A DNA stretch of 64,000 bases from positions 150,201 to 214,200 of the IMG/VR virus record IMGVR_UViG_3300032931_001151. One strand, written 5' to 3'. This document shows positions 1-64,000 of the stretch, one piece after another. Both the position numbers and the translations under genes were made by a program. The notes below the pieces were generated by a model. That model was not told where the DNA came from and did not search any database. It was given only the letters and a program-made list of their open reading frames with translations. Every line of letters starts with the position of its first letter. Within the stretch, counting starts at the first letter, position 1.

Positions 1-396
1 ACCTTTAACCATACTATACATGTCTAAATTCTCGTAAGTAAAAGCATTAGGACTATTATATGCTATATTTCTTTTAACTTTAGACATTTGATTAGTTTGT
101 GGGTCTATTTTTTGGTCCCAATATACCTTTTCAAATCTTCTAAGAAACGATACCCCTATAGATGGTTGTTTATCCATGTAGAACATTCTAAGGTTTGGGC
201 CATATATAAGATTATTAGTAGCATCATATCCAGCAAATACTATTAATGGATTAATAATCTCATCATCTCTATTTGCCCCAGTGTATCCAAAATATAATAT
301 ATCACCCCTCTCCAAGCCTTCAGCCGAGAAGTTCCCAAATGCCATCTTTTTTATATACGGCTGTAATTTAGCATTTTTCGGTCTATCCCCAAACAT
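1..396 (-). CDS. Partial ORF (runs off the window start), possible T4 gp2-like DNA end protector
   Basis: Manual translation MFGDRPKNAKLQPYIKKMAFGNFSAEGLERGDILYFGYTGANRDDEIINPLIVFAGYD...GPNLRMF, open to position 1; GGAGGA SD at 401-406; TATAAATA at 414-421 (-); divergent from gp4. The G-D-x-x-Y-F-x-Y...P-L-I...G-x-N-L pattern resembles gp2. Confidence 0.45.
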   Translation of the reverse strand, partial: MFGDRPKNAKLQPYIKKMAFGNFSAEGLERGDILYFGYTGANRDDEIINPLIVFAGYDATNNLIYGPNLRMFYMDKQPSIGVSFLRRFEKVYWDQKIDPQTNQMSKVKRNIAYNSPNAFTYENLDMYSMVKG

Positions 397-444
397 AGAA
401 TCCTCCAAATATCTATTTATAATAAATAACATTTAGGAGAAATT

Positions 445-933
445 ATGAAAAAACCACACACCCATTTAAATGATAGAAAAGAAGGCTTTAAGCAAGATTA
501 TTTCATTCCAAAAAATAAAGAAAAATACATAGGAACTTGGCCAATTACTTATCTTAGTTCGTGGGAACATAAATTCATGCGCTTTCTAGATATTAATGAA
601 AATATACTTCAATGGGGAAGTGAAAGTATACAAATTAGATATATGTACTTTGACCCTATTAAAAAGACTCAAAGCGAGCACACCTACTTTCCAGACTTTA
701 TTATAAGAATAAAGAAGTCCGAAACCGTCACGAGAACTCAAGTAATAGAAATAAAACCATTTAGAGAGACTAAAGCTCCTAAATTAGCCAAGAATAGAAA
801 TACCAAGACAATGTTATACGAAGTGAAAACATATGCCAAGAATCAAGCAAAATGGGCCGCCGCTAAAGAATATTGTAGAGTTAGGGGTTGGGACTTTGTA
901 GTGATAACGGAAAAGGATTTACCGAATTGTTAG
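445..933 (+). CDS. Head completion nuclease, T4 gp4-like (TnsA-type PD-(D/E)xK)
   Basis: KYIG..PITYLSSWE..FMRFLD.N..ILQWGSE..I.Y; YFPDF; IEIKP..ET; NQAKW.AA..YC...GW.F...TE motifs. Confidence 0.9.
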   Translation: MKKPHTHLNDRKEGFKQDYFIPKNKEKYIGTWPITYLSSWEHKFMRFLDINENILQWGSESIQIRYMYFDPIKKTQSEHTYFPDFIIRIKKSETVTRTQVIEIKPFRETKAPKLAKNRNTKTMLYEVKTYAKNQAKWAAAKEYCRVRGWDFVVITEKDLPNC

Positions 934-1795
934 GATTTAATTTTTTGAGTATCTTTTCAATCTTTCCAATCTTATAAAACATATCTCTCATTTTATGTTT
1001 AACTATATAATCATAAAATCCTTTTGACGAGGCTGGATGAGCGTCATCAACAACTTTTTCTAATATATCAATAAGTTGGGCCGGGGTTTTAGTTAAATCT
1101 ATTAATTTTTTATTTCTATTATAATTTTTAACTAACTCGGTTGGTCCACCTTCTGGAGTTGTTTCTTTTAGTAATTCGTCTAATTTCCCAGACTCTATTA
1201 ATTCGGCGCTTCGTACTTTACCCAAACCTACACGAATCGAAGGTATATTATCCGAATTCTTATCACCCATTACAATCTTTCTCTCAAGATGAAATATAGG
1301 ATTGTCGAACTCAATGTATGTTTTCTTTAATGGGCAATATATTTTTGTATTTGGATATCTCAACAATTGAACGAAATCCGAGTCAGATGAAATAATTAAC
1401 TTTTCATCATTGATATTCTTTCTAACTAAATATGAAATAATATCATCTGCCTCAAGCCAATCTACTTGAAGGACATAAAAAGGAAAACTAGATTTAAATC
1501 CCATTTTAACTTCTTCAACTATTTCTTGGAATTGGTTCCAATCAATATCAGTTTTTTCTTTTGCGGCGGCTCTATGTGCCTTGTAAGGCTCATAGAACTT
1601 CTTACGCCAATTTCTTGGAGCATCACAACAAATAAAAACTTTATTAGGTTCAAATTTTTCAACATTATATAAAACGCTTGTTATAATTGCGTGACGTAAA
1701 ATACCGTAACCATTAGACTTTAGATCCGGTCCTAATTGGTGAACATTTCTATAACAAATATTAGATAAGTCTATATATAGATGTTTTTCTGGCAT
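881..1795 (-). CDS. rnh: T4-like RNase H / 5'-3' exonuclease
   Basis: IDLSN; D...NWRKKFY..YKAHR; EADDII; SSDSDF.QL; GDKNSDNIP motifs. Confidence 0.9.
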   Translation of the reverse strand: MPEKHLYIDLSNICYRNVHQLGPDLKSNGYGILRHAIITSVLYNVEKFEPNKVFICCDAPRNWRKKFYEPYKAHRAAAKEKTDIDWNQFQEIVEEVKMGFKSSFPFYVLQVDWLEADDIISYLVRKNINDEKLIISSDSDFVQLLRYPNTKIYCPLKKTYIEFDNPIFHLERKIVMGDKNSDNIPSIRVGLGKVRSAELIESGKLDELLKETTPEGGPTELVKNYNRNKKLIDLTKTPAQLIDILEKVVDDAHPASSKGFYDYIVKHKMRDMFYKIGKIEKILKKLNPNNSVNPFPLSLQSPNP

Positions 1796-1834
1796 TGGAA
1801 TTCCTTTTCAATAGGATATATCCAAAAACAAAAA

Positions 1835-1865
1835 AATAAAGGGAGCCAATTAGGCTCCCTTTATT
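1835..1865. terminator. Bidirectional intrinsic terminator
   Basis: AATAAAGGGAGCC-aatta-GGCTCCCTTTATT perfect inverted repeat. Confidence 0.85.
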
Positions 1866-1889
1866 TAGAACAACTAACTTATCTTTAGA

Positions 1890-2462
1890 TTACTTACCTT
1901 TATTGAGGCCCTTATTTGGTTCGTTTAGAGGTCCGTTTACTATTTTTTCGTTACCGGCAAGGCCGAGTATATTACGAACTTTGCTACGGAAATCGGCATA
2001 AGGTTCTGCGCCTTCTTTCGTTTCGCCGGTTTCAACTTTGGTTCCTTTTGCTGCTCCACCCTTTGAGGCTTCTTCAGCGCCTTCACCACGTTTAACGCCA
2101 CCATCTTCACCAGCCGCTTTCTTTGAGCCAATATCAGCTTTCTTTGCTTCGGGTTGGGCATCTTTGACGCCTTCGCCACGAGCAACGGGTTTTACTCCGT
2201 CGCCGGTAGCAGACTTGTCGCCATGCTCGGTTTCATTTTTTACTTCTACTTGTTCGCCCGTTTTTGCTTTTGTTCCAGTTGAGCCGGCTACATCAGCGCC
2301 GCCTGCGGCACCAACTTCACGGCTTACTTCGGTTGGCTTTTTATCGCCATATCCTTTTATGGGTTTAATGCCTTGACCGGCGGGGAGAGTATTGTAAGCT
2401 TCACCTTCGGTTAGATTTTTATAGGCTTTTCTGATTTCGCTGAGAGTTACATCTTCTTGCAT
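1890..2462 (-). CDS. Late, low-complexity G/A/K/E-rich protein (putative virion internal protein)
   Basis: ORF with AAGGAG SD; TATAAATA at 2501-2508 (-); LSE/LTE motifs near the N-terminus. Confidence 0.6.
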   Translation of the reverse strand: MQEDVTLSEIRKAYKNLTEGEAYNTLPAGQGIKPIKGYGDKKPTEVSREVGAAGGADVAGSTGTKAKTGEQVEVKNETEHGDKSATGDGVKPVARGEGVKDAQPEAKKADIGSKKAAGEDGGVKRGEGAEEASKGGAAKGTKVETGETKEGAEPYADFRSKVRNILGLAGNEKIVNGPLNEPNKGLNKGK

Positions 2463-2517
2463 TTTATTTCTCCTTAAAGAAGTATTGTTGTTCTAAATAT
2501 TATTTATATGAGATCGG

Positions 2518-3552
2518 TCAAATTTCATTTGACTCTTTTATGGCTCGTAGAAATAATCTTAAATTTGTTTGATAATTTGAATTTTCTTCCATTTTTATAT
2601 ACTCTTTTATTCCAGCCGATTCAACCCCTTGCTCTCTTGGAACTGGATTATCTATGTCCATTTTTGCTTTAGAAGGAGTAAACTCGGATATGTTAGATCC
2701 TTCAACACCTTGCTCTCTTGGAACTGGATTATCCACGTCCATTTTTACTTTAGAAGGGGCGAATTCTTTTATTCCAGACCCTTCAACACCTTGCTCTCTA
2801 GCCACTTCCGTTGGAGCCTTAGAATTTCCATCTTTATACCAAATAAAATCTTTCTTCTCACCTTTTCTATATAAGTTTTTGCCTTCCGGCTTTATTTGTG
2901 CTATTACCGCAACTTCTTCAGCCTTAATAGACGGATTTGTTAAAGGTTGAGTTGACGGTTCATTAGGAGCTGCGCCCAAAGTTTTTCCATCGTTATTAGA
3001 CCCTACACTATGGACAACATCTGGAGATTTTTCTGAAGTACCATTAGTATACGGTTGCTCTGTTTTTTGAGCTTCATCTAAACTATATGTTTTTGATGGT
3101 GTTGGAATTATATTAGAATCTATATGTTTTGTTGAAGTAGATAAAATATCTTTGTTTTCATGCATAAATTTTTGTACCGATTTTATAGTAGATTTTAATA
3201 TACCCTCAGATAATGAATCAACCCAATTTTTTAATTTAGTTTGAATATCTATAAAAATTGCCTCACTTGAGTCTTCCGATTTAAACTCTCTTAGACTTAA
3301 CTCGCTATTTGAATTATCTAACATAGTTGCATTATACACTATTTTATCTTTATTTTGTTCAATTTGCTCTTTAAGCCCATCCACATATGATTTTAAGTCC
3401 TGATCGGAGTCTTTATTTGTCCAAGAATCTAGTCTTTTGTTTATTATTTGTATAGCTTCATCATAAGATTCCACTTCTTTCTCAAATAGAAGACTTTCAT
3501 CTACTTGAGGTGATGTAACTTGACTAAATGATTCCGGATCGGTAAGTGCCAT
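2518..3552 (-). CDS. Late hypothetical protein with 27-aa tandem repeats
   Basis: AGGAG SD; TATAAATA at 3572-3579 (-); REQGVE repeat x3. Confidence 0.65.
   Translation of the reverse strand: MALTDPESFSQVTSPQVDESLLFEKEVESYDEAIQIINKRLDSWTNKDSDQDLKSYVDGLKEQIEQNKDKIVYNATMLDNSNSELSLREFKSEDSSEAIFIDIQTKLKNWVDSLSEGILKSTIKSVQKFMHENKDILSTSTKHIDSNIIPTPSKTYSLDEAQKTEQPYTNGTSEKSPDVVHSVGSNNDGKTLGAAPNEPSTQPLTNPSIKAEEVAVIAQIKPEGKNLYRKGEKKDFIWYKDGNSKAPTEVAREQGVEGSGIKEFAPSKVKMDVDNPVPREQGVEGSNISEFTPSKAKMDIDNPVPREQGVESAGIKEYIKMEENSNYQTNLRLFLRAIKESNEI
2598..2815 (-). repeat. 81-nt (27-aa) coding tandem repeat, about 2.7 copies
   Basis: TCAACxCCTTGCTCTCT at 2621, 2702 and 2783 (period 81). Confidence 0.85.
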
Positions 3553-3560
3553 AAAAACTC

Positions 3561-4052
3561 CTATTTTACATTATTTATAGTAATCGTTCCATAATGACCG
3601 ATACAAATTGAATCGGCTTTTCCGTCGTGTGGAACTTTACATCTTGCCGATTTTAATAAGTTCATAGTCGGGTATGTATCTTTTACGAAATCTATTGCTC
3701 CACTTTTCTCGTCGTGTATGTATTTTTCACCCAATACATTCTTTTTCCATTTTTGTGGAGATATTTCCTTATATTCTATCCCAAGACACTCACATACCCC
3801 CTTAACCACTCCAACTCCTTCTCCGAAATTCCAAATGGACGTTCTTCCCTGGCCGGCAAATGCATGAACATGTTCCAAGTATACTAATTCAACTTTATTG
3901 GTTTTTAGATAATTAGATAGTTCTTTACCGTTTATTTTATTTTTTCCGTTTTCCTTTTCTTCTATTGGCATAATGATACAATCAATAAGATTTGTATCAT
4001 TAAAGATAGAAATTCCACCACTAAAACCAGGATCAATCCCGCATATAATCAT
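3561..4052 (-). CDS. RuvC-like Holliday junction resolvase
   Basis: ICGIDPGFSGGI; YLEHV; FGEGVG; ISPQKWKK; DGKADSICI catalytic motifs. Confidence 0.85.
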   Translation of the reverse strand: MIICGIDPGFSGGISIFNDTNLIDCIIMPIEEKENGKNKINGKELSNYLKTNKVELVYLEHVHAFAGQGRTSIWNFGEGVGVVKGVCECLGIEYKEISPQKWKKNVLGEKYIHDEKSGAIDFVKDTYPTMNLLKSARCKVPHDGKADSICIGHYGTITINNVK

Positions 4053-4067
4053 TTGTTCCCCTAAAAG

Positions 4068-4099
4068 AATAAACCTTCCCGATTAAAGGAAGGTTTATT
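4068..4099. terminator. Intrinsic terminator
   Basis: AATAAACCTTCC-cgattaaa-GGAAGGTTTATT. Confidence 0.8.
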
Positions 4100-4118
4100 G
4101 TAGTACATTATAGTAAAC

Positions 4119-5075
4119 TTATAGTCCTATATTGGTTCCAATATTAGTTAAACCAATTCCACCTTTGCTCCCGCTTCTATCACCCTCTTCTGCACTCTTT
4201 TTTGCAGTTTCTTCTAATTCTTTTTTCATCATTTCTTCATATGCATTGGATAAGTTACCCATTAATTCGCCACTATTCTCATTATACTCACCTTCGCCAA
4301 CATATCCATATGATTCATCAATAGCGGGATTTCCACGACTCGTGCAAGCATCTTCGTAAACTGAATGAATCTCTTCCATTGAATTTCCGCACATTTCGCC
4401 CAATGATTGTAGTGCGGCACCACGATCTCCATTTTCATGTAGACCATTTGATTTTATGTGATTATATAATTCGTTCTTTTCCATTATACGTGATTCTTGT
4501 TTTGGCATCATTTCGGGTTCCAATTCGGCAGGCCCCCCACAACCTTGGGCAGATTCTACTGAATTCATTTCCATAGTCTCATATATTTTTCTCAAGTCGC
4601 TAACACTATCTTCAAATCTTTCACGGTGTATTTCAACTCCCTCGATATGCTCAACAATCATTTCCGTTGGATTTACTATCATTTTTCTTAGACCACAACG
4701 AAGTCCAAATTTAGCAGAATCTTCGTTTAATTTAATTGATTCAATAATCCACTCACGATTCTTTATATTATTAATACAAACCGTATCACCAACTTTAAAT
4801 TCATTATACGATTCTGCTATTGAGTCGCCGTTTCCAGTCATTGAGCCTCCAAATTTTTTCCCGGTAGATCCTTTTACGCTATGTTTTCCTTTTGCTTTCT
4901 CGTCATCTTCGTCGTCTTCGTCATCTTCATTTCGCAAATTATTACCTTTTAATATTTCCGAATCTTTTACCATATCGTCCTTATCACCTTTTAGTAAAGG
5001 ATCTTGAGTAAAAGGGATAGGACCCTTTTTTACTCCGGCTACTAAATATTCACCTTCTTTAAGTTCTGTTTCCAT
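4119..5075 (-). CDS. Acidic hypothetical protein (late operon)
   Basis: Long ORF with SD, directly downstream of 5086..6933. Confidence 0.65.
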   Translation of the reverse strand: METELKEGEYLVAGVKKGPIPFTQDPLLKGDKDDMVKDSEILKGNNLRNEDDEDDEDDEKAKGKHSVKGSTGKKFGGSMTGNGDSIAESYNEFKVGDTVCINNIKNREWIIESIKLNEDSAKFGLRCGLRKMIVNPTEMIVEHIEGVEIHRERFEDSVSDLRKIYETMEMNSVESAQGCGGPAELEPEMMPKQESRIMEKNELYNHIKSNGLHENGDRGAALQSLGEMCGNSMEEIHSVYEDACTSRGNPAIDESYGYVGEGEYNENSGELMGNLSNAYEEMMKKELEETAKKSAEEGDRSGSKGGIGLTNIGTNIGL

Positions 5076-5085
5076 ATATTATCCT

Positions 5086-6933
5086 TTAGGGCTGTACATT
5101 TGAATTGGGTAGGGTGTCTTCTATTGGGGAAATTTCAACATTCGGATTAGGTGCATCTTCGTATGCTATTCCGAATCCCTTTCCGCCGATTCTTTCTTCT
5201 GGGTCAAATGATTTATTTTTTTGTTCGGCGGGAGTTCCGCCTTTTGGCAATTGTATGGCACCGGATTTGTTAAAATTCTTTAAACTACTCGGAGTTCTTT
5301 TTGGGGGAGCAAGAGTTGCTTCCGGATCAAAATTTTCTATACCTTTTTGTTTTGCTTTAAATTTAGTAGGATCAAACATTCTATCTACTTGCAAAAGAGG
5401 AGCAGATTCGCCAATGCTCTTTTCTATCTTTTCCCATTCTTTTCTTAAATTGTCAGTACCACGTTCATAATGGTCTTCCATTTCGTCAAATCCTTGCCTA
5501 TCTGATAATTCTATATTTTCCATATTAGTTTCGGCGGTTTCGCCGTTATCAGACTCAAGCAATACCGTATCGCCTTGTATCTCCATTATAACCCAATGTT
5601 CGTTCTCAAATATTACATCTTGTCCTTGTTTATAATTTCCTAGTGGAATATCTTCAATTTCTCCAGGTTCTTCTTTTTCATCTTCAAATCCTGGATCTCC
5701 GAAATATGCACCTGGGGAATGTTGCGTGAAATTATTATTTGTGTTAAATGCCAACTCAGATTCTTCCGATGGTGGAATTGATGTTTCTGGAGTAAGTAAC
5801 TCGGGATCTATTCTGTCAATATTAGACTCGGTAACGGTTGGATTTTCCATATCTCTAGTGTCTACTTGAGAGTCGCCCATTTCTTTAGTAGACGTGCTTA
5901 TTGATTGATCTTTTTGGACATTTACTTCATCATGGGTAACTAATTCTGCATCTTCTTTCATGTTAATTCCACATTCTTGTAACATATTGCACGCCTCGTC
6001 GCATACGGTTTGCATGTCTTGCTTCATAGAAGTGATATCGCCATGTCCAATATTAGCATTAAGTTGTTCAGAGATAGTATCTACCGCTCTTCTAATATCG
6101 GGAGCACTATAATGTGCATTTACTTCATTTTGTAAATAATCATTAAGATTAGATTGTATATCATTTATAGCAGACTTTAATTTTTCAAGTATTTGAGCCT
6201 CTTGCTCTTCATGATCATGTCCTTCATCGGACCCATATTGTCTTTCTTGTTCTTCCGCATTATTAAGTAGATTTAAGGCATTTTTAAGACCTTCTACGTT
6301 ATTTTTGAGGGTAGCAAGGGCTAAATGCTCTATTTTTTCGGCGGCAGGAGCATTTTGATCAACCATGCCCATTGGATCCATCGCTTGAGAGCCATCTTCG
6401 GCATCAAACGTTTCGCTTGGGGTTTTTATTTCTATATCACTACCGACTCCAATTTCATCCTCATCATCATCATTTCCCACCATCATATTATTTTCTTGCT
6501 CTTCTTCTTCTTCTTCGGGATAATCAAAATCGGCATCATTTGGATTCTGTATATTATGGAATTCTATTAATTTTTCTATGCCTTCCATAATTGCAGAAAA
6601 GTCATACTCTTCTCTTAACCCGGCTTTATAATCCATATATAATTCGGTGGCAATGCTACTTAATCTTTCAATAAAGTCTTTAGTATATTCTGGACCGTCA
6701 TTAATATAGCCCTCTTTTATTTCACCAATAGCCGATGAAATAATAGCATCATTAAGATTTGATCTCATTCTCTTGATTATAGTTTCACAAAATAATCTAT
6801 AGTTTGGGGATGTATATGCTTCGTTGGTTACTTCTGAGAATTCGGAGCCGCAATCGTTACAAACATATTCTTCACTCAACATAGTTGGTGTGAATTCATT
6901 TGTATTTCCGCAGCAAGGACATTTTTTATCCAT
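5086..6933 (-). CDS. Acidic late protein with N-terminal Zn-ribbon (CPCC...CNDC)
   Basis: AGGGGAG SD; TATAAATA at 6975-6982 (-); many L/I/V-x-E sites. Confidence 0.65.
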   Translation of the reverse strand: MDKKCPCCGNTNEFTPTMLSEEYVCNDCGSEFSEVTNEAYTSPNYRLFCETIIKRMRSNLNDAIISSAIGEIKEGYINDGPEYTKDFIERLSSIATELYMDYKAGLREEYDFSAIMEGIEKLIEFHNIQNPNDADFDYPEEEEEEQENNMMVGNDDDEDEIGVGSDIEIKTPSETFDAEDGSQAMDPMGMVDQNAPAAEKIEHLALATLKNNVEGLKNALNLLNNAEEQERQYGSDEGHDHEEQEAQILEKLKSAINDIQSNLNDYLQNEVNAHYSAPDIRRAVDTISEQLNANIGHGDITSMKQDMQTVCDEACNMLQECGINMKEDAELVTHDEVNVQKDQSISTSTKEMGDSQVDTRDMENPTVTESNIDRIDPELLTPETSIPPSEESELAFNTNNNFTQHSPGAYFGDPGFEDEKEEPGEIEDIPLGNYKQGQDVIFENEHWVIMEIQGDTVLLESDNGETAETNMENIELSDRQGFDEMEDHYERGTDNLRKEWEKIEKSIGESAPLLQVDRMFDPTKFKAKQKGIENFDPEATLAPPKRTPSSLKNFNKSGAIQLPKGGTPAEQKNKSFDPEERIGGKGFGIAYEDAPNPNVEISPIEDTLPNSNVQP

Positions 6934-6988
6934 TTTTTAAACTCCCTTTAATGAAGCGTAATAATCTATATTCTTATTTATAATGCTT

Positions 6989-8107
6989 TTAAAATCCTTC
7001 TTCGGTGCCACTAGCCCCTTCGGGTGGAGTTTCGGACGCCGTAGATGATTCGCCACCCGAAGCAGATTCCGCACCACTAGTATCTTCCGGATTGGTTGGT
7101 TCTGCACTAGCACCGGATTCGGCTGACGCACTTCCGCCCGCACCACCACTAGTTGAACTACTAATAACCGGTTTCAATCCTATTTCTTCGCTAACTTCTT
7201 TTTGTGCTTCTTGTTGTCTATCCGAAACCCTATTTTGATATAACTCTCTCAAGTACATCTTTTTTAATAATTCCATAATAAAAATATAGTTTATATCTTT
7301 TTCGTCTTCTTCTTCGTCGCCAAATACCGACAAATCCGGAAATAGTGCTCTAAATGCTAGTAGATATTTCTCTCCCATAACTTTGAAATGTATCGTTCTA
7401 ACTAGATCTAAAATGTTTGCCAATTTATACTTATAACAAAAACTTTTTAATTCGTCCGGGTTTGGTCTTTCAAAATCCATAAGACAAATAGCTTTGATTA
7501 TTTGCCCCGACATTTTAGCATTACCTAAGAACTCAACGGGGGTGGTTTCTTTTGGCCTCCATGTAATAAATCCAATATTTAAATCTTGGTCAGAGAATTT
7601 TTTAGTTATTTCGTCTGTAGCATTATTATTCTCGGGAAAATCGTCAACGCTTAAAACTATTAATATATTTGCTCTTTGAAATGATTTTTTCAAATTATTA
7701 ATAGAATCTTTAAAATTTTCTTCTTTATCCGTATAATTTTGCTTTTCGTCGGTGGCTAATATTAAGTCTTTAAAGTCCAAAGGGAACATTCGTAACCCGA
7801 AAATCTTCGCAGTAATGAATTCTTTTTCGTCGTTAGTTAAATTGTATTTAAACTTATCTAATATAGCAGATTGGGAAGTTTTTTCTTCGTTACATATTAG
7901 ACCAAACTCTACTTTAGGTGAAAACTTATCTTTATGTTGTCCAGTTTGAACTACCTCTTTTATAAATTTCTTAATCTTCTCATGTTCATCCCTTGTAATA
8001 GGATCATATGTTCCACTAAATAATACAACATCCCATTGATCATTAGTTTTGGGTGTGTTGTTATTTATTCCACTCGCATTTCCAAAAAAAGTTTTAAATG
8101 TTGACAT
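6989..8107 (-). CDS. Cytidylyltransferase-fold (HUP) protein with degenerate HIGH motif
   Basis: VVLFSGTYDPITRDEH resembles GTFDPITxGH. Confidence 0.45.
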   Translation of the reverse strand: MSTFKTFFGNASGINNNTPKTNDQWDVVLFSGTYDPITRDEHEKIKKFIKEVVQTGQHKDKFSPKVEFGLICNEEKTSQSAILDKFKYNLTNDEKEFITAKIFGLRMFPLDFKDLILATDEKQNYTDKEENFKDSINNLKKSFQRANILIVLSVDDFPENNNATDEITKKFSDQDLNIGFITWRPKETTPVEFLGNAKMSGQIIKAICLMDFERPNPDELKSFCYKYKLANILDLVRTIHFKVMGEKYLLAFRALFPDLSVFGDEEEDEKDINYIFIMELLKKMYLRELYQNRVSDRQQEAQKEVSEEIGLKPVISSSTSGGAGGSASAESGASAEPTNPEDTSGAESASGGESSTASETPPEGASGTEEGF

Positions 8108-8119
8108 TATTACCCCGTA

Positions 8120-8476
8120 TTATTTTATATTGCTCAACAAAGTATTTATAAGTTCACGGTCTTTTCTTTTTAAAAATGGGGTCTTTACTAGTTCCCCGCC
8201 AACAACTATAAACTTTTGTCTTGTTAGTAATATATCATTATTTTCCCCTAGACCATAGAAATTCAAAAATTTACTAATTAATATAGCATTGTACACGTCA
8301 TCTTTTGAATTCTTTATAGAATAAATTAATATATCTATAAGCGGAGTTAAATCTTTATCAATATTTTTGAATAATTCCAATAACTCGGTTATCTTACTTT
8401 TAGTTAGAGAATACTCCTTTGCTTCTATATCATCTAACTTTAATTTCAGTTTCTCTTTTATTGAAGATTCTTCCAT
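8120..8476 (-). CDS. Hypothetical protein
   Basis: ORF with SD, in series with its neighbours. Confidence 0.6.
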   Translation of the reverse strand: MEESSIKEKLKLKLDDIEAKEYSLTKSKITELLELFKNIDKDLTPLIDILIYSIKNSKDDVYNAILISKFLNFYGLGENNDILLTRQKFIVVGGELVKTPFLKRKDRELINTLLSNIK

Positions 8477-8540
8477 AATATTTCCTCATAATTTGGTATA
8501 ATAGGTAAGTTAATTATACCATATACAAGGAATATATTTT

Positions 8541-9011
8541 ATGGCCGAAAATGATAAGACAAATGAAGAAAAAAAGGCAATATTGGACGAACTTGATAAT
8601 AGATACAATGAAAAATATCAAGAAATAAAAAAAGAAATTGACGAAATGTTTAAAATCAATCAATTTGAATTGGCCGAAGAAAGTGTAAAACATGTATCAA
8701 AAATGCACTTCTATAATAGTAGACTTTCAGAAGAGAAAATGATGTTATTTAAGATTAAAAGAAAGATGGATGAAATTCATGGAGAATTATTTGAGAAATA
8801 TAGATTTAATAATAGTTTTAAAATAACTACTAAGGGTGAAGTAGAGGAATGGATAAATAGAGACATAAAATGGCAGAATATTAATACAAGATATGAAAAT
8901 CAAAAAATAATGGTAGATCATTATCAACGAGTAGTTGAAGCTATTAAGGATAAAGGGTATATGATTAAAAACTTAATTGACTTAAAAAAGATTGAACTAG
9001 GTCTTCGATGA
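8541..9011 (+). CDS. uvsY: UvsY recombination mediator
   Basis: Helical ~150 aa protein; Y....F..........I..D....; AIKDKGYMIKNLIDLKK; directly upstream of uvsW. Confidence 0.75.
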   Translation: MAENDKTNEEKKAILDELDNRYNEKYQEIKKEIDEMFKINQFELAEESVKHVSKMHFYNSRLSEEKMMLFKIKRKMDEIHGELFEKYRFNNSFKITTKGEVEEWINRDIKWQNINTRYENQKIMVDHYQRVVEAIKDKGYMIKNLIDLKKIELGLR

Positions 9012-10528
9012 GTCTAATTAGCAAAGATATATACATCGTAAAACTCAATAACGTTTGGGGTCAAATTTCATGTGAAGACTATGAAGTTATTGAAGGTGCA
9101 TATCAACAATTTGGTTTATTTGCAGATGGATATTTCTTTGATAAAAGATATAAGGCTGGTATATGGGATGGAAAGGTTCGAGGAGTTAGAAGAGATGGAA
9201 CGTTCTATCTTGGATTATATAAAGAAGTTAAAGACTATCTTGAAAAACAATCAGAATATTCATTACAAATAGATCCAAAGTTTATTTCTACCATTGAAGA
9301 TAAAGAAGAGTTAAAAGATGACTTAGTGATAGTTACTAATAAGATGTTAGATTCTGTTAAATGTGATCTCTCTCCTAGATATTATCAATGGCGGGCCGCA
9401 CTTAAGGCATATTATTATAAAAGAATGATAGTAGAGCATTGTACTAGTGCGGGTAAGTCATTAACTATTGCTATTATAATAAATTACATATTACATAAAA
9501 ATCCAAATTTTAAAATATTAATATTAGTCCCAAGGCTTGATCTTGTTGAACAAATGACCGAAGATTATACTAAATATGGAATTGATCCTAGTAAAATGGG
9601 AAAATTTACCGGAGAATTTAAAGATTTTAATGAACAAATAATAGTTAGTACTTGGCAAAGCATGAACTCTCAAAAATTTCTTTTGGGTAAATTTAATGCT
9701 ATTATAGCTGACGAATGTCACTCTTTAAAAGCTTCCGTAGTTAGATCGGTTGCGGAAGATGCTATTAATGCTGAGTATCGGATAGGAATGACTGGTACTA
9801 TGCCTGATCCGCCGGCAGAGCAAATGCTAATTAAAGGAGTTTTAGGTTTCGTCGGTGATATAGTTAAAGTAGCCGAATTGGCCGAACAAAAAATGATTGC
9901 GATACCGAAAATACATATACCTTATTTGAAATACTCTAAAGAAGATGTTAAGTCTATAGTGTCAGCACAAAAGAATCTTGAAGGAAGAGACGCTTATAGG
10001 TTTGAACAAGAGTTTTTATTTAATCACGATAAAAGAAATGAATTAATTTATAAAATAACTAAAAAGTTCATTCAACGAAAGCAAAATATTCTTATATTAG
10101 TTTCTAAACATGACCATTGTGAAAAAATTAAAGAAAAGTTAATGAGTAGGGGTATTATACCACTAGTAGTCACGGGCGAATTAAAAGATATGGGTGAAAG
10201 AAATAGAATTAGAAAATCATTAGAAGATGAAGGCGGGCAAGTCATATTAGCAACGGTTGGCGTTTATTCAACCGGTATTTCAATTAAGAGACTACATGCT
10301 ATAATATTTGCGGCGGCAGGTAAAAGTAAAATCCAAACATTACAATCTGTTGGTAGAGGTCTTAGACTAGATAAGAGGAATGACAAAACTCAATTATACC
10401 TTTACGACTTTGCCGATGATTTGAAATATTCTAATGACGGGTTAACAACCCGAATGGAATATTATGCTAGAAATGAGTTTAATGTTAAAATTAAGGAAAT
10501 AGATCTTTATGCCGAAATTCCAGAATAA
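9008..10528 (+). CDS. uvsW: UvsW SF2 helicase
   Basis: TSAGKS Walker A; DECH; GMTGT; STGISIKRLH; QSVGRGLR. Confidence 0.93.
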   Translation: MSLISKDIYIVKLNNVWGQISCEDYEVIEGAYQQFGLFADGYFFDKRYKAGIWDGKVRGVRRDGTFYLGLYKEVKDYLEKQSEYSLQIDPKFISTIEDKEELKDDLVIVTNKMLDSVKCDLSPRYYQWRAALKAYYYKRMIVEHCTSAGKSLTIAIIINYILHKNPNFKILILVPRLDLVEQMTEDYTKYGIDPSKMGKFTGEFKDFNEQIIVSTWQSMNSQKFLLGKFNAIIADECHSLKASVVRSVAEDAINAEYRIGMTGTMPDPPAEQMLIKGVLGFVGDIVKVAELAEQKMIAIPKIHIPYLKYSKEDVKSIVSAQKNLEGRDAYRFEQEFLFNHDKRNELIYKITKKFIQRKQNILILVSKHDHCEKIKEKLMSRGIIPLVVTGELKDMGERNRIRKSLEDEGGQVILATVGVYSTGISIKRLHAIIFAAAGKSKIQTLQSVGRGLRLDKRNDKTQLYLYDFADDLKYSNDGLTTRMEYYARNEFNVKIKEIDLYAEIPE

Positions 10529-12353
10529 TAGTAAAAAAAGGATAGATATTATATATCAAGGAAGAAAGATAGTAATTCCAATTGGCGGATTTATTGAAGG
10601 ACCGCCACATTTAAAATTATATAAGGGACTTGAATTATGTATAGATGCTACTAATAAGGTAGCACTCAACTCCTCCAAAAAAATAGAGTCAACTTTAGAT
10701 ATAAACCAAGAGAATATAAACAACATAAATAAAACAATTCAATATATTAGCGATTATACGACTCTACCATCTATATCTATTTGTATATTAACAAAGAATA
10801 AATTACATTTTATCTCCGATTGCATAAATTCTATTCTTGATAAAGTTAAATATCCTAATACAAAAATATTGTTATTTGATACTGGAACAACCGAGCAAGA
10901 AGTTTTAAATTATTATAAAACACTTTCTAATACAAGAATACCTATTATTATTCATAATATAGGAAAATATCATTTTTCAACAAATTACAACGATGGAATA
11001 TTTAAATGCGTTGATACTGATTATTGTCTAATTCAAAATAATGATACTATTGCGTTGAATGATTACGTTAGTAAATTAATGAAAATTTCTATTATTGAAA
11101 AAGTGGGTGCTTGTGGACCTAGAATGTTATATAAAAATGGCACTATACAACACGACGGTCAATATATGTTTAACCATCAAGTAGGATCCGGATTTGTTAA
11201 TCCAGGCCATTTAGGAATGGGAAAATTACCATCTGAAGTTGGAGGAGGTAGACATCTAGTTGATGGCATAACTGCGGCAGGTCAACTTGTTAGAACTAAA
11301 TTATTTAAGAAATTAGGAGGATTTAATACTAATTTTAAAGACATCTATCAAGATGTCCATTTTAATATGACATTAAGAGGGAATGGATATATTTCTATTT
11401 GTGATAGAGATGCGGTAATTAATCACTATGACAATTCTTCTCGTAAAGATTCGTTTCATATACAGGAAGAAGTTGCAAAGATGTGGAAAGATAGTAACTA
11501 TCTATTCCATGAATTAATCCCTCGTGATGGCACATTACGGAATTTTAAAAGAAAAACGCCAATATTTAGCATTATTACATTAGTAAACGATAAAAAACAA
11601 TATATTGATTTTCTAGAAGATCTAAAAAATCAAAAATTTAATGGAATATTTGAAGTAATAGCCTTGCCAAATTTTAATGACGAATATAAAAGTGCAGCGG
11701 AAGCACTTAATGTTGGTAAAGATATAGCAGAAGGTGACTATGTAATGTATTGTCATCAAGATTTAAAAGTTCCATGTGATTGGCTTCTAAAAATATCAAA
11801 TAATATAAACTCATTAAATATGAAATCTATTGGGTTTCTTGGAATGGCTGGAGTTCTTTACAAAGAAGAAAATAATAAAAAGCAAGATGCTGCCATATTT
11901 CTTTCTAATTTAAATAGCAATAAACAAAAATTGTCGGATTACTATATGAAATTAGTGGGAGACAAACTTGAAGTTCAATGTTTAGACGAATTATGTATTA
12001 TAGGGTCTAGATCTGACCGCTATAGATTTGATGAGATTAATTTTGATCACTATCATTGGTATGGAGCCGACATATGCTTACAAGCATTGGTAGATAGTAG
12101 AAAGAATTATGCCATTAATGCCGAATGCTATCATTTATCCAATGGAGTATCCAATTTCAATAGAAGTGGGCATAGTGAAAAATATATAGAAGGTTCAAAA
12201 AAACTATATATTAAGTGGACACCTAAAATAAGTGAATTTAGAACAACTACCGCAACGTTCATTAAATCTACGAAAACTATTAAATTTTTAGTATATAAAG
12301 TATTACCAAATGAATTAAAAAAGAATTTTATTGAAACAATCTTAATGACTTGA
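10509..12353 (+). CDS. Two-domain GT-A/GT2 glycosyltransferase
   Basis: SICILTKN; NND; QDVHFN; second domain SAAEALNVG...CHQD...CLDELC..YGADICLQ. Confidence 0.85.
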   Translation: MPKFQNNSKKRIDIIYQGRKIVIPIGGFIEGPPHLKLYKGLELCIDATNKVALNSSKKIESTLDINQENINNINKTIQYISDYTTLPSISICILTKNKLHFISDCINSILDKVKYPNTKILLFDTGTTEQEVLNYYKTLSNTRIPIIIHNIGKYHFSTNYNDGIFKCVDTDYCLIQNNDTIALNDYVSKLMKISIIEKVGACGPRMLYKNGTIQHDGQYMFNHQVGSGFVNPGHLGMGKLPSEVGGGRHLVDGITAAGQLVRTKLFKKLGGFNTNFKDIYQDVHFNMTLRGNGYISICDRDAVINHYDNSSRKDSFHIQEEVAKMWKDSNYLFHELIPRDGTLRNFKRKTPIFSIITLVNDKKQYIDFLEDLKNQKFNGIFEVIALPNFNDEYKSAAEALNVGKDIAEGDYVMYCHQDLKVPCDWLLKISNNINSLNMKSIGFLGMAGVLYKEENNKKQDAAIFLSNLNSNKQKLSDYYMKLVGDKLEVQCLDELCIIGSRSDRYRFDEINFDHYHWYGADICLQALVDSRKNYAINAECYHLSNGVSNFNRSGHSEKYIEGSKKLYIKWTPKISEFRTTTATFIKSTKTIKFLVYKVLPNELKKNFIETILMT

Positions 12354-12363
12354 AAGAATTATG

Positions 12364-12392
12364 TTGAAGAATATGTTTTTGGATTGTATAAT
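12364..12392 (+). promoter_or_regulatory. Sigma70-type promoter facing an ORF-free region
   Basis: TTGAAG(12364)-17 nt-TATAAT(12387). Confidence 0.55.
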
Positions 12393-12881
12393 GAATAGGT
12401 CGCTCTTTAAAACTATCTTATCTAATGGAGATATAAAAGTACATTAGAGATTTTTAGACATCATTTTTATTAAAATGATTCCACGATGCTACATATAAGG
12501 TTATTATTATCCTTATATTCTGGAGAGAAGGGTTGGAGATCCTGTAGTATGGTACGCTAGTGATAGTCTACCCAACAAATTGCTTTGACGGTAATCATAT
12601 AGTTTAATTGATTACTAACACGCAAAAAAAATAAATTATACATAAAACTAATCAAAGTATAACTCCGCAACTTAGGAGTTTATTACCTCTACTTAAGCTA
12701 AAATCTTCTTTAGTGGCTACTAATTAACCAAAGTGGTGGAAGTAACTAAAAAGAAATAAAAGTTCGTGTAACTTGAAATAACTAGTAAAAAGCCTTCTTA
12801 AAAGAAAATGTAAATAAAATAACACGGAAGGATTTTAAGGAAGAATTGTTTTTAATTTTGTTTTATATAATAGATAATAAA

Positions 12882-12908
12882 AAACCACCATATTGTGTAT
12901 GGTGGTTT
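12882..12908. terminator. Intrinsic terminator (A-tract on the left; likely ends the gp47-gp46 transcript)
   Basis: AAACCACCATA-ttgtg-TATGGTGGTTT. Confidence 0.8.
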
Positions 12909-12931
12909 AATTTAATAAATATGTTAATGTA

Positions 12932-14752
12932 TTATATAATTTTATCTATTGAAGTAAATTCATTCTTTTTAATTAAATGTATAATACTATCAAATATTTC
13001 TTCACCCAGTTCTTTTTTATGTGAAATAATGTAAATACATTTATCAGGACAATTAGTTTTAAATCCATTCTTTAAATGCTCTAAAAATGATTCGGCTCCT
13101 ACGGTATCCAATGATGTATCAAGTACTTCATCAAGTACTAATATATTTGTATCAATTGAATTTCTCTCTTTTGATACATCCATTAAAGCAAGAAGTAATG
13201 CTAAATCTATTCTTTTCTTTTCTCCACCAGAAAACGACTCGTATGATCTTATATCTTTATTTCTTGCTATTAATTTTTCTTTTAGTTCACTATCAAACGT
13301 AATAGTATAATCGGAACCTAACATTGATAAGTAAAAATTAACTTTTTTGTTCAAAATAGGTAATACTTTCATCGTTACATATTTTCTTACACCATCTTCT
13401 CCAAGTAAACCTCTAATAAATTTATTGTACTTAAAGTCTTTTTGGGCAATATTAAATTTTTCTTCGGCTAATTTAACTAAATTTTCTAATTTATTATATT
13501 CTTGTTGGGATATAATCTCTTTTATTTCAAGTTTTCTTTTAATTTCTCTTTCTAAGTTATCATTAGAATTTTTAATTGACATTTCTAATTCACGAATTTT
13601 ATTTTTAGCCATTCGTAATTTATCAACATTATCTTCAAGTTTTGAAATTTTTTCTGTTATTAATTTTGAATTTGTATAACATTCGTTAATAAATGTAGTA
13701 TATTCATTAATTTTTTTATTTAAGTCGTTAACTTTAAGTTTTAAATTATTAACATATTCGGTAATTAATGGATTATTGGTTGAAGTTTGGCATAGCGGAC
13801 AATGTTCCGTATGTTCAAGTTTAGCCAATACACTATTATTCATTTTTATTTCTGTTTCTAATTTTGATTTATCATTAATATAACCATTTCGTTTAATTGT
13901 AATATCATTAAGTTCTTTCTTCAATGTATGAAGTAAATCATCAAAATTGACATCTTTAATTTTTTCTTCTATCTTATTTTTATTAATTTCAAATGATTGT
14001 ATTTCATCTTTTAAATCTTGAATTCTTTTTTGTTTATCCGTTTCAAACTTCAAAGTTTCAATAAGCAATGACTCTCTTCTATCTTTAGTTAAAGAAAGAG
14101 TATTAACCGCATTCTTTAGATCATTTTCAAGTACTGTTATATCACTTTTGGCATTTAGATGTTTAGTTTTAGCCTTATCACTCATTCTTCCATAGATTGA
14201 AAGAGATAGAATGTCTTCTAACACCGATCTTTTAGATGCAGGATCCATACTTAAAAATGGTACAGAGTGGTTTACATTTAAAATAATCATATTAGTGAAG
14301 CAAGTAAAACTAATTTTTATTTTTTCTTCAAGTAACGATTGGGTGTGTTTAATACTGTCCAATTGAATTTCATTGTCATCTTCCCAAACATCTGGGTTAA
14401 TTTCCCAATCCTTTATATCCTTTTCCCAAATTTTCAATAAATTCGGTTTAATTCCTCTTTCGATTTTATAAGCTTTATCTCCAATTTTGAAAGTTCCACT
14501 TAATAAACATCCATCACCATTTGTAGTATTAATAATTTCATCTTTATTAATATTTCTTAATGTTTTACCATAAAGTAAGTATGTTAACGATTCGGCTAAT
14601 AAAGTAGTTTTACCAATACCATTTCTTATAGTAGTATTTGGGACTAAATTGCCGGTTACAGCATGTATTCCCGGAGTATATTTGAAGGTTGTTGGAATAT
14701 TTCCAAAAGATAGAAAGTTTTGGATAGTTATATCAATGAACTCTAATTTCAT
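12932..14752 (-). CDS. gp46 Rad50/SbcC-like ATPase
   Basis: NFLSFGN; NGIGKTT; coiled coil with CPLC hook; FSGGEKKRIDLA; LDEVLD. Confidence 0.95.
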   Translation of the reverse strand: MKLEFIDITIQNFLSFGNIPTTFKYTPGIHAVTGNLVPNTTIRNGIGKTTLLAESLTYLLYGKTLRNINKDEIINTTNGDGCLLSGTFKIGDKAYKIERGIKPNLLKIWEKDIKDWEINPDVWEDDNEIQLDSIKHTQSLLEEKIKISFTCFTNMIILNVNHSVPFLSMDPASKRSVLEDILSLSIYGRMSDKAKTKHLNAKSDITVLENDLKNAVNTLSLTKDRRESLLIETLKFETDKQKRIQDLKDEIQSFEINKNKIEEKIKDVNFDDLLHTLKKELNDITIKRNGYINDKSKLETEIKMNNSVLAKLEHTEHCPLCQTSTNNPLITEYVNNLKLKVNDLNKKINEYTTFINECYTNSKLITEKISKLEDNVDKLRMAKNKIRELEMSIKNSNDNLEREIKRKLEIKEIISQQEYNKLENLVKLAEEKFNIAQKDFKYNKFIRGLLGEDGVRKYVTMKVLPILNKKVNFYLSMLGSDYTITFDSELKEKLIARNKDIRSYESFSGGEKKRIDLALLLALMDVSKERNSIDTNILVLDEVLDTSLDTVGAESFLEHLKNGFKTNCPDKCIYIISHKKELGEEIFDSIIHLIKKNEFTSIDKII

Positions 14753-14753
14753 A

Positions 14754-15833
14754 TTAGTCCCCCTCTTTCAATGATTCGCTATAAATCTCCATAAGATAAC
14801 TCTTTAACTCCGTTTTATCTATTCCATCTTCGTCTATATCAAGATTTTCTACACATTCCATTAGTAAACTAAATGGATCGCTAATTTTAGTAATATCTAT
14901 ATCGGAATCCTCTACTATTGAATCAATAATAGTGTTTTCTACTTCAAAAGTTAAAGATTCCATGCTTTCTAGTTTTGCTCTTGCTTTTATAAGCCACGAC
15001 TCATCAACTTTTTTATCAATCATAAATTTAATATGATTTCCCTTAATCTTCTTTAAAATAGTCATATTTTTAGTTTCAACATCATTAATGAATACCTTAA
15101 CAAATTCTGGGCTTTTGTCATTTTTTATAAAAGTGTGTTTTTCTTCATCTATATCCCAAATATTAATACCTTTGTCGTCACCATAGTCGCCCCAATTTTG
15201 TTGAAATGGGCATCCTAAATAGGTAACATTATCAATAGTATTCCTTATATGGTAATGTCCAGTAAATACTTTTTTAAAGTTCTTAAATGCTGATATTGGT
15301 AAATTTTCAGTGTCATAAGTACCTCTACTTATTTCAAACCCTCTTACTTCAAAGTGACCTAAACAAAGATCATAGAATACATCATTCGATGAAGTTGATA
15401 GAAAATGAGTATGTTCATTGCCACCCGGAACCAACCAAGGATATGTAATTATTTTTTTGCCGTTTATAGTTTCCGTGGTTACTTTATCAATAATTTCAAT
15501 ATTACCTATATGCCTTAAACAATCAATTGAATTAACATCAATTCTATTTTTATAGTAAATATCGTGATTTCCTAATAATATTTTGAATTTTACGTTAGGT
15601 CTATTGGTTTTATACCATCTAAAGGCATCCATAGCCACTGAAAGGGTTCTTACATTAATATTATTGCGACAATCAAATAAATCACCCAATATTCTTACGT
15701 CGGTTATTTTTTGATTATCTAACACATCAAGAAAAGTCTCGGTTAATAACTTTTTAATTATTTCTAGATATGTTTCACTATTATTACGGCACCCGAAGTG
15801 AATGTCGCTTATTAATGCTATTTTATATCCCAT
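14754..15833 (-). CDS. gp47 Mre11/SbcD-like nuclease
   Basis: ISDIHFG; LGDLFD; GNHD; GHFE; GHYH metallophosphoesterase motifs. Confidence 0.95.
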   Translation of the reverse strand: MGYKIALISDIHFGCRNNSETYLEIIKKLLTETFLDVLDNQKITDVRILGDLFDCRNNINVRTLSVAMDAFRWYKTNRPNVKFKILLGNHDIYYKNRIDVNSIDCLRHIGNIEIIDKVTTETINGKKIITYPWLVPGGNEHTHFLSTSSNDVFYDLCLGHFEVRGFEISRGTYDTENLPISAFKNFKKVFTGHYHIRNTIDNVTYLGCPFQQNWGDYGDDKGINIWDIDEEKHTFIKNDKSPEFVKVFINDVETKNMTILKKIKGNHIKFMIDKKVDESWLIKARAKLESMESLTFEVENTIIDSIVEDSDIDITKISDPFSLLMECVENLDIDEDGIDKTELKSYLMEIYSESLKEGD

Positions 15834-15902
15834 ATCCTATCCCCTTATCTATAGTTCCATTTGTTAATTATAGGTCCAAGAAACGGGGATAAAAATGAAA
15901 TA

Positions 15903-16358
15903 TTAAAGGTCTTCGGCAATAGAAAATGATAATTTTTGAAGAGATACTTTATCTTGATTTTTAATTAAGGCGTCTTTAACCTTACTTTGATGTTTCTCTT
16001 TGTACATAACTTGAATAAATGCTCTTACTATTATAGTAGTACAGTAGCTAAAAGCATCGGTTGGTTTTCCCTCTCTCGTTTTTCTAGTTGGATCGTAATT
16101 ATGACTATATTTTAGAAGATGTAATAGAGCCGTCCCTTCCATATCAGATTTATACGTATAGTCTTTAAAATTATGGGCACTTGATACTCTAGATACATGT
16201 AACATGAATAATTCACCAAGTCTATCGGTGGCTTTACCAGTTTTAGTATATTTTATCAATTCATTAGAATATTCGTCTTTATCAATATAATACCGTGATT
16301 CGTCAGAGAACGTTCTTCTTTTTCTTAGAATAATTCTCTTCTTTTCTTTTTTGGACAT
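15903..16358 (-). CDS. gp55 late-transcription sigma factor
   Basis: YYIDKDEY; NF..YTYK.DM; NYDP; AFSYCTTI..RAF....KEK; consistent with TATAAATA promoters in the window. Confidence 0.85.
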   Translation of the reverse strand: MSKKEKKRIILRKRRTFSDESRYYIDKDEYSNELIKYTKTGKATDRLGELFMLHVSRVSSAHNFKDYTYKSDMEGTALLHLLKYSHNYDPTRKTREGKPTDAFSYCTTIIVRAFIQVMYKEKHQSKVKDALIKNQDKVSLQKLSFSIAEDL

Positions 16359-16482
16359 ATAATATCTCCTTATAGATTTAACTATATTATAACATTAAGA
16401 TACAATATATTGTAAATTATTTAGTTATAAAATTTACGAACTATGTGTTATAATATTTTTATTAATACCTTGAAAGGAATTT

Positions 16483-17526
16483 ATGACTACTCAAAATCAA
16501 CCTGATAAAAATATTGTTAACTTTCCATCAGACAAGAATGGGTGTGGATATTATAGAACATTTATACCCTATGGCTATTTAGCTTGTAAATATAATTATA
16601 ATGTTACGAACCTAATGGAATTCGTATTTGATTTAAATTTTATAGCAAGATCGCAATCTATAAGATTTCAACGTCAAGTAACAGAAGCACAAAAGAAAGT
16701 AGTTTTTGAGTATAAAAAAGTAATTCAACGAGTTGGCGCAAAAACTAAGTTAATTTACGAGATTGACGATAATGTACATGAAATTATGCCGTCCAATATA
16801 GTAGCATATCAATTCTACACCGAGACGAAAAAGAATAATATGCTTCAGATTATGAGGAATGTTGATAAAGTAACCTTTAGTACACAATTCCTTAAAGATT
16901 ATTACAAAGAGAGATTTGGCATTGAAAATTCTATAGTTGTTCCAAATTATCTACCAAAATTCCTTTGGGGTGGAGCCGGTAAGAGAGATAAGTACAAAAA
17001 AGGATCAAAGCCAAGAATTTTATGGGCAGGTTCCGCCTCGCACGTAGGAAAAGGGGGAGATTTAGAATTCTTATTACCTTTAATTAAGAAGACGAAGGAT
17101 GAGTTTGAATGGGTATTCTTTGGTGTAATTCCCCCAGAATTAACTGGTCAATTTGAATTCCACAATTGGTCGGATTTTTATTCTTATCCCGCCGCACTAG
17201 ACGCTATTAATGCGGATATAGCTTTAGCTCCAATTTGTGATAATGCTTTCAATTATGGAAAATCCGATTTGAAATTGCTTGAATATGCGGCATTAGGTCT
17301 TCCCGGAGTATACTCATCAATAGGTGATGGTCTAGGCCCATACGATCTAGTTGAAGGTATTCCATGTGTTAAAAATAATATGGATGAGTGGTATCAAGCT
17401 ATTAAAGGGCTAACTAGCGATCAAGCAAAATGGGATGCGGCACTTCAAGCATCACAAAGAGAATTATCAAAGCGTTGGTTAGAGGATGAGAGTAATATAA
17501 AAGTTTACCACGATGTACATTCTTGA
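16483..17526 (+). CDS. GT-B glycosyltransferase
   Basis: GCGYYR; YEIDD; ILWAGSASH; DIALAP..DN.FN..KSDLKLLEYAALG.P...S. Confidence 0.85.
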   Translation: MTTQNQPDKNIVNFPSDKNGCGYYRTFIPYGYLACKYNYNVTNLMEFVFDLNFIARSQSIRFQRQVTEAQKKVVFEYKKVIQRVGAKTKLIYEIDDNVHEIMPSNIVAYQFYTETKKNNMLQIMRNVDKVTFSTQFLKDYYKERFGIENSIVVPNYLPKFLWGGAGKRDKYKKGSKPRILWAGSASHVGKGGDLEFLLPLIKKTKDEFEWVFFGVIPPELTGQFEFHNWSDFYSYPAALDAINADIALAPICDNAFNYGKSDLKLLEYAALGLPGVYSSIGDGLGPYDLVEGIPCVKNNMDEWYQAIKGLTSDQAKWDAALQASQRELSKRWLEDESNIKVYHDVHS

Positions 17527-17541
17527 TAAAAGGAATATAAA

Positions 17542-17943
17542 ATGGATGACCCAACGAATGTATTAGTTGACCAAGAAGTATCCGATGCCATATCAAAAAG
17601 ATGTGCTGAAGAAAAAAGAAAAGAAGAAATTCGTCAAGAAATGAAGATGGCAGACGCAAGAGCGAAAATGAAAAATAAAAATGTTGTAAATGATGCAAAA
17701 GTAATAGCTCAACCATCGGAAATTGTCCAACCAACAAAAAAAGAAGAAATTTCCGAGCCGATTAAGGTAGAAAACGGAGAAGAGTTGGTAACTAAACAAA
17801 AATTAGTGGAAGTTGTTGGCGGAATAAACAAAAGTTTTGCATGGTTAGAGAAGTTTATACAAGCACAAAATACGCAAAATGCAAAAGTTAATAAATTTAT
17901 TTCAGATATTTCAAAGGCAATTGAAGAATATAATAAAAAGTAA
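17542..17943 (+). CDS. Hypothetical protein
   Basis: ORF with AAGGA SD. Confidence 0.6.
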   Translation: MDDPTNVLVDQEVSDAISKRCAEEKRKEEIRQEMKMADARAKMKNKNVVNDAKVIAQPSEIVQPTKKEEISEPIKVENGEELVTKQKLVEVVGGINKSFAWLEKFIQAQNTQNAKVNKFISDISKAIEEYNKK

Positions 17944-18003
17944 TTTCTATTTTTGATTTTGGATTTATATTATGGTCATCACCTAATGAAAAGGAGTATA
18001 TGT

Positions 18004-18393
18004 ATGGGTAAAAAACCTAACGACGTTGAAGAAGATAAGAAACCACCAAAACCAAAGAAAATTTTTATGTTAACATATGAATTTTGGGACGATGGCGAAG
18101 TGACTTGTTCTAGAATAGAAAAGGTCCCTCAAGAAAGAGGTGCTCCAAAAAATCTTCCTTATTTTGAAGAGAATAAATTAGATTTTGTTACTTCTCTTAA
18201 GTCAAGGTTGGCCAAGGATAAATATGAAATTTTCCAAGAGGTTATAAAAGCAATTTCAATAACGGAAGATGAAATTAAGCATTTTTATGCTCCAACTACA
18301 AAAAAAGTAATGACCAAAGAGGACGCTGATATAGTTAGCGAAGTTAACAAAAAAGATTCTAAAGTAGATGGGTTTGATTTTGAAGAAAAATGA
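18004..18393 (+). CDS. Hypothetical protein
   Basis: ATG 18004 after AAGGAG SD. Confidence 0.6.
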   Translation: MGKKPNDVEEDKKPPKPKKIFMLTYEFWDDGEVTCSRIEKVPQERGAPKNLPYFEENKLDFVTSLKSRLAKDKYEIFQEVIKAISITEDEIKHFYAPTTKKVMTKEDADIVSEVNKKDSKVDGFDFEEK

Positions 18394-18400
18394 AATAATT

Positions 18401-18470
18401 TAAAATTATTTAAAATTATTTAAAATTATTTAAAATTATTTAAAATTATTTAAAATTATTTAAAATTATT
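18401..18470. repeat. Perfect tandem repeat (TAAAATTATT)x7
   Basis: Read directly; 100% AT; preceded by the variant TGAAATAATT. Confidence 0.95.
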
Positions 18471-18472
18471 TA

Positions 18473-18503
18473 AATAAAGGGGAAGTAAATCTTCCCCTTT
18501 ATT
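18473..18503. terminator. Intrinsic terminator
   Basis: AATAAAGGGGAAG-taaat-CTTCCCCTTTATT followed by a T-tract. Confidence 0.85.
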
Positions 18504-18573
18504 TTTTTGTTCTTGGATGTTAAATAGGTAATACATCAAGACGAAACCCCGTCTTACTCAATAGGATATAAAA

Positions 18574-21450
18574 ATGTATTCATCTATCTACTTTAATAGG
18601 TCTAAATCTATAATCCATCTATGGGAATATATTGATGGAGTAAAAACCCATAATACATTTGAGGCTCCACTCTATTTTTACAAACAAGATAAAGATGGTC
18701 CTTTTACTTCAATATATGGCGAAAAACTAAAAAAAGTTGAATGTAAAACATATAACGAATATCAAGAGAAGATTGAAAATCTCAAAAAGATGGGTAAAAA
18801 GTTATATGAATCCGACGTTTCAATAGATTCTAAATTTATTATTGATCATTACATAGGACAAGATTTACAACCACCAAAATTCAATATACACTTTATTGAT
18901 ATTGAGGTTCATTCTGAGGATGGATTTCCTTCACCCGACGAAGCAAAACATCCTATTACGGTTATAACCGTGTGGTCAACAAAGCACGAAAAATTTTTCA
19001 TTTTTGCTGAAAAAGATTTTGAAGTTAATTTTCTTCGTGAAGGTGAGAGTTGTCAAAAAATAATTTGCTCCGATGAGGCTGGCAGATTAAGGGAATTCGT
19101 TAATTTTATCAATGAAGAGCATCCGGATGTGATTTCCGGGTGGAACTCGGATGGATTTGATATACCATATATTATTCGTAGAACAGAACAATTATGTGGA
19201 GAACGATGGGTAAAAAAGTTAAGTCCTATTGGGGTAGTTAGAGAAGTGGAAATGACCGTAGGAAAAGGTGCAAACAAAAAGAAAGAAAAAAGATTCATAA
19301 TTGGGGGAATTAATTGTCTTGATCTATTATGGGTTTATAGAAATTATACTTTCTCGGATAGAGAAAACTATAGATTGGGATATATAGCCGAACTTGAGAT
19401 AGGGGAAACGAAGCTTGAGTATGACGGATCTTTGTCGGATCTATATAAAGACTGGCAAAAGTATATGGAATATAACGTTCAAGATACTCGTCTTTTAAAA
19501 TTAATTGAACAAAAACTTGGATATCTTGGTTTATTATTTACCTTTTGTTATGGATGCCGTGTTCCATTTGATCAATATAGTAAAACTACAAGAGTCCTTG
19601 ATGGGGCTTTTATCTCGGAACTATCAAGAGAAGGCATAATTCTCCCCGATGTAAATAGAGACATCACGGACGTTCAATATCCTGGTGGGTTCGTGAAGGA
19701 TCCGGATAGAGGTGTTCACGATTGGATTATGTCGTTTGACGCAACCTCGCTTTATCCATCAATTATGATGAATTGGAATATAAGCCCCGAAACTAAATAT
19801 GCCGTATTAAATAAGAAATTTATTGATGCTACCGTTGAAGCATATCGTGGGGTTTCGCTTAACGATGATTTAAAATTTAATCTTCCGGGAAAAGCACAAA
19901 ATAAAACAATTTATGAAATAGTATCATATGTAAGACAAAAAGGATTGAAAGAGGTAAACAAAGAAGACGGTGGAATACATGGTTTATTTAATGACGAACC
20001 TATAAAGCACATAACAAATGCTTTAGCTAATCTTCCATATGAAAACATTGAGGTATATTTTAATAATGAATTAACTAACATAGTTAATGTCGTAAAGATT
20101 ATAAAAGATAAGAACTTATGTCTATCTGGAAATGGGATTTTATATACTCAAGATAAGATCGGGGTTATTCCAAGATTCGTTAAAATATGGTTTGATAAGA
20201 GAAAAGAATATAAAAAGAAAATGCTTGAAGCCGAAACTCTAGGTGATAAAGATAAGAAGAAATACTACGATTTACTCCAATTAAATTTTAAGATTCTAAT
20301 TAATAGCGTATATGGTTATTTAGGTACTTGCCATTCAAGGTTCTACGATTTTGATAATGCTGTGGCGGTTACGATAAATGGTCAAAATATTATTAAAGAT
20401 GCATCATATTCTATTGAAAACTTCTTTCTTAATAAATGGTCAACCCATTTCATGGGAGAAAAGTTAAAAGCAAGTAACTTTGAAGGTGTTATTACATATA
20501 ACGATACGGATAGCGTATATGTAAATGGTGGAAGAATTATTAATAGTATTAAAGCAATAGACATGAACTCTTATGACATGAATAAAATAAAGAACTTTAT
20601 AATATTTGGAAAGCCATATTCCAATGAAGATTTGTACGATATCCACGAAGAAAAAGGTAAGAAGAATCTAAAAATAAAAGAACAATTTAAAAAATTAGAA
20701 GATAACGCTAAAAGTATTCAAAATATTATTCAAAAACTTATAACGGACTCCATGATACATTTAACGACTATAAAATTTAATTGTAAAGAAAATAAAATCT
20801 TCTTCAAGAGAGAGGCGGTTGCAAGGCGAGCTGGGTTCTTACAACGAAAGAGATATGTTGCATGGGTTCTTAATAATGAAGGAGTTGAATGTGATAAGAT
20901 GAAATGTGTTGGGGTTGAAATGGTTAGATCTTCAACCCCATTATTCATTCAAGATGTTCTTGAAGATGTTGTTTTTGATATGTTGAAGTATAAATCTCTT
21001 GAAAAAAGCGATGAAAAGGTAAAAGATATTAGAGATAAATTTCTTAAGGCTCCTATAGAACAAATCTCATTTCCAAGAGGTATTCATGGGATGGACAAAT
21101 ATGAAGAAGGCGGTGAAAGTGAAAATAAATCCCAACCCATTCATGTTAGAGCGTCTATGTTATATAATGATATGATAAGTTCAAATCCTATACTTAAAAA
21201 TAAATATAATTTAATTAAGAATGATTCAAAGTTAAAATTCATATATATGAAACCATCGGCTATCTTTAGATCAAATGTTATTGCTTTCGTCGATAAATGG
21301 CCTAAAGAGTTTAATCTTGAAGCCAATATTGATAAAGATTTACAATTTGAAAAGACTTTTATTATGCCTATGACACAGTTTTATGAGTTGTTTGGCTGGA
21401 CTATGCCAAATTTAAAAAATGTAGATGTTTCTGATCTATTCGTTTTTTAA
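18574..21450 (+). CDS. Family B DNA polymerase (gp43)
   Basis: Exo DIE, GWNSDGFD, YNVQD; polymerase SFDATSLYPS, KILINSVYG, YNDTDS. Confidence 0.97.
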   Translation: MYSSIYFNRSKSIIHLWEYIDGVKTHNTFEAPLYFYKQDKDGPFTSIYGEKLKKVECKTYNEYQEKIENLKKMGKKLYESDVSIDSKFIIDHYIGQDLQPPKFNIHFIDIEVHSEDGFPSPDEAKHPITVITVWSTKHEKFFIFAEKDFEVNFLREGESCQKIICSDEAGRLREFVNFINEEHPDVISGWNSDGFDIPYIIRRTEQLCGERWVKKLSPIGVVREVEMTVGKGANKKKEKRFIIGGINCLDLLWVYRNYTFSDRENYRLGYIAELEIGETKLEYDGSLSDLYKDWQKYMEYNVQDTRLLKLIEQKLGYLGLLFTFCYGCRVPFDQYSKTTRVLDGAFISELSREGIILPDVNRDITDVQYPGGFVKDPDRGVHDWIMSFDATSLYPSIMMNWNISPETKYAVLNKKFIDATVEAYRGVSLNDDLKFNLPGKAQNKTIYEIVSYVRQKGLKEVNKEDGGIHGLFNDEPIKHITNALANLPYENIEVYFNNELTNIVNVVKIIKDKNLCLSGNGILYTQDKIGVIPRFVKIWFDKRKEYKKKMLEAETLGDKDKKKYYDLLQLNFKILINSVYGYLGTCHSRFYDFDNAVAVTINGQNIIKDASYSIENFFLNKWSTHFMGEKLKASNFEGVITYNDTDSVYVNGGRIINSIKAIDMNSYDMNKIKNFIIFGKPYSNEDLYDIHEEKGKKNLKIKEQFKKLEDNAKSIQNIIQKLITDSMIHLTTIKFNCKENKIFFKREAVARRAGFLQRKRYVAWVLNNEGVECDKMKCVGVEMVRSSTPLFIQDVLEDVVFDMLKYKSLEKSDEKVKDIRDKFLKAPIEQISFPRGIHGMDKYEEGGESENKSQPIHVRASMLYNDMISSNPILKNKYNLIKNDSKLKFIYMKPSAIFRSNVIAFVDKWPKEFNLEANIDKDLQFEKTFIMPMTQFYELFGWTMPNLKNVDVSDLFVF

Positions 21451-21451
21451 A

Positions 21452-22894
21452 TTATTTTATATCCGGGGTGGATCCTCCCATTTTACTCCAAGTATCACCC
21501 GCTTGTTGGAGATAATCATTTAATCCCCCTAATATATTCTTAACAAATCTACCAGATAAAATGCCATCGACTACTTTAAATGAAGCTCCGACAGCTTTAA
21601 GCCAAGCAAACCCTTTAGCATAGTTTACTTTAGATACAAGTTTAGATTCAACGTCTTTAAATTTATTTTGTGGCTTTCCTTTACTAATAACAAATGCTTT
21701 AGTTAAAGGTTTGTTATTAATAGAGTTATCAATAATTTTTGCTTTTGTATTTCCATCAAAATTAACCAATTGAATATGCATCATCTTCGTTCCCGAAGAT
21801 TTAGCTTCTTTAGTATCTTCAATTTGCGCTTTAATATCAACTATTTCTTTAATTGCTTCTTCAAATTGCGGACTACTAGCTTTTTCTTCCAAAGCTTTTC
21901 TTAAAGCGGTATTTCCCATAACTTTTGTATACATAACATCGGTTTTTTCTTTTTGTATAGCATCCGCATTAACTTTAGTATTTAAAGGCGATCCACTTTT
22001 TAGATTAGAACATATTTGTGCTATTTTATTCTCATATATAGTTGTAGCCTTTTCAACATTTCTATCTGCTTGATAATATCCGAATTGAATACATTCCGTA
22101 ATAGTCGCCCTATCTAATATTAAATCAACTAATTTTACTACCACTTCTTTTCCCTTTTCTGGTCCGTCAGTATATACTACTTTAGCCGTTCCATTTTTTT
22201 CGTCAATATATTTAGGTGGAAGTTTATTATCTTTAGTATCAATTGGGGGTTTCGGGTCTTCAATTTGTTTGGGGTCTTCCGAGGTGGAATCAGGAGTAGA
22301 GGTCGGAGCATTGAGATCTTCCGCCGCTTCGTAAAACAAAGACGATATATGTTCTTTTAACTCTTTGATATTATTATCTTTAGGCGCATTCATATCAACG
22401 AACTTCACATGATACTTATCAATTTTAATCTTTCCTTCTAATTGTTCTGGTTTTTTGAGTTTATTTAATAGCGTTTCGGTGTCAACGTACCATACCATAT
22501 CTCCGGGAGTAGCATCTTTTGATGTTGACATAGTTTCAGAATCTTCCGCTTCTTTCATATAAAAAGATTCGCTCACTACTTTTTTAATTTTACTTTTTAT
22601 TTTTTTCTTTTTTGTTTTCTTATCAACCATAGATTTAGGTCCAATTACTTTTGTAATCTCGTCATGAGTCGGAGACTGGCTAATGGGTGTATCATCTATT
22701 TTTCCGCCAACTTGAGTTACTTTTTTATCCATACTAATTTTGTTCAATGCGTCTCCTACTACTAAAGAGGGATTATCAAATCCAGATTTTATATCACTTA
22801 CGGCACCTTTAAATTTACTCCAAATTCCTTCCTTTTTATTAGAATCCGCCTCATTTTTTTGTTCTTCTAATAATGTCTTGAAAAAGTCTTCCAT
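21452..22894 (-). CDS. Late hypothetical protein (putative virion internal protein)
   Basis: TATAAATA at 22968-22975 (-); starts MEDFFKTLLEE. Confidence 0.6.
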   Translation of the reverse strand: MEDFFKTLLEEQKNEADSNKKEGIWSKFKGAVSDIKSGFDNPSLVVGDALNKISMDKKVTQVGGKIDDTPISQSPTHDEITKVIGPKSMVDKKTKKKKIKSKIKKVVSESFYMKEAEDSETMSTSKDATPGDMVWYVDTETLLNKLKKPEQLEGKIKIDKYHVKFVDMNAPKDNNIKELKEHISSLFYEAAEDLNAPTSTPDSTSEDPKQIEDPKPPIDTKDNKLPPKYIDEKNGTAKVVYTDGPEKGKEVVVKLVDLILDRATITECIQFGYYQADRNVEKATTIYENKIAQICSNLKSGSPLNTKVNADAIQKEKTDVMYTKVMGNTALRKALEEKASSPQFEEAIKEIVDIKAQIEDTKEAKSSGTKMMHIQLVNFDGNTKAKIIDNSINNKPLTKAFVISKGKPQNKFKDVESKLVSKVNYAKGFAWLKAVGASFKVVDGILSGRFVKNILGGLNDYLQQAGDTWSKMGGSTPDIK

Positions 22895-22992
22895 TTTATC
22901 CTCATTTTAGTGATACCAAGTTTGTATTGGTTTTTGGATTTATGTGCGATATAATAACTACAATTCATATTTATACAAAAGGAGAAATTGAT

Positions 22993-24150
22993 ATGGCTAG
23001 AAAATCATCCACCCCAGAAGATGGCGAAGCAAAACAAAGTAAGTCTTTAATTGCAGATTTCTTAAAGAAATCACAAATAAAAGGACTTGAAATGGCGAGT
23101 GTGTTAAGCACTAGTCTTCTTTCAAACGTGTCGGAATGGGTTAGTACCGGTAGTCTATCTCTTAATAAGATAATATCTGGTGATATCTATAAAGGTTTAC
23201 CAAGAGGTAGAATTATGGCCTTTGCTGGACCTTCTGGTGTCGGTAAAACCTATTTACTTATGTCTTCAGCAAGAGAAGCTCAAAAACAAGGATATACTAT
23301 ATTAGTATTAGATTCGGAAAACGCTTTTGACGCTGACTCTTTTCGAAGACTCGGCGGAAATCCTGACGAGGTTCTGCATTTCCCGGTTATAACTGTTACG
23401 GAGTGCCGTAATAAATGTGTTCAAATAATGGACGAATGGATGAAACTTCATCCCGAGTCAAAGTTGTTTATTATAGTGGACTCATTAGGTGGACTAACTA
23501 CGGAAAAGGTATTTGAAGATATAGAAAAGGATGAAGGTAAGGCCGACATGGGTAATAGAGCCAAACAACTTCGTGAGATGGCTAAAGTATTCACTAATTA
23601 TATTGCCAAGCATCAAGCTATCATGATCGTTTCCAATCACACGTATGAGCAACCACCCCCAAATCCAAAAATGCCACCCGTTGTTAAATTTGGTGGCGGT
23701 GAGGGATTTGTATATGCTACTTCTGGCATAGTATTCTTAAAAAAGAGTCAAATCCGTGAAGAAGAAGTTGACGCTCAAGGCAATTCCGTTAAGGTTAAAA
23801 AGGGAAATATTCTCAAAGCAACCGCTGAAAAAAATAGATTCGTCCCAGAAGGCATGGTTGGGGAGATTTATCTTTCGTTTGAAACCGGACTTAATAAGTG
23901 GTATGGATTACTTAATGATGCGCTTGAAGCACAATTAATAACTGAGCCGTCTCAAGGTTGGTATCACTTTGCACACCAAGAAGGCAATGTTAGAAAGAAA
24001 GAATTATATAAAACGGCAAATTGGGTTGGATTAATTGATAAGTTGGCTGAACATATTAGAAATAAATACAAATATACCAAATTTACTACCGATGAAGAGA
24101 TTGAGGCTACCTTGGGGTCAGTAGAAAAAGAAGAAGATAAAGGCGATTGA
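22993..24150 (+). CDS. uvsX: UvsX RecA-like recombinase
   Basis: STGSLSLN; AGPSGVGKT; DSENA; IVDSLG; KADMG.RAK; NHTY. Confidence 0.93.
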   Translation: MARKSSTPEDGEAKQSKSLIADFLKKSQIKGLEMASVLSTSLLSNVSEWVSTGSLSLNKIISGDIYKGLPRGRIMAFAGPSGVGKTYLLMSSAREAQKQGYTILVLDSENAFDADSFRRLGGNPDEVLHFPVITVTECRNKCVQIMDEWMKLHPESKLFIIVDSLGGLTTEKVFEDIEKDEGKADMGNRAKQLREMAKVFTNYIAKHQAIMIVSNHTYEQPPPNPKMPPVVKFGGGEGFVYATSGIVFLKKSQIREEEVDAQGNSVKVKKGNILKATAEKNRFVPEGMVGEIYLSFETGLNKWYGLLNDALEAQLITEPSQGWYHFAHQEGNVRKKELYKTANWVGLIDKLAEHIRNKYKYTKFTTDEEIEATLGSVEKEEDKGD

Positions 24151-24205
24151 CATATAGTTATTTTGGAACTATAGTTAGAATTATCAACCAAGGAGGTAGC
24201 GGCGA

Positions 24206-25633
24206 GTGTCGGACAACAATATTCAATATTATATTTTAAACGGGCTTCTATCAATAGAAGATTATGCGTCTAAATATATTGATAAAATAGATGCCTCGCA
24301 TTTTGCAATAGAAATGCGACCAATTATAAAGGGGATTCAGAAGTTCCATTTAAAGAACTTGAAAATCCCCTCAATTGGCATCCTTATTGATAGAGTTATT
24401 CCAGTAATTACGAAAAATGATCCAGAGCAACAACAAAAATGTGAAGATATAATTCAATCCGCAATGGCTATTGAGTTTAAGAAAAATGACTTTTATGATT
24501 GGTTAAAAACGGAAACTAATGAGTTTATCAAGAAACAACGAGTTATTGATGCTTTGATGAAAGCCGTAGATATTGTAAATAACGGTGACGTGGACGAAGC
24601 CAAAAAACTAATGGATGAGGCTTATCAAATTACATTTGATGATAATCTCGGATTAGATTATTTTGGAAATTTAGAAGATAGAATGAAAAGACTTAAAACT
24701 GGAGCAAACATAATTAATACTGGATTAGAAATACTTAATAATATGATTGGTGGTGGTTGGAGAAATAAGTCATTAATAGTGTTTGGTGCTGGAACTAACG
24801 TAGGTAAAACTCTAATTTTAAGTGATATATCATTTAAGTTAATAAAGCAAGGTCTTAACGGATTATATGTAACTCTTGAAATTTATGAAGATAGTTTGGC
24901 GAATAGAATAGATGCTAATTTATCTAATATTGAATTAAGTGAGTTACCTTCAAATGTTGATTATTTAATGCAAAAAATATTAGAAGAAAAGAAAAACGCC
25001 GAAGCTTCGGGTAATCCGTTTGGAAGATTTATTATCAAAGAATTCCCACCTGGCATTAATTGTAATACTATTCTTTCTACCATTAGAGAATTAAATCTTA
25101 AACAAGGATTTAAACCGGATTTCCTTGTGATAGATTATATTGGATTATTGGCTCCAAATGGAAAAACTGCCGATAATTCTTTTACGGATTTAAAGAAAGT
25201 ATCGGAACAAGTTAGAACTCTATCGTCAATGTTGAATATTCCCGTATTTACCGCCCAACAAACAAATCGTGATAGTTACGGGTTGAGTGAAATCGGACTT
25301 GAATCCACCTCGGAATCAATGGGTATACCTTTTACCGCCGATATTATGATTATGTGTTCACGGACGAAAGATATGGAAGAAGAAAATCAAATGTATTGGT
25401 ATATAGCCAAGAGTAGATTTAGTAAAAATAACGTTGGATTCTTTGTAAATGTTGAATATCCATATATGAGAATATCTGAAACTAACGTATCTATCCAAAA
25501 TATATCCCAAAATGTATCTACAAAACCCAAGGCTGAAAAAAGAAAAGTTGAAGTAAACTTTTCTTCTCATTCCCCAAATATTAGCGGAGGCATAGATGAA
25601 ACCGAAGAATGGACAAAGACAATTAACTTATGA
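24206..25633 (+). CDS. gp41 DnaB-like replicative helicase
   Basis: AGTNVGKT; YVTLE; VIDYIG; TAQQTNR; TSESMG. Confidence 0.95.
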   Translation: MSDNNIQYYILNGLLSIEDYASKYIDKIDASHFAIEMRPIIKGIQKFHLKNLKIPSIGILIDRVIPVITKNDPEQQQKCEDIIQSAMAIEFKKNDFYDWLKTETNEFIKKQRVIDALMKAVDIVNNGDVDEAKKLMDEAYQITFDDNLGLDYFGNLEDRMKRLKTGANIINTGLEILNNMIGGGWRNKSLIVFGAGTNVGKTLILSDISFKLIKQGLNGLYVTLEIYEDSLANRIDANLSNIELSELPSNVDYLMQKILEEKKNAEASGNPFGRFIIKEFPPGINCNTILSTIRELNLKQGFKPDFLVIDYIGLLAPNGKTADNSFTDLKKVSEQVRTLSSMLNIPVFTAQQTNRDSYGLSEIGLESTSESMGIPFTADIMIMCSRTKDMEEENQMYWYIAKSRFSKNNVGFFVNVEYPYMRISETNVSIQNISQNVSTKPKAEKRKVEVNFSSHSPNISGGIDETEEWTKTINL

Positions 25634-25886
25634 CGAAATAGCTCGTAAGTACGATATGACCCCCGCCAAAGCACATTCGGTGGTCAAACAAGCATACAAT
25701 AAAATGGTCAAAGCATTGATAGAAAGAGAAAAAATAAATATTTTTGATGCAATTTTAGCACTTCGAGAATATTTTAATATGTCAGAGCAAGAAGCATATG
25801 ATAAACTAACCGACGAACATAAAGAATTATTAAAAGAATATGCTATAAAAGAGTTTGATATAAGATCAAAGAAAGGCAAGGCGTAA
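25596..25886 (+). CDS. Small protein with sigma70 region-4-like HTH
   Basis: LTYDEIARKYDMTPAKAHSVVKQAYNKM. Confidence 0.55.
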   Translation: MKPKNGQRQLTYDEIARKYDMTPAKAHSVVKQAYNKMVKALIEREKINIFDAILALREYFNMSEQEAYDKLTDEHKELLKEYAIKEFDIRSKKGKA

Positions 25887-25887
25887 A

Positions 25888-26478
25888 GTGATTCCGCACG
25901 ATCTATTTAAATTATGCATGGGGTGTTTACATAGATCGTGTGGCACTACTATACAAGATTTTAACGAGTCTAAACATTATAATTTTTTTAATATGCTACT
26001 TAAATATTTTAAAAATGAATTGAAGTTTAATAGTATACAAATAAGACAATATGTAACGGTATTAGCCAAAATACATGAAAATAGTTTTGACCCTTGGAAG
26101 TTAGATTCTCAAGAATACTTTAATGATTTTAAGGCTTGGTATAAAGTCAACTCCTCTAAAGATGCTTACTTAAATAATGTTAAAGAAAGCGTTAAGACCA
26201 TAATAAAATTTTGTAAAACGAAAAAAATAAAAAAGTTAGAAGACTATGTAAAGAATTGGGGTGTAACACATTATATCTCCGGAGTGCTTAACGAAAACGT
26301 CGCATATGCAATAGGTTTACATGAACTTACTCTATCTAAACCTGAAAAATTTATGGTAAAAAGATTTTTGAAGAATGTTCCAATGATAAAAGAGAGACTT
26401 GAGAGAGAAGGTCGCTTAAAAGTATTATTAGAAGATGAAATAAAACAAGCCAAAGAAATGTTGATTTGGATTTCTTGA
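25888..26478 (+). CDS. Probable gp59-like helicase loader
   Basis: Size and position (immediately before gp32, as in T4); sequence similarity weak by eye. Confidence 0.5.
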   Translation: MIPHDLFKLCMGCLHRSCGTTIQDFNESKHYNFFNMLLKYFKNELKFNSIQIRQYVTVLAKIHENSFDPWKLDSQEYFNDFKAWYKVNSSKDAYLNNVKESVKTIIKFCKTKKIKKLEDYVKNWGVTHYISGVLNENVAYAIGLHELTLSKPEKFMVKRFLKNVPMIKERLEREGRLKVLLEDEIKQAKEMLIWIS

Positions 26479-26578
26479 CTTGCTATAATAAATAAAGAAT
26501 GAGTTGGGAATGTTTCCCGATTTCTATATCTAGTTAGAAGTATCTAACGTATCCAATATATCCCAAAAGGAAATATCC

Positions 26579-27556
26579 ATGTCAAAATTCGACACATTAT
26601 CCCAAAACACTAAATTTGAAGAACTTCGCCAGAAACTTCAAAAGCAACGCACCGATGCTGAAAATAAAAAGAACGGTGGGACTACCCGAGATGATACTTG
26701 GAAGTTTCTTCCCGAGCTTCCAGCCGATAAGCCAAGTGCAAAATACACACTAAGAATTCTACCAAATCGCCACGATATGGAATCGTCATATCCTTGGATT
26801 GATGGTTATTTCCATATGTTCCGTAGAAGCGATGGTAAGTTCATCTATACTATGTGTCCTACTACGGTGGACGAAAAAGCCCCATGTCCAATTTGTGAAA
26901 AAGCTAAAAAACTATTCGCAACTAAAGATAAAGCAGACGAGGATGCCGCTTTTAAACTCTATAGAAAACAACGCTTCTTCGTTAACGTTTACGTAAAAGC
27001 GGATCCGAGAGTTGGCGAAACCAATCAAGCAGGTAAAGTCGTTGTATACGAATTTGGTAAGAAATTATTTGATAAGTTCTCGGATGCTATTCTTGAGCAA
27101 CAACTTGAAATTGTTAATACTTTAAACGGACACGATTTCATGCTTGTACTTAAGAAACAAGGCGAATATACAAACTATGATAGTTCGCTATTCGTTGCTA
27201 AAGAAAGTGTAGTCCATGAAGAGGAAGAAGAGTTGAATAAGATTTATGATTCGATAATTAATCTTAAAGAGAAAGTTATAGGTCGTGGACCGCAAACTTA
27301 CGAGAAACTTCAAGAGATGCTTACTGGTCAACCCGCTAATGGGGCTTCAGTATCAAATGCTCCTAAAGTTTCAATTACGAGTGATTCGGCTAAAGGTGGA
27401 GCAAAGGTAATTGAAAAGCCATCAGAAGGGGTAGTTCCCGACGAAGCCGCATTCAATGAAGGTCTTGGTGCTAAACCAAAGGTAGAAACGAAAGTAAAAG
27501 CCGATGTCGCTAAAAAGAGCGACGATGACTTTGACTTTGATTTTGATGAAAAGTGA
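26579..27556 (+). CDS. gp32 ssDNA-binding protein
   Basis: RILP; H.F......IY..CP.T.....CPIC; R...NV.V..DP; YEFGKKLFD; G.DF.L; NYD.S.F; acidic C-terminal tail. Confidence 0.92.
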   Translation: MSKFDTLSQNTKFEELRQKLQKQRTDAENKKNGGTTRDDTWKFLPELPADKPSAKYTLRILPNRHDMESSYPWIDGYFHMFRRSDGKFIYTMCPTTVDEKAPCPICEKAKKLFATKDKADEDAAFKLYRKQRFFVNVYVKADPRVGETNQAGKVVVYEFGKKLFDKFSDAILEQQLEIVNTLNGHDFMLVLKKQGEYTNYDSSLFVAKESVVHEEEEELNKIYDSIINLKEKVIGRGPQTYEKLQEMLTGQPANGASVSNAPKVSITSDSAKGGAKVIEKPSEGVVPDEAAFNEGLGAKPKVETKVKADVAKKSDDDFDFDFDEK

Positions 27557-27577
27557 TAATCTTATAAAATAGGATAT

Positions 27578-27611
27578 AATAAAGGGGTGCTCAATTGAGT
27601 GCCCCTTTATT
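27578..27611 (+). terminator. Intrinsic terminator after gp32
   Basis: AATAAAGGGGTGCTC-aatt-GAGTGCCCCTTTATT. Confidence 0.8.
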
Positions 27612-27626
27612 TTTGAAAGGAACTAA

Positions 27627-28652
27627 ATGGATAAAGTTTTAATATTGACTGGAATGGCCGGATTTATAGGAATGAATGTATTAAAAGAAATGGCAAAAGA
27701 TGAAAATTTTATAAAATCATATAAAGATGTAATTTCTATAGATAAAATGGGATATGCTACCAAATATAACGATGCCGAATATAAAAAAATATGCGATTTG
27801 CATTGTATTAATATAATTAACATAAATATTAACGATTTACCTAAATCTAAATATAAATTAGAATATAAAGACGTTAAATATGATATTTTAGATATGGCTT
27901 CAGAATCGCATGTTGACAATAGCATACTAGATCCCTTTTCAATATATAATCAAAATACATCAATACCAGCAAAGTTACTTGAGTGGATTGGAAAAGAAAA
28001 TTGGAAAAATATTGGAACATATTACCATATTAGCACTGACGAAATATACTCAGAAATACCTTTAAATAAAGTAAATGATGATAAAAATTGGTTTAAAATC
28101 GATGACTCATTTAAGCCGAACAACCCATATTCAGCGTCAAAGGCGGCACAAGATTGTTTCTTAATAGCAATGAGACATACCTTTGGGTTAAATGTCAAAT
28201 TTATTAGGATGGCGAATCAAGTTGGCACATTCCAACATATAGAAAAAATGGTTCCCGCAAGCACATTAAGAATTTTAAAAGGCGAGGCTATAAAGATTTA
28301 TGGAGAGGGATTAAATGTCCGTCAATGGACCCCTGTTAATGTGACGGCTAAAATAATAGTTGATATATTAAGAGAAAAAGTTATCTTTAATGATATATTA
28401 CACATTGCTTATAGATACGGGATATATAACAATAATGAAATTTCAAATTTGATATCGGAATGCATGTTAGACTTTGGGTATAATGCTAAAATAGAATATA
28501 TTGAAGATAGATTGGGGCATGATTCCGCATACGCATTGGATACAACTCCAATAGTTGATGAATATTTTGAAGAAATAATAAACTTCAAAGACTACTTAAA
28601 ATCAACTATTGAGTTCTATGTTAAAAATAAAGAATTATATTTAGGAAAATAA
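27627..28652 (+). CDS. rmlB: dTDP-glucose 4,6-dehydratase
   Basis: TGMAGFIG; ASESHVD.SI; HISTDE; NPYSASKA; DRLGHD..YALD. Confidence 0.88.
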   Translation: MDKVLILTGMAGFIGMNVLKEMAKDENFIKSYKDVISIDKMGYATKYNDAEYKKICDLHCINIINININDLPKSKYKLEYKDVKYDILDMASESHVDNSILDPFSIYNQNTSIPAKLLEWIGKENWKNIGTYYHISTDEIYSEIPLNKVNDDKNWFKIDDSFKPNNPYSASKAAQDCFLIAMRHTFGLNVKFIRMANQVGTFQHIEKMVPASTLRILKGEAIKIYGEGLNVRQWTPVNVTAKIIVDILREKVIFNDILHIAYRYGIYNNNEISNLISECMLDFGYNAKIEYIEDRLGHDSAYALDTTPIVDEYFEEIINFKDYLKSTIEFYVKNKELYLGK

Positions 28653-28653
28653 A

Positions 28654-29952
28654 ATGAAAACCGTAGCACATAAAAATATACATAATTGGTGGGATGGAAA
28701 AGTTATTATTGATGAAGTTAGGGAATATATAGACGATCGAGGATCGTTGACGGAATTGTGGAGAACTGATGACGAGGTAATGTGCGAAGACCCATATTGC
28801 CCGCAAATGTCATATTGGTCAATAACAAAGCCATATGTAATGCGTGGAATGCATCAGCATTCAATGGCTCAATGTGACTGGTTCTATACTTTCAAAAGTA
28901 AAATGGTGTATCAATTATATAACGAAGAAACTAAAGAGATGCGATGCTATTTCACCAATCCTAATGCTATAACAAGAGTTAAAGTGTCGCCCCCTATAAT
29001 TCACGGATATAGATCCCTAGAAAATAGAGATATAGTTACCGCAAATTTCCCATCTTCGCTATTCATGGGGGAGAATAAAAAAGAACCGATTGATGAAATT
29101 AGATGGGAAGATAAATTTAAGGATGTACCCGTAGTCTTCATTTTTGGCGCTAATGGTAGATTGGGTAAAGCTTTAACAAAATCTTTTTTTGATAATATGG
29201 GGTTTTGTACTTATGAGGTAGTTCCATGCTATGAGAAACTTAATAGTGTTGAAGAAGTTTCAAAATTGTTTAAGACACTTGAGGCATTGTTTAAAGGTAG
29301 AAAACTATATTTCTTTAATTGTGCTGCGCTAACAAATGTTCAAGATAAAAATACACTTTTTGATATTTGGGAATGGGCTAATGCTAAAATGCCATCATAT
29401 ATGGCAAACTATTGCGTTGCCAATGATTGGAAATTTATAGGGTTTAGCACGGATTATATATATCAAAATAGCGAAGAAACTAAAAATAATTATACGTTAT
29501 CAAAGAAGTTATTTGAGAAATTAATTGAGACTAATTCAAGAAATGATGGGATATCTATATTAAGAGTAGCAAATCTCTATTCAAAAGACCCTAATGATGT
29601 TCATAATGCCATTATTAAGTTTTGTAATGTTATAAAATCGTGTAAAGAAGCAACTATAGACCCAAAATTAAGTATATTCCCAACAAACGTAGAAATATTA
29701 TCTTTTAAAATTGTTGGATTATTTAAAAATTCATCATTTGATCATATGGATTGCAAGTATTTCAATATAATACCGAAAAAATATAAACTTGATAATTTTA
29801 TATCCACGTTCTTTCCTAACACTCCGATTAAAACTATTGACTCTAAATTAACTCCGTGGGATATAAAATTTGAAACCGATAAAGAGCCAATTAAATTAAA
29901 TATAGGTCAATCGGAAAATGCCATCCAAAATATAATTTCATTAAATAGTTAG
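28654..29952 (+). CDS. Fused dTDP-sugar 3,5-epimerase (RmlC cupin) and dTDP-4-dehydrorhamnose reductase (RmlD)
   Basis: DDRGSLTE; RGMH; IHGY; then GANGRLG, NCAALTNV, STDY, YTLSK. Confidence 0.8.
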   Translation: MKTVAHKNIHNWWDGKVIIDEVREYIDDRGSLTELWRTDDEVMCEDPYCPQMSYWSITKPYVMRGMHQHSMAQCDWFYTFKSKMVYQLYNEETKEMRCYFTNPNAITRVKVSPPIIHGYRSLENRDIVTANFPSSLFMGENKKEPIDEIRWEDKFKDVPVVFIFGANGRLGKALTKSFFDNMGFCTYEVVPCYEKLNSVEEVSKLFKTLEALFKGRKLYFFNCAALTNVQDKNTLFDIWEWANAKMPSYMANYCVANDWKFIGFSTDYIYQNSEETKNNYTLSKKLFEKLIETNSRNDGISILRVANLYSKDPNDVHNAIIKFCNVIKSCKEATIDPKLSIFPTNVEILSFKIVGLFKNSSFDHMDCKYFNIIPKKYKLDNFISTFFPNTPIKTIDSKLTPWDIKFETDKEPIKLNIGQSENAIQNIISLNS

Positions 29953-29994
29953 AATGTCATATTAGTATAAATACTAGTAAAAGGAATTACTATT

Positions 29995-30837
29995 ATGAAA
30001 AATATTAAATATATAGCAATGGGATATTTATTAGCAACAATAACCTTTGTTTTACTTAGTTGTGCTGATAATAGACCCATACAACAACCAGAAACTAAAC
30101 CGGAACAACAAATAGCGACCAATGTTCCGCAAGCACCAAAGGAAACTAAAACTCCATTGGAGCAGAAAATAGATGCTTTACAAAAGCAACTTGATGTATT
30201 AAATACAAAAGCGGATACGGCAGCGTCATCCGGAAATAAAGTAGATCAATTAACTGCCGAAAAAGATGCATTGTTAATAAAAACTCAATTAGCAGAAGCA
30301 TATGCCACGGAATGGAAGAATAACGCTGCCGCCTATAGTAGTCAAGGAAAAGAAAAAGAAAAAGAGTTAGCACAAGCAAAACTTGATGCTTGGAAGGTAA
30401 AACTTTGGTGGATGGCTGGGATTTGTGGGTTTTTAGCTATAGTTAGTGCGGGATTGGCTTGGGGAATGCCATTACTTAGACCTATAGCAAAAAAGGCAGC
30501 AATTATATTTGCGGCTATAGCTGGATTGATGTTATTTGTAGCGGAAAGTATATCAACAATTGCTTGGCTATTAGGATTAGTTCCATATATTATAGGTATT
30601 GCGGTTGTGATAGCAATGATATACATAGTAGTTGGCCTCTATCATTGGTGGTTAGATCACCATAGTTTATCTCAAGTCATACAAGCAATTGATCCTATTA
30701 AAACTCAAGTTTCCAACTTTGGAGAACATATGGAAAAGAATCTTGATTCGTCTTTAATAAAAAATATAGATAAGTATAGAGTTGGATTGGGAATAAAAAA
30801 AGTAAAATCTAAAATTCTAGATATACCGCAAAAGTGA
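29995..30837 (+). CDS. Late lipoprotein with coiled coil and three C-terminal TM segments (unimolecular-spanin-like architecture)
   Basis: Signal peptide with LLSC lipobox; TATAAATA at 29966-29973. Confidence 0.55.
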   Translation: MKNIKYIAMGYLLATITFVLLSCADNRPIQQPETKPEQQIATNVPQAPKETKTPLEQKIDALQKQLDVLNTKADTAASSGNKVDQLTAEKDALLIKTQLAEAYATEWKNNAAAYSSQGKEKEKELAQAKLDAWKVKLWWMAGICGFLAIVSAGLAWGMPLLRPIAKKAAIIFAAIAGLMLFVAESISTIAWLLGLVPYIIGIAVVIAMIYIVVGLYHWWLDHHSLSQVIQAIDPIKTQVSNFGEHMEKNLDSSLIKNIDKYRVGLGIKKVKSKILDIPQK

Positions 30838-30859
30838 AAAATAAATAATTTTATTTATT

Positions 30860-30889
30860 AAAACTCTAGTTAGAAATAACTAGAGTTTT
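30860..30889 (+). terminator. Intrinsic terminator
   Basis: AAAACTCTAGTTA-gaaa-TAACTAGAGTTTT. Confidence 0.8.
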
Positions 30890-30928
30890 TCTTTTTTGGA
30901 TATAGTATAGAGGTATATAGGAGATATT

Positions 30929-32809
30929 ATGACTAATGTGAATGATGTAAAGATACTCACCGATAATGACCATGTGTTATTACGAAGTGAAATGTACATT
31001 GGAACTGTTAGTTTAGAAAAACAACCTTTTTTCGTTCCAATAAATGATAAATTTAAAATTAAAGAAATTAATAATATTCCCGGACTATATAAAATAGTAA
31101 ATGAGATAATTGATAATGCTATCGATGAACATCAGAGAGGATTTTGTAGTGAGATTTGGATTTCGGCTGATACCGAAGAAGGAATTTATTCAGTAAAAGA
31201 CAACGGAAGAGGAATAAGCCCGGATAAACATGAGTGTGGCAAACATGTGCCCGAAGTTCTATTCACAATGTTAAGATCTGGTACTAATTTTGATGATAGT
31301 AAAAGAAATACACTGGGAATGAATGGAGTTGGAGCGGCACTAACTAATATATTTTCCACTAAATTTACGGTTGAAATACACCGTGATAACAAAATTTATA
31401 TTCAAACATATTCAAATAATAATAAAGATATCTCGTCGCCCCAAATATTAAAAGAAAAAACGAAACAAACTGGAACAAAAGTAACATTTATCCCCGATCA
31501 AAACATATTCAAAACCACTCTTAACCCGTTATTATTAAAAAAGAGATGTTTAGAGTTGGCCTACATGTTCCCCGAATTAACTATTAATCTTAGAGTTAAT
31601 GGGGAGACGGAAACATATAAAGGAAAAGACTTTGAAGAATTAGTAAAAATGTTTGGTGAAGAATACTATATATTAGATGAAAAGAAACTTGGGGTTAGAT
31701 TAGCCATAGTAAAAGGTGATGGTGAATCGTTCTCACACTTTTCAATAGTAAATGGAGCAGATACTATTAGAGGCGGAACCCACGTTGATTACATAAAAGA
31801 TTGCATAATTGATAAATTAAAAGAAGTCATAAAAAAAGAATATAAATTAGAAGCCACTTCAATTGACCTAGCTAAACATTTACATATTGTTAATTTTCTA
31901 AAAATGAATGCCCCTAGATTTGATAGTCAAACAAAAGAAAAATTGTCATCTTCTAAGGAGGATATTGCTAAGATATACGATCCTTTATTTACGACACGTA
32001 GAATTAATATGATACTTGATTCTATGAAGGGTTTAATAAATCAAATACACGAATCATTAATGTCAAAAAATGAAGCAAGGGAATTAGCGGATCTTAAAAA
32101 AGCACAAAAAGATATAAAATCAAAAAAAGTCGCAAAATTAATTGATTGTTCATCAAAAGATAGAAAAAATTGCACAATATTTCTAACTGAAGGAGATTCG
32201 GCTGTTGCAGGGTTATCGGCTATTAGAGACACTAAACATCATGCGGGTCTACCCTTGAGAGGTAAAGTGCTAAATGTGTCTGGAATGACACCTAAAGATA
32301 TTATAGAAAATAAAGAAATACAAACCCTTATGGGGGTTATTGGATTGGAATTTGGAAAATCTCCTATAACAATATCAAGAGGCAAACCAGATTTGAATGG
32401 TCTGAGATATGGTAATATTTCCATATTGACCGACGCTGACCATGATGGTAGTGCCATTAGGTGTTTATTGATTAATTTTTTCTTTAGATTTTGGCCAGAA
32501 TTATTTGAACATGGGTTTATAACCATTTCAGAGGCTCCGCTATATGAGGTCATAGAAAAGAAATCTGGAAAACAAGAATTTTTTTATGATAAGATAGAAT
32601 TTACTAGTTTCTTAAAAGGAAAGAATTCTTTAGATTATGAAATAAGTTATTTTAAAGGTCTTGGTTCATGTGATAAGAACGGATGGGATTTTTTCATAAA
32701 CAAAAAACCTAAAATGTATAAGGTTGATAAAGACGAGCAATCAAAATCAAAATTATTAATGGCATTTGGAGATGATGCGGATTTAAGAAAGCAATGGCTC
32801 CGTAAATAA
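30929..32809 (+). CDS. Type IIA topoisomerase ATPase/TOPRIM subunit (gp39+gp60 equivalent)
   Basis: EIIDNAIDE; DNGRGI; GMNGVGA; TEGDSA; PLRGK; TDADHDG; YFKGLG. Confidence 0.95.
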   Translation: MTNVNDVKILTDNDHVLLRSEMYIGTVSLEKQPFFVPINDKFKIKEINNIPGLYKIVNEIIDNAIDEHQRGFCSEIWISADTEEGIYSVKDNGRGISPDKHECGKHVPEVLFTMLRSGTNFDDSKRNTLGMNGVGAALTNIFSTKFTVEIHRDNKIYIQTYSNNNKDISSPQILKEKTKQTGTKVTFIPDQNIFKTTLNPLLLKKRCLELAYMFPELTINLRVNGETETYKGKDFEELVKMFGEEYYILDEKKLGVRLAIVKGDGESFSHFSIVNGADTIRGGTHVDYIKDCIIDKLKEVIKKEYKLEATSIDLAKHLHIVNFLKMNAPRFDSQTKEKLSSSKEDIAKIYDPLFTTRRINMILDSMKGLINQIHESLMSKNEARELADLKKAQKDIKSKKVAKLIDCSSKDRKNCTIFLTEGDSAVAGLSAIRDTKHHAGLPLRGKVLNVSGMTPKDIIENKEIQTLMGVIGLEFGKSPITISRGKPDLNGLRYGNISILTDADHDGSAIRCLLINFFFRFWPELFEHGFITISEAPLYEVIEKKSGKQEFFYDKIEFTSFLKGKNSLDYEISYFKGLGSCDKNGWDFFINKKPKMYKVDKDEQSKSKLLMAFGDDADLRKQWLRK

Positions 32810-32864
32810 ACTACTTTTATTCTATGATTTTGGACTTACGATGTGGGTATAAGGAGTTTATAAA

Positions 32865-33638
32865 ATGAGTGAATTTAATATACAAGCGACTCTTACGGAT
32901 AAACAAGCAAAGGACTTTTTTACTCCATTAAACGATATTTTGAGAAATTGTGGCCAAAAAGTTGTAATTAGATTTTTCAAAGAGAAGAAAATAATTATTA
33001 AGACTATTACTGAGCAACGAGATTTAATTCAATTTGTTAACTATAATGATAGTATTTCTTCTCTTTTCAATATAGAGAATGATTATAGAACTGGAATTTA
33101 TGACTTAAGTGAATTTGTTAATCTTTTCAAGATATTTGACACGGGATTAGATTTTAAGTATCACGCAAATGAGAAAAAAATAGAGTTAAGCAATAATGTT
33201 AACGGTGAGGATCAATCCCTTCAATACTATATTTGCGACGAAACTGTAGTCCCAAAGCCACCCGAAGGCATTGATTTTTCGAAGATTACATGGTCCACTT
33301 CATTTGTTTGGAATATCTCTAAATACGATACTCTTTTTAATGCAATGAAGAGTCTTAAATATCCCAATATAATTATAGTAGGAAAGAAGGACGAAAAGCA
33401 TCTAACGGTTTCAATTACCGAAAGTGATATCAAAACTACTACTTTTAAATCAAAGATAAATCTTGATGCTCCTATAGTATCAAGCTTCAATATAATTGTT
33501 GATAAGGCTAAATTCATCAACATAGTATCAAGTAGTATAAAAGAGTTTAATATTAATATATGTGAAAGATTGCTACATTTCAAGGGGAAGTCTGACATTT
33601 GTGATGTAGAATATATGCTTTCACCTTTGAAGAAATGA
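32865..33638 (+). CDS. gp45 sliding clamp
   Basis: GIYDLSEFVNL; position before clamp loader. Confidence 0.75.
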   Translation: MSEFNIQATLTDKQAKDFFTPLNDILRNCGQKVVIRFFKEKKIIIKTITEQRDLIQFVNYNDSISSLFNIENDYRTGIYDLSEFVNLFKIFDTGLDFKYHANEKKIELSNNVNGEDQSLQYYICDETVVPKPPEGIDFSKITWSTSFVWNISKYDTLFNAMKSLKYPNIIIVGKKDEKHLTVSITESDIKTTTFKSKINLDAPIVSSFNIIVDKAKFINIVSSSIKEFNINICERLLHFKGKSDICDVEYMLSPLKK

Positions 33639-33648
33639 GAAATATAAT

Positions 33649-34548
33649 ATGTCCGATTTACTTGTAGAAAAATATAGACCTACTACTTTATCCGATATTA
33701 TTCTATCGGAACAACTTAAAGAGAAGTTTAAAGAATATATTGACCAAAAGTATATTCCTCACATACTTTTAAATGGGCCACCGGGAATAGGGAAAACTAC
33801 GATAGCTAAAATACTAGCTAAAAGTATAACCGAAGATTATTTATTTGTATGTGCGAGCGATCACAATTCGGTTGAGGATATTCGTGGTAAAGTAAAAGGG
33901 TTTTGTATTACGATGGGATTCTCAAAATTTAAAATAGTTATTCTAGATGAATGTGATGCCATATCATTAAATGGCCAAATGATGTTGAGAAATCTAATGG
34001 AAGAGTTTCATGAAACTTGTAGGTTTATATTGACTTGTAATCTTGGAGAGAAAGTTTTAGATGCCGTGAAATCTAGATGTCAATCTTTTGATTTAGTTGC
34101 CCCGGATATGAAAAGTGTTGCTATGAGATGCATGGAGATATTAAAGAGTGAAAATATAAAATGTGATAATAAAGAAGATATTAAATCATTAGTAAAGAGA
34201 TTTTACCCAGATATTAGAAGAGTAATTAATAACTTACAAAAGATGACTACTAACGGGGAGTTTAAATATACAGAATCAAAATCGTTGGAAGACCAAGATA
34301 TACTAATAGAATCTTTAAAAAATGGAGATTTAAAAAAGATATACAAAGAAATTCTCGGCCCTGGTTGCGATTATATATCATTATATAGAATTCTTTTTGA
34401 TAGATGCGACGAGATATCGGAGAGCCAAAAGATAGAAATTATGTTAATTGTTGGCGATTTTCATAAATATCACGGATTGGTAATTGATCCACAGATACAT
34501 TTTAAGACTTGTTTACTAACTATCGCTAAATTAATATTCAAAAAGTAA
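33649..34548 (+). CDS. gp44 clamp loader AAA+ subunit
   Basis: EKYRP; GPPGIGKTT; ILDECD; FILTCN; SRC. Confidence 0.95.
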   Translation: MSDLLVEKYRPTTLSDIILSEQLKEKFKEYIDQKYIPHILLNGPPGIGKTTIAKILAKSITEDYLFVCASDHNSVEDIRGKVKGFCITMGFSKFKIVILDECDAISLNGQMMLRNLMEEFHETCRFILTCNLGEKVLDAVKSRCQSFDLVAPDMKSVAMRCMEILKSENIKCDNKEDIKSLVKRFYPDIRRVINNLQKMTTNGEFKYTESKSLEDQDILIESLKNGDLKKIYKEILGPGCDYISLYRILFDRCDEISESQKIEIMLIVGDFHKYHGLVIDPQIHFKTCLLTIAKLIFKK

Positions 34549-34555
34549 TAGTTTT

Positions 34556-35320
34556 GTGGTAGAATATACAATGGAATTTCTAAAAACTATAAAAAACTTC
34601 TTTAAAAGGACTTTAAACATGGAATTATATCTTGTTACTATTGATACAACTTTCTCTCAAAAATTAGGGAAGTCTTTGCAAAATTACGGCATTTGCTTGG
34701 CTAGTGATCCCAACAATGCACGAGAAAGATTTATACAACCTCTTCGTACAAGAGTTCCACCCAACGTTCTTGCAGATATATATCCATATGTATATGCCTA
34801 TAAATTGAGTGACATAACAGAAACAATTAATGACCAACATCCTATGTGGGCATATGTTTCTAATTCTCAAAATAGAAGCGTTGGACAACAAACAAAATAT
34901 CCATTTTTTGTACCAGTTCCTAATACAATAGAATCCCCGCCTCCAATTCAAGAAGTCCAACCTACCGCACCCCCAATTCCTATCGTTGAAGAGTTTAAAG
35001 CCCCCGATGGAGTAACGGATCCGGTCCAATTAGCTATGTTGAAGACTATGTATGATATGGCCAAAGAAATAAAGAGCTTAAAATCCGCTCCTTCCAACCC
35101 TCAAACAGGCTCAAAAGTATCAATACTTGATTTGGAGTCCCAATTTCGTGCACCACCTCCAGCATCTATTATGCCGGGGTCTTCACCTCTTAATGTTAAT
35201 TCTATACCCGTTCCACAAGTTCCACATGTTACTTCATTTCCTAAAGGAAAAATTGACCGTGAAACGAAAGCAAGGTTAGAACAAAATATGCGACCAAGTA
35301 ACTTTGAAGTTATAGATTGA
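34556..35320 (+). CDS. Proline-rich hypothetical protein between gp44 and gp62
   Basis: ORF in operon; exact start uncertain. Confidence 0.6.
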   Translation: MVEYTMEFLKTIKNFFKRTLNMELYLVTIDTTFSQKLGKSLQNYGICLASDPNNARERFIQPLRTRVPPNVLADIYPYVYAYKLSDITETINDQHPMWAYVSNSQNRSVGQQTKYPFFVPVPNTIESPPPIQEVQPTAPPIPIVEEFKAPDGVTDPVQLAMLKTMYDMAKEIKSLKSAPSNPQTGSKVSILDLESQFRAPPPASIMPGSSPLNVNSIPVPQVPHVTSFPKGKIDRETKARLEQNMRPSNFEVID

Positions 35321-35331
35321 TATAATAAATT

Positions 35332-35766
35332 ATGGCAAAGCGTGAAGGACTATCAAAGCAAATAAAAGAGAAGCCAACAAATTATCTTTTTGAAATTTTA
35401 AATGATATTAAAGTTTATAAAAAAGGTAATTTGTTGGATATTTCGGAGTATGAAAGAGCATTTGATAAGTTTATAATTATGAAGTTTCTTTCTATGAATG
35501 ACGAAATTTGTGAAATAATTAATTATGTTAATGATTTTCATGATATTTTATCTAAAAAACAACTTTATAAATTACTAATTGAAATAGTTCCTATCACAAA
35601 ATCATATGACCCGTATATAAAGTCGGATGTTGAGGTTATTGAAGATGGGGCAAAGAAAGTTGCGGAATATTACGAATGTTCTCTTAAAGATGCTAATGAA
35701 TATATAAAAATTATGGGGTCAGATTGGTTAGTGCTTTTAAATGGAAAATTTGGACGTACAATATAA
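35332..35766 (+). CDS. gp62 clamp loader small subunit
   Basis: FDKFII.KFLSM; YECS...A.EY; position. Confidence 0.7.
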   Translation: MAKREGLSKQIKEKPTNYLFEILNDIKVYKKGNLLDISEYERAFDKFIIMKFLSMNDEICEIINYVNDFHDILSKKQLYKLLIEIVPITKSYDPYIKSDVEVIEDGAKKVAEYYECSLKDANEYIKIMGSDWLVLLNGKFGRTI

Positions 35767-35805
35767 ATAATGATTGATATAAAACCTTATAAGGATTGAA
35801 ATTAT

Positions 35806-36210
35806 ATGAATGATTTAGATATTATTAATAAGATTGGAATAAAAGTTCTTTTAAAGGCCGACTATCCGATAGTGTGTGAAACTCTTGAAAGAATTGGCAT
35901 AGTTAATAAAATCGAAAAAAAGATATTCCCAAGTTGCTATTGTATAAAATATCAAGACCAAGAAGGTAGTGAATGTTATAGAATATGCCACTTCAAGGAG
36001 ATGTTTTTGCTCCAAAATAAAGAATCAACTTTCAATGATCTTGACAAGGTTCGTAGAAATACAATTGGATATTTGCTTCAATCATGGAATCTAATTGAAG
36101 CACTTAATCCGGATGATATTGCAGATATTCTAAATAGAAAAATACCAGTTGTTCCTTACAAAGAAAAGAAAGACTATAGAATAATACATAAATTTAGAAA
36201 TATTCATTAA
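35806..36210 (+). CDS. regA: RegA translational repressor
   Basis: VCETLERIGI; SC; Y.I.HFKEMF; D..RRNTI..LL..WNLI; K..Y....K. Confidence 0.88.
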   Translation: MNDLDIINKIGIKVLLKADYPIVCETLERIGIVNKIEKKIFPSCYCIKYQDQEGSECYRICHFKEMFLLQNKESTFNDLDKVRRNTIGYLLQSWNLIEALNPDDIADILNRKIPVVPYKEKKDYRIIHKFRNIH

Positions 36211-36249
36211 TTCCGTTTTTCCAACAATTTAGTTGGATGTGAAAATATT

Positions 36250-37377
36250 ATGTCATATGTGAAATTACCAAGTTATGCTATTAAAACTTCATTTTTTAGG
36301 GTGATGCATACGCAATCGCCGGTAGAATCCCGTCACTCTTTCTTATTATTAAGTTGTAAATGTCCTCTATGTGGGGACTATAAGAGAAGAATGTACCTAA
36401 GAGAATATCCGGGCGATTATCTTCTATTTTGCCATAATTGTGGATACTCAAGGCCATATGGTCTATATTTAAAAGACGAGAAACCCGATGAAATAGAGAA
36501 TTTAAAAGAATATTTTCTTAAGTCTATTAGCGACGGTTCGGCATTTAAACCTAAATCAAATATAATTGAAAAAGAACCTAAAAGTAAATTTGATGAAGTA
36601 AATTATAAATTAAGAAAGTATTTATCTTTTAGATCATTCCCTATATTTGATGAACAACCTAATGAGAAAAAAGAGAAATTTAGGCAACTATGTCTAAATG
36701 AGATGAAAAGACGAAAAATATCCGAAGAAATCTATTCCGATTTTTATTGCATTACTAAAGGTCCATTAAAGGGATATCTAGGCATTCCATTTTTTGATAG
36801 AGAACAAAAGAATCTTATTCATATTCAAGGTAGAAGAATGTTTAAGCCTAAAGATGAGTATGAGGAAAGTTGTTGTCCAAAGTACCTATTCTTAAAAGAT
36901 TCCGAAGAAGACATTATGCTTGATAAAAAATATATATGGGGACAATGGAACGTTGATAGAAGTAAAGAGGTAATCGTAAATGAGGGAACTCTAAATGCTG
37001 GATTTTACGATAATGGTATAGCAACGTGTGGCGCAAGAGTATCTTCTTCTTTTATATCAAAGTTAAAAACTGAATATCCTAAAAGAATTTGGGCATTTGA
37101 TAATATATGGAACGACGAAACAGGTAGAGAATTAACCATATCATTATTACATTCCGATGAAACGTGTTTTATTATACCAAAGGAATTTAAGGCTAAAGAT
37201 GGAAATGACTTGGCTTTGGAAATGAATGTTGATAAAATTCCTATGGACTTCGTTATGAAGAATACCTATAAAGGAAAGTCGGGACTTATAAAATTGAGCC
37301 TAATGGATGAAAGAATATCTCAAATAATTAAATATCAAATTAAAAATATTGAAAGAAAGAGTAATTATGCAAATTAG
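36250..37377 (+). CDS. gp61 DNA primase
   Basis: CPLCGD...CHNCG Zn finger; IPFFD; QGR; EG; FDN..D; KDGND. Confidence 0.88.
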   Translation: MSYVKLPSYAIKTSFFRVMHTQSPVESRHSFLLLSCKCPLCGDYKRRMYLREYPGDYLLFCHNCGYSRPYGLYLKDEKPDEIENLKEYFLKSISDGSAFKPKSNIIEKEPKSKFDEVNYKLRKYLSFRSFPIFDEQPNEKKEKFRQLCLNEMKRRKISEEIYSDFYCITKGPLKGYLGIPFFDREQKNLIHIQGRRMFKPKDEYEESCCPKYLFLKDSEEDIMLDKKYIWGQWNVDRSKEVIVNEGTLNAGFYDNGIATCGARVSSSFISKLKTEYPKRIWAFDNIWNDETGRELTISLLHSDETCFIIPKEFKAKDGNDLALEMNVDKIPMDFVMKNTYKGKSGLIKLSLMDERISQIIKYQIKNIERKSNYAN

Positions 37378-38668
37378 TGATATCATAGAAGGCCAATATA
37401 AGCCATTTAGTCATTATGTGATTGAATCTCGTGCCATTCCAAAAATAGCGGATGGCCTAAAGCCAGTAGAAAGAAGATCACTTTGGGCAGCTAAAAAAGT
37501 AGCGGCGAAAGAGTGGTGCAAAGTTAGTAAGTTGGCAGGCGCAACTATGAGCAATCACCCCCACGGAAATATGTCAATTGAAGCCACTATATCTTCTATG
37601 GCTCAAGACTTTGCCGGAGCCAACAACGTCCCGTTCTTTGACGGAAAAGGAACCTTTGGGTCGAGATTAACCGGATCGGGAGATGGATATGCATCGGCAC
37701 GTTATGTTGCCGTCAAACTATCCGACAACTTTTATAAGTACTTTGATGTTGATTCGGATTTGGTTCCATTTGTGCCTAATTATGACGAGACGGATAAAGA
37801 ACCTAATTACTTTTTACCTATAGTTCCCGCCGTTCTTTTGAATCCGACAACCGGTATAGCAGTAGGATTCGCTTGCGAGATACTCCCTAGAAACATTGAC
37901 GAGGTTAAAAAAGCACAAATAGCATATTTACAAGGTAAGAAATTGCATAACCTAACCCCATACTATAAAGGATTTAAAGGTCAAATTTATAAGAATGCTG
38001 AAGGAGGTTGGGCAAGCCGGGGTGTGTGGAAAATGGAAGGGAATAAAATACATATAAGTGAATTGCCTGCGGGTTACAATAGAGAACATTTTGTAAATAT
38101 TTTAGATAAATTGGATGAAAAGGGGATTATTAAAAATTTCGTAGACAATTGTAAAGAAGATTTTGATTTTGACATAGTATTGACTCAACCAATTACCGAA
38201 GAAGAGTTTATATTAAAATTCAAAATGACCAATAATCTTAATGAGAATATTACCCTTATTGGTTTTAATAATGAGGTTTTAGAGAAAATTAGTGATATTG
38301 ATGTTATAGAGAAATTCACTAAATGGAGATTTTCATTCTACTTGGACAGATATAAGAGAAAATTAGAAGATACTATAGTAGATCTAGAATTGAAAATATC
38401 TATACTATTGGTCATTGAAAAAGGAATATTTAAGAAATTTCCAAATCAATCAAAAAAAGAAATTATCAAGATATTACAAGATGAAAATATTAAAAAAGAT
38501 AATATTATAAAGATAATGCAACTCCCAATCTATAAATTTGGTAAAGATGAAGTAGATAAGTTAAAAACCCAAATAGATGAGTTAGAAAAGAATCAAAAAG
38601 AATATACGGATTTGGTCAACAATGAAGATAAAAGAAAAGAAATGTATATAAAAGAATTAAAAATATGA
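37367..38668 (+). CDS. Type IIA topoisomerase breakage-reunion subunit (gp52)
   Basis: RAIP...DGLKPV.RR; HPHG; G.FG; ASARY; GIAVGFA. Confidence 0.95.
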   Translation: MQISDIIEGQYKPFSHYVIESRAIPKIADGLKPVERRSLWAAKKVAAKEWCKVSKLAGATMSNHPHGNMSIEATISSMAQDFAGANNVPFFDGKGTFGSRLTGSGDGYASARYVAVKLSDNFYKYFDVDSDLVPFVPNYDETDKEPNYFLPIVPAVLLNPTTGIAVGFACEILPRNIDEVKKAQIAYLQGKKLHNLTPYYKGFKGQIYKNAEGGWASRGVWKMEGNKIHISELPAGYNREHFVNILDKLDEKGIIKNFVDNCKEDFDFDIVLTQPITEEEFILKFKMTNNLNENITLIGFNNEVLEKISDIDVIEKFTKWRFSFYLDRYKRKLEDTIVDLELKISILLVIEKGIFKKFPNQSKKEIIKILQDENIKKDNIIKIMQLPIYKFGKDEVDKLKTQIDELEKNQKEYTDLVNNEDKRKEMYIKELKI

Positions 38669-38694
38669 TATAATATCCTTAATGGGAGGATATT

Positions 38695-39723
38695 ATGATT
38701 AAAAAAGCTTTTATAACCGGTACGACAGGGCAAGATGGTAGTTATCTAATAGAATTTTTGCTTAATAAAGGTTACGAGGTTCACGGAATAGTTAGAAGAG
38801 CCTCAACTTTTAATACATCAAGGATTGATCATTTAATAAACGATTCAAATATTTTTGGAAAAACGTTTTTTACACATTATAGTGATATAACCGATCCTCA
38901 GAGTATAAATGAACTAATTAGTAAGATACAACCCGATGAGGTATATAATCTTGCTGCGCAAAGTCACGTTAAAGTTAGTTTTGAAATTCCGTATTATACG
39001 GCCCAAGTTGATGCATTGGGAACTTTAAATATTCTTGAAGCTATTAGAAATCATTGCCCGAAATCAAAAGTATACCAAGCATCAACCTCTGAAATGTTCG
39101 GTGGACAAGTAGATGAGATGCCTATAGGTGGATTTGTGGAAACTACTCCATTCCATCCTCGTAGTCCATATGGATGTGCTAAAATTTATGCATATTGGAT
39201 AACTAAAAATTATAGGGAAGCATATAATATCTTTGCGTGTAATGGACTTCTATTTAATCACGAATCTCCTAGGCGTGGTGATACATTTGTTACAAAAAAA
39301 ATAACCAATTGGGTTAAAAATTGGAACAACGATAATAAAACCCCAACATTAAAATTGGGTAATCTTGAAGCTTCTCGTGATTGGGGGCATGCTCGTGACT
39401 ATATAGAGGCTCAATGGTTAATATTGCAACAAAATATACCGCAAGATTATGTTATTGCAACCGGCACCACCTATACCGTCAAGCAATTTATAGAGGAATG
39501 TTTTAAATATATAGGAAAGAAAATAGATTGGGTTGGCATTGGCATTGATGAAAAAGGATATTGTGATGGTAAAATAGTAATAGAAGTAGATGCGAAATAT
39601 TTTAGACCATCCGAAGTTGACTATTTGTTGGGAAATCCATCTAAAGCATTTAAAGAGCTTAAATGGACACCGAAATTCACATTTGAAACTCTTGTACAGG
39701 ATATGATGAAAAATGAAAAATGA
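38695..39723 (+). CDS. gmd: GDP-mannose 4,6-dehydratase
   Basis: ITGTTGQDGSYL; YNLAAQSHV; QASTSE; PRSPYG.AK; FNHESPRRG; RDWGHA. Confidence 0.96.
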   Translation: MIKKAFITGTTGQDGSYLIEFLLNKGYEVHGIVRRASTFNTSRIDHLINDSNIFGKTFFTHYSDITDPQSINELISKIQPDEVYNLAAQSHVKVSFEIPYYTAQVDALGTLNILEAIRNHCPKSKVYQASTSEMFGGQVDEMPIGGFVETTPFHPRSPYGCAKIYAYWITKNYREAYNIFACNGLLFNHESPRRGDTFVTKKITNWVKNWNNDNKTPTLKLGNLEASRDWGHARDYIEAQWLILQQNIPQDYVIATGTTYTVKQFIEECFKYIGKKIDWVGIGIDEKGYCDGKIVIEVDAKYFRPSEVDYLLGNPSKAFKELKWTPKFTFETLVQDMMKNEK

Positions 39724-40642
39724 CAATATTTTAGTATTAGGTGGATCGGGATTAGTTGGAAGTTCAATAATTAGAAATCTTAAAGCTAAAGGATATTCTA
39801 ATATACACTCACCTAGGAGTTCTACTCTCAATTTATTAGATAAGACCGATGTATGTGCGTATATGTCGGAAATACAACCGGAGGTTGTAGTTATGTGTGC
39901 GGCAAAAGTTGGCGGCATTTCTGCAAATATCAAATATCCAGCCGAATTTGGGTATATAAATGGAATGATGAGTTTAAATGTAATTGATTGTTCTTATAAG
40001 AATAGAGTTAATAAATTACTTTACTTGGGTAGTAGTTGTATATATCCAAGAAATTGTCCGCAGCCTATGACAGAGGATAGTTTATTACAGGGACAATTTG
40101 AGCCAACAAATGAAATGTATGCTCTTTCAAAGGTGTTTGGATTAAAACTTTGTGAGGCATATAATAAGCAATACGGAACTAACTTCATAACTGTTCAACC
40201 ATGTAACATATATGGGGTTGGTGATAATTTTAATCCGGAGAATAGTCACGTTGTTGCTGGATTAATAGGAAAATTTCATAAAGCAAAAATTAATAATACC
40301 CCTTCAATAAGTATGTGGGGCACCGGAAATGCAAAACGAGAACTTATGTACGTAGATGATTGTGCCGAGGCTTGTACCTTTCTTCTTGAAAATTATAACG
40401 ATTCACAATTTATTAATGTTGGCACCGGAGTAGATATTACTATTAAAGAATTGTCCGAATTAGTTAAAGAAATAGTTGGATATAACGGGGAACTTACTTG
40501 GGATATCTCTAAACCAGACGGCATGCCTAGAAGAGTTCTTAATGTATCTAAAATAAATGCACTTGGATGGAAGCACACAATAAATATAAAGGAAGGTCTT
40601 CAAAAGACTTACGAGTGGTACTTAAAGAATGTGGGGAATTAA
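39713..40642 (+). CDS. fcl: GDP-L-fucose synthase / GDP-colitose synthase (Fcl/ColC family)
   Basis: GGSGLVG; AAKVGGI; LGSSCIYP; YALSK; SHV...LI; KPDGMPRR. Confidence 0.92.
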   Translation: MKNDNILVLGGSGLVGSSIIRNLKAKGYSNIHSPRSSTLNLLDKTDVCAYMSEIQPEVVVMCAAKVGGISANIKYPAEFGYINGMMSLNVIDCSYKNRVNKLLYLGSSCIYPRNCPQPMTEDSLLQGQFEPTNEMYALSKVFGLKLCEAYNKQYGTNFITVQPCNIYGVGDNFNPENSHVVAGLIGKFHKAKINNTPSISMWGTGNAKRELMYVDDCAEACTFLLENYNDSQFINVGTGVDITIKELSELVKEIVGYNGELTWDISKPDGMPRRVLNVSKINALGWKHTINIKEGLQKTYEWYLKNVGN

Positions 40643-41469
40643 TGATTAATACTATTATTTGGAGCAAAGATAGAGCTTGTCAATTAGATTTAACCCTTAA
40701 TACATATAAAAAATATTTTACCGAGTGGAAAGAACAACAAGTAAATATAATATATACTTATTCTAATCAGTTATATCATCAGGGATATGAAATAGTAAAG
40801 GCGAAACATCCGGAATTTAATTGGATAAAAGAGACTAACTTTAGACAAGACACTATAAATTGTTTTAATAAGTATAGAAGAACATATACATCTTTCGTCG
40901 TTGACGATGATGTGTTTATTGATTATTTTTCATTGAAGAGTGACGAATTTAGAATTTTTCAAAATGAGCCTAGCATAATATGTGTTAGTCCTAGAATGGC
41001 ACCATATGTTAATTATTGTTATCCTGCCAATTTAGATAGTCCACCCCCCCAGTTCCTATCTCAATACGATAAAAGGGTCTGGAATTGGAAATTGGGACAC
41101 CTCCGAGGGGATTGGGCATATGCCGCAAGTGTTGCTTGCCATCACATTTTTAGATCCGAAGACTTAGAGTATCCAATCAATAATATCCCATTTAAATTTG
41201 CTAATTCGTTTGAAGGTAATTGTTTACTTGGACATATTGATAATATAATTGGCCCTAAAAGACCCTATATGGTGTGCTTTGAAACATCTAAATGTATATG
41301 TTCGGAGAATAATAAGGTTCAAAACGAAAATCAAAATAGAAACGAGAATAGTCATCCCTTAGAATATATGAATGATATGTTGCTACAAGGAAAGAGATTA
41401 TGCCCTAATATAAACCATCAAGCAAGAATTAATGCTTGTCATGGCCCAGTACAAATCAAATGGATTTAA
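40642..41469 (+). CDS. Putative GT-A glycosyltransferase
   Basis: IIWSKDRACQL; VDDD. Confidence 0.55.
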   Translation: MINTIIWSKDRACQLDLTLNTYKKYFTEWKEQQVNIIYTYSNQLYHQGYEIVKAKHPEFNWIKETNFRQDTINCFNKYRRTYTSFVVDDDVFIDYFSLKSDEFRIFQNEPSIICVSPRMAPYVNYCYPANLDSPPPQFLSQYDKRVWNWKLGHLRGDWAYAASVACHHIFRSEDLEYPINNIPFKFANSFEGNCLLGHIDNIIGPKRPYMVCFETSKCICSENNKVQNENQNRNENSHPLEYMNDMLLQGKRLCPNINHQARINACHGPVQIKWI

Positions 41470-41479
41470 AGGAAAACAA

Positions 41480-42688
41480 ATGAAGTATCCTCTTGCTACC
41501 GAGTCTTGGGACGAAAAAGAAATCAATGCCGCATGCGAAGTTATAAAGTCCATGAAGTGTACTATGGGTGATAGATGCAAACAATTTGAGCAAGAGTTTG
41601 CTAAAATGTTCGGGAGTAAATATGCTATTTTTAGCAATTCGGGATCTTCCGCTAATTTATTAATGCTATCCGCATTAATGTATAGAAAAAATGGTCTAAA
41701 ATTAGAAATTGGAGATGAAGTAATAGTTCCTACAGTTTCTTGGAGTACTACTTATTACCCTATACATCAAAATGGATTAGCGTGTTGTTTTGTTGATATT
41801 GACAAAGACACGTTAAACATAGATTGTAATAAGATAGAAGCCGCTATTACTCCTAAAACAAAAGCTATATTAGCTGTAAATCTTTTAGGAAATCCTAACG
41901 ATTTTGATAGACTTAATGAAATATGTGTAAAGCACAATTTAATTTTACTTGAAGATAATTGTGAGTCTATGGGTGCTTTATACAAAGGAAAATATTGCGG
42001 ATCTATAGGACTAATGGGTTCTTTTAGTACGTTTTTTAGCCACCATATTAACTCAATTGAGGGCGGAATAACATTAACTAACGACGAAGAATTATATCAA
42101 ATAATGATCTCATTAAGAGCGCACGGATGGACACGAGGGTTGCCCAATAAGAATTTTGTTCATGATAAAGATGGTGTTGCTTTTAACGATTTATTTAGAT
42201 TCGTTTTACCGGGATATAATCTAAGACCAAATGAGGTATTTGCCGCTCTAGGTCTAGAACAACTAAAGAAGTTGCCCAAATTCATTGAAGATAGAATAAA
42301 AAATGCGGAATACTTTAATACAAGAATGGGTTATATTAAAAATAAATATCCAAACATGTTCACTACTCAATCCATTACTTTAAACTCAACCTCTTCTTGG
42401 TTTGGATTTGCTTTCGTTTTAGATTCGGAATTGAAAGGAAAGCGACTTGAAGTGGTTGAAGGGCTTACAATAGCTAATATTGATTGTAGACCAATCGTAG
42501 CAGGCAATTTCTGTAAGAACCCGGTCATTCAGCACATGAAAACGAGAATTAGTGGAAATACTAACTACGCAAATCATATAGATGAAAATGGGTTATTTAT
42601 TGGAAACAATCAAGGTAATATTAAAGATCAAATAGACCACTTTGCTAATACTTTTGATGCAATTATAGCAAGTATTCTTTCTAAATAG
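41480..42688 (+). CDS. colD: GDP-4-keto-6-deoxy-D-mannose 3-dehydratase (ColD, PLP-dependent)
   Basis: YPLA..SW; SGSSANLLM; VSWSTTYYP; VNLLGNP; LEDNCESMGA; FFSHH (His in place of the Schiff-base Lys); RAHGWTR; PGYN.RP. Confidence 0.88.
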   Translation: MKYPLATESWDEKEINAACEVIKSMKCTMGDRCKQFEQEFAKMFGSKYAIFSNSGSSANLLMLSALMYRKNGLKLEIGDEVIVPTVSWSTTYYPIHQNGLACCFVDIDKDTLNIDCNKIEAAITPKTKAILAVNLLGNPNDFDRLNEICVKHNLILLEDNCESMGALYKGKYCGSIGLMGSFSTFFSHHINSIEGGITLTNDEELYQIMISLRAHGWTRGLPNKNFVHDKDGVAFNDLFRFVLPGYNLRPNEVFAALGLEQLKKLPKFIEDRIKNAEYFNTRMGYIKNKYPNMFTTQSITLNSTSSWFGFAFVLDSELKGKRLEVVEGLTIANIDCRPIVAGNFCKNPVIQHMKTRISGNTNYANHIDENGLFIGNNQGNIKDQIDHFANTFDAIIASILSK

Positions 42689-42711
42689 TGAAACTATAGC
42701 AAGAATACTTG

Positions 42712-43551
42712 CTATTTAATTTTTTTGTATATTTTAACTAAATGAGCGAACGAGCTATTAGGATGATATATTCTAAAGTTAGTTCTTGCCAATAGTAGTA
42801 AATCAACAAAAGCATCTTCTACCGAATCGGTCGGTGTGTATACATTATTTGACCAACCGCCGTTTTGTTGTTTGGACACATATTTTTTATCAGATCTAAT
42901 AACAATATTTCTTTTATCTTTTTCTTTTATATATCGTTCATATTGAGGTGAATCCGAGCATACAAAGAAACTCCAGTTTGACATTACACTCATGCTATCC
43001 AAATAGTAATCGGCGTTTATTCCAGAATCTTCAAAGTCTGTACCTCTTGCATGAACGCCGATATAATCTTTATGTAAGTTAGCATTTTTCCAAAATTCAT
43101 CCACTTTATCAATAATATTTTTATTTATAGTAAGATAATATTGAAATATAGCCGTATGAGAGTCTATGCTTATATCGGGTAAGAATGTATTAGAGAATAC
43201 GACTAAATTTTCCGTTTTATCTTCGATTATTTTTTTGGTGTCAATTAAAGTACTACCATATTTTTTTATTAAGTCTCTCATCCCGGAAAGTTTGTTTAGA
43301 TTGTATTCATAATCACCCGCATCACTTGGACACCATACTTTAACATTAGATAGTAGTGATAGCTCCGATTCCTTTATGAATTTTATGTTTTTATTTGAAA
43401 ATAGGGATTCAAATGGTGCGAGACACCTTAAAGTTGGTTCCCATACTACTACAAGTTCTCTCCCGGTAAGATTAGCAATAACCCAACATGAAGCAATTGG
43501 CTTTAATCTATTCCCAATTCCCCCAGAACAATAACAAATTATACGACTCAT
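42712..43551 (-). CDS. Fucosyltransferase-like GT (GT11/GT23/NodZ-like)
   Basis: GGIGNRL; IGVHARGTD; FVCSDS; DLLLLA...SSF. Confidence 0.75.
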   Translation of the reverse strand: MSRIICYCSGGIGNRLKPIASCWVIANLTGRELVVVWEPTLRCLAPFESLFSNKNIKFIKESELSLLSNVKVWCPSDAGDYEYNLNKLSGMRDLIKKYGSTLIDTKKIIEDKTENLVVFSNTFLPDISIDSHTAIFQYYLTINKNIIDKVDEFWKNANLHKDYIGVHARGTDFEDSGINADYYLDSMSVMSNWSFFVCSDSPQYERYIKEKDKRNIVIRSDKKYVSKQQNGGWSNNVYTPTDSVEDAFVDLLLLARTNFRIYHPNSSFAHLVKIYKKIK

Positions 43552-44231
43552 ACATCTACCCAAGGCTTAGGTTGTCTAGGATCATGTCCCCATTTACTCA
43601 CAAATAACTCGGTGTTGTGTCCTATAATATTCCACGATCTATCATTATCCGCATAGTTTTTTCCTAAATGATATGTTAAAGTTCCTAGTTGTTGTGGTGC
43701 GGACTTTGTATATCCAAATTGTCTTAATGTTAATCCTATATCTTGATCTTCATGGCCATAGTGTCCGTTGTATCTTTCGTCATAATAACCAATTTCTTTT
43801 AACACATCATTTTTGAACCCTATATTAGCACACGAGAACCAAGCATTAGCATTAGCGAAATTATCAGAAGGAAATTGTATTATTCCTCTTGATATAGGAA
43901 AATTCTCTAATGAATGTAAGTGATTTTCAATAAATGTTTGAGATTGTGGAACACAATCGTCATCAAGAATTATGATATCCGGCGAATTACACATTTTCAT
44001 TGCTTCGTTTAGTCTTGCAACTTTAGTGTATCCCTCATCCTTAGCCCATAAATATCTTGAAACTATTCCGAATTTATTCGGATCAATCATATGGTGTGAT
44101 TTACTACCATCATCGGTAACTATTAAATTAAAATTGGTTATAGTTTGATACATCAATTTTTGCAAAGTTTGTTGTAAAAACTCGCTTCTATTATATGTAA
44201 CTATAATAATATCAACATCTTTAATTTTCAT
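43548..44231 (-). CDS. GT2 glycosyltransferase
   Basis: IIVTYNR; VTDDGS; LDDDC; YGHEDQD. Confidence 0.85.
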   Translation of the reverse strand: MKIKDVDIIIVTYNRSEFLQQTLQKLMYQTITNFNLIVTDDGSKSHHMIDPNKFGIVSRYLWAKDEGYTKVARLNEAMKMCNSPDIIILDDDCVPQSQTFIENHLHSLENFPISRGIIQFPSDNFANANAWFSCANIGFKNDVLKEIGYYDERYNGHYGHEDQDIGLTLRQFGYTKSAPQQLGTLTYHLGKNYADNDRSWNIIGHNTELFVSKWGHDPRQPKPWVDV

Positions 44232-44234
44232 ATT

Positions 44235-44936
44235 TCATTCCCAAAATACTTGGTTTTCTCTTTTTTTACCATAAGCGTCTACTATTAACGGAAAGCACAC
44301 TTCAAAAAAGTATCTATCTTTAAGATTCGTAGTGAAGAATTCTTCGGTGCTATTGTCTAAAAACCACTTTACTATTTTACCTTTTATAGCATAATGCGTT
44401 AATAACCACATAGTATTTGTTGGAATAGTTTCCGAATTTATGGGAATTTTCATATAAGAAGATATTACTTCTAAATTTTTACTAATTTTCATATCAAAAT
44501 TTCTTGCTATATGTGCCCAGCCACCAATTTCATCATTTTCAAGAATCTCATCATATTCTTTTCTCTTTTCAGCAAATTGCATAAAATAATCTCGGCATGA
44601 GATATACCATACACTATCTAGCGGATAGCTAATTCCTTTAGAATGCATAAAATATACATTTTCATAATCTTCTCTATTATCCTTCATCAATTTTAATGCC
44701 GATTGGAATCCGGATACATCGGAATTTACAGCTAAGTCGGGATCAACTAATGCGATATGAGCCTCTGGTAGTGTTGATTCAATTAAATCAATCCATGCTA
44801 AATCTGATTCGGCATTCACTCCAATATATACATCACAATCTCCAAAGTAATCTCTAATGTAACTTAAATATATTCCCGATCGATGTATAGTTGAATTTGG
44901 AATCCACGAAGAGAATACTACCGCATTTTTTTTCAT
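44235..44936 (-). CDS. Hypothetical, possibly GT-like
   Basis: YFMHSKG motif; embedded in the GT operon. Confidence 0.45.
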   Translation of the reverse strand: MKKNAVVFSSWIPNSTIHRSGIYLSYIRDYFGDCDVYIGVNAESDLAWIDLIESTLPEAHIALVDPDLAVNSDVSGFQSALKLMKDNREDYENVYFMHSKGISYPLDSVWYISCRDYFMQFAEKRKEYDEILENDEIGGWAHIARNFDMKISKNLEVISSYMKIPINSETIPTNTMWLLTHYAIKGKIVKWFLDNSTEEFFTTNLKDRYFFEVCFPLIVDAYGKKRENQVFWE

Positions 44937-44964
44937 TTTTTTAATCCTTTAATAATATTATACA

Positions 44965-46320
44965 CTAAAATCCTATTTTTTCATTAGGAGAAAATGGAAA
45001 ATTATTTATATTTAAATAGTTACCTATTACCGATTTGTATTGACTATTCTTAAGTGTATGTGTTATATTTAAGAATTCTTGAACAACTTCAGTATCAAGA
45101 AAAGGATATCTTCCTTCTTGTGAATAACTTCCCGTAACAAATTCGTCTTTTTTAAGATATGAGCACATACTACTACTATAAAACGACGCCCAAATAGGTT
45201 TATTATTTAGTTTCGTTGGAAATATAGTTTCTAAATTCTCGGGAAATACTCCTAGGAAATTTGAATGTTGGTATTTTGATGAGCCGTTCCAAGCATAATC
45301 TGAAAATAATTCATCCGCTCCCGCTCCGCTCATAAAGACTTTTCTATCATCTAATTTTGCTTTTGAACATACATAAGAAAGGCCATTAGACCCATTATCA
45401 TCCCATAAAGATAGATATGATTCCGAATAATTAGATCTCGCTGAATAAATTGTGTATTTAAACTCTTCGGTGTTGTCTAATAGATATTGGTGTGCCATAT
45501 TTCGCATACTAGGGGTTATAGTTAAAACTTCTAATTCGCAATTTGGATAGGACGTTAATATATTATATCTTTTATCTAATATCTCTTTATTTTCCGACCC
45601 TATTACACTAAATGCTTTAAATTTCGCCCCTTGCTTAATCATCTCACATATTAATGCTCCGCTATCATATCCACTTGACATTCCGATAAATAATTTTTGC
45701 GACATGTTTTGACAAGAACGTTTTTTTATACTATTTGAGAATGCTTTATTCCAATCATCAAAGTTTGTTTTATATTGATCTAAATTGAAGTCATAAATAG
45801 TTTTGGTTTCATAAATCCCGGTTAACATATCAAAAATAAGTGTAGTATTAGCATCAAACATCTTTATATTGCTATAAGTTTCTTCAAGCCCACTTTTATA
45901 TGACGCCACTCCTATATCTTTACCTTCTATGGCATACCATAACGGCTTCGTGCAAAAAACATCCCCCGTTACTATTAATATATTATTTTTAAAATCGGCC
46001 AATACTATTGCGAATTCTCCATCAAGCTTTTTTACAAAATCATTTCCATATTTTTTATAAAGCGGAATAATACATTTAGTATCATTATCATAGTCCCCAA
46101 ATTCTTTAAAGTTATATATCTCTCCATTAAAGATAATTACTATATCATCATCAACTAATGGTTGTGGAGTAAAAGTTCCGGTAATGCTTAGTAAATTATG
46201 AAGAAAAGTACATCCTTTATAATCTATAATATTAGTGGAATCCGGTCCACGCAATTTCATAAATCTATTTCTATGATCTATATTATCAATATTTTTTGTT
46301 GAAAATAGGATACTACACAT
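44965..46320 (-). CDS. AsnB-type glutamine amidotransferase
   Basis: N-terminal MC; RGPD; FNGEIYN; SSGYDS; SGAGADELF; RYPFLD. Confidence 0.88.
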   Translation of the reverse strand: MCSILFSTKNIDNIDHRNRFMKLRGPDSTNIIDYKGCTFLHNLLSITGTFTPQPLVDDDIVIIFNGEIYNFKEFGDYDNDTKCIIPLYKKYGNDFVKKLDGEFAIVLADFKNNILIVTGDVFCTKPLWYAIEGKDIGVASYKSGLEETYSNIKMFDANTTLIFDMLTGIYETKTIYDFNLDQYKTNFDDWNKAFSNSIKKRSCQNMSQKLFIGMSSGYDSGALICEMIKQGAKFKAFSVIGSENKEILDKRYNILTSYPNCELEVLTITPSMRNMAHQYLLDNTEEFKYTIYSARSNYSESYLSLWDDNGSNGLSYVCSKAKLDDRKVFMSGAGADELFSDYAWNGSSKYQHSNFLGVFPENLETIFPTKLNNKPIWASFYSSSMCSYLKKDEFVTGSYSQEGRYPFLDTEVVQEFLNITHTLKNSQYKSVIGNYLNINNFPFSPNEKIGF

Positions 46321-46328
46321 AATTTTCC

Positions 46329-47033
46329 TTATTTTGGGCCGCTACTAATATGACCACGAACTTGAGGCATTAGTCTATTACATCCTAAAGAGCCATCAGA
46401 ATTAAACCCGTTAGCATATCCTGGTAATATTTTTAATTCAATTCCAGTTTTCCAAACACATCTTGGAAAACTTAATTGATCTCTTGAACTAAATTTTTCA
46501 ATTTCATTCCACCACATCTCATTAAATTCTATCACATTACGGGTATTTTTTCTAATTGAGACTGGCAATTCAAATAATCCAAAGTTTTTTGGAAATCCTT
46601 CCTTTTCATATGATTGTATTTGGCTATCTATTAAATTGATATGATCATAATTTAATTCTTTTAATATCTTTGACTCTTCATAAGCACAATTTCGTTGATT
46701 GTGCTTAAATACCCCAATTTCAAGTTCTTTCAAATAATCTCTAATTATTATTCTAGGATCCTCAACTACGGCATGAGATACGTCGGCCCATAACCAATAA
46801 TCGTACATTGGTAAAATTCTATGTGGTAAAATTTTGTAGTATTTAGCATTTCTTCTATTAGAGTACATGTCCCCAATATGTCTTTTTTCTAAAGGAATTT
46901 GTCTCCATATAGTAGAATTAGGCCAAGGTCTATCAACGAAGGCATAGTAATCAACATTAGAATGGATTATAGTCGGATTGACTAGACTTTCTCTATCGCC
47001 ACATAATGAAGTTATTATTGCAATTTTATTCAT
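46329..47033 (-). CDS. DUF616-type glycosyltransferase
   Basis: R.AKYYKILPH; W.D; H..RNC.YEE; WW.EI....RDQLSF. Confidence 0.75.
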   Translation of the reverse strand: MNKIAIITSLCGDRESLVNPTIIHSNVDYYAFVDRPWPNSTIWRQIPLEKRHIGDMYSNRRNAKYYKILPHRILPMYDYWLWADVSHAVVEDPRIIIRDYLKELEIGVFKHNQRNCAYEESKILKELNYDHINLIDSQIQSYEKEGFPKNFGLFELPVSIRKNTRNVIEFNEMWWNEIEKFSSRDQLSFPRCVWKTGIELKILPGYANGFNSDGSLGCNRLMPQVRGHISSGPK

Positions 47034-47797
47034 TCTAATCTTTCCGGTTTTAAGATATAGTCGGAATGCTTTTCTAATACATACTTTTGTTCTTTTTGAG
47101 TTATCTCTATATTATCCCTTACTTGAGACGATATAGACTTTTCCCATATTCTAATACTAACTAAAAATTCATTAATAAGCTTTGGGGGTCCGTATTTTTT
47201 ATGTAATCTATAAAATAATTCACAATCCATTAGCCATATAAGTTCTTCATCAAAAAAATTATCATTATTTTTAAAATATATAGCACTAGGACATCCTAAC
47301 TCATTATATCCTTGTAATATATCATCGGTATATTTTGGGAATTGCGGTTTATGTTTTATTCCATTATATATTTGATTTGCATTAGAAATGTGATTAAATC
47401 CTATAGCGCCCCAATTATTGCCATTTTTATATTCTCTTATTATTTTATCAAGACAATCTATATCATAAAACATATCATCTTGGAACATGGGCTTTATAAT
47501 TTCTCCTTTAGAGTTCTTTATCCCCATATTTACGTTTGCCGATGAATTTCCTCTTTTATAATTATGCCTCATATAATTTATGAGGATATTTGATCCCATA
47601 AACTTAGATTTCAAATACATTTCAATTTCATTATTTTCCGAATGGTCTGTGATATTAATTTCATAATTTTTATACGTTTGACATATTATAGATTTCATTA
47701 GCTCATTAAGATATTTTATTCCGTTACCACTCATTTCATAACATGGAATACAAATAGAGATTTTACACATTGAATTTTTCCCATAGATAATGTGCAA
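47030..47797 (-). CDS. GT2 glycosyltransferase
   Basis: SICIP.YE; ITDHS; N..IKNSKGEII..MFQDD; LMDCE. Confidence 0.8.
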   Translation of the reverse strand: MHIIYGKNSMCKISICIPCYEMSGNGIKYLNELMKSIICQTYKNYEINITDHSENNEIEMYLKSKFMGSNILINYMRHNYKRGNSSANVNMGIKNSKGEIIKPMFQDDMFYDIDCLDKIIREYKNGNNWGAIGFNHISNANQIYNGIKHKPQFPKYTDDILQGYNELGCPSAIYFKNNDNFFDEELIWLMDCELFYRLHKKYGPPKLINEFLVSIRIWEKSISSQVRDNIEITQKEQKYVLEKHSDYILKPERLE

Positions 47798-48638
47798 AAT
47801 TCTTTTCTCCTCTTAATAAGTTTTTAGCAATTTTATAGTTCTTAGTACTTCCGTTTCTATAAGTATTAATTATGATATCCATCATATCGTTAATATTCTT
47901 ATTAGTTATATCAATATGAGATTCGTTAGTGAATATTTTAGATACTTCCGATGCTCCCCAATAAATCGGAATACTATTACACAAGATAGGATCATAGAAT
48001 TTTTCAGTTACCCAATATCTATAAGAGGCATTTTCAATTGCTATAGAATATTCATATGGTGAGAAAGCATCCGGCTTATGTTCTACTATTCCCTTAACTC
48101 TTGAATCTCCTTGATAGTAACGACATCCTCTTCCGTATATATGAATATCTAAATTAGTTTTTAATATTCTTTTTATTAGTTCATGTCTTAATGCATGTCC
48201 GCTAAAGTATGTTTTATCCGATGCTATTATAGACATTCTATATGGTTTACTGACATTTTCAAATTCGTCTTTTTCTCCGTAAATTGGGACTTGCGGAGCT
48301 AAATAGCAAATACCTTCTTGAAAACATGGCCAATTCGGAAATCTTTTCTTATCGTGGCATATATACGTTCCAATATTTTCTTTAATATATGGCAAATAAC
48401 TAGACGAATCTAATATCTCAAAAGGCTCATGCATTAACCCTAATACTCTTTCTTTTGGTACTTTTAATTGCGGAGTTCCATGATTTATAATAACCGCATG
48501 AGTATAGTTATCATCGTCAACAATTTTCATATTTTTATATTCTGCTTTTCCATATCCCCAAGATTTAAAAGCATTTCTTAATCCATATGATGGTGCAAAG
48601 TCGGAAAATATTTGTACTCTTATTTCGTCCATGGCCAA
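47763..48638 (-). CDS. GT10 (alpha-1,3/4-fucosyltransferase-like)
   Basis: YEYSIAIEN...YWVTEKFYD..L...IPIYWG. Confidence 0.8.
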   Translation of the reverse strand: MAMDEIRVQIFSDFAPSYGLRNAFKSWGYGKAEYKNMKIVDDDNYTHAVIINHGTPQLKVPKERVLGLMHEPFEILDSSSYLPYIKENIGTYICHDKKRFPNWPCFQEGICYLAPQVPIYGEKDEFENVSKPYRMSIIASDKTYFSGHALRHELIKRILKTNLDIHIYGRGCRYYQGDSRVKGIVEHKPDAFSPYEYSIAIENASYRYWVTEKFYDPILCNSIPIYWGASEVSKIFTNESHIDITNKNINDMMDIIINTYRNGSTKNYKIAKNLLRGEKNFAHYLWEKFNV

Positions 48639-49411
48639 CTCCTTACATAAGCTTTTAAATCTTCTTTTGACATTCCAATGATTTTTTTATATTCTTCTTC
48701 GTTTTGTTTAAATCTTGGATTGGTTGTATCGCTATTAAATGTTCTAGAATGGTCTAAATGGAATAATTTACCATCAATCGATCCTATTTTATATCCCAAT
48801 TTTCCAAATCTATCTCTTCTCTCAACATCTTCAGGTCCCCAAGACATAAAGTTTTCATTTTCCATACCTCCTTCTACGTATTTTGATTTATTCATAAATA
48901 AACATCCGCCGGGCGGTGGTGACGGATGTTCAAATGATACTAATGGATCAATTCCTGCTAAATTGAGAGTTAATCCAAATGAATTATGGTATTTACTTGG
49001 AATATTATGATTCGGCTTATTAAAAGGATAGCAAAAATCTAATATATTACCTCTAACAACTTGTGCGGCATTAAGATATTGATGTGGATAAAAAACTACA
49101 TCCGAGTCTTGGCTAACTATTATTGGGGTTTTAGCCCTCTTCGCCATAATATTTAGGTTTTTTGTTTTATGGAATAAGTCGGAGTCGTTTTGTCTATATA
49201 TGTATGTTAATTTTTTATTCCATTCTGCTCTCATTAATTGTGGAAATAGTGCTTGTTTCCCTTCTTCACATATGATGACAGAAGTATCAAAGTGCTTAAA
49301 AAGATACGAGAGAAGTAAATCTATTATTTTCTTTCTATCTTCTGATTCTATTTTAAGAGGTATTAAAAACGTTACGTCACGCAAATTAGACATTATTTTA
49401 TCCATCCCCAA
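48620..49411 (-). CDS. GT2/GT7-C-like glycosyltransferase
   Basis: QDSDV; GGCLF; NENF.SWGPED. Confidence 0.8.
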   Translation of the reverse strand: MGMDKIMSNLRDVTFLIPLKIESEDRKKIIDLLLSYLFKHFDTSVIICEEGKQALFPQLMRAEWNKKLTYIYRQNDSDLFHKTKNLNIMAKRAKTPIIVSQDSDVVFYPHQYLNAAQVVRGNILDFCYPFNKPNHNIPSKYHNSFGLTLNLAGIDPLVSFEHPSPPPGGCLFMNKSKYVEGGMENENFMSWGPEDVERRDRFGKLGYKIGSIDGKLFHLDHSRTFNSDTTNPRFKQNEEEYKKIIGMSKEDLKAYVRSWPWTK

Positions 49412-50151
49412 GTTGCCACTTGTGTTTTCAATGCTTCTCTTGAAAGAGATGATATTCTATGAAATTCCATCTCGTTATCTCTATATGCTTTATGTTCGGT
49501 GTTTGCGCTATTAGGACTTCTCGGATGCGATAGATGATAAAGAGCGCCCTCTATTCTTGAAATTCTATATCCTAATGTTCCAAAACGTTTTAACCTTTCA
49601 TCATCTTCCCAACCCCATGACACAAATCGTTCATTTTCCATTCCACCTTCAATGAACTTTTGCTTATTCCAGAATATAGCACCACCAACGGATTTAGGAT
49701 GAATTAAGTTGCCATTTGATGGTGTTATATTCTCAATCGTTAGATTATTTTGAACATTTGATATGTGTGGTTCAATTAAATCTATAAATCGTCCATCATA
49801 TGGGTAAACCATATCATATTTATTCTCTCTAATAACTCTTACGGCTTGGACATATTGTGCAATTGGGAATAAAACGTCGGTGTCATAGTTAACTATAATT
49901 GGCGTAGTTGATTGTTTGGCTAGAACATTAAGACAATACGTTCTATGCATAAGATAATCACCACGAGGAATGAAAATATGCTTGAATTTTCCAACATCTT
50001 TAAATTTTGATTCCGTGTCATTTTCGCAAATTAATATATTTGTATCAAAATGTTTATTGAGATAATTTATAATAATTCTAATATTTCGTAATCTTTCGGG
50101 GGTGTCTAATTTGAAGGGGATATTAAATGTCACGTCGGTTAAATTTATCAT
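49393..50151 (-). CDS. GT2/GT7-C-like glycosyltransferase, paralog of the adjacent gene
   Basis: YDTDV; GGAIF; NERFVSWGWED. Confidence 0.8.
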   Translation of the reverse strand: MINLTDVTFNIPFKLDTPERLRNIRIIINYLNKHFDTNILICENDTESKFKDVGKFKHIFIPRGDYLMHRTYCLNVLAKQSTTPIIVNYDTDVLFPIAQYVQAVRVIRENKYDMVYPYDGRFIDLIEPHISNVQNNLTIENITPSNGNLIHPKSVGGAIFWNKQKFIEGGMENERFVSWGWEDDERLKRFGTLGYRISRIEGALYHLSHPRSPNSANTEHKAYRDNEMEFHRISSLSREALKTQVATWGWIK

Positions 50152-50774
50152 ATTTCTTTTATTAAACCTTTATCTAAATAGTGGTTATATAATACCGTTT
50201 CTGCTTGTTGTGGATGATAATTAAAACAATCGCTTTTATCTAAATATTTTTCCCAATAATACTTGTATGGGTATTTTCTAGCCGGATCAAATCCTGTCAC
50301 GAATATTTCAGCATCTTTGAATCTATATAAACATGATTCTATAGTAGTCATTCCTGAGTCTGGGTAATACCATTCCATGTTATTTTTTAAATTCTCGCTT
50401 ATTGTCTTCATTTTATTGTATAAATTGTCGTAAATGTAAGGATCTACAAATATAAATTCTAATGGTTTAAATCTACCAAAATGTTCTCTAGCCCTAACTC
50501 TATTATTATGATGTCCTTTTGCAAATTTGTCTGGTATCCAAACTTCATTGCATAGTTTGAAATTTTCTATTAATCTATGACTCCCTAATAATCCCGCCGT
50601 AGCCCCTTCTCCCGTTATCATCATAGAAATAATATCTACTTTTTTACCAACATAACTTTCCCACCCTTCAATGAGAAAATTATTCATCCTAATAACCCTA
50701 TCACAAGAATCAATGAAATCTCCATTTTTAACCATGGAAGCCTTATATCCATTTGCAACAATCGCTATTCTCAT
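50148..50774 (-). CDS. GT29 (sialyltransferase-like) protein
   Basis: IAIVANG...NGDFIDSCDRVIRMN (sialylmotif L-like); PDSG...I...L......VTGFD (motif S-like). Confidence 0.65.
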   Translation of the reverse strand: MRIAIVANGYKASMVKNGDFIDSCDRVIRMNNFLIEGWESYVGKKVDIISMMITGEGATAGLLGSHRLIENFKLCNEVWIPDKFAKGHHNNRVRAREHFGRFKPLEFIFVDPYIYDNLYNKMKTISENLKNNMEWYYPDSGMTTIESCLYRFKDAEIFVTGFDPARKYPYKYYWEKYLDKSDCFNYHPQQAETVLYNHYLDKGLIKEI

Positions 50775-51589
50775 TTATGATTTCTCCAAAATTCAGAAGC
50801 CTCTTGGATTTGTTGATTAATATTTTGTTTAACTACTCCGCTATCTCTTTGGCATACTTTTACTTTCCATTTAGCATATTCTTCGTCATTTTCCGGTGGG
50901 TGGATGATGGGTATAGAATCTGACATTTGCCAAGTAAATCCTTTCTGTCCCAAATCCATAAGGAAATAAGCATCATCACCGGCGTATACGCCCATAACCC
51001 TATATCCGCCAATCGTTTCCCATGCCCTTCTTGACATAAATAGGCATCCGCCCGCAATTCCACTCGGTTGATTAGGCCATACAACTTTTTCGTTGAATGT
51101 TTTGCCATTAAATGTTATAGAATAATCATTTACATTTTCATAACAAGTTTTATAATGACATCCGTGTCCGTTTTGTTGTAATCCTATTAACCCAAATGGT
51201 TTGCCTTTTATAGTCTCTGTCTTATTAGCCATAGCAATAAGACGATTGAAGAATTCTTCATTATCTTGGGGGAATAGTATATCCGAATCGGCTGACATAA
51301 TATACTTGTGGTGAGACTTTAAGAACTTTTTCGTTAAAGTGTTTACTACTACGGCTTTACCTACATTATCATTAAATGATAATATGTCTTTTTTTCCAAA
51401 TTGGTCTTTAATGGTTGATAAAATTGGTGCCCACTGTTGTTTATCTTTGCACCATCCGCCGAAGCAAACGTCAACATTCTCTACTTTGTGTTCTTTTAAG
51501 TATTTGCCCAAAGATATTAGAGAATTTATGTTTCTTTCTGTAACTCTAGTTATTGGTCCAAATATTGGCTGACAAAGTAAAATTGACAT
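50771..51589 (-). CDS. GT2-like glycosyltransferase
   Basis: NVGKA; ADSDI; AGGCLF; YAGDDA. Confidence 0.7.
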   Translation of the reverse strand: MSILLCQPIFGPITRVTERNINSLISLGKYLKEHKVENVDVCFGGWCKDKQQWAPILSTIKDQFGKKDILSFNDNVGKAVVVNTLTKKFLKSHHKYIMSADSDILFPQDNEEFFNRLIAMANKTETIKGKPFGLIGLQQNGHGCHYKTCYENVNDYSITFNGKTFNEKVVWPNQPSGIAGGCLFMSRRAWETIGGYRVMGVYAGDDAYFLMDLGQKGFTWQMSDSIPIIHPPENDEEYAKWKVKVCQRDSGVVKQNINQQIQEASEFWRNHK

Positions 51590-51673
51590 AAATATTCCTT
51601 ATATTGTATAATGTAATTATACCATAGAAGATATTTATTTTCCCTTCTAAATATATGTAATAGGAGATAATTT

Positions 51674-51844
51674 ATGATTATTCGTAGATATATTAATGGA
51701 AAGAAAGTTGACATAGAGGTTAATACGACACCTCCATCGCCAATTCCTCCACCAAATCCTAATCAACCTACACCAACTCAAACTAATCCTCAAGCACCAC
51801 CAGTTCCTCCACCGAGAAAAGGTTGTGGGTGTAAACGAAAATGA
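51674..51844 (+). CDS. 56-aa Pro-rich micro-protein ending RKGCGCKRK (not in ORF track)
   Basis: AGGAG SD; TGA overlaps the ATG of the next gene (ATGA). Confidence 0.7.
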   Translation: MIIRRYINGKKVDIEVNTTPPSPIPPPNPNQPTPTQTNPQAPPVPPPRKGCGCKRK

Positions 51845-53004
51845 TATTTAAGACATTTTTTGAAGATTATGAGAATATAATAAAAGAGTCAACTATTAAT
51901 ATGGGAGACTTTACGGAAGTATTATTTGCTATCGGGTTACTTCATTACACTCTAAAAAAGCAAATAACTCCCAAAGACATATTAGATACCCTTGATAATA
52001 TTCCATCTTTACCTTTTGAAAATACTTATAATCATGATAACTACGACGTTGCTTTACACTTAGAGGGCAAGTCGGGAATATCCAATTTAATTGGCGGTAA
52101 TTTTAAAAATTTGGAAGAAGAATATAAAAAACAAGTTATGGACATAATTCAAAAAATAACTAATAATATACCAAAATTAAAAACTATACATAAAGTTGAT
52201 AATTTTATAAAAGCATCAAAAGAAATATTAGAAAATAATAAATTTATCGTAGTTATTAAATCCACTGGATCAAAAACTACTCAAGGTGATGAAGTTAAAG
52301 CGGATGTAACTATGGATTTAATACCAAAAGAGAACATTAAAGTTCCCCAAGATATAAAGAAAATAGTATATTCTATTAAATATAGTAATAAAAAATTAGA
52401 AAGTAAAGTTTCCGAAATTAGTATATTTACTTTAATATTAAGATTAGGTATCGCTTTTAGATTGCCTATGGTAAGCGGACTTGACAATATGAGGGAATTA
52501 CCATATAAAGTAAATGCTCAAAGTGGATCAAAATGGCTTCACGAACTATTCTATGATAATGCACAATATAAGCAATTAAGTTTACAAGAAAATCATTTAT
52601 TTAATTTTATAAGAAAATTTTATACTACTAATGTGGGCGATAGAGAATCTATATTAAAACAATTTTTATTAGAATTCAATAATGAAATGTTAATTAAAGA
52701 AAAGAAACAACCCGAATTCTCCAATATATTATATAATTTTCTTGAAAAAGAATTATTTGGTAAGGACTTAGCAGACATAGTTAAAATAGATATTAATGGC
52801 ATAAGTGATATTGACGTAGAGGCTTATAATAAAATTAGAAATAACTATTTAGTTGATTTTAGTACAAGGCCATCAAAATCAAAAAATCTATTATTTAAAT
52901 TTGAAGCGGTTGGTAAAGATGATAGTAGATTTGTTCTATTTTGGATAGATAATCATAGGGATGGAACGGTTCAAATATATATAGGTGATGACCTACTTAA
53001 ATAA
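51841..53004 (+). CDS. Hypothetical protein
   Basis: 387-aa ORF starting MIFKTFFEDY..IIKE. Confidence 0.6.
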   Translation: MIFKTFFEDYENIIKESTINMGDFTEVLFAIGLLHYTLKKQITPKDILDTLDNIPSLPFENTYNHDNYDVALHLEGKSGISNLIGGNFKNLEEEYKKQVMDIIQKITNNIPKLKTIHKVDNFIKASKEILENNKFIVVIKSTGSKTTQGDEVKADVTMDLIPKENIKVPQDIKKIVYSIKYSNKKLESKVSEISIFTLILRLGIAFRLPMVSGLDNMRELPYKVNAQSGSKWLHELFYDNAQYKQLSLQENHLFNFIRKFYTTNVGDRESILKQFLLEFNNEMLIKEKKQPEFSNILYNFLEKELFGKDLADIVKIDINGISDIDVEAYNKIRNNYLVDFSTRPSKSKNLLFKFEAVGKDDSRFVLFWIDNHRDGTVQIYIGDDLLK

Positions 53005-53014
53005 GGAAATGAAA

Positions 53015-53239
53015 ATGAGTGAATACTTTTTACAACGCTTTAAAGTCAAAAAAGTTATTTTTGTTAATAACGAAAGATTTAGATATATTTCTAAAGATGA
53101 GATGGCAGAAGTCCGTCCAACTCATATTAGAATGTTAGAACAAATGGGTGACTTATCGGAAAAAAATCTTTATTTTATGCCGAATAATCCCGTTGATTTG
53201 CAAACGCAAATATTTAGAATTCATCTAAGCGATAAGTGA
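53015..53239 (+). CDS. Hypothetical protein
   Basis: AAGGA SD; start chosen among several nearby ATGs. Confidence 0.5.
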   Translation: MSEYFLQRFKVKKVIFVNNERFRYISKDEMAEVRPTHIRMLEQMGDLSEKNLYFMPNNPVDLQTQIFRIHLSDK

Positions 53240-53345
53240 TCTTATCCAAATAACACTAGAAACAACCAAATAAAATTTGAGTTGATGTTGGACTATTTTA
53301 GAAGATAAATAGTCCTTACCCAGATAATTAATAGGAGAGAAAGTT

Positions 53346-55598
53346 ATGTCAGTTAAAATGCTTCAAGAATATACTAGATATTCAAAATACTCAAAATACT
53401 TGCCAAATGAGAAAAGAAGAGAGACTTGGGAAGAACAAGTAAATAGAGTATTTAGTATGCACGAAGCAAATTTTGGAGATAAATTAAAAGATATTAAAGA
53501 AGATTTTGATTTTGCTAAATCAATGGTAATGAAAAAAAGAGTGTTAGGTTCTCAACGAGCATTACAATTTGGTGGAAAACCAATACTTGATAAGAATGCT
53601 AAAATGTACAACTGTACCGTTAGTTATGTAGATAGACCTAGATTTTTCCAAGAATGCATGTATTTATTATTGTGCGGATGTGGTACGGGATTCTCGGTAC
53701 AAACCCATCACATACAAAAACTTCCTGGAATTATGGCAAGAACTAATGGTGAAAAAACTTATGAAATTCCCGATAGCATTGAAGGTTGGGCGGATGCGGT
53801 TGGAATTTTAGTATCTTCATATTTTACGAATGATCAACCATTTAAAGACTATATTGGATATAAAGTAAATTTTGATTATAGTAAGATTAGGCCAGCCGGA
53901 GCTTCTCTCTCTTGGGGTGGGAAGGCTCCAGGACCTAAAGGATTACAAGCCTCTTTGAATAAAATAGAAGAAATTTTTGAAAATGTTTTAAAGTCTTCAG
54001 AAAAAGTAAGTTCCAAGTTAAGACCAATTGACGCATATGATATGATAATGCACTTATCCGATGCCGTAATTAGTGGAGGTGTGCGTCGAAGTGCGTGTAT
54101 TTCAATATTTTCCGCCGATGATATGGAAATGGCAAATGCTAAAACCGGAGATTGGTTTATAAAGAATCCGCAAAGAGGTCGATCAAATAATTCAGCTTTA
54201 CTAATTCGTAAGGAAACCACTAAAGAAGACTTTACAAAGTTAATGAAATCGGTTAAAGAATTTGGAGAGCCTGGATTTATTTGGAGCGATAATAAAGAAT
54301 CATTATATAATCCATGTGTTGAAATTAATATGTATGCTTATAATGACGAAGGAAAGTCTGGTTGGCAATTTTGCAACCTTTGTGAAATCAATATGAAAAA
54401 ATGCAAGACAAGAGAAGAGTTTTTAGAGTCATGTCGAGCCGCAGCAATTTTAGGAACATTGCAAGCCTCATATCATAAATTTGATTATTTGGGGGAGATA
54501 TCGGAGCAAATTGTTAAAAAAGAGGCATTATTAGGATGCTCAATGACTGGAATGATGGATAGTCCCGATATAGCATTTAATCCCGAAATACAAAAAGAGG
54601 GTGCTCAATTAATTCTTGATGTAAATGAAAAAATAGCTAAAATACTCGGAGTTAATAAATGTGCAAGAGCCACATGTGTTAAACCTGCTGGTAGTACAAG
54701 TTGTCTTCTTGGTTCGGCTAGTGGAATTCATCCACATCATGCTCGTAGATATTTCCGTAGAGTTCAAGCAAATGTAAATGAGGCACCTCTTAAGTATTTC
54801 CAGGCCCATAATCCAAGAGCCGTAGAAACTTCGGTTTGGAGTAATACCAAAACCGATATGGTAATTTCGTTCCTTTGTGAAGTTCCAGATGGTGCTAAGA
54901 TAAAAAATCAAGTAAATGCTATTCAACTATTAGATCATGTAAAATTGACCCAACAAAATTGGGTTGAATTTGGTACAAGAAAAGATGCACCCGTTGCATC
55001 TTGGCTAAGACATAACGTATCAAATACTATAACGGTAAAGGACGATGAGTGGGATGGAGTAACCGATTATATTTACGAAAATAGAAAATGGTTCGCCGGA
55101 ATATCACTATTGCCAATGTCGGGAGATCTTGATTATCCACAAGCGCCATTTACCACCGTACTTGAACCTAAAGAAATAATGGCTCAATATGGAGAAGGAT
55201 CGCTATTTGCTTCTGGTTTAATCGTTGATGGATTAAAAGCATTTAATGACAATCTTTGGGCAGCTTGCGATTGCGCTTTAGGAATAGGAGAAAAACTTTC
55301 ACTAACTCCCGAACAAGCAAAATTGACCAATGGGAAACTTAAAGCATTAGTTGATAAGTTATCGGAGAAAGAAGATTGGATTCGTAGATTTAAGCAATTT
55401 GCTGAAAGATATTGTAATGGCGATTTAAGAAGATGCTCACATCTTTTGAAGCACGTTACTAATTATAAACTTTGGGTGGATTTGAAGAGAGAATACCAAC
55501 CAGTTGATTGGTCATTATGCTATGAAGAAGACTTTAAAATAGATGTTACTACTTTGGCGGGCCAAGCATGTAGCGGCGGTCAATGTGAAATGAAGTAA
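53346..55598 (+). CDS. nrdJ: Class II (B12-dependent) ribonucleotide reductase
   Basis: YSKY....KRRETWEE; YNC; GGVRRSA; NPC.EI; CNLCE; TCVKPAGS; C-terminal CSGGQC. Confidence 0.9.
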   Translation: MSVKMLQEYTRYSKYSKYLPNEKRRETWEEQVNRVFSMHEANFGDKLKDIKEDFDFAKSMVMKKRVLGSQRALQFGGKPILDKNAKMYNCTVSYVDRPRFFQECMYLLLCGCGTGFSVQTHHIQKLPGIMARTNGEKTYEIPDSIEGWADAVGILVSSYFTNDQPFKDYIGYKVNFDYSKIRPAGASLSWGGKAPGPKGLQASLNKIEEIFENVLKSSEKVSSKLRPIDAYDMIMHLSDAVISGGVRRSACISIFSADDMEMANAKTGDWFIKNPQRGRSNNSALLIRKETTKEDFTKLMKSVKEFGEPGFIWSDNKESLYNPCVEINMYAYNDEGKSGWQFCNLCEINMKKCKTREEFLESCRAAAILGTLQASYHKFDYLGEISEQIVKKEALLGCSMTGMMDSPDIAFNPEIQKEGAQLILDVNEKIAKILGVNKCARATCVKPAGSTSCLLGSASGIHPHHARRYFRRVQANVNEAPLKYFQAHNPRAVETSVWSNTKTDMVISFLCEVPDGAKIKNQVNAIQLLDHVKLTQQNWVEFGTRKDAPVASWLRHNVSNTITVKDDEWDGVTDYIYENRKWFAGISLLPMSGDLDYPQAPFTTVLEPKEIMAQYGEGSLFASGLIVDGLKAFNDNLWAACDCALGIGEKLSLTPEQAKLTNGKLKALVDKLSEKEDWIRRFKQFAERYCNGDLRRCSHLLKHVTNYKLWVDLKREYQPVDWSLCYEEDFKIDVTTLAGQACSGGQCEMK

Positions 55599-55622
55599 AT
55601 TATATAATTAATTTATGATATA

Positions 55623-55650
55623 ATTACCTCCGTGGAAATACGGAGGTAAT
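55623..55650 (+). terminator. Intrinsic terminator after RNR
   Basis: ATTACCTCCGT-ggaaat-ACGGAGGTAAT plus T-tract. Confidence 0.85.
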
Positions 55651-55654
55651 TTTT

Positions 55655-55963
55655 TTGAAAACACTCACTGATCAATATAAATGTTACTTTTGTGAATTAC
55701 AAGAACCTATTAATGTATCTAAAACTAATAATTTTAGAAGGCTCATAGAAAAGCACCATATTATAGAAAAAAACCAAAATGGAAATAATGATGCTAATAA
55801 TTTAGTTCCAGTATGCTCTAATTGTCACTCAAAGATACATCTAGGACTTATTAATCCAAAAATGTGGCTATTTACTACTAGCGGTTGGAAATTGCTTTGG
55901 AAAGATTCTAAGAATATAGAGTATCTCGGAAGAGATAAAATTTCTATAAATAGTCATATATAG
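55655..55963 (+). CDS. HNH endonuclease
   Basis: CYFC; EKHHI; N.ANNL..VCSNCHSKIH; TTG start and no clear SD. Confidence 0.7.
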   Translation: MKTLTDQYKCYFCELQEPINVSKTNNFRRLIEKHHIIEKNQNGNNDANNLVPVCSNCHSKIHLGLINPKMWLFTTSGWKLLWKDSKNIEYLGRDKISINSHI

Positions 55964-55986
55964 AAACTATTATTAGGAGTCTCATT

Positions 55987-57273
55987 ATGGATGCTATATT
56001 CAATGAAGAAGTTAAAAATATATTTACAACTACTTATAATACAACATTTAACGAAAATGTTAAAATTAGAAATTATTTGACGGAATCAAAAAAGAGATTT
56101 CCACATCTTAATGAGAGTTTTCTTATTGAAAATAAAGATTTGATGGAAAACATTAAGAAATTTGACGTATCTGATAGAGATATTATGGATGCTTTTCATG
56201 TTGACTTAGTACAAGCTAAAAATATTCATACATCATTTAGATCATTCGCAATAGCAGAACATTATGCAAAGATCGAACAAGACGTAGAATTATTCAATGA
56301 AAAAGTAAATGCCTCTTGTTTATCGGTTTTATTAGTTGAAGCACCTAAATTTGACCCAGAAGCAACTTTAGATCCGGCTTTTATGTCTCAACAAAAGTTG
56401 GCGGCAGTTAAAAAGGCTTCCCAAAAAGCACAACAATCTACTCCAAAAGCACTAGAAGTAGCACCTGAAGCCCCAAAGGCAGCCGAAACTACCCCCGAAC
56501 CGGCTAAAGCTGAAGAAAAAAAAGGATTCTTGGCAAAAGTTAAAGACTTCCTTGTAAAAGCTGGAAAAATAGTCGTGGCGGTTGGCCAATCTAAAGCTTT
56601 CTATAAAGCCCTTGCTATGGGTGCTATTATGGTTATTCTCGGAGTAATAGCCGGAGCATTAGGCGGTTGGTTCGCAATAGGATTTGCAGGGATAAAAGGT
56701 CTTTTAGGATTATTCTCAATATATAAGGGTTCAAAAGAACTTATTAAAACTGCCGATTTTGCACAAGGTAAAAAGGGAATAGAAGGTGTCAAAGAGTGGA
56801 TTAAGAGTTCTAAAGATCCAAAAAATGCAACCAAAATAATCGTTGCTATCGCTAAGATAGCTCTAGGTACTTGGGGTGCGTCATCTGCAATAGGTAAGAT
56901 AATGACTGAAATTACTATTATGGGTGGATCTCATGTTGGGGCTACTCCTGATGTAAGTAAAGCGGCACCAACTACTAGTCCAACTTCGGATATAGCGAAA
57001 GTGTCTGGCGCTGAAGCCGTTCCTACGGTTGATCACGCTAAAGATCAATTAGAAAAAATATCTAAAATATTTGCTACCAATCCAACTCAAGGAAAAGTTT
57101 TATTTTCAAAGTGGGGAGAAGCATTAGCATCGGCAGAATCTGAAGGAAAAATAACGGATGGTCAAGTGTTGGAAATGCTTAAAGGCAAAATGTCTCCAGA
57201 AAAAGCAGATACTTGGTGGGAAATGGCAAAACAAAGTTTTGACTCGGCCCAAAAAGCAACGGCGATTAGATAA
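55987..57273 (+). CDS. Late protein with central Gly/Ala-rich hydrophobic hairpin
   Basis: TATAAATA 55945-55952; AGGAG SD. Confidence 0.6.
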   Translation: MDAIFNEEVKNIFTTTYNTTFNENVKIRNYLTESKKRFPHLNESFLIENKDLMENIKKFDVSDRDIMDAFHVDLVQAKNIHTSFRSFAIAEHYAKIEQDVELFNEKVNASCLSVLLVEAPKFDPEATLDPAFMSQQKLAAVKKASQKAQQSTPKALEVAPEAPKAAETTPEPAKAEEKKGFLAKVKDFLVKAGKIVVAVGQSKAFYKALAMGAIMVILGVIAGALGGWFAIGFAGIKGLLGLFSIYKGSKELIKTADFAQGKKGIEGVKEWIKSSKDPKNATKIIVAIAKIALGTWGASSAIGKIMTEITIMGGSHVGATPDVSKAAPTTSPTSDIAKVSGAEAVPTVDHAKDQLEKISKIFATNPTQGKVLFSKWGEALASAESEGKITDGQVLEMLKGKMSPEKADTWWEMAKQSFDSAQKATAIR

Positions 57274-57274
57274 A

Positions 57275-57601
57275 TCATTTTAAATTTTGTGCGGCCTTGA
57301 TGTCTTTATCAAGGTCGCTAAATTTCTTCTCCGTGCTATCATTATTTTTCCGACCTAGAACTTTGTGATTTTTCATATCATCAATAGACTCCGATACCAT
57401 CTTATCAATGGTCAAATCTAAAGAAATGTACGGACTCATTTCGTTGATTTTTTCTTTGAGTTTCTTATTCTCGGTTTGATACGTGATTAGAGTCACTTCA
57501 AGTTGCTTAACTTTATTACGACTTTGAAGTCCATCCATAATAGATGAAGCTACTAATATAACTCCCGAAAGAATAAGACCGATTGCTAGTGATTTTGACA
57601 T
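57275..57601 (-). CDS. Small N-anchored coiled-coil membrane protein
   Basis: LAIGLILSGVILVA TM followed by coiled coil; AAGGAG SD. Confidence 0.6.
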   Translation of the reverse strand: MSKSLAIGLILSGVILVASSIMDGLQSRNKVKQLEVTLITYQTENKKLKEKINEMSPYISLDLTIDKMVSESIDDMKNHKVLGRKNNDSTEKKFSDLDKDIKAAQNLK

Positions 57602-57672
57602 TTTGTATCTCCTTGGCCTTATTATAGAGATAGATTTGGATATGTCAAGAAGGTAATTCTAAAAGAAAGTTG

Positions 57673-57700
57673 TTGACAAACTTAAAAGGTATGCTAGAAT
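57673..57700 (+). promoter_or_regulatory. Sigma70 promoter with extended -10 for the tRNA array
   Basis: TTGACA-16 nt-TAGAAT with TG extension; a late TATAAATA follows at 57725-57732. Confidence 0.75.
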
Positions 57701-57751
57701 GAAAGAGAAGAAAAAAGAAATCAATATAAATAACACTAAAGGATATAAATC

Positions 57752-57868
57752 ATGACCACTCAAACTAACATTAAGCTTCGCTCGGATAGCAAGCCCTTAT
57801 CATGGGATTCCCATAGTATGTTAGTGTCCCTCTTTAGCATTATGCCAAGCAAGGGACTCCTAGGTTAA
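57752..57868 (+). CDS. 38-aa attenuator leader peptide (8 Ser)
   Basis: AAAGGA SD; MTTQTNIKLRSDSKPLSWDSHSMLVSLFSIMPSKGLLG; stop lies in the 5' arm of the antiterminator. Confidence 0.75.
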   Translation: MTTQTNIKLRSDSKPLSWDSHSMLVSLFSIMPSKGLLG

Positions 57869-57922
57869 GATTCGGACACATCCGATAACTCTTAAACCTA
57901 GGGCCAAAACCCTAGGTTTTTT
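57859..57922 (+). promoter_or_regulatory. Mutually exclusive antiterminator/terminator
   Basis: CCTAGGTTAAGA(57859-70) pairs with TCTTAAACCTAGG(57890-902); AAACCTAGGG(57894-903)-ccaaaa-CCCTAGGTTT plus U-tract. Confidence 0.8.
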
Positions 57923-57979
57923 CGTATTTGACAACTATATAATTGTAGAATAGAAGACATACTCTTTGAGTGTGTCTAT

Positions 57980-58070
57980 GGAGTAGACAATAGGAAAAGT
58001 TCCTAGAGAGTTTGCTAAACTCATCGTGCCTTTTATTAGGCATTCAGTGCGAATCTGAGCTACTCCACCA
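57980..58070 (+). tRNA. tRNA-Ser(GCT), atypical D-arm
   Basis: GGAGTAG/CTACTCC acceptor; loop TT-GCT-AA; long variable arm; CCA. Confidence 0.8.
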
Positions 58071-58072
58071 AT

Positions 58073-58150
58073 GGGCAAAAGTCTAGCTGGTATGCTAGTA
58101 AACGTCTGATAAGCGTTTTTAGGTGAGTTCGATTCTCACTTTGCCCACCA
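58073..58150 (+). tRNA. tRNA-Ile(GAT)
   Basis: GGGCAAA/TTTGCCC; CT-GAT-AA; TTCGATT; CCA. Confidence 0.85.
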
Positions 58151-58218
58151 TTCCCTTTAATAGAGTTGGAGTTGAAACTATTTTAGCTGAGGTTAAGCTA
58201 ATTAAAACCTCAAGTCAT

Positions 58219-58294
58219 CAGGCCGTAGTGTTTAACAGTAGCATGGCTCGTTTGGGGCGAGGTGGAGGGAGTGCAAATCTCCCCGGCTTGACCA
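58219..58294 (+). tRNA. tRNA-Pro(TGG)
   Basis: CAGGCCG/CGGCTTG; TT-TGG-GG; CCA. Confidence 0.85.
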
Positions 58295-58309
58295 TTTTTA
58301 GTAATTCAT

Positions 58310-58383
58310 ACCGATGTAGCATAAGTAGCAAATGCGAAAGATTGTCGATCTTTAGATAGTGGGTGCAAGTCCCATCATCGGTG
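58310..58383 (+). tRNA. tRNA-Asp(GTC), CCA not encoded
   Basis: ACCGATG/CATCGGT; AAAGA-TTGTCGA-TCTTT. Confidence 0.85.
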
Positions 58384-58444
58384 CTTTTATTAACAATAGA
58401 ATTAATATATGATATAATGTACTTTCACTATTAGAAAGGATTAT

Positions 58445-58714
58445 ATGAAAGATTCAAAATATGGCATATTTCAAGAATATATAAGATGCTATAGAGATAT
58501 ACTCATTTATATAAAAAAGTATGAACATGATAGCGATGAAATCACTAAGGATAGATTTGAAAGTAAAAGGTTAAAATTAATAGATATGGAAGAAAACGAA
58601 TCGTTTATTGTTAATATTCTATCTATATTAGAAATGCCTAGCACACAAGATATTTGTATTACGAGTAGTTTCCCAAGTAATATTTTGAAATGCACTACAT
58701 ATAATAAAAATTAA
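58445..58714 (+). CDS. Hypothetical protein in the tRNA array
   Basis: AAAGGA SD. Confidence 0.55.
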   Translation: MKDSKYGIFQEYIRCYRDILIYIKKYEHDSDEITKDRFESKRLKLIDMEENESFIVNILSILEMPSTQDICITSSFPSNILKCTTYNKN

Positions 58715-58730
58715 TTTATATAGAATTTAT

Positions 58731-58805
58731 GCCGGGGTCGTATATGAGGTAATACGCAAGTCTGAAGAACTTGATCAACGGATTCGAGCGCCGTCCCCGG
58801 CACCA
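58731..58805 (+). tRNA. tRNA-Phe(GAA)
   Basis: GCCGGGG/CCCCGGC; CT-GAA-GA; CCA. Confidence 0.85.
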
Positions 58806-58850
58806 TTTACATAGGGTTACAACTCCCATAGTTAAAAGTTGAAACTTTGT

Positions 58851-58927
58851 GGGTTGCAAGCATAAATGGAAGGATGCCATCGATTCTTAATCGATAGAGT
58901 AGGGTTCGAATCCCTAGCGACCCACCA
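58851..58927 (+). tRNA. tRNA-Lys(CTT)
   Basis: GGGTTGC/GCGACCC; TT-CTT-AA; TTCGAAT; CCA. Confidence 0.9.
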
Positions 58928-58930
58928 CAT

Positions 58931-59019
58931 GGATTAGGCAATTGCAGGAGATGCAACATTGTTTGGAAAACAATTGGGGCCTTTACGGGCCTTTGGAGCG
59001 TAACCAAGCTAATCCGCCA
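58931..59019 (+). tRNA. tRNA-Ser(GGA), atypical D- and T-arms
   Basis: GGATTAG/CTAATCC; ATTGT-TTGGAAA-ACAAT; long variable arm; G73; CCA. Confidence 0.75.
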
Positions 59020-59024
59020 TTTTT

Positions 59025-59114
59025 GGAAATACGGGAACATAGTTGTTCAAATAGTTTCGAAAACTATCCTTGGTCTTAATTGGCCTAACCGTGCGATTCG
59101 GTGTATTTCCTCCA
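59025..59114 (+). tRNA. tRNA-Ser(CGA), 8/4 acceptor/T-stem fold
   Basis: GGAAATAC/GTATTTCC 8 bp; ACCG/CGGT T-stem; TT-CGA-AA; CCA. Confidence 0.75.
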
Positions 59115-59148
59115 ACTTCGTGATATAATAAATAGTACGAGAGGCAAT

Positions 59149-59937
59149 ATGAATATAACAATTGATCACGATAACGATGGTTTTGGCGCACAAATGATGG
59201 GTATTATATCTGCTATAGCATATGCAAAATTTCATGAACATACTTATTATCACACACCAAGAAAAAATATAAAATTGGTTGGGATAGAAGAACCTCAGAA
59301 TGCGGAGATTGATAAAATTAATGAGTTTTTAAACACATTTATGAAAAATTTGGGAATAAATTTAATGCCATCTGAAATTTTACTTGACGGAGAGGGTAAA
59401 CCAAAATTTACATGTGAAGTTAGGCCACATTTTCATGACGAAATATATTACAACGGATCAAACTATTATACGAAAGAATTTAATACATATCTAAGACAAA
59501 ATTATCCACTTACTAAACCTAACTATTATGAAAATATGCATAATATAGCAATTCACATTAGAAGGGGATCTGATATAGATTCACCATCGCAACGGCATAA
59601 TAGATGGATTGATTCAAACGTTTATAATTGTCTTATAGACTTAATACACGTAAAATATCCAAATAGTATTATACATGTATTTTCTTGGGGTGATCCAGAA
59701 ATAGAGATAAAACCGTTCATAGTATTTCATTCATCAAATAGTGGTTCAACATTTTTAGATGACTATAATGCATTAGTTTGGGCCGACATATTGGTAGTGG
59801 GGTCAAGTACTTTTAGTCTTTCTGCCGCTCTTATAAACAATAATAAAATAATAATTGATGGGGCATTTTATAAATTAAATGGTATGTACATACCAAATGA
59901 ATGGATGCAAAATTTTAAAGAATTTTATGTAATGTGA
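59149..59937 (+). CDS. GT11-like (alpha-1,2-fucosyl/colitosyl-transferase-like) glycosyltransferase
   Basis: DGFGAQ; IAIHIRRGSD; ADIL..G.STFS; true start after the tRNA-Ser(CGA). Confidence 0.75.
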   Translation: MNITIDHDNDGFGAQMMGIISAIAYAKFHEHTYYHTPRKNIKLVGIEEPQNAEIDKINEFLNTFMKNLGINLMPSEILLDGEGKPKFTCEVRPHFHDEIYYNGSNYYTKEFNTYLRQNYPLTKPNYYENMHNIAIHIRRGSDIDSPSQRHNRWIDSNVYNCLIDLIHVKYPNSIIHVFSWGDPEIEIKPFIVFHSSNSGSTFLDDYNALVWADILVVGSSTFSLSAALINNNKIIIDGAFYKLNGMYIPNEWMQNFKEFYVM

Positions 59938-59986
59938 AATATTATAGAATAAAGAATTATTCTAAAGATTATGAAAAAATTAAAAT

Positions 59987-60078
59987 GGATCGGTGAGTGA
60001 GCGGTCAAAACTAGAAATTTACTAAATTTCCGATCCCAGAAATGGGGTCCGTAGGTTCGAATCCTACCCGATCCGCCA
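59987..60078 (+). tRNA. tRNA-Ser(ACT)
   Basis: GGATCGG/CCGATCC; GAAAT-TTACTAA-ATTTC; long variable arm; G73; CCA. Confidence 0.85.
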
Positions 60079-60081
60079 TAT

Positions 60082-60174
60082 GGAGAGAACAACCGAGAAT
60101 AGTTTTCGGCACTGATTTGAAATCAGAGGGTTCCGTGCAAACGGGATAAGGTGCGATACCTTGGCTCTCCACCA
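60082..60174 (+). tRNA. tRNA-Ser(TGA), extended D-stem
   Basis: GGAGAG/CTCTCC; CTGA-TTTGAAA-TCAG; long variable arm; CCA. Confidence 0.75.
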
Positions 60175-60176
60175 TC

Positions 60177-60204
60177 TTGACAATATATTAAAATATGCTA
60201 TAAT
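60177..60204 (+). promoter_or_regulatory. Sigma70 promoter with extended -10 directly upstream of the suppressor tRNA
   Basis: TTGACA-16 nt-TATAAT with TG extension. Confidence 0.75.
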
Positions 60205-60214
60205 GAACTCACAT

Positions 60215-60286
60215 GGGTCATTGACCGAGTGGCACAGGTGATGGGTTCTAAACCCATTTAGAAGTGTTCAAATCACTTATGACTCA
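60215..60286 (+). tRNA. Amber suppressor tRNA (anticodon CTA)
   Basis: GGGTCAT/ATGACTC; ATGGG-TT-CTA-AA-CCCAT; AAGTG-TTCAAAT-CACTT; A73; followed by CAA, not CCA. Confidence 0.8.
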
Positions 60287-60319
60287 CAATTATAAATAAA
60301 CACTAGCAAAGGAGCTAAT

Positions 60320-60430
60320 ATGATTGCTTAGAAGAAATTAGAATATGGGTAGGTAGGTTGTCGTGGACCTCCTATTTGTTATTGGTTGAATAATCTCAAA
60401 TTAACACCAATAACAAGGAATATAATATGA
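60320..60430 (+). promoter_or_regulatory. Leader ORF with two in-frame UAG codons, coupled to the downstream gene
   Basis: AAAGGAG SD; MIA*KKLEYG*VGCRGPPICYWLNNLKLTPITRNII-TGA; TGA overlaps ATG 60427; hairpin 60376-60416 abuts and covers the downstream SD. Confidence 0.7.
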
Positions 60431-60855
60431 ATAAAAAAGAATTGATTGCTAAGATTAAAGAAGAAATTAAAGTCACTTCCGAGATCCTTAGAATAAATAA
60501 AAAGACTCACAAACAAAACCAAAGAATGTATTCACAAGGCACAAGACCTTTTGAGTTAATTCAACTTTATCCGTTTGATGTGGAAAAGGTAACACCTTTT
60601 AATCATAATTATGTAAAAGTAATTGATGGAAAACATTATTGGAACTATAGTTACAACGAAACTCCATGCAATGCGGGCATTGAGTCGGCAAAGTGCCACT
60701 TGACTTGTCTACATATTGTGTATAATATGCTTCGTACAAAAAAGACGCATTGCCACAACATTGAAAGGAATGATTATTATGTTAAATATTTTGATAAGCT
60801 CATACAAGGATATCTTAGCCAAGTGGAAGAGGAACAAAATGTTGTCGTATCCTGA
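60427..60855 (+). CDS. Hypothetical protein preceding the PTH2-like gene
   Basis: AAGGA SD; LHIVYNMLR motif. Confidence 0.65.
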   Translation: MNKKELIAKIKEEIKVTSEILRINKKTHKQNQRMYSQGTRPFELIQLYPFDVEKVTPFNHNYVKVIDGKHYWNYSYNETPCNAGIESAKCHLTCLHIVYNMLRTKKTHCHNIERNDYYVKYFDKLIQGYLSQVEEEQNVVVS

Positions 60856-61210
60856 ACCACCATCTTTAGAAGAAGCACTAAAACAAGTTAGAATGTATGT
60901 TTTAGTAAGAAGGGAAATTTTACCTTTAGTCCATTGTGTTTGTCAATGTACACATGCGGTAGCCGAATTTATTCATTATCATCAAAATGATAATACTAAA
61001 TTATGGGTTACATGTGAAAAAACTTTAATTGTTTTAGAAGCGACGGAAGACCAAATAAAAGAAAAAATGATTTGGTTTGCTGACCGTCATATGAATTATC
61101 AACCTTTTTGTGAACCGGATATGAATAATGTTCTAACGGCGGTTGCGTTTCAACCAATTACAAAACAAATTGGTAATGAAGTTTTTGGTAACTTAAAGCT
61201 TCTAAAATAA
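60839..61210 (+). CDS. Peptidyl-tRNA hydrolase, PTH2-like phage family
   Basis: YVLVRR; Q..HAVAEF; W.....LIVL; F.EPDM...LTAVA. Confidence 0.7.
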   Translation: MLSYPEPPSLEEALKQVRMYVLVRREILPLVHCVCQCTHAVAEFIHYHQNDNTKLWVTCEKTLIVLEATEDQIKEKMIWFADRHMNYQPFCEPDMNNVLTAVAFQPITKQIGNEVFGNLKLLK

Positions 61211-61223
61211 TATTTAAAAATGA

Positions 61224-61262
61224 CCCGTCCAAGTATAAATAAGTTTATAACACTTGGACGGG
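61224..61262 (+). promoter_or_regulatory. 11-bp hairpin enclosing a late promoter and sequestering the SD of the endonuclease gene
   Basis: CCCGTCCAAGT...ACTTGGACGGG; TATAAATA 61234-61241; ATG 61271. Confidence 0.8.
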
Positions 61263-61270
61263 ACACTATT

Positions 61271-61897
61271 ATGAATGAAAATGTACTTAGAAAAGATAAA
61301 CAAAAATTACATCTTATTAAAAAATTAAGATGTATTATGGATCATGGCGGAAAATGTAAACATTGTGGAAAGGATTTAATAATAAACCACTACGATGCAG
61401 ATTTTCATCATATAGACCCTTCGATTAAAGAAGTTGTGGGGCATTCTTTAATGAATGGGCATTATTACAAAATAAAAAAAGAAGTTGATAAGTGTATTTT
61501 ATTATGTGGATCGTGTCATAGGTATGAACATTGTAAATGGAAAGATTGGATTAATCACAAAGAAGAATTACTTTCTTTAGCAAAAAATATTCATAATAGG
61601 AGAACCATAGAAGATACACAACAACGTATTAAAAAAATTAAAGAATTATATTTAAGCGGTAATGGTATAAGACAAATAGCAAAAATATTAGGAATACCTG
61701 TATCCTCTGTTGGATATACAATTAAGAAATTGGGTATAGGTAGACCATTTATTACTAAAGTGTCTAATGAAGAATTGATAGAATGTTTTAAGCAAGGAAT
61801 GACAGCAAGTGAGGTTTCAAAAAAATATAATTGTTGTTATGCAAACTGTTGTAGAAAACATAAAAAATGGAGAAATAAAAAAAGTAAGCTGCTATAG
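61271..61897 (+). CDS. HNH-type homing endonuclease with C-terminal HTH domains
   Basis: CKHCG; DFHHID; CILLCGSCHRYEH; GIRQIAKILG. Confidence 0.8.
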   Translation: MNENVLRKDKQKLHLIKKLRCIMDHGGKCKHCGKDLIINHYDADFHHIDPSIKEVVGHSLMNGHYYKIKKEVDKCILLCGSCHRYEHCKWKDWINHKEELLSLAKNIHNRRTIEDTQQRIKKIKELYLSGNGIRQIAKILGIPVSSVGYTIKKLGIGRPFITKVSNEELIECFKQGMTASEVSKKYNCCYANCCRKHKKWRNKKSKLL

Positions 61898-61961
61898 TAT
61901 AATGGTATTATGCGATCTTGGTATGATTGAGACGGAAGTTCGATTCTTCCTGGCAGCACCA
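61888..61961 (+). tRNA. tRNA-Thr(GGT)
   Basis: GCTGCTA/TGGCAGC; TT-GGT-AT; CCA; overlaps the endonuclease stop. Confidence 0.85.
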
Positions 61962-62027
61962 TTCAAGTTACACTTTTTTCTAAGAGTTTTGTGTTTCCAA
62001 GCAAGCAAACGAAAAAACTTAGTGCAT

Positions 62028-62101
62028 ACAGTAATAGTATAACGGAATTATTTTCCACTCCAAACGGAAAGATCGTGGTCCGACTCCACGTTACTGTGCC
62101 A
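62028..62101 (+). tRNA. tRNA-Trp(CCA)
   Basis: ACAGTAA/TTACTGT; CT-CCA-AA; CCA end. Confidence 0.75.
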
Positions 62102-62106
62102 ATCAT

Positions 62107-62182
62107 ATCCGTTTAGCTCATTAGGAAGAGTTTCTTGGTCCTAACAAGAAGGTAGTAGGTTCGAATCCTACAACGGATGCCA
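62107..62182 (+). tRNA. tRNA-Arg(CCT)
   Basis: ATCCGTT/AACGGAT; GT-CCT-AA; CCA. Confidence 0.85.
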
Positions 62183-62193
62183 AAATTTAGTAT

Positions 62194-62267
62194 ACCCGGT
62201 TCATCTAATGGAAGGATATAAAACTACGAATTTTATCATTTAGGTTCGAATCCTAAGCCGGGTGCCA
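62194..62267 (+). tRNA. tRNA-Arg(ACG)
   Basis: ACCCGGT/GCCGGGT; CT-ACG-AA; CCA. Confidence 0.9.
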
Positions 62268-62270
62268 TTT

Positions 62271-62393
62271 CTCTAGATGCATTAAAGGATTACACCAAAC
62301 AGTGGATTGTAGGTTCAACTCCTACCAAGTGAAAGCTTGTAGCTTAATTGGCAAAGCAACCGTCAAAAACATCTTTTAAACTTTTTGCTAGAG
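62271..62393 (+). ncRNA. Circularly permuted tRNA-like RNA (T-arm, loop-closed acceptor stem, D-arm); Y-RNA/YrlA-like architecture
   Basis: GTAGG-TTCAACT-CCTAC; CAAGT-GAAA-GCTTG; TA-GCTT-AATTGGCA-AAGC. Confidence 0.65.
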
Positions 62394-62405
62394 AATCTTT
62401 TTCAT

Positions 62406-62495
62406 GCGGATGTGTTGGAATTGGCAGACATCATAGTTTTAGACACTATGGCGAAATTAAGTAGCGTGCAGGTTCAACTCCTGTCGTCCGCACCA
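62406..62495 (+). tRNA. tRNA-Leu(TAG)
   Basis: GCGGATG/CGTCCGC; TT-TAG-AC; long variable arm; CCA. Confidence 0.9.
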
Positions 62496-62499
62496 AATT

Positions 62500-62636
62500 G
62501 TTGTCGTGTAGCTCAGTGGTTAGAGCGAATTTTTGAGGAAACGAGAAATTGTTTCTAGGTCGCAAATAGTGACCGTTCAAAATTGTGCGGGTAAAAATGT
62601 CTTTAGTGACATGGTTCGATTCCCCCTACGACAACA
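62500..62636 (+). ncRNA. tRNA-like RNA with a branched insert replacing the anticodon loop
   Basis: GTTGTCGT/ACGACAAC; canonical D-arm GCTCAGTGGTTAGAGC; TTCGATT T-loop; no 7-nt anticodon loop. Confidence 0.6.
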
Positions 62637-62646
62637 TCTTTTTCAA

Positions 62647-62732
62647 GCGTCTATGGAGAAATAGAAGACTCGTGAGACTAAGAATCTCATTCCGTAAATG
62701 GAGTACAAGTGCAAGTCTTGTTAGGCGCACCA
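62647..62732 (+). tRNA. tRNA-Leu(AAG)
   Basis: GCGTCTA/TAGGCGC; TGAGA-CTAAGAA-TCTCA; CCA. Confidence 0.85.
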
Positions 62733-62747
62733 TTTTGTAAAATCCAC

Positions 62748-62835
62748 GGGGGCGTGGTGAAATAGAAAACACACAACGCTTAAAACGTTGCGGATAGAAA
62801 TATCCTTGCAGGTGCAAGTCCTGTCGCCCCTACCA
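62748..62835 (+). tRNA. tRNA-Leu(TAA)
   Basis: GGGGGCG/CGCCCCT; CT-TAA-AA; CCA. Confidence 0.9.
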
Positions 62836-62840
62836 ATTAC

Positions 62841-62914
62841 GCCGATTTAGTATAGTGACATTACAATTGATTCGTATCCAATAAACGATGGTTTAATTCC
62901 ATCAATCGGCACCA
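62841..62914 (+). tRNA. tRNA-Thr(CGT)
   Basis: GCCGATT/AATCGGC; TT-CGT-AT; T-loop TTTAATT; CCA. Confidence 0.75.
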
Positions 62915-62915
62915 G

Positions 62916-63344
62916 TTATTCGTGAAATAGTTTCTTTACTTTATTCGTAAGTTCAACATTTTCTACTAATTTAGGAATGACCATTCCAAATTCTCTACCT
63001 TTAGTTTTAATATAAGGAAATGCAATCATAAGAATATCGAGTAACTCTCTATATTTTCTAAAGTTTTCTATAAATTGTTTTTTATCTTTTATCTCTTTTA
63101 TGTTGTTTAAATTGGACAATAAAGAAATAAAACAAACTAAATCATCGTTATTCTTAAAGTGATCTAATGATATATTGGTAGAGTTGGTTAAATCGTCGTC
63201 AATTTGTGATTTTGAGGGTACTAATGGTTCTATTTTTTTAGGAGTTGGTCTTGACTTCCATTTATCAAAAAAACCTTCAATTAATTGTAAATCTTCTGTT
63301 AAACTTGATAAATCTTCATTTAATTCTTGTTGTTCTAATGGCAT
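62916..63344 (-). CDS. Late hypothetical protein (MPLEQQELNE...)
   Basis: AGGGGAG SD; TATAAATA 63364-63371 (-). Confidence 0.65.
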   Translation of the reverse strand: MPLEQQELNEDLSSLTEDLQLIEGFFDKWKSRPTPKKIEPLVPSKSQIDDDLTNSTNISLDHFKNNDDLVCFISLLSNLNNIKEIKDKKQFIENFRKYRELLDILMIAFPYIKTKGREFGMVIPKLVENVELTNKVKKLFHE

Positions 63345-63408
63345 AATGACTCCCCTATTGACATATTTATAATGAGGACTATAATAAATATAAGAAAAGG
63401 GGTATAAA

Positions 63409-63639
63409 ATGAGTACTCTAGAACTCTTAAATAATGAAGACCTAGATTGCCTAGATGGTATGCTCATCTTTGGCATGAATGGGGATATTAATCGGTATAA
63501 CGTGTGTAAACTTAAGGTTGATGAATATTTAGTGGAAGAAGCCATTAAGGAATATGGATTAAAAGATGCTTTAAAAGAAAAAGTAATTACCCAAAAAGAG
63601 GCTAACGAGTATCTTGAAAAGCATAAGTTTGTTGCATAA
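63409..63639 (+). CDS. Hypothetical protein
   Basis: AAGGGG SD. Confidence 0.55.
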   Translation: MSTLELLNNEDLDCLDGMLIFGMNGDINRYNVCKLKVDEYLVEEAIKEYGLKDALKEKVITQKEANEYLEKHKFVA

Positions 63640-63640
63640 T

Positions 63641-63714
63641 GGGCGTTTAGTTTAATGGAAAAACATCTCTTTTACACGGAGAATTCGGGGGTTCGATTCC
63701 CTCAATGCCTACCA
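63641..63714 (+). tRNA. tRNA-Val(TAC)
   Basis: GGGCGTT/AATGCCT; TT-TAC-AC; CCA. Confidence 0.9.
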
Positions 63715-63718
63715 ATAT

Positions 63719-63804
63719 GCGGAGTGAAGTCCAATGGCCGGACATCAGATTGTGGCTCTGAGTGCGAAAGCACATTGCGGGTTCGAATCCCGTCACTTCG
63801 CCCA
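63719..63804 (+). tRNA. tRNA-His(GTG) with long variable arm
   Basis: G-1:C73; TCAGA-TTGTGGC-TCTGA; GTGC-GAAA-GCAC extra arm; CCA. Confidence 0.85.
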
Positions 63805-63809
63805 TTTAC

Positions 63810-63885
63810 GGTGGATTAGTTATTCGGCAATAACAGTAGTATCATAAACTACACAAAAAGGGTTCGACTCCCTTATCCACTACCA
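63810..63885 (+). tRNA. tRNA-Met or Ile2 (CAT)
   Basis: GGTGGAT/ATCCACT; AT-CAT-AA; CCA. Confidence 0.8.
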
Positions 63886-63937
63886 ATTTTCTATTCTACA
63901 ATTCCCCTATTATAAATAAGTTAATAAGGGGCTTTCA

Positions 63938-64000
63938 ATGAACTTTAAGCAATTTTATAAAGAAGGTTTAGTCCGTACTCCTACGGACGATATTCGTAAA
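63938..64000 (+). CDS. Partial late ORF (MNFKQFYKEG...)
   Basis: TATAAATA 63911-63918; AAGGGG SD. Confidence 0.55.
   Translation, partial: MNFKQFYKEGLVRTPTDDIRK

What the first reader, a model, noticed from the sequence alone, without database searches (positions are those of the whole stretch)
38695..43551. Phage-encoded GDP-colitose (3,6-dideoxy sugar) pathway
Seen: gmd, an Fcl/ColC-family reductase and a PLP enzyme with the ColD signature (FFSHH, His instead of Lys) in one operon, next to a fucosyltransferase-type GT. Established: Gmd, ColD and ColC convert GDP-mannose to GDP-colitose, an O-antigen sugar of E. coli O55/O111 and V. cholerae O139; Gmd plus Fcl gives GDP-fucose. Inference: the phage can make GDP-colitose and/or GDP-fucose, which is unusual for a bacteriophage.
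Basis: partly seen in the sequence, partly recalled or inferred. Interest (0 to 1): 0.75.

Follow-up and report, generated by a model that had tools for sequence, protein, structure and literature searches.

The report
Phage operon for GDP-colitose and GDP-fucose
An uncultured T4-like phage carries a conserved four-gene operon that should turn the host's GDP-mannose into the rare sugar colitose and probably fucose, followed by eleven more glycan-building genes. This shows that a whole lineage of phages builds its own unusual sugar coat, on a target that is still unknown.

Summary

**What is there**
- The window is the last 64 kb of a 214 kb T4-like phage genome.

**Key evidence**
- The PLP enzyme is a true ColD orthologue. 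It scores 429 bits to E. coli O55 ColD against 195 to E1, keeps Ser187-His188, lacks the E1 iron-sulfur cysteines, and sits inside the ColD clade.
- The reductase is not of the canonical ColC clade. It groups with E. coli Fcl, so GDP-fucose and GDP-colitose are both likely products.
- The convergent gene has a NodZ/FUT8/POFUT fold.
- That gene heads an 11-gene minus-strand cluster (42712-51589) of nine glycosyltransferase-like genes, an AsnB-like amidotransferase and one gene of unknown function.

**Conservation**
- The nucleotide-sugar module is syntenic in eight T4-like contigs, with ColD identity down to 57%, and dN/dS is 0.05-0.17 for nine genes compared with L001.
- The genome shows no GDP-mannose supply genes and no recognisable flippase or polymerase.

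**Novelty**
- No deposited phage has a ColD orthologue above 35% identity.
- However, cyanophage gmd/fcl clusters are known, and many IMG/VR contigs carry ColD-like genes.

I rate this a new variant of a known kind, of moderate interest. The acceptor is unknown.

The parts
38695..39723 (+). gmd, GDP-mannose 4,6-dehydratase (342 aa). It has a strong RBS (GGGAGG) upstream.
   Evidence: TIGR01472 scores 493 bits, above the cut-off of 415. Pfam GDP_Man_Dehyd gives E 4e-135. The RBS is seen.
39713..40642 (+). Fcl-type GDP-4-keto-6-deoxyhexose epimerase/4-reductase (309 aa). It is the presumed GDP-L-fucose and GDP-L-colitose synthase.
   Evidence: It is 46% identical to E. coli Fcl (311 bits) and 38% identical to E. 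coli O55 ColC (227 bits). In the tree it sits in the Fcl clade, support 100, branch length 0.93. S107, C109, Y136, K140 and H179 are conserved. NF047922 scores 420 bits, below the cut-off of 500.
40642..41469 (+). GT-A fold glycosyltransferase (about 275 aa) with an invariant DD (DxD) motif. It belongs to a small family restricted to these phages and has no Pfam match.
   Evidence: AlphaFold2 gives pLDDT 96.4. Foldseek matches GnT-I, TarP, POMGNT1 and SpsA. D86 and D87 are invariant in 50 homologues. Only 183 homologues were found, many on ColD-bearing contigs.
41480..42688 (+). colD, GDP-4-keto-6-deoxy-D-mannose 3-dehydratase (402 aa counted from ATG 41480; the ORF opens at 41432).
   Evidence: PDB 2gms ColD gives E 1.7e-127 and 429 bits, against 195 bits for E1 3bcx and 131 bits for perosamine synthase. 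The protein lies inside the ColD clade, support 98/98. Ser187 and His188 are present. Three of the four E1 [2Fe-2S] cysteines are absent.
42696..42715 (+). Hairpin plus T-run in the 23-bp gap between the convergent operons. It is a candidate terminator.
   Evidence: Found. It is a single consensus match, and such matches are not enriched over shuffled sequence.
42712..43551 (-). GT23/NodZ-FUT8-POFUT-like fucosyltransferase-fold enzyme (279 aa). It is a candidate fucosyl- or colitosyl-transferase.
   Evidence: Pfam NodZ scores 32 bits against a cut-off of 28.3. The AF2 model (pLDDT 87.5) gives only fucosyltransferases in its top 50 PDB hits. The GVHARGTDF motif is invariant.
43548..44231 (-). 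GT2 family glycosyltransferase (227 aa).
   Evidence: Pfam Glycos_transf_2, E 2e-13.
44235..44936 (-). Conserved protein of unknown function (233 aa).
   Evidence: No family hit was found. It is syntenic in L001, L003 and L102. dN/dS is 0.13.
44965..46320 (-). AsnB-like glutamine amidotransferase (451 aa). Its presumed role is amidation of a sugar carboxylate or a similar glycan modification.
   Evidence: It hits Pfam GATase_7, GATase_6 and Asn_synthase. TIGR01536 scores 135 bits, below its cut-off.
46329..47033 (-). TOD1/MUCI70 glycosyltransferase-like protein (234 aa).
   Evidence: PF04765, E 1e-22. phrog_26101 is annotated as a glycosyltransferase.
47030..47797 (-). GT2 family glycosyltransferase (about 250 aa).
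   Evidence: PF00535, E 4e-11.
47763..48638 (-). GT10 (alpha-1,3/4-fucosyltransferase family) protein (about 290 aa).
   Evidence: PF00852 scores 42 bits against a cut-off of 23.9. The same family is called in L001, L003, L086, L087 and L103.
48620..50151 (-). Two adjacent GT7C-like (galactosyltransferase C-terminal-like) proteins, at 48620-49411 and 49393-50151.
   Evidence: PF02709 scores 21.6 and 29.6 bits against a cut-off of 23.
50148..50774 (-). GT29 (sialyltransferase family)-like protein (208 aa).
   Evidence: PF00777 scores 49 bits against a cut-off of 23.
50771..51589 (-). First gene of the minus-strand operon, a weak GT21-like glycosyltransferase (272 aa). An extended -10-like TGGTATAAT lies upstream.
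   Evidence: PF13506 scores 21.9 bits against a cut-off of 21.7.

Best explanation
A lytic-type, uncultured T4-like phage carries, inside its DNA-replication module, a four-gene operon: gmd, an Fcl-type reductase, a GT-A transferase and colD. The operon diverts the host's GDP-mannose pool into GDP-6-deoxy and GDP-3,6-dideoxy sugars.

**Proposed pathway**
1. Gmd oxidises and dehydrates GDP-mannose to GDP-4-keto-6-deoxy-D-mannose.
2. ColD, a PMP enzyme with His188 in place of the aminotransferase lysine, removes the 3-hydroxyl to give GDP-4-keto-3,6-dideoxy-D-mannose. Glutamate regenerates the PMP.
3. The single Fcl-type epimerase/reductase then acts on whichever 4-keto sugar it meets.
   - From the ColD product, C-5 epimerisation plus C-4 reduction gives GDP-L-colitose (3-deoxy-L-fucose).
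   - From the Gmd product, 3,5-epimerisation plus reduction gives GDP-L-fucose.

**Use of the donors**
The donors are consumed by these proteins, all of which lack predicted transmembrane segments:
- the embedded GT-A transferase;
- the convergent FUT8/NodZ/POFUT-fold transferase;
- the GT10 enzyme;
- the remaining glycosyltransferase-like enzymes;
- an AsnB-like amidotransferase.

Together they would assemble a fucose/colitose-containing oligosaccharide in the infected cell's cytoplasm.

**What is shown and what is inferred**
- Shown by sequence, fold, phylogeny and synteny: the gene identities, the operon structure, the phage origin and purifying selection.
- Inferred: the reductase accepts the 3-deoxy substrate, both sugars are made, and the identity of the acceptor (a virion protein, or a host envelope intermediate).
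For: **Phage origin.** The genome is a single 214.2 kb contig of 32.8% GC.
- The cluster is flanked by the topoisomerase II subunits, the gp44 clamp loader, RegA, primase, gp32, DNA polymerase, UvsW/X/Y and a class II ribonucleotide reductase.
- A Gp23-family capsid protein is present.

**Enzyme identities.**
- Gmd scores above the equivalog cut-off.
- ColD scores 429 bits against 195 for E1 in the PDB search.
- ColD lies inside the ColD clade with the crystallised E. coli O55 enzyme, support 98/98.
- All recalled ColD active-site residues are conserved, including S187 and H188.
- The E1 iron-sulfur cysteines are missing.
- The reductase keeps the SDR triad and the Cys109/His179 epimerisation pair.

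**Only one candidate reductase.** It is the only Fcl/ColC-family gene in the genome.

**Conservation.**
- gmd, the Fcl-type reductase and colD are adjacent in 8 of 8 examined T4-like contigs. ColD identity runs from 80% down to 57%.
- In seven of the eight contigs a roughly 270-aa gene sits between the reductase and colD. In L104 a 284-aa gene follows colD instead, and it gave no BLAST match to the GT-A protein.
- dN/dS for window versus L001 is 0.05-0.17.

**Precedent for an Fcl-type partner.** Three bacterial ColD loci also pair ColD with an Fcl-type reductase. In two of those assemblies it is the only Fcl/ColC-family gene.

**Transferases.**
- One has a NodZ/FUT8/POFUT fold.
- One is a GT10.
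- One has a GT-A fold with an invariant DD motif.
- From my own knowledge, E. coli O55's colitosyltransferase is a fucosyltransferase-family enzyme. Fucosyltransferase-like enzymes are therefore plausible colitose users.
Against: - There is no biochemical data of any kind.
- The reductase is outside the canonical ColC group. 74 of 77 ColD-linked bacterial reductases, and E. coli O55 ColC, lie outside its clade. It also scores below NCBI's Fcl equivalog cut-off, 420 against 500. Its activity on the 3-deoxy substrate is therefore assumed.
- ColD and Fcl would compete for the same intermediate, so the product ratio is unknown.
- The phage encodes no ManB, ManC or other NDP-sugar pyrophosphorylase, so the pathway works only in a host that makes GDP-mannose. 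The host is unknown.
- No acceptor, initiating transferase, flippase, polymerase or ligase was detected.
- The GT29-like enzyme has no matching CMP-sugar synthetase in the genome.
- The record is estimated to be 90% complete, so the absences are soft.
Confidence: 0.7

Rival explanations
1. Fucose is the only finished sugar. The Fcl-type enzyme makes GDP-L-fucose. The ColD product, GDP-4-keto-3,6-dideoxymannose, is either processed by another enzyme (host or unidentified phage) into a different 3,6-dideoxy or 4-amino-3,4,6-trideoxy hexose, or is used as such. Colitose itself would not be made.
For: - The reductase sits in the Fcl clade with E. coli Fcl, not with ColC.
- Many IMG/VR contigs carry gmd plus a ColD-like gene with no Fcl/ColC-type reductase nearby. 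ColD products may therefore have other fates in phages.
- A second pair of sugar enzymes, RmlB-like and RmlD-like, exists at 27627-29952.
Against: - The reductase is adjacent to colD in 8 of 8 relatives.
- No other aminotransferase or 4-reductase lies in the cluster.
- An Fcl mechanism applied to a 3-deoxy substrate gives exactly the L-xylo (colitose) configuration. This is inference from the known mechanism.
- Bacterial genomes exist in which an Fcl-type enzyme is the only possible ColD partner.
Confidence: 0.17
2. The PLP enzyme is not a 3-dehydratase in this phage. It would be an aminotransferase, or an E1/RfbH-type CDP-sugar dehydratase, so no GDP-3,6-dideoxy sugar is made.
For: - NCBIfam's best-scoring model is RfbH, at 287 bits and below its cut-off of 423. 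That library returned no ColD model.
- JGI annotates the relatives as 'CDP-6-deoxy-D-xylo-4-hexulose-3-dehydrase'.
Against: - The protein scores 429 bits to ColD structures against 195 to E1.
- It lies inside the ColD clade, separate from the E1-like clade.
- It has His, not Lys, at position 188, with Ser187.
- Three of the four E1 iron-sulfur cysteines are replaced.
- gmd, a GDP-sugar enzyme, is in the same operon, and no CDP-glucose pathway genes are present.
Confidence: 0.04
3. The cluster is bacterial DNA, either a host flank or a mis-assembly in a record that IMG/VR labels 'provirus'. It would not be a phage function.
For: - IMG/VR classes the record as a provirus, trimmed from a 217,484-bp contig to 214,200 bp.
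- The enzymes have 50-58% identical bacterial homologues.
Against: - The cluster lies about 21 kb from the record's end, between the T4-type topoisomerase II subunit and a ribonucleotide reductase.
- Its GC content is the same as the rest of the genome.
- The same junctions, topo II to gmd and the glycosyltransferase cluster to downstream phage genes, recur in independent metagenomic contigs from different samples.
- The phage ColD proteins form their own clade, support 100/99.
Confidence: 0.02

Closest known systems
Bacterial GDP-L-colitose pathway (Gmd, ColD, ColC) of E. coli O55/O111, Yersinia pseudotuberculosis and Vibrio cholerae O139 O-antigen clusters
   Same: - gmd and a true ColD orthologue are present. 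The ColD is 52% identical to the crystallised E. coli O55 enzyme, with the same Ser187-His188 and no iron-sulfur motif.
- A bifunctional SDR epimerase/reductase sits in the same operon.
- Fucosyltransferase-family transferases lie nearby.
   Different: - The reductase is of the Fcl (fucose synthase) clade, not the ColC clade that accompanies ColD in 74 of 77 bacterial loci.
- A GT-A transferase is inserted between the reductase and colD.
- No manB, manC, gmm, wzx, wzy or initiating transferase is present.
- The genes lie in a phage replication module rather than a chromosomal O-antigen locus.
T4-like cyanophage 'LPS / cell-wall' gene clusters (P-SSM2, S-SKS1, S-SRM01, S-SCSM1)
   Same: These are T4-like phages carrying gmd, fcl, NodZ-like and other fucosyltransferases, and several glycosyltransferases. 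In all of them the function is known only from annotation and the acceptor is unknown (PMC9602691).
   Different: - No ColD orthologue is present in those phages. The best DegT-family hit in 50,697 deposited phage records is 34% identical.
- The present phage is only about 35% identical in capsid and topoisomerase to any named phage.
- It has topoisomerase II genes.
- Its cluster sits inside the replication module and is conserved across a deep clade.
Synechococcus phage ACG-2014f cassette gp223-gp226 (annotated epimerase, epimerase, aminotransferase, glycosyltransferase)
   Same: The operon logic is the same: gmd (56% identical), an Fcl-type reductase (44%), a His-type DegT enzyme, and then a GT11 enzyme 32% identical to the E. 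coli O55 alpha-1,2-fucosyltransferase-family protein.
   Different: - Its DegT enzyme is only 32% identical to ColD. It has GHH instead of SHH and sits on a long branch outside the ColD clade, so its substrate and product are less certain.
- There is no embedded GT-A gene.
Chlorovirus PBCV-1 GDP-mannose 4,6-dehydratase / GDP-4-keto-6-deoxymannose epimerase-reductase and virus-encoded capsid glycosylation (from my own knowledge)
   Same: - A virus encodes Gmd and an Fcl-type enzyme.
- It also encodes a set of soluble glycosyltransferases that are not membrane-anchored.
- No lipid-carrier or export machinery is encoded.
   Different: - The host is eukaryotic.
- No 3-dehydratase is present.
- Capsid glycosylation is shown experimentally there and is only a hypothesis here.

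Membership tests
ColD (GDP-4-keto-6-deoxy-D-mannose 3-dehydratase, PMP-dependent) | Histidine replaces the catalytic lysine of the sugar aminotransferases (His188), preceded by Ser187. | tested here: met
   STFFSHHI aligns with SSFYSHHI of E. coli ColD. 3b8x, which reads SNHI at this site, marks the first His as residue 188. S187 and H188 are invariant in 17 homologues and were checked by alignment.
ColD (GDP-4-keto-6-deoxy-D-mannose 3-dehydratase, PMP-dependent) | The protein groups with characterised ColD rather than with E1/RfbH, SpnQ-type enzymes or perosamine synthase. | tested here: met
   It scores 429 bits to 2gms, against 195 to E1 3bcx and 131 to perosamine synthase 3bn1. The ML tree places it inside the ColD clade with E. 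coli O55 ColD at 98/98, with the E1-like clade separate at 99/99.
ColD (GDP-4-keto-6-deoxy-D-mannose 3-dehydratase, PMP-dependent) | No [2Fe-2S] cysteine motif, and no need for an E3-type reductase. | tested here: met
   Of four cysteine columns invariant in seven E1-like sequences, the window protein and all 20 ColD-clade rows keep only the first. The other three are Leu, a gap and His in the window protein. The review PMC8987622 states that the cluster is absent in ColD.
ColD (GDP-4-keto-6-deoxy-D-mannose 3-dehydratase, PMP-dependent) | The enzyme acts on the GDP-linked 4-keto-6-deoxymannose made by Gmd. | not testable with these tools
   Support is contextual only. gmd is in the same operon here, lies within the ±10 kb flanks of most of the 80 bacterial ColD loci, and is usually just upstream of the reductase and colD. 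The recalled GDP-binding arginines R219, R250 and R331 are conserved.
ColC (GDP-L-colitose synthase) | The protein belongs to the clade of reductases that accompany ColD, including biochemically linked E. coli O55 ColC. | tested here: not met
   It is 38% identical (227 bits) to E. coli O55 ColC, against 46% (311 bits) to E. coli Fcl. In the tree it is separated from E. coli ColC and 74 of 77 ColD-linked reductases by a branch with support 100 and length 0.93.
ColC (GDP-L-colitose synthase) | C-5 epimerisation and C-4 reduction of GDP-4-keto-3,6-dideoxy-D-mannose. | not testable with these tools
   The catalytic Ser, Tyr, Lys, Cys and His are shared by Fcl, ColC and the phage enzyme, so they do not discriminate. 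The function is inferred from strict adjacency to colD (8 of 8 contigs) and from bacterial genomes where an Fcl-type enzyme is the only candidate.
Fcl / GFS (GDP-L-fucose synthase) | SDR triad Ser107-Tyr136-Lys140 plus the epimerisation pair Cys109 and His179 (E. coli numbering, roles recalled from the literature). | tested here: met
   All five residues are conserved at identical positions.
Fcl / GFS (GDP-L-fucose synthase) | The protein reaches the curated equivalog score of NCBIfam NF047922. | tested here: not met
   It scores 420 bits against a cut-off of 500. It nevertheless falls in the Fcl clade with E. coli Fcl.
Gmd (GDP-mannose 4,6-dehydratase) | The protein reaches the curated equivalog score of TIGR01472. 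| tested here: met
   It scores 493 bits against a cut-off of 415, with full-length coverage 3-340 of 342.
GT23/GT65/GT68 fucosyltransferase superfamily (NodZ, FUT8, POFUT1/2) | The fold of GDP-fucose-dependent fucosyltransferases, and the conserved H-x-R-x-x-D motif. | tested here: met
   All top-50 Foldseek PDB hits are FUT8, NodZ, POFUT1 or POFUT2, with TM up to 0.65. GVHARGTDF is invariant in six homologues. Pfam NodZ scores 32 bits against 28.3. The donor sugar, fucose or colitose, was not tested.
Wzx/Wzy-dependent O-antigen gene cluster | The cluster encodes an initiating phosphoglycosyltransferase, a flippase and a polymerase or ligase. | tested here: not met
   tblastn with E. coli WcaJ, Wzx and Wzy gave no hit. 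Wzy_C and ABC2_membrane HMMs gave no hit. No cluster protein has a TM-like segment. Sensitivity for these divergent families is limited.

The most novel reading that the evidence does not exclude
This uncultured T4-like lineage glycosylates its own virion proteins (capsid or fibres) in the cytoplasm, using a fully phage-encoded pathway that resembles the chlorovirus one. Under this reading:
- a single Fcl-type enzyme is a natural dual GDP-fucose/GDP-colitose synthase;
- the embedded GT-A enzyme, or the POFUT/FUT8-fold enzyme, is the first transferase to put colitose on a protein;
- the variable glycosyltransferase set downstream gives each phage a different glycan coat.

The evidence does not exclude this. 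All the enzymes lack predicted transmembrane segments. No lipid-carrier, flippase or polymerase genes were found. No hydroxymethyl-pyrimidine synthase was found that could support DNA glycosylation. One transferase shares the fold of protein O-fucosyltransferases.
Probability: 0.25. Interest if true: 0.8.

Novelty: new variant of a known kind. Interest (0 to 1): 0.55.

Why it matters
**A sugar not known from viruses.** 3,6-Dideoxyhexoses such as colitose are regarded as bacterial O-antigen sugars. I found no paper describing a virus-encoded route to one, in two full-text searches.

**A core function, not a stray gene.**
- The route is a conserved part of a deep and apparently widespread uncultured T4-like phage lineage.
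- Its divergence and purifying selection resemble those of the neighbouring replication genes.
- It is tied to a large and variable set of glycosyltransferases.
- Glycan synthesis therefore looks like a core phage function here, rather than an occasional auxiliary gene.

**A new enzyme arrangement.**
- A fucose-synthase-type enzyme replaces the dedicated ColC.
- If that enzyme is bifunctional, it would explain how one operon supplies two donors.
- It could also be useful for enzymatic synthesis of GDP-colitose.

**An old question made testable.**
- What do the 'LPS gene' clusters of T4-like marine phages modify: the host envelope or the virion?
- This locus offers a small, defined set of soluble enzymes.
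- Colitose would be a chemically distinctive sugar that can be traced.

Tried and rejected
**Searches that found nothing**
- A public sequencing-run search with the 4.9 kb operon listed no run. I therefore have no expression or environment data, and read laying was not used.
- The single-protein scan of IMG/VR found nothing because its peptide patterns were too specific. The alignment-based scan worked.
- tblastn of the whole phage genome with E. coli ManB, ManC, Gmm, WcaJ, WcaI, Wzx, Wzy, Wzz, the GT4 and the alpha-1,2-fucosyltransferase returned only gmd, fcl and colD.
- HMM searches of the genome for NTP_transferase, CTP_transf_3, ABC2_membrane and Wzy_C were all negative.

**Membrane-protein leads that led nowhere**
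- A 701-aa ORF with 12 hydrophobic segments (G000 128386-130491) was tested as a possible GT-C, oligosaccharyltransferase or Wzy. It looks like a tail or tape-measure-type protein and has no Pfam hit, so I rejected it.
- The 5-TM protein at 29995-30837 was tested as a Wzm-like permease. I found no support; it belongs to a phage-only family.

**Hypotheses considered and downgraded**
- DNA glycosylation is unlikely. No thymidylate-synthase-family enzyme, which would include a dCMP or dUMP hydroxymethylase, is in the genome.
- T4 late-promoter motifs (TATAAATA) are not enriched and none sits upstream of either operon. Sigma-70-like and terminator-like scans are not above shuffled expectation, so timing of expression stays open.
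- The host could not be inferred. The capsid and topoisomerase are only about 35% identical to any named phage, and cluster-member names gave no organism.

**Literature**
- The searches 'colitose + phage genome' and 'colitose + viral' gave no report of a virus-encoded colitose pathway.

Full report
**1. Setting**

The window is the last 64 kb of a single 214,200-bp contig with 32.8% GC. IMG/VR lists the record as a 'provirus' that is about 90% complete.

The gene content is that of a T4-like lytic phage.
- Around the finding lie UvsY, UvsW, gp46/47-like nuclease subunits, a family B DNA polymerase, UvsX, a DnaB-type helicase and gp32.
- Also present are the topoisomerase II large subunit, the gp44 clamp loader, RegA, primase, the gp52-like topoisomerase subunit and a class II ribonucleotide reductase.
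- A Gp23-family capsid gene lies upstream of the window.
- The capsid and topoisomerase proteins are only about 35-37% identical to those of any named phage. This is a deeply divergent, uncultured lineage.
- GC content is even across the cluster.

**2. The observation**

At 38695-42688 on the + strand four genes are packed with overlapping or nearly abutting stops and starts. A GGGAGG ribosome-binding site precedes them, and a hairpin with a T-run follows them.

*Gene 1* is gmd. TIGR01472 scores 493 bits against a cut-off of 415.

*Gene 2* is an Fcl/ColC-family SDR.
- It matches E. coli GDP-fucose synthetase structures at E 1e-92.
- Ser107, Cys109, Tyr136, Lys140 and His179 are conserved.

- It models at pLDDT 96 as a GT-A glycosyltransferase. 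The nearest structures are GnT-I, TarP, POMGNT1 and SpsA.
- It has an invariant Asp-Asp pair.
- Its true start is the ATG at 40642, judged from its homologues.

*Gene 4* is the PLP/PMP enzyme.
- Its likely start is the ATG at 41480 (MKYPLA...), which matches E. coli ColD.
- It carries FFSHH, with His188 where aminotransferases have lysine.

*The convergent gene* at 42712-43551 hits Pfam NodZ just above threshold. Its model matches only GDP-fucose fucosyltransferases in the PDB: FUT8, NodZ, POFUT1 and POFUT2. It carries an invariant GVHARGTDF motif.

**3. Is the PLP enzyme really ColD?**

Yes, as far as sequence can tell.
- It scores 429 bits to the E. coli O55 ColD structures. That compares with 195 bits to Yersinia E1 and 131 bits to perosamine synthase.
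- I built a maximum-likelihood tree with bacterial ColD proteins, E1-like proteins from the same bacterial loci, and a lysine-type aminotransferase as outgroup. The phage protein lies inside the ColD clade that holds E. coli O55 ColD (98/98). The E1-like clade is separate (99/99).
- The four cysteines that are invariant in the E1-like set form the [2Fe-2S] motif described in PMC8987622. In every ColD-clade member, including the window protein, only one of them remains.
- Residues I recall as PMP- and GDP-binding in ColD are all conserved: G56, S57, D159, E162, S183, R219, N248, R250 and R331.
- NCBIfam names RfbH as best hit only because it returned no ColD model. That score is below the RfbH cut-off.

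**4. Is the reductase ColC?**

Not by descent.
- I fetched 80 bacterial ColD loci and the E. coli O55:H7 O-antigen and colanic acid regions.
- In bacteria the usual order is gmd-colC-colD. The ColD-adjacent reductases are 31-43% identical to the phage enzyme.
- The phage enzyme is 46% identical to E. coli Fcl but only 38% identical to E. coli O55 ColC.
- In a 131-sequence tree, a branch with support 100 and length 0.93 separates an Fcl clade from the rest. The Fcl clade holds E. coli Fcl, generic 'GDP-L-fucose synthase' proteins, the phage enzyme and its relatives, and three ColD-linked bacterial enzymes. Outside it lie E. coli ColC and 74 of the 77 ColD-linked bacterial reductases.
- It is the only Fcl/ColC-family gene in the phage genome.
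- In two of the three bacterial assemblies that pair ColD with an Fcl-type enzyme, that enzyme is likewise the only family member.

The simplest reading is that an Fcl-type enzyme can serve ColD. Fcl chemistry is epimerisation through Cys109 and His179 followed by C-4 reduction. Applied to a substrate with no 3-hydroxyl, it gives 3-deoxy-L-fucose, which is colitose. The same enzyme should also make GDP-fucose from the Gmd product. This step is inference.

**5. Conservation**

The closest ColD homologues (80-57% identity) and the closest reductase homologues lie on the same metagenomic contigs.
- I examined eight contigs in all: the window plus L001, L003, L086, L087, L102, L103 and L104.
- All eight show gmd, the Fcl-type reductase and colD next to RegA, primase and, in most cases, the topoisomerase II subunit.
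- In seven of the eight a roughly 270-aa gene sits between the reductase and colD. In L104 a 284-aa gene follows colD instead, and it gave no BLAST match to the GT-A protein.
- The phage ColD proteins form one clade at 100/99.
- Between the window and L001, synonymous sites are saturated and dN/dS is 0.05-0.17. That holds for all four operon genes, four downstream genes and the neighbouring topoisomerase gene's amino-acid identity is similar.
- The GT-A family has only 183 detectable members among 5.8 billion proteins, and many sit on ColD-bearing contigs.

The nucleotide-sugar module is thus an old, vertically kept part of this lineage. The downstream transferase set varies: GT2 genes are swapped for methyltransferases in L086 and L087, and a GT11 appears in L104.

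**6. The larger cluster**

From 51589 down to 42712 on the minus strand lie eleven genes:
- a weak GT21-like gene;
- a GT29-like gene;
- two GT7C-like genes;
- a GT10 gene;
- a GT2 gene;
- a TOD1/MUCI70-like gene;
- an AsnB-like amidotransferase;
- a gene of unknown function;
- a second GT2 gene;
- the FUT8/NodZ-fold enzyme.

None of these proteins, nor the four operon proteins, has a TM-like segment.

The genome shows none of the following within the sensitivity of the searches: ManB, ManC or another NDP-sugar pyrophosphorylase, CMP-sugar synthetase, WcaJ-type initiating transferase, Wzx, Wzy/WaaL or ABC-2 permease. It also has no thymidylate-synthase-family enzyme that could make hydroxymethyl pyrimidines for DNA glycosylation.

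The donors must therefore come from host GDP-mannose. The acceptor is either a cytoplasmic macromolecule, such as a virion protein, or a host lipid-linked intermediate that the host then exports. I cannot decide between these.

**7. Comparison with what is known**

- gmd and fcl, with NodZ-like and other fucosyltransferases, are already annotated in T4-like cyanophages (PMC9602691).
- No deposited phage record has a ColD orthologue. The best tblastn hit is 34% identical.
- Some of those distant hits are nonetheless His-type enzymes.
  - Phage S-H68 has a true E1-type enzyme with all four cysteines.
  - The ACG-2014f phages have a gmd, Fcl-type, His-type DegT, GT11 cassette annotated as 'aminotransferase'.
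  - A 642-kb uncultured phage has an Fcl-type gene next to a His-type DegT gene.
- In IMG/VR, at least 569 contigs encode relatives of the family. About 30 of the best 80 carry the F-[FY]-S-H-H motif, most of them next to gmd, and many of those have no Fcl/ColC-type reductase nearby.
- Two full-text searches found no paper on a virus-encoded colitose pathway.

**8. Verdict**

1. The last enzyme is a fucose-synthase-type protein rather than a ColC.
2. The operon contains a fourth gene, a GT-A transferase.
3. It is part of a 15-gene glycan locus conserved in a whole phage lineage.

I classify it as a new variant of a known kind. It is a ColD pathway with an Fcl-type partner, in a phage. Its interest is moderate and would rise if the glycan turns out to decorate the virion.

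Noticed in passing
window 27627-29952 (+), plus 29995-30837 (+): A second 6-deoxyhexose module lies between gp32 and the topoisomerase II large subunit. It consists of an RmlB-like NDP-glucose 4,6-dehydratase (TIGR01181, 197 bits, below cut-off) and a 432-aa protein with an RmlD-like reductase domain behind a roughly 150-aa N-terminal domain. A phage-only protein with 5 TM-like segments follows. This may be an NDP-rhamnose-type pathway.
   Followed up: partly
window 10509-12353 (+): A 614-aa protein with two GT2-type glycosyltransferase domains sits directly after UvsW, far from the main glycan cluster.
   Followed up: partly
window 58073-63885 (+): An array of 18 tRNA genes. It includes one with anticodon CTA (ARAGORN calls it 'tRNA-Pyl'; it would read the amber stop codon) at 60215-60287, and a tRNA-Ser with the unusual anticodon ACT at 59987-60078.
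   Followed up: no
L097 (Synechococcus phage ACG-2014f, NC_026927.1 160958-164871): Genes gp223-gp226 are annotated epimerase, epimerase, aminotransferase and glycosyltransferase. They are in fact gmd, an Fcl-type reductase, a His-type (GHH) DegT enzyme and a GT11 fucosyl/colitosyl-transferase-family protein. This may be a second, unrecognised phage route to a GDP-3,6-dideoxy sugar.
   Followed up: partly
L096 (Synechococcus phage S-H68, MK016663.1 28080-29375): This cyanophage carries a DegT enzyme with His at the catalytic position and all four E1-type iron-sulfur cysteines. RmlB-, RmlC- and epimerase-type genes lie next to it. It looks like a true E1/RfbH-type 3-dehydratase in a phage.
   Followed up: partly
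L108-L134 (IMG/VR contigs): About 20 viral contigs carry a ColD-like gene (41-49% identity, motif FFSHH[IL]QTMEGG) immediately downstream of gmd. No Fcl/ColC-type reductase lies within the fetched flanks. The fate of the ColD product there is unclear.
   Followed up: no
window 51583-51612 (+): A perfect sigma-70 consensus (TTGACA, 18 nt, TATAAT) lies in the divergent intergenic region between the glycosyltransferase operon and the next + strand gene. On the opposite strand a TGGTATAAT extended -10-like element precedes the first glycosyltransferase gene. These hint at early, host-polymerase-driven transcription.
   Followed up: partly
L001 and L086 source contigs (385,866 and 415,074 bp), also contigs of 365-406 kb: Several relatives with the same cluster sit on contigs about twice the size of this 214 kb genome. 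They could be concatemer assemblies or genuinely larger genomes in the same lineage.
   Followed up: no
whole record G000: IMG/VR labels the record 'provirus', trimmed from a 217,484-bp contig. The gene content is that of a T4-like virulent phage, and I saw no integrase in the parts I examined. The label may be an artefact of host-like sugar genes or of end trimming.
   Followed up: no
window 50148-50774 (-): A GT29 (sialyltransferase family)-like gene is present, although the genome has no detectable CMP-sugar synthetase (CTP_transf_3). Its donor sugar would have to come from the host.
   Followed up: partly

What the first reader, a model, noticed from the sequence alone, without database searches (positions are those of the whole stretch)
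42712..51589. Eleven-gene glycan assembly operon, comparable to giant-virus glycosylation clusters
Seen: tightly overlapping minus-strand genes for several GT2, GT10, GT11/23-like, GT29-like and DUF616 proteins and an amidotransferase. None has an obvious TM segment, and no flippase, Wzy or polyprenyl-phosphate transferase is present in the window. Upstream are an extended -10 (TGGTATAAT) and a late-like AATAAATA (51632-39, minus). Inference: cytoplasmic, lipid-carrier-independent synthesis of a complex glycan on virion proteins (shielding, as shown for some mycobacteriophages) rather than host O-antigen conversion.
Basis: partly seen in the sequence, partly recalled or inferred. Interest (0 to 1): 0.72.

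Follow-up and report, generated by a model that had tools for sequence, protein, structure and literature searches.

The report
Phage-encoded complex glycan assembly island
An uncultured marine T4-like phage carries a compact set of about a dozen soluble sugar-adding enzymes plus its own deoxy-sugar supply genes, several of them found only in viruses, but the sequence cannot tell whether the glycan ends up on the phage particle or on the infected cell's surface.

Summary
Window 42712-51589 has eleven back-to-back minus-strand genes: GT-A/GT2-type, GT10, NodZ/GT23-like, GT29-like and DUF616 glycosyltransferases, plus an AsnB-type amidotransferase. None has a TM segment.

The system is larger than flagged:
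- A convergent plus-strand module (38695-42688) encodes GMD, a GDP-fucose-synthase/ColC-like enzyme, a twelfth GT-A enzyme and ColD. The apparent "aminotransferase" is the colitose 3-dehydratase.
- A second 6-deoxyhexose module lies at 27627-29952.
- Two more GT genes lie at 10509-12353 and 16483-17526.

The 214-kb T4-like genome has no phosphoglycosyltransferase and no flippase- or polymerase-like multi-TM protein. It also lacks a CMP-sugar synthetase and any known route to hydroxylated DNA bases.

Both glycan operons start from extended -10 promoters of the class that precedes the replication genes here.

Gene order is conserved in uncultured relatives of 214-415 kb. Neither the first GT nor the GT29-like enzyme turned up in motif scans of 185,579 prokaryote species; the first GT also has no match in 50,697 phage records.

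Comparable fucose/GT islands are known in cyano- and pelagimyophages and are assumed there to remodel host LPS. The acceptor is unresolved: virion or phage protein about 0.45, host envelope about 0.35. This is a new variant of a known kind.

The parts
50771..51589 (-). g1, first gene of the operon: GT-A (GT2-like) glycosyltransferase with an invariant DSD motif. It is the most conserved member of the cluster.
   Evidence: Pfam gives only a marginal GT21 hit. The family has at least 147 metagenomic clusters at 41% identity or more, all on contigs of 415 kb or less. The AF2 model has pLDDT 96 and a GT-A fold (GlfT2, WrtF, K4CP, TarP; TM 0.5-0.59). The nearest structures are viral: an uncultured marine phage at TM 0.83 and Yasminevirus at TM 0.71, and atlas viral clusters at TM 0.87. 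Cellular AFDB clusters reach only TM 0.64 or less at 10-17% identity. No hit in 185,579 prokaryote species, in 50,697 phage records or in PHROGs.
50148..50774 (-). g2: TM-less 'mini' GT29-like transferase of the sialyl/ulosonic-acid type, dependent on a CMP-sugar donor.
   Evidence: Pfam Glyco_transf_29, 49 bits. The family profile matches ST6Gal1 4mps over residues 2-197 at E 7e-7, and also ST3Gal1 and ST8Sia3. The family alignment conserves VxNG, IDxCDxVIRxN, SGM...GFD, YYW/H and HPxxAE, which correspond to sialylmotifs L, S, III and VS (motif definitions from PMC5811610). Not found in the motif scan of prokaryote genomes, in cultured phage records or in PHROGs. There are 161 representative clusters at E<=1e-10, mostly 185-230 aa.
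49393..50151 (-). g3: GT-A glycosyltransferase (Glyco_transf_7C / phrog_15655), paralogue of g4.
   Evidence: Pfam 29.6 bits. phrog_15655 at E 7e-52 and a 'galactosyl transferase' phrog_1721. 41% identical to g4. Relatives carry 2-5 copies, and there is a homologue in Synechococcus phage S-CAM7.
48620..49411 (-). g4: GT-A glycosyltransferase, paralogue of g3.
   Evidence: Pfam Glyco_transf_7C, 21.6 bits, below cut-off. phrog_15655 at E 2e-53. 41% identity to g3 with shared DxD and WGxED motifs.
47763..48638 (-). g5: GT10-type (alpha-1,3/4-fucosyltransferase family) enzyme. Probable fucosyl or colitosyl transferase.
   Evidence: Pfam Glyco_transf_10, 42 bits. Conserved at 36-57% identity in L002, L006, L013 and L016. 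No PHROG family.
47030..47797 (-). g6: GT2 glycosyltransferase.
   Evidence: Pfam Glycos_transf_2, 43.6 bits. Also found by the genome scan.
46329..47033 (-). g7: TOD1/MUCI70 (DUF616) glycosyltransferase-like protein.
   Evidence: Pfam PF04765, 81 bits. phrog_26101 'glycosyltransferase'. 53% identical in L016.
44965..46320 (-). g8: AsnB-type glutamine amidotransferase. Inferred role: amidation of a sugar carboxylate (uronic or ulosonic acid).
   Evidence: GATase_7, GATase_6 and Asn_synthase. TIGR01536, 135 bits. E. coli AsnB 1ct9 at E 8e-11. The Cys2 nucleophile (MCSILF) and an SSGYDS PP-loop are present. The substrate is inferred from the role of AsnB-like enzymes such as WbpS in O-antigen clusters (general knowledge).
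44235..44936 (-). g9: unknown 233-aa protein, possibly an RgpF-like (rhamnosyl) transferase.
   Evidence: No Pfam or PHROG family. The atlas feature search places it among viral clusters, some carrying RgpF or DUF8361, including Nucleocytoviricota; this is a lead only. A homologue lies near g1 in L014, and RgpF-domain genes sit next to g1 homologues in L015 and L017.
43548..44231 (-). g10: GT2 glycosyltransferase.
   Evidence: Pfam Glycos_transf_2, 51 bits. phrog_2456.
42712..43563 (-). g11: NodZ-like (GT23-type) fucosyltransferase-family enzyme, last gene of the operon.
   Evidence: Pfam NodZ, 32 bits against a cut-off of 28.3. 41% identical in L016.
51616..51639 (-). Promoter region of the GT operon: extended -10 TGGTATAAT (51624-51616), 35 nt before the ATG, preceded by AATAAATA (51639-51632).
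   Evidence: Sequence. TGNTATAAT occurs 42 times in the genome; 21 copies lie 8-80 nt upstream of genes and 16 lie in the 4% of the genome that is non-coding. The same motif class precedes uvsY, gp46/47, the GT4-like gene and GMD. L002 and L003 have GATAAATA plus TGATATAAT at the same place.
42696..42715 (+). Hairpin followed by a T-run, between the two convergent operons: terminator-like.
   Evidence: 8-bp stem ATAGCAAG/CTTGCTAT, then TTAATTTTTTT.
38695..39723 (+). GDP-mannose 4,6-dehydratase (GMD/ColB), first gene of the convergent sugar-nucleotide operon. The extended -10 TGATATAAT lies at 38666-38674.
   Evidence: Pfam GDP_Man_Dehyd, 451 bits. NCBIfam gmd equivalog, 493 bits against a cut-off of 415. 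Promoter.
39713..40642 (+). GDP-4-keto-6-deoxymannose epimerase/reductase (GDP-L-fucose synthase / ColC-like).
   Evidence: 314 bits to E. coli GDP-fucose synthetase 1bsv. NCBIfam Fcl, 420 bits, below the 500 cut-off.
40615..41469 (+). Twelfth glycosyltransferase: a GT-A fold enzyme with an invariant DDD motif, embedded in the GDP-sugar operon. Candidate colitosyl or fucosyl transferase.
   Evidence: No Pfam or PHROG family. The family is metagenomic only. AF2 pLDDT 93. Foldseek matches GnT-I and TarP at E 4e-8. Invariant D97, D98 and D99. Same position in L006, L013, L016 and L018.
41432..42688 (+). ColD, the PMP-dependent GDP-4-keto-6-deoxymannose 3-dehydratase. This is the committed step to GDP-L-colitose.
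   Evidence: 429 bits, E 1.7e-127, to E. coli O55 WbdK/ColD 2gms over the full length. The SHH motif, with His in place of the aminotransferase Lys, is conserved. Perosamine synthases score only 131 bits.
27627..29952 (+). Second sugar-nucleotide module: an RmlB-like NDP-glucose 4,6-dehydratase (27627-28652) and a cupin + RmlD-like epimerase/reductase fusion (28654-29952). The product would be a 6-deoxy-L-hexose such as rhamnose.
   Evidence: TIGR01181 at 197 bits, 6bi4 at 132 bits, rmlD at 41 bits; weak cupin hits in the N-terminal 150 residues; those residues are not hydrophobic, so the Polysacc_synt_C hit is not a flippase.
10509..12353 (+). Additional 614-aa protein with two GT2-type domains, immediately after uvsW.
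   Evidence: No PHROG family. Only weak partial hits in phage records.
16483..17526 (+). Additional GT-B (GT1/GT4-like) glycosyltransferase with an extended -10 promoter, lying between gp46/47 and the DNA polymerase gene.
   Evidence: Pfam weak hit. phrog_7162 'glycosyltransferase' at E 6e-32. Promoter.

Best explanation
The locus is the core of a phage-encoded, cytoplasmic glycan factory in an uncultured marine T4-like myovirus (214 kb, 33% GC).

**Shown by sequence and structure comparison**
- One operon (38695-42688) makes GDP-L-colitose and/or GDP-L-fucose from host GDP-mannose. It encodes GMD, ColD and a fucose-synthase/ColC-like reductase.
- A second module (27627-29952) makes a 6-deoxy-L-hexose.
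- Twelve soluble glycosyltransferases lie in 38.7-51.6 kb, with two more elsewhere in the window, plus an AsnB-type amidotransferase.
- Both operons carry host-sigma70 extended -10 promoters like those before the replication genes. They face each other across a terminator hairpin.

**Inferred**
- The enzymes act one after another to build one defined, non-repeating, deoxyhexose-rich oligosaccharide of roughly ten or more residues.
- It probably contains an amidated acidic sugar and an ulosonic acid. The GT29-like enzyme would add the ulosonic acid from a host CMP-sugar such as CMP-Kdo.

**Acceptor (least certain step)**
- I rank the phage's own proteins, most plausibly virion proteins, slightly first.
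- They would be glycosylated directly in the cytoplasm, as in chloroviruses, mimiviruses and some mycobacteriophages.

Sub-confidences: about 0.9 that this is a working glycan-assembly system; about 0.45 for the protein/virion acceptor.
For: - **Gene identities.**
- **No lipid-carrier machinery in the genome.**
  - No protein with more than 4 hydrophobic segments.
  - No Bac_transf or Glycos_transf_4.
- **GTs are virus-specific; sugar-nucleotide enzymes are bacterial-type.**
  - g1 and the GT29-like enzyme have no relative in motif scans of 185,579 prokaryote species.
  - Neither has a match in 50,697 phage records.
  - The nearest structures to g1 are viral, at TM 0.83-0.87 and Yasminevirus 0.71. 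Cellular clusters reach 0.64 or less.
  - g1, the GT29-like enzyme, the GT10 enzyme, the embedded GT-A enzyme and the two-domain GT2 protein have no PHROG family.
  - By contrast, ColD scores 429 bits against the E. coli enzyme.
- **Conserved order implies one conserved product rather than serotype-tracking variation.**
  - L018 has the identical 11-gene order at 76-78% identity.
  - L016, a 415-kb contig with a different RNR class, has nearly the same order at 41-63% identity.
  - L002, L003, L006 and L013 share a core.
- **Long residence in the phage.** GC content of the cluster equals the genome average.
- **Distant mini-GT29 genes sit next to ulosonic-acid genes.** In L020 they lie beside NeuB, a CMP-sugar synthetase and Maf-type (MptE-like) genes. 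Maf-type enzymes glycosylate proteins (general knowledge).
- **DNA as acceptor is unlikely.** The genome has no thymidylate-synthase homologue, C5 methylase or Tet_JBP hit. The Tet_JBP search rang in no control genome, so that negative is weak.
Against: - No protein-directed initiating enzyme can be recognised. There is no Maf-like hit, and I recognised no other protein-directed GT type.
- g1 is a generic GT-A fold that does not reveal its acceptor.
- The promoters are of the early/replication class, not the late TATAAATA class that precedes structural genes. The cluster lies in the replication region, not among virion genes.
- Colitose, Kdo-type acids and amidated uronic acids are classic LPS constituents (general knowledge).
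- TM-less GTs are the norm for lipid-linked pathways too, and the host could provide the initiating enzyme, flippase and ligase.
- The literature on cyano- and pelagimyophage GT islands favours host O-chain modification (PMC9602691, PMC7029224), although that is also untested.
- There is no isolate, no virion proteome and no transcript data. No sequencing runs were listed.
Confidence: 0.45

Rival explanations
1. Host-envelope remodelling. The soluble GTs assemble the glycan on a host lipid carrier (undecaprenyl-PP-sugar made by the host's WecA/WbaP-type enzyme) or directly on lipid A-core. Host flippase, ligase and Lpt machinery then export it. The infected cell's surface changes early in infection, which would block superinfection, prevent progeny adsorbing to infected cells and debris, or deter grazers.
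For: - **Early-class promoters.** They are shared with the replication genes. In L006 and L013 the cluster follows the topoisomerase gene directly.
- **LPS-type sugar chemistry.**
  - ColD is a close homologue of the E. coli O55 O-antigen enzyme.
  - An AsnB-like amidotransferase is present, as in O-antigen and EPS clusters (one search lists an EPS amidotransferase model among the hits).
  - Bacterial GT29-like genes occur in marine Gram-negatives (PMC5811610).
- **Published interpretation.** Analogous islands in S-SCSM1 and in pelagimyophages are read this way (PMC9602691, PMC7029224).
- **Cultured precedent for the module.** S-CAM7 carries GMD, fucose synthase, a ColD-like gene, GT11 and a g3/g4 homologue.
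Against: - The genome has no initiating transferase, flippase, polymerase, ligase or ABC exporter.
- Twelve or more GTs exceed a typical O-unit.
- The conserved GTs g1, the GT29-like enzyme and the embedded GT-A enzyme have no cellular relatives, which is unexpected for enzymes acting on universal bacterial lipid-linked acceptors.
- Gene order is conserved across very divergent phages instead of varying like host serotype loci.
Confidence: 0.35
2. DNA hypermodification. The GTs decorate a hydroxylated base in phage DNA with an oligosaccharide, as T4 glucosylates hmC and as RB69 and DLP3 poly-arabinosylate 5-hydroxycytosine. The modification would protect against restriction and CRISPR.
For: - The cluster lies in the replication/nucleotide-metabolism region and has early promoters.
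- Phages are known to encode both sugar-nucleotide synthesis and several GTs for DNA modification (PMC13326640; bioRxiv 10.1101/2023.12.21.572611).
- In L002 and L003 the GT29-like gene follows a DNA N6/N4 methyltransferase gene.
- The separate GT4-like and two-domain GT2 genes sit among recombination and replication genes.
Against: - The genome has no thymidylate-synthase-family hydroxymethylase or hydroxylase, no C5 cytosine methylase and no Tet/JBP hit. The Tet/JBP search rang in no control genome, so that negative is weak.
- Fucosyltransferase-type (GT10, GT23) and sialyltransferase-type (GT29) enzymes act on glycans.
- A glycan of ten or more sugars on DNA is far beyond any known case and hard to package.
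Confidence: 0.04
3. Another product: a free or secreted oligo- or polysaccharide, or a glycolipid built on a membrane lipid. The first GT has a marginal GT21 (ceramide/diacylglycerol glucosyltransferase) hit. The product would serve, for example, as a decoy or matrix around the infected cell.
For: - Marginal Pfam GT21 hit for g1 (21.9 vs 21.7 bits).
- No acceptor-specific feature was found for any other hypothesis.
Against: - The hit is at threshold.
- g1 has no TM or amphipathic anchor detected.
- Its structural neighbours are generic GT2 enzymes.
- No exporter is encoded.
Confidence: 0.1

Closest known systems
'Cell-wall/LPS' gene islands of marine T4-like cyanomyophages (S-SCSM1, S-CAM7, S-SKS1, ACG-2014f) and pelagimyophages
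   Same: - T4-like marine myoviruses that carry GMD, a GDP-fucose synthase and a ColD-like dehydratase next to fucosyltransferase-family and GT2 genes.
- S-CAM7 also has a g3/g4 homologue.
- S-SCSM1 lists 13 such genes, including NodZ and alpha-1,2-FucT (PMC9602691).
- The function is unproven there as well.
   Different: - The capsid protein is only about 35% identical to those of cyanophages, and there is no psbA, so this is a different lineage.
- The cluster is larger (12-14 GTs) and sits in the replication region rather than beside tail fibres.
- It contains GTs absent from all 50,697 phage records: g1 and the GT29-like enzyme.
- It also has DUF616 and an AsnB-like amidotransferase.
Chlorovirus PBCV-1 and mimivirus virion glycosylation machineries
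   Same: - A virus-encoded GDP-mannose-derived deoxysugar pathway plus many soluble, virus-specific GTs. These are thought to build a complex non-repeating glycan in the cytoplasm without host ER/Golgi or lipid-carrier genes (general knowledge).
- g1 has a Yasminevirus structural relative, and relatives of g9 occur in Nucleocytoviricota.
   Different: - The host is a bacterium.
- No glycosylated virion protein is known.
- Similarity of individual GTs is remote (18% identity or less).
- Attachment to the virion is untested here.
Mycobacteriophage (Che8/Corndog-type) capsid and tail-tube O-glycosylation
   Different: - Those systems have 2-4 GTs and belong to actinobacteriophage siphoviruses.
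- I tested no homology to those GTs.
- No sugar-nucleotide modules of this kind are involved there.
E. coli O55 / O111-type colitose O-antigen gene clusters
   Same: - GMD + ColD + ColC-type reductase give GDP-L-colitose. ColD here scores 429 bits with the catalytic His conserved.
- Fucosyltransferase-family enzymes serve as colitosyltransferases in those clusters (general knowledge).
   Different: - Bacterial clusters also carry manB/manC, wzx and wzy and depend on WecA. None of these is encoded by the phage.
Phage DNA glycosylation systems (T4 alpha/beta-GT; RB69/DLP3 arabinosyl-5hoC; MT-TET-GT clusters)
   Same: Early-expressed phage GTs, sometimes with phage-encoded sugar-nucleotide synthesis, lying among replication genes (PMC13326640; 10.1101/2023.12.21.572611).
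   Different: - No enzyme that creates a hydroxylated base was found.
- The GT families here are of the glycan-extending type.
Bacterial TM-less GT29 sialyltransferase-like proteins of marine Gram-negative bacteria
   Same: Sialylmotifs L, S, III and VS are present; there is no TM domain and no disulfide cysteines (PMC5811610).
   Different: - This is a roughly 200-aa 'mini' form carried by phages.
- A motif scan found no prokaryote genome with a close relative.
- Neither the donor nor the acceptor is known.

Membership tests
T4-like (Straboviridae/Kyanoviridae-type) myovirus | gp23-type major capsid protein and a T4-type replication/recombination gene set | tested here: met
   Gp23 Pfam, 333 bits. 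UvsY, UvsW, gp46/47-like, family B DNA polymerase, gp32, gp44-type clamp loader, RegA, and both topoisomerase II subunits. TATAAATA late motif enriched upstream of genes.
GDP-L-colitose biosynthesis pathway | GDP-mannose 4,6-dehydratase | tested here: met
   NCBIfam gmd equivalog, 493 bits against a cut-off of 415.
GDP-L-colitose biosynthesis pathway | ColD: PMP-dependent 3-dehydratase with His replacing the aminotransferase Lys | tested here: met
   429 bits, full length, to 2gms/3gr9 ColD. SHH motif aligned.
GDP-L-colitose biosynthesis pathway | ColC-type epimerase/reductase, as distinct from GDP-fucose synthase | tested here: inconclusive
   The protein is fucose-synthase-like: 314 bits to 1bsv, and NCBIfam Fcl 420 bits against a cut-off of 500. 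Sequence alone cannot separate ColC, Fcl or dual activity.
CAZy GT29 (sialyltransferase-like) | Sialylmotifs L, S, III and VS in a GT-A variant fold | tested here: met
   Pfam PF00777, 49 bits. Full-length profile match to ST6Gal1, ST3Gal1 and ST8Sia3. Conserved motif residues in alignment A1.
CAZy GT29 (sialyltransferase-like) | Uses a CMP-activated ulosonic acid donor | not testable with these tools
   The genome has no CMP-sugar synthetase or NeuB, so a host donor would be required. In L020, distant family members sit beside NeuB and CTP_transf_3.
Wzx/Wzy- or ABC-transporter-dependent O-antigen/capsule gene cluster | Initiating polyprenyl-phosphate glycosyl-1-phosphate transferase | tested here: not met
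   No Bac_transf or Glycos_transf_4 match in the genome.
Wzx/Wzy- or ABC-transporter-dependent O-antigen/capsule gene cluster | Flippase/polymerase or Wzm/Wzt exporter | tested here: not met
   No ORF has more than 4 hydrophobic segments. The Polysacc_synt_C hit at 28654-29118 lies in a non-hydrophobic cupin-like domain. The LptF/G hit at 29995-30837 is below cut-off and lies in a lipobox + coiled-coil + TM protein.
Phage serotype-conversion systems (GtrABC, O-acetylase) | Membrane-embedded GtrA flippase and GtrC-type GT-C, or a membrane acyltransferase | tested here: not met
   No multi-TM proteins of that kind. Only weak GtrB-like PHROG hits to the GT2 domains.
Viral virion-protein glycosylation systems (chlorovirus, mimivirus, mycobacteriophage) | Virus-encoded GTs and sugar-nucleotide enzymes without lipid-carrier machinery | tested here: met
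Viral virion-protein glycosylation systems (chlorovirus, mimivirus, mycobacteriophage) | The glycan is covalently attached to capsid, tail or fibril proteins | not testable with these tools
   There is no isolate, proteome or glycan data. No recognisable protein-directed GT (no Maf-like hit).
Phage DNA glycosyl-hypermodification systems | An enzyme that makes a hydroxylated pyrimidine (TS-family hydroxymethylase/hydroxylase, or C5-MTase + TET) | tested here: not met
   No Thymidylat_synt, DNA_methylase or Tet_JBP match. The Tet_JBP search rang in no control genome, so that negative is weak.

The most novel reading that the evidence does not exclude
A lineage of large marine T4-like and jumbo phages carries a virus-restricted set of glycosyltransferases (the g1 family, an embedded GT-A family, g3/g4 paralogues and a mini GT29). 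Together with phage-made GDP-colitose/fucose and a 6-deoxyhexose, these enzymes would build a complex, conserved oligosaccharide directly on virion proteins in the bacterial cytoplasm. That would be a bacteriophage counterpart of chlorovirus and mimivirus glycosylation in Gram-negative hosts. It would include the first functional phage GT29-type ulosonic-acid transferase.
Probability: 0.4. Interest if true: 0.8.

Novelty: new variant of a known kind. Interest (0 to 1): 0.55.

Why it matters
**If the glycan decorates virions**
- Complex protein glycosylation would not be confined to giant viruses and actinophages. It would also occur in abundant marine myoviruses.
- That has consequences for particle stability, stickiness, grazing, host recognition and how virions are detected.

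**If the glycan goes to the host surface**
- It would be a lytic-phage-encoded complete 'serotype', which bears on superinfection exclusion and on carbon flow in infected cells.

**Either way**
- The island supplies several glycosyltransferase families with no cultured or cellular representative: g1, the embedded GT-A enzyme and a 200-aa GT29.
- It supplies a compact colitose pathway, useful for glycoengineering.
- It defines a concrete, clonable 13-kb unit with which the long-standing question 'what are the LPS-like genes of marine myophages for?' can be tested.

Tried and rejected
- **Cultured relatives.**
  - Megablast of the 10-kb region against 50,697 phage records gave no match.
  - tblastn of g1 and of the GT29-like protein against the same records gave no match.
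  - So no cultured relative is available.
- **Prokaryote genomes.** Motif scans of 185,579 species with the GT29-like and g1 profiles confirmed no relatives. One attempt failed because the alignment was too diverse.
- **Sequencing runs.** Two searches for public runs listed none. Expression timing could therefore not be read from transcripts, and read laying was not used.
- **'Relatives' search.** Not available for a virus record.
- **DNA-modification route.** No TS-family enzyme, C5 methylase or Tet_JBP hit.
- **Perosamine reading of the 'DegT' gene.** Rejected. It is ColD: 429 bits against 131 for perosamine synthases, with His in place of Lys.
- **Possible flippase or exporter leads.** Both rejected.
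  - The Polysacc_synt_C hit lies in a soluble cupin domain.
  - The LptF/G hit is below cut-off and lies in a lipoprotein-like TM protein with a late promoter.
- **gp23-like gene next to the cluster in L002 and L003.** It is a partial capsid-gene copy with no separate counterpart here.
- **Generic sigma70/terminator scan.** Promoter-like sites are no more frequent than in shuffles (86 vs 82.7). Only the genome-wide motif enrichment was used as evidence.
- **dN/dS against L005.** Uninformative: the two sequences are 100% identical.
- **Complex prediction (GT with capsid protein).** Not run. A transient enzyme-substrate pair is unlikely to score, and a pass would have moved the odds little.
- **Fold searches.** Those for g1 and the embedded GT gave only generic GT-A neighbours, which do not identify acceptors.

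Full report
**1. What is there**

The window is the last 64 kb of a 214,200-bp IMG/VR virus record. The same sequence lies on a 217,484-bp JGI contig and, 100% identical, on a second JGI contig.

The genome is a T4-like myovirus:
- It has a gp23-type capsid gene, only about 35% identical to cyanophage capsid proteins.
- The window holds UvsY, UvsW, gp46/47-like proteins, a family B DNA polymerase, a RecA/UvsX-like protein, a DnaB-type helicase, gp32, a clamp loader, RegA, a primase, both topoisomerase II subunits and a class II RNR.
- It has no psbA. GC content is 0.33.
- Its nearest structural and sequence relatives come from 'uncultured marine phage' and Tara Oceans data.

The eleven minus-strand ORFs of the finding are exactly as described. 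None has a hydrophobic segment.

**2. The system is larger than the finding**

*Convergent GDP-sugar operon (38695-42688, plus strand).* It runs into the 3' end of the cluster and is separated from it only by a hairpin with a T-run. It encodes four proteins:
- GMD, which passes the NCBIfam equivalog cut-off.
- A GDP-fucose-synthase/ColC-like epimerase-reductase.
- A 284-aa protein with no Pfam or PHROG family. It folds with pLDDT 93 as a GT-A glycosyltransferase with an invariant DDD motif.
- A protein that looks like a DegT aminotransferase but is ColD, the GDP-4-keto-6-deoxymannose 3-dehydratase of colitose synthesis. It scores 429 bits over the full length against the E. coli O55 enzyme and keeps the diagnostic His in place of Lys.

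*Second deoxysugar module (27627-29952).* It pairs an RmlB-like 4,6-dehydratase with a cupin + RmlD-like fusion.

*Two further GT genes.* They lie at 10509-12353 and 16483-17526.

*The unnamed gene g9 (44235-44936).* It groups with viral clusters that carry RgpF (rhamnosyltransferase-type) domains. This is a lead only.

In total the window encodes two sugar-nucleotide modules, 12-14 GTs, and an AsnB-type amidotransferase with an intact Cys2 nucleophile and PP-loop.

**3. What the genome lacks**

| Missing function | Evidence |
|---|---|
| Nucleotidyltransferase | |
| CMP-sugar synthetase | |
| NeuB | |
| Phosphoglycosyltransferase, either superfamily | |
| Protein with more than four hydrophobic segments | |
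| Maf-type protein glycosyltransferase | |
| Thymidylate-synthase-family enzyme | |
| C5 DNA methylase | |
| Tet/JBP (weak negative: rang in no control genome) | |

It follows that GDP-mannose, NDP-glucose and any CMP-ulosonic acid must come from the host. Any lipid-carrier or export step would also have to be host-provided. No known route to a glycosylatable DNA base was found.

**4. Expression signals**

- TATAAATA, the T4-type late motif, occurs 40 times. Of these, 22 lie 8-80 nt upstream of genes and 18 lie in the 4% of the genome that is non-coding. They precede mostly large genes in the structural part of the genome.
It is therefore not the late consensus.
- TGNTATAAT occurs 42 times, 21 of them upstream of genes. 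It precedes uvsY, the gp46/47 operon, the GT4-like gene, GMD (38666-38674) and the GT operon (51624-51616).
- The divergent small gene at 51674 has a perfect TTGACA-18-TATAAT promoter.
- In relatives, the g1 homologue has the same extended -10 (L002, L003; L016 approximately). In L006 and L013 the cluster simply follows the topoisomerase gene.

I infer that both glycan operons are transcribed by unmodified host RNA polymerase together with the replication genes.

Two signals could add late expression, and I cannot exclude it:
- A/GATAAATA is conserved just upstream of the extended -10 in this genome and in L002/L003.
- A TATAAATA lies inside the AsnB-like gene (45003-45010).

From general knowledge, early expression does not discriminate between the hypotheses, because chlorovirus GT genes are also expressed early.

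**5. Relatives and distribution**

| Locus | Contig | Cluster content |
|---|---|---|
| L018 | 18 kb; 76-78% aa identity | Same eleven genes in the same order |
| L016 | 415 kb; class Ia RNR | g1, two g3/g4-type GTs, GT10, GT2, DUF616, AsnB, two methyltransferases, NodZ; converging on ColD, the embedded GT-A and the reductase; 41-63% identity |
| L002, L003 | 232 kb, 59.5 kb | Shared core: g1, g3/g4 paralogues, GT10; GT29-like gene lies downstream of RNR |
| L006, L013 | 34.6 kb, 89 kb | Shared core: g1, GT29-like, g3/g4 paralogues (2-5 copies), GT10, GDP-sugar module |
| L015, L017 | 194 kb, 126 kb; non-T4-like large phages | g1 with RgpF-domain and other GTs, in smaller sets |

*The g1 family.*
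- It has at least 147 clusters at 41% identity or more, all on contigs of 415 kb or less.
- Scans with its most conserved motifs found nothing in 185,579 prokaryote species.
- tblastn found nothing in 50,697 phage records.
- Its closest structures are viral, at TM 0.83-0.87, with Yasminevirus at 0.71. Cellular AlphaFold clusters reach only generic GT2 similarity, TM 0.64 or less.

*The GT29-like protein.*
- It carries all four sialylmotifs and aligns over its full length with mammalian sialyltransferases.
- Like the bacterial GT29 proteins described by Petit et al. (PMC5811610), it lacks the TM stem and the disulfide cysteines.
- A profile search of 1.84 billion representatives finds 161 clusters at E<=1e-10, mostly 185-230 aa.
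- Members sit on phage-like marine contigs (L019). In L020, four copies lie beside NeuB, a CMP-sugar synthetase, Maf-like (MptE-like) genes, a sulfotransferase and a pyruvyltransferase. This supports a CMP-ulosonic-acid donor for the family.

**6. Mechanism**

*Shown.* The enzyme inventory and its organisation are established.

*Inferred.*
- Host GDP-mannose is converted to GDP-4-keto-6-deoxymannose. From there it goes to GDP-L-colitose (ColD plus reductase) and/or GDP-L-fucose.
- Host NDP-glucose is converted to a 6-deoxy-L-hexose.
- The GT10, NodZ-like and embedded GT-A enzymes are the candidates for adding these deoxysugars.
- The g3/g4 paralogues, the GT2s and DUF616 extend the chain.
- The AsnB-like enzyme amidates a carboxylate.
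- The GT29-like enzyme adds a host-derived ulosonic acid.
- With twelve or more GTs and no polymerase, the product should be one defined oligosaccharide rather than a repeat polymer.

*The acceptor is the open step.*

For a phage-protein (virion) acceptor:
- No lipid-carrier machinery is encoded.
- The GTs are virus-restricted while the sugar-nucleotide enzymes are bacterial-type.
- Gene order is conserved across very divergent phages.
- Some of the GTs have giant-virus affinities.

For a host-envelope acceptor:
- The sugar chemistry is LPS-like.
- The promoters are of the early class and the cluster lies among replication genes.
- TM-less GTs are normal for lipid-linked pathways.
- This is the prevailing reading for cyano- and pelagimyophage islands (PMC9602691, PMC7029224), though it is untested.

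My estimates are virion/phage protein 0.45, host envelope 0.35, other products 0.10 and DNA 0.04.

**7. Comparison and novelty**

Fucose/colitose-type sugar genes next to fucosyltransferase-family and GT2 genes are already known in cultured cyanomyophages:
- S-CAM7 carries GMD, fucose synthase, a ColD-like gene, GT11 and a g3/g4 homologue.
- S-SCSM1 has 13 such genes.

GT-rich islands are also described in pelagimyophages. The kind is therefore known, while its function is not. This case differs in four ways:
- Lineage: the phage is a distant T4-like virus without psbA.
- Size: 12-14 GTs.
- Position and promoter class: it sits among replication genes behind early-class promoters.
- Content: several GT families have no cultured-phage or cellular representative, including a mini GT29.

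I classify it as a new variant of a known kind and score interest at 0.55.

Noticed in passing
window 58073-63885: Array of 18 tRNA genes on the plus strand. It includes a tRNA with a CUA anticodon (60215-60287; ARAGORN labels it 'Pyl'), i.e. an amber-suppressor-like tRNA. The glycan genes read through normally under table 11, so no recoding was needed.
   Followed up: no
window 27627-29952: A second sugar-nucleotide module between gp32 and the topoisomerase II large subunit: an RmlB-like 4,6-dehydratase plus a cupin + RmlD-like fusion. No RmlA-type nucleotidyltransferase is present in the genome.
   Followed up: partly
window 10509-12353 and 16483-17526: Two further glycosyltransferase genes among recombination and replication genes: a 614-aa protein with two GT2-type domains directly after uvsW, and a GT-B (phrog_7162) gene with its own extended -10 promoter. 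Their targets are unknown, and DNA or protein acceptors are not excluded.
   Followed up: partly
window 29995-30837: 280-aa protein with a lipobox-like N-terminus (LLSC), a long coiled-coil-like middle part and three C-terminal TM helices. A TATAAATA late motif lies 29 nt upstream. It could be a spanin- or lysis-type protein. The weak LptF/LptG hit (E 0.005) is probably spurious.
   Followed up: partly
window 51583-51844: A perfect sigma70 consensus (TTGACA-18-TATAAT, 51583-51612) drives a 56-aa Pro/Thr-rich protein ending in CGCKRK. This gene is transcribed divergently from the GT operon and is conserved in L003 (43% identity). The next gene (51841-53004, 387 aa) belongs to phage-only clusters, and a homologue lies near g1 in L014.
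   Followed up: partly
window 45003-45010 (minus strand): A TATAAATA late-type motif lies inside the 3' end of the AsnB-like gene, 74 nt upstream of the last three genes of the operon. It may be an internal late promoter or a chance match: 22 of the 40 copies in the genome lie in coding sequence.
   Followed up: no
L020 9001-12227 and flanks: A 46-kb metagenomic contig carries a very rich glycan island:
- four mini-GT29 genes;
- a CgtA-like GT;
- NeuB and a CMP-sugar synthetase;
- three MptE-like (Maf/DUF115-type) genes;
- a sulfotransferase, a pyruvyltransferase and radical-SAM enzymes;
- a CysN/C-like sulfate-activation gene.

These lie beside peptide deformylase and DUF1257 genes.
   Followed up: no
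window 53346-55963; L002 and L016: This phage has a class II (B12-type) RNR followed by an HNH endonuclease gene. Relatives that share the glycan cluster (L002, L003, L016) have class Ia RNR with an ATP-cone at the same position.
   Followed up: no
L002 7884-8384; L003 7899-8384: A short (161-166 aa) ORF matching the C-terminal part of the gp23 capsid protein sits between RNR and the GT29-like gene in two relatives. It is a partial capsid-gene duplicate, and this genome has no separate counterpart.
   Followed up: partly
whole record G000: IMG/VR classes the record as a 'provirus', but the gene content is that of a lytic T4-like phage, and the parent JGI contig is only 3.3 kb longer (217,484 bp). 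The label is probably a trimming artefact.
   Followed up: no

Follow-up and report, generated by a model that had tools for sequence, protein, structure and literature searches.

Ribosome-mediated, or leader-peptide, attenuation of transcription is best described in the amino-acid biosynthetic operons of enterobacteria, among them trp, his, leu and pheA and the multivalent thr and ilvGMEDA operons. In these systems a short promoter-proximal ORF is followed by an intrinsic terminator, four RNA regions form mutually exclusive 1:2, 2:3 and 3:4 pairings, region 2 lies at the end of the ORF, and the codons of the leader are cognate to the product of the regulated operon. The principle also extends to the translation apparatus itself, as in the attenuation of pheST in Escherichia coli, where ribosome stalling on cognate codons in the pheM leader controls a synthetase through a single amino acid. 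T-box riboswitches likewise take a read-through decision at an intrinsic terminator that depends on tRNA status and regulate genes of the aminoacylation system, but they bind uncharged tRNA directly, through a specifier codon and the T-box sequence, with no ribosome and no ORF. Phages may encode large sets of tRNAs, including isoacceptors with unusual anticodon loops, which are reported to compensate for loss of host tRNAs or to act in counter-defence, for example the T5 tRNAs against PARIS or retron/PtuAB, although this work concerns what the tRNAs do rather than how their transcription is regulated.

Here we describe a locus in an uncultured T4-like phage where a short leader ORF and a predicted switchable terminator lie in front of a block of phage tRNA genes. 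It has the elements listed above for the enterobacterial operons, apart from the 1:2 pairing, which is predicted but weak in the window, and its use of several amino acids resembles thr and ilvGMEDA, but the genes behind the terminator encode tRNAs rather than enzymes, the leader samples about 13 amino acids through scattered codons rather than runs, the system is phage-encoded, and a second promoter-like element follows the terminator. Compared with pheST, it would control the tRNAs themselves and through many codons. A cmscan of positions 55000-64000 against Rfam at E<=1 gave no hit in 57600-57980, so that the region matches neither the described leader families (Trp, His, Thr, Leu and similar) nor the T-box, and a translated ORF is present instead. 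Attenuation is a known mechanism; what appears to be new is its proposed use as a feedback switch for tRNA supply, as full-text literature searches found no description of leader-peptide attenuation of phage tRNA arrays or of any tRNA operon.

The leader region and its predicted alternative structures

The DNA analysed, referred to here as the window, is a stretch of 64,000 nucleotides covering positions 150,201 to 214,200 of the IMG/VR record IMGVR_UViG_3300032931_001151, and is the last 64 kb of this 214 kb contig. Its GC content is about 32% and its replication genes are T4-like, with a gp43-type polymerase, a gp46-like nuclease and topoisomerase II. A blastn search of 57300-58400 against cultured phages found no match, the best match of the ribonucleotide reductase (RNR) protein among cultured phages is only 50% identical, and a search of IMG/VR with the neighbouring 428-aa protein found only the window's own contig. 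The module lies in a divergent intergenic region, between a 108-codon gene on the minus strand that ends at 57601 and the tRNA array on the plus strand.

A first-pass annotation, made from the sequence alone, had described tandem sigma70 and late promoters, a Shine-Dalgarno site, a 38-codon ORF and two mutually exclusive hairpins ahead of the tRNA genes, and every one of these features was found where it had been placed. A sigma70-type promoter lies at 57673-57700 on the plus strand, as do all features below, and consists of TTGACA, a 16-nt spacer and TAGAAT with a TG extension (11 of 12 matches); in the orthologous locus of a close relative, L221, both hexamers are kept while the spacer differs. 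It is followed at 57725-57732, 19 nt upstream of the leader ATG, by TATAAATA, a T4-type late-promoter motif with only 7 copies in the window. This motif occurs 16-44 nt upstream of the leader ATG in every related module and the replication genes are T4-like, but a gp55 homologue was not sought, which leaves its assignment as a late promoter undecided, and promoter function is inferred. A Shine-Dalgarno-like AAGGA at 57739-57743 precedes by 8 nt the ATG at 57752, and the ORF runs for 38 codons to a TAA stop at 57866-57868 (ORF with stop, 57752-57868).

Downstream of the ORF, an intrinsic terminator with a 10-bp stem, 5 GC pairs and a 6-nt loop has its stem at 57894-57919 and a T run extending to 57922. 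The alternative hairpin, at 57858-57903, shares 57894-57903 with the terminator, so that the two exclude each other. Its 5' strand, CCUAGGUUAAGA, spans the last codons and the stop, its 3' strand is UCUUAAACCUAGG, and an inner hairpin lies at 57872-57885. The sequence CCTAGG occurs three times within 58 nt here (57859, 57897 and 57911) and only six times in the whole window. In predicted folds, the 5' arm of the terminator is paired with a probability of about 1.0 before the 3' arm exists, and pairing this arm upstream is worth 9.8 kcal/mol, against 3.8 +/- 2.2 in mononucleotide shuffles of the upstream sequence (P=0.01). The full-length minimum-energy fold is the terminator form (-52.5 against -47.2 kcal/mol), and forcing the footprint of a terminating ribosome to be unpaired frees the 5' arm of the terminator. 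The whole leader is strongly structured (z = -3.95), with two hairpins inside the ORF at 57764-57857 that may serve as an RNA polymerase pause or timing element, a function that is inferred; in L221 a cluster of 5 substitutions rebuilds a hairpin at the same place.

Related modules and the match between leader codons and tRNA blocks

Searches anchored on the RNR gene and on neighbouring genes recovered several lineages of relatives, whose loci we denote by L numbers. L221 is a close relative whose neighbouring protein is 76% identical; the group of L003/L168/L036, L140, L142 and L229 has RNR proteins 78-79% identical; and L226 and L230 come from one more divergent contig. Other routes added little: a search of IMG/VR for the pattern TATAAATAACAYTARAG returned mostly chance hits, and a back-translated type-b peptide pattern found only loci already known. 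In the L003 group and in L226/L230 the tRNA array has two blocks, each preceded by a module built like that of the window. Block a holds Gly, Glu, Tyr, Lys, Thr, Asn, Ile(TAT), Met, Arg and Ala tRNAs, whereas block b holds Ser x5, Thr, Val, Arg(ACG), Ile, Pro, Asp, Phe, Gln, Trp, His and Leu tRNAs, and the module in the window is of the block-b type. Together there are five sequence-divergent versions, three of which precede a Ser/Leu/Gln-type block (b) and two a Gly/Glu/Lys-type block (a), namely the window with L221 (38 codons), type b in L003, L142 and L229 (33 codons), b' in L226 (34 codons), type a in L003 (2787-2861), L142 and L140 (24 codons) and a' in L230 (21 codons). Each has a sigma70-like promoter, TATAAATA, a Shine-Dalgarno site, an ORF, a nested hairpin, a strong terminator, a promoter-like box and then a tRNA. 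The module is not universal, as a more distant lineage with a tRNA array, L143, has a plain promoter and no such module, and the tRNA region of phage T5 has small ORFs but no terminators after them.

The first-pass annotation had proposed folding the region and looking for covariation among relatives as tests of its reading, and had named homologues without the open frame or the alternative pairing as evidence against it; in all five versions both are kept. Each version was folded in three stages. Up to the stop codon, the last codons of the ORF (region 2) pair with the start of the ORF or the Shine-Dalgarno region (region 1); up to the terminator loop, region 2 switches to the 5' arm of the terminator (region 3) with a probability of about 1.0, giving a nested hairpin; and at full length the terminator (3:4) gives the minimum-energy structure, 5-17 kcal/mol below the antiterminated form. 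The stop codon lies 24-29 nt before region 3 in all versions, and the partners of region 3 in the 2:3 helix lie between 16 nt upstream of the stop and a few nt past it. This helix uses a different sequence in each version, co-varying with the terminator stem: CCUAGGUU / AACCUAGG in the window, GGGGGUU(U) / (A)AACCCCC in type b, GAGUCAGG / CCUGACUC in b', CGGGGGU / ACCCCUG in type a and AGAGGCU / AGCCUCU in a'. Across versions the pairing is worth 8-11 kcal/mol, against about 4 +/- 2.3 in shuffles (P = 0.01-0.06 each), and shuffles give no reason for the partner to sit at the stop codon every time. A MAFFT alignment across module types was too poor for column-wise covariation counts, and separately predicted folds were therefore compared; the antiterminator rests on structure prediction only. 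The type-b modules of L003 and L142 (L003b and L142b) differ by a compensatory T-A to A-T change in the terminator stem. A 1:2 helix joining the start of the ORF to its end is predicted in every version, with 9-15 bp in types a, a' and b, 5 bp in b' and 5+3 bp in the window, where it involves the start-codon region (57749-57757) and is weak, being stronger in types a, a', b and b', so that this feature is neither established nor excluded by the folds.

The ORF evolves as a translated sequence. L003b and L142b differ at 13 positions in the ORF, 11 of them at codon position 3; ten codon changes are synonymous and two are not, and both replacements, Ser to Thr (ACC) and Ser to Leu (TTA), give codons still read by block-b tRNAs. 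The window and L221 differ by three synonymous changes and two replacements, Asp to Thr and Ser to Asp, which also stay within the amino acids of the block. Between these two, the leader ORF is 94% identical, the stretch from stop codon to box 97.6% and the first tRNA-Ser gene 96.7%, whereas the two flanking genes are 74% and 59% and the RNR gene 83%.

The leader of the window contains eight Ser codons (TCG, AGC x3, TCA, TCC x2 and AGT, with no TCT), and eight or more Ser in 38 codons has P=0.009. All three Lys codons are AAG, although genes of the window use AAA for 77% of Lys codons. Using standard wobble rules fixed before testing, 33 of the 38 codons are read by the tRNAs of the downstream block, against a mean of 49% in 38-codon windows of the window's genes (P=3e-4) and with P=0.005 against random small ORFs. 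As the leader is 45% GC against 32% for the genome, we considered that the exact codon-anticodon match might be a GC3 artefact, and therefore relied on wobble-level matching and on swapping the two blocks, which control for composition. Codons read by the leader's own block, against the other block, number 33/38 against 9/38 in the window (P=6e-5), 25/33 against 7/33 in type b (P=6e-4), 27/34 against 6/34 in b' (P=4e-4), 16/24 against 4/24 in type a (P=6e-3) and 13/21 against 5/21 in a' (P=0.06). Own-block codons thus make up 62-87% of each leader, against 43-49% in genes, and other-block codons 17-24%; pooling the codons that only one block can read gives an odds ratio of 16.7 (P=4e-9). Leaders within a class are homologous, so the five tests are not fully independent, although the class-b peptides have diverged almost beyond alignment while keeping the composition. 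The match is highest in the reading frame of the ORF. Two details fit the pattern: the Gln codons of the b and b' leaders looked unmatched until complete blocks were obtained, which turned out to contain tRNA-Gln(TTG) and tRNA-Gln(CTG), and the a' leader carries a TTA codon where block a of that lineage carries tRNA-Leu(TAA).

A proposed attenuator and competing readings

We consider this locus to be a probable ribosome-mediated, multivalent attenuator of a phage tRNA block, at a probability of about 0.6 and on computational evidence only; no experimental data exist and the host is not known. In this model, transcription starts at the sigma70-type promoter, and probably also at the TATAAATA late promoter, and a ribosome translates the leader. 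If decoding is fast, the ribosome would occupy the last codons and the stop (region 2, 57858-57870) while RNA polymerase makes 57894-57922, so that region 3 is free to pair with region 4 and transcription stops at the U tract. If the ribosome lags because a tRNA needed by the leader is scarce or uncharged, region 2 would pair with region 3, and this antiterminator would block the terminator and let polymerase read on into the tRNA genes. With no ribosome at all, region 2 could pair with the start-codon region, which again favours termination. As the leader is built from codons served by the block's own tRNAs, the device would be a multivalent negative-feedback loop on their supply, acting on top of constitutive expression from the box behind the terminator. 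The sequence elements, the predicted alternative structures with their conservation and covariation, the match between leader codons and block tRNAs and the coding-type evolution of the ORF come directly from the analysis, whereas it is by inference that the promoters work, that transcription and translation are coupled, and that the response has this direction and a given physiological trigger; the effect of ribosome stalling on read-through was not measured. The sampled codons are scattered and varied rather than clustered as in trp or his, so sensitivity to any single tRNA is uncertain, and as the terminator form is the more stable, read-through depends on folding kinetics, which were not computed. 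Conservation at the amino-acid level would also fit a functional micropeptide.

The interpretation given in the first-pass annotation is partly supported. Its core, trp/his-type attenuation geometry with a leader whose codons mirror the downstream tRNA genes, is strengthened by the comparative data. Its view that the module gates the array is too strong, since the box and three sigma70-like promoters inside the array, at 58390, 60177 and 63358, mean that the attenuator cannot be the only route to tRNA expression and that read-through can only add to it. Its emphasis on serine is too narrow, because the leader samples about 13 amino acids and the paralogous type-a leader has no Ser codon at all. 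Its link to anticodon nucleases, and any actual response to tRNA depletion, is inference on which no sequence evidence here bears. One possibility is that read-through matters mainly late in infection, when TATAAATA promoters are active, but this is speculation.

A broader reading, which we hold only tentatively, is that large phages put each block of their tRNA genes under its own multivalent leader-peptide attenuator, the leader acting as a 'codon menu' of that block, so that the phage would measure block by block whether those codons can be decoded and transcribe replacement tRNAs only when decoding falters, for example on degradation of host tRNAs during infection or cleavage by anticodon nucleases. 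This would be the first feedback regulator of tRNA gene transcription that works through translation of cognate codons. Phage tRNA genes are usually treated as constitutive cargo; if the device works as proposed, phages regulate tRNA supply homeostatically by reading the decoding capacity of the infected cell directly, and attenuation would extend from metabolic operons to tRNA genes themselves. It would also provide a compact natural sensor, in a module of about 250 nt, of the availability of many tRNAs at once, which could serve as a reporter of tRNA depletion or of anticodon-nuclease activity, and the paralogous a and b leaders make opposite predictions about which tRNAs matter.

Two other readings are unlikely, to a similar degree. 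The first is that this is an ordinary small phage gene, encoding a micropeptide of 21-38 residues with its own promoters and an intrinsic terminator, which happens to lie next to the tRNA genes, the upstream complement of the terminator arm having no regulatory role. The coding constraint on the ORF, an N-terminal MTT.T.N.K motif shared by the window, type a and a', the many small genes inside phage tRNA regions, as in T5, and the promoter-like box of the tRNAs would fit this view. It does not, however, explain why each leader's codons match its own block and avoid the other, why peptides of one class diverge almost beyond recognition yet keep that composition, why the strand complementary to the terminator arm co-varies in five versions, always at the stop, or why the non-coding stretch from stop to box is so conserved, and no PHROG family matches the peptide. 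The second is that the module is a transcription-unit boundary, or insulator, whose terminator ends upstream transcription (the leader transcript here, block-a transcripts in relatives) so that the box promoter fires undisturbed, with the ORF and alternative pairings only tuning terminator efficiency or the stability of the terminated RNA. In its favour, a promoter-like box follows the terminator within 5-10 nt in every version, the type-b terminator lies at the end of block a in relatives, and the 5' purine tract can pair with the U tract in full-length folds. In the window, however, the upstream gene is divergent, so the only transcript to be stopped is the one made by the module's own promoters, which is pointless unless that transcript is itself a sensor or a product, and an insulator needs neither a translated ORF nor codons matched to the block.

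Least likely is a non-coding small RNA of about 215 nt, from promoter to terminator, whose structure rather than its translation is the functional unit and whose ORF is incidental, since, although the leader is strongly structured (z = -5.66 in type a), nucleotide conservation is high and terminated attenuator RNAs such as rnTrpL are known to act in trans (PMC6614838), a role that could coexist with attenuation, the substitutions between L003b and L142b fall mostly at third codon positions and are mostly synonymous, an ATG with a Shine-Dalgarno site is kept in all versions, the codon match is frame-specific and no Rfam family matches.

The promoter-like box and the tRNA genes behind the terminator

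The box at 57928-57951 consists of TTGACA, a 12-nt spacer and TAGAAT, and always lies just upstream of a tRNA gene. There is 1 copy in the window, 4 in L003, 5 in L168 (one of them a tandem repeat), 4 in L142 and 1 in L140, with 0 in 3.5 Mb of unrelated loci. A scan of IMG/VR with the box pattern gave 37 loci, but none of the new ones has a tRNA next to the match and several are ordinary sigma70 promoters. A reading of the box as a canonical sigma70 promoter was rejected, because the spacing between TTGACA and TAGnnT is 11-12 nt and not 16-18. Where there is no intervening hairpin, a start 7 nt after the TAGnnT element falls on position 1 of the tRNA (L003 2951 and 7078; L226 943), and the box is most simply read as a dedicated tRNA promoter with non-canonical spacing, although promoter function is inferred. 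Between the box and the first tRNA of the window lies a hairpin (57955-57977) whose structure is kept but whose sequence is replaced in relatives (window, L003b, L142b and L221), and whose function is not known.

The first gene of the block, tRNA-Ser(GCT) at 57980-58070, starts 58 nt after the terminator. It is followed at 58073-63885 by 21 further tRNAs, namely Ile, Pro, Asp, Phe, Lys, Ser x4, an amber-suppressor-like CTA tRNA, Thr x2, Trp, Arg x2, Leu x3, Val, His and Met, with small genes interspersed. The block thus holds 22 tRNAs and ends at tRNA-Met (63810-63885), a point after which ordinary genes follow in L221. All five tRNA-Ser anticodons listed in the first-pass annotation are present, with GCT followed by GGA (58931-59019), CGA (59025-59114), ACT (59987-60078) and TGA (60081-60175). 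Standard tRNA finders miss a substantial share of these genes: at default settings ARAGORN finds only Ser(ACT) of the five, adding Ser(CGA) when relaxed, and Rfam finds one, both missing Ser(GCT), whereas a custom cloverleaf scan recovers all five. Ser(GCT) has extra bases between the acceptor and D stems, and several of the others have atypical T loops.

Elements around the terminator and the first tRNA gene

The purine-rich 5' end of the leader transcript (57701-57720) is complementary to the U tract of the terminator (57917-57925) and pairs with it in full-length folds, which could stabilise the terminated leader RNA. Beyond the terminator, a conserved box (TTGACAAnTnTATA..GTAG, then TAGnnT) lies directly upstream of tRNA genes, with the predicted start at tRNA position 1. 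It occurs at 57928-57951 in the window, at 2921, 3254, 7048 and 12401 in L003 (a related locus with a two-block tRNA array), in four copies in L142, a second relative of the same group, and at about 914 in L226, which comes from a more divergent contig. As the spacing from TTGACA to TAGnnT is 11-12 nt, this may be an unusual promoter class or a factor-binding site. A hairpin of unknown function is found between the box and tRNA-Ser(GCT) (window 57955-57977; about 11965-11984 in the close relative L221; L003 12431-12447), and this is kept as a structure while its sequence is completely replaced between lineages. It could be a 5' stabiliser or a processing signal.

Unusual tRNA genes of the array

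Four of the five tRNA-Ser genes (57980-58070, 58931-59019, 59025-59114 and 60081-60175) are missed by ARAGORN at default settings, and by Rfam even at E<=1. Ser(GCT) has extra bases between the acceptor and D stems, and several of the others have atypical T loops, and tRNA counts for such phages are probably underestimates. Several tRNAs have A at the wobble position, these being Ser ACT, Arg ACG and Leu AAG in the window (59987-60078, 62194-62267 and 62647-62732) and Thr AGT and His ATG in relatives (L226 5638 and 3590), and the set looks close to one tRNA per codon.

A tRNA with anticodon CTA, which would read amber codons and is labelled 'Pyl' by ARAGORN, is located at 60215-60287 and has its own perfect sigma70-like promoter at 60177-60204. 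Relatives also carry this tRNA. In L230, a locus from the same contig as L226, the type-a' leader ends in TAG and its block holds this tRNA, such that stop-codon read-through of that leader is conceivable. A tRNA-like sequence at 62502-62634 (Rfam tRNA, 24 bits) has a normal acceptor, D arm and T arm but about 60 extra nucleotides in the middle, and may be an intron-containing or disrupted tRNA.

Other genes and a possible RNA in and near the array

A weak match to the Y-RNA-like YrlA family (62270-62397; 35 bits against a gathering score of 69) lies between tRNA-Arg(ACG) and tRNA-Leu(TAG). Pfam and PHROG hits place a PTH2-family peptidyl-tRNA hydrolase homologue and an HNH endonuclease inside the tRNA array (60839-61210 and 61220-61897), of which the PTH2 gene is conserved in the arrays of relatives. 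Upstream of the RNR gene, on the minus strand at 42700-51600, there is a run of glycosyltransferase-family genes and an asparagine-synthase-like gene, as labelled by Pfam, and this run is conserved in the loci L221 and L222.
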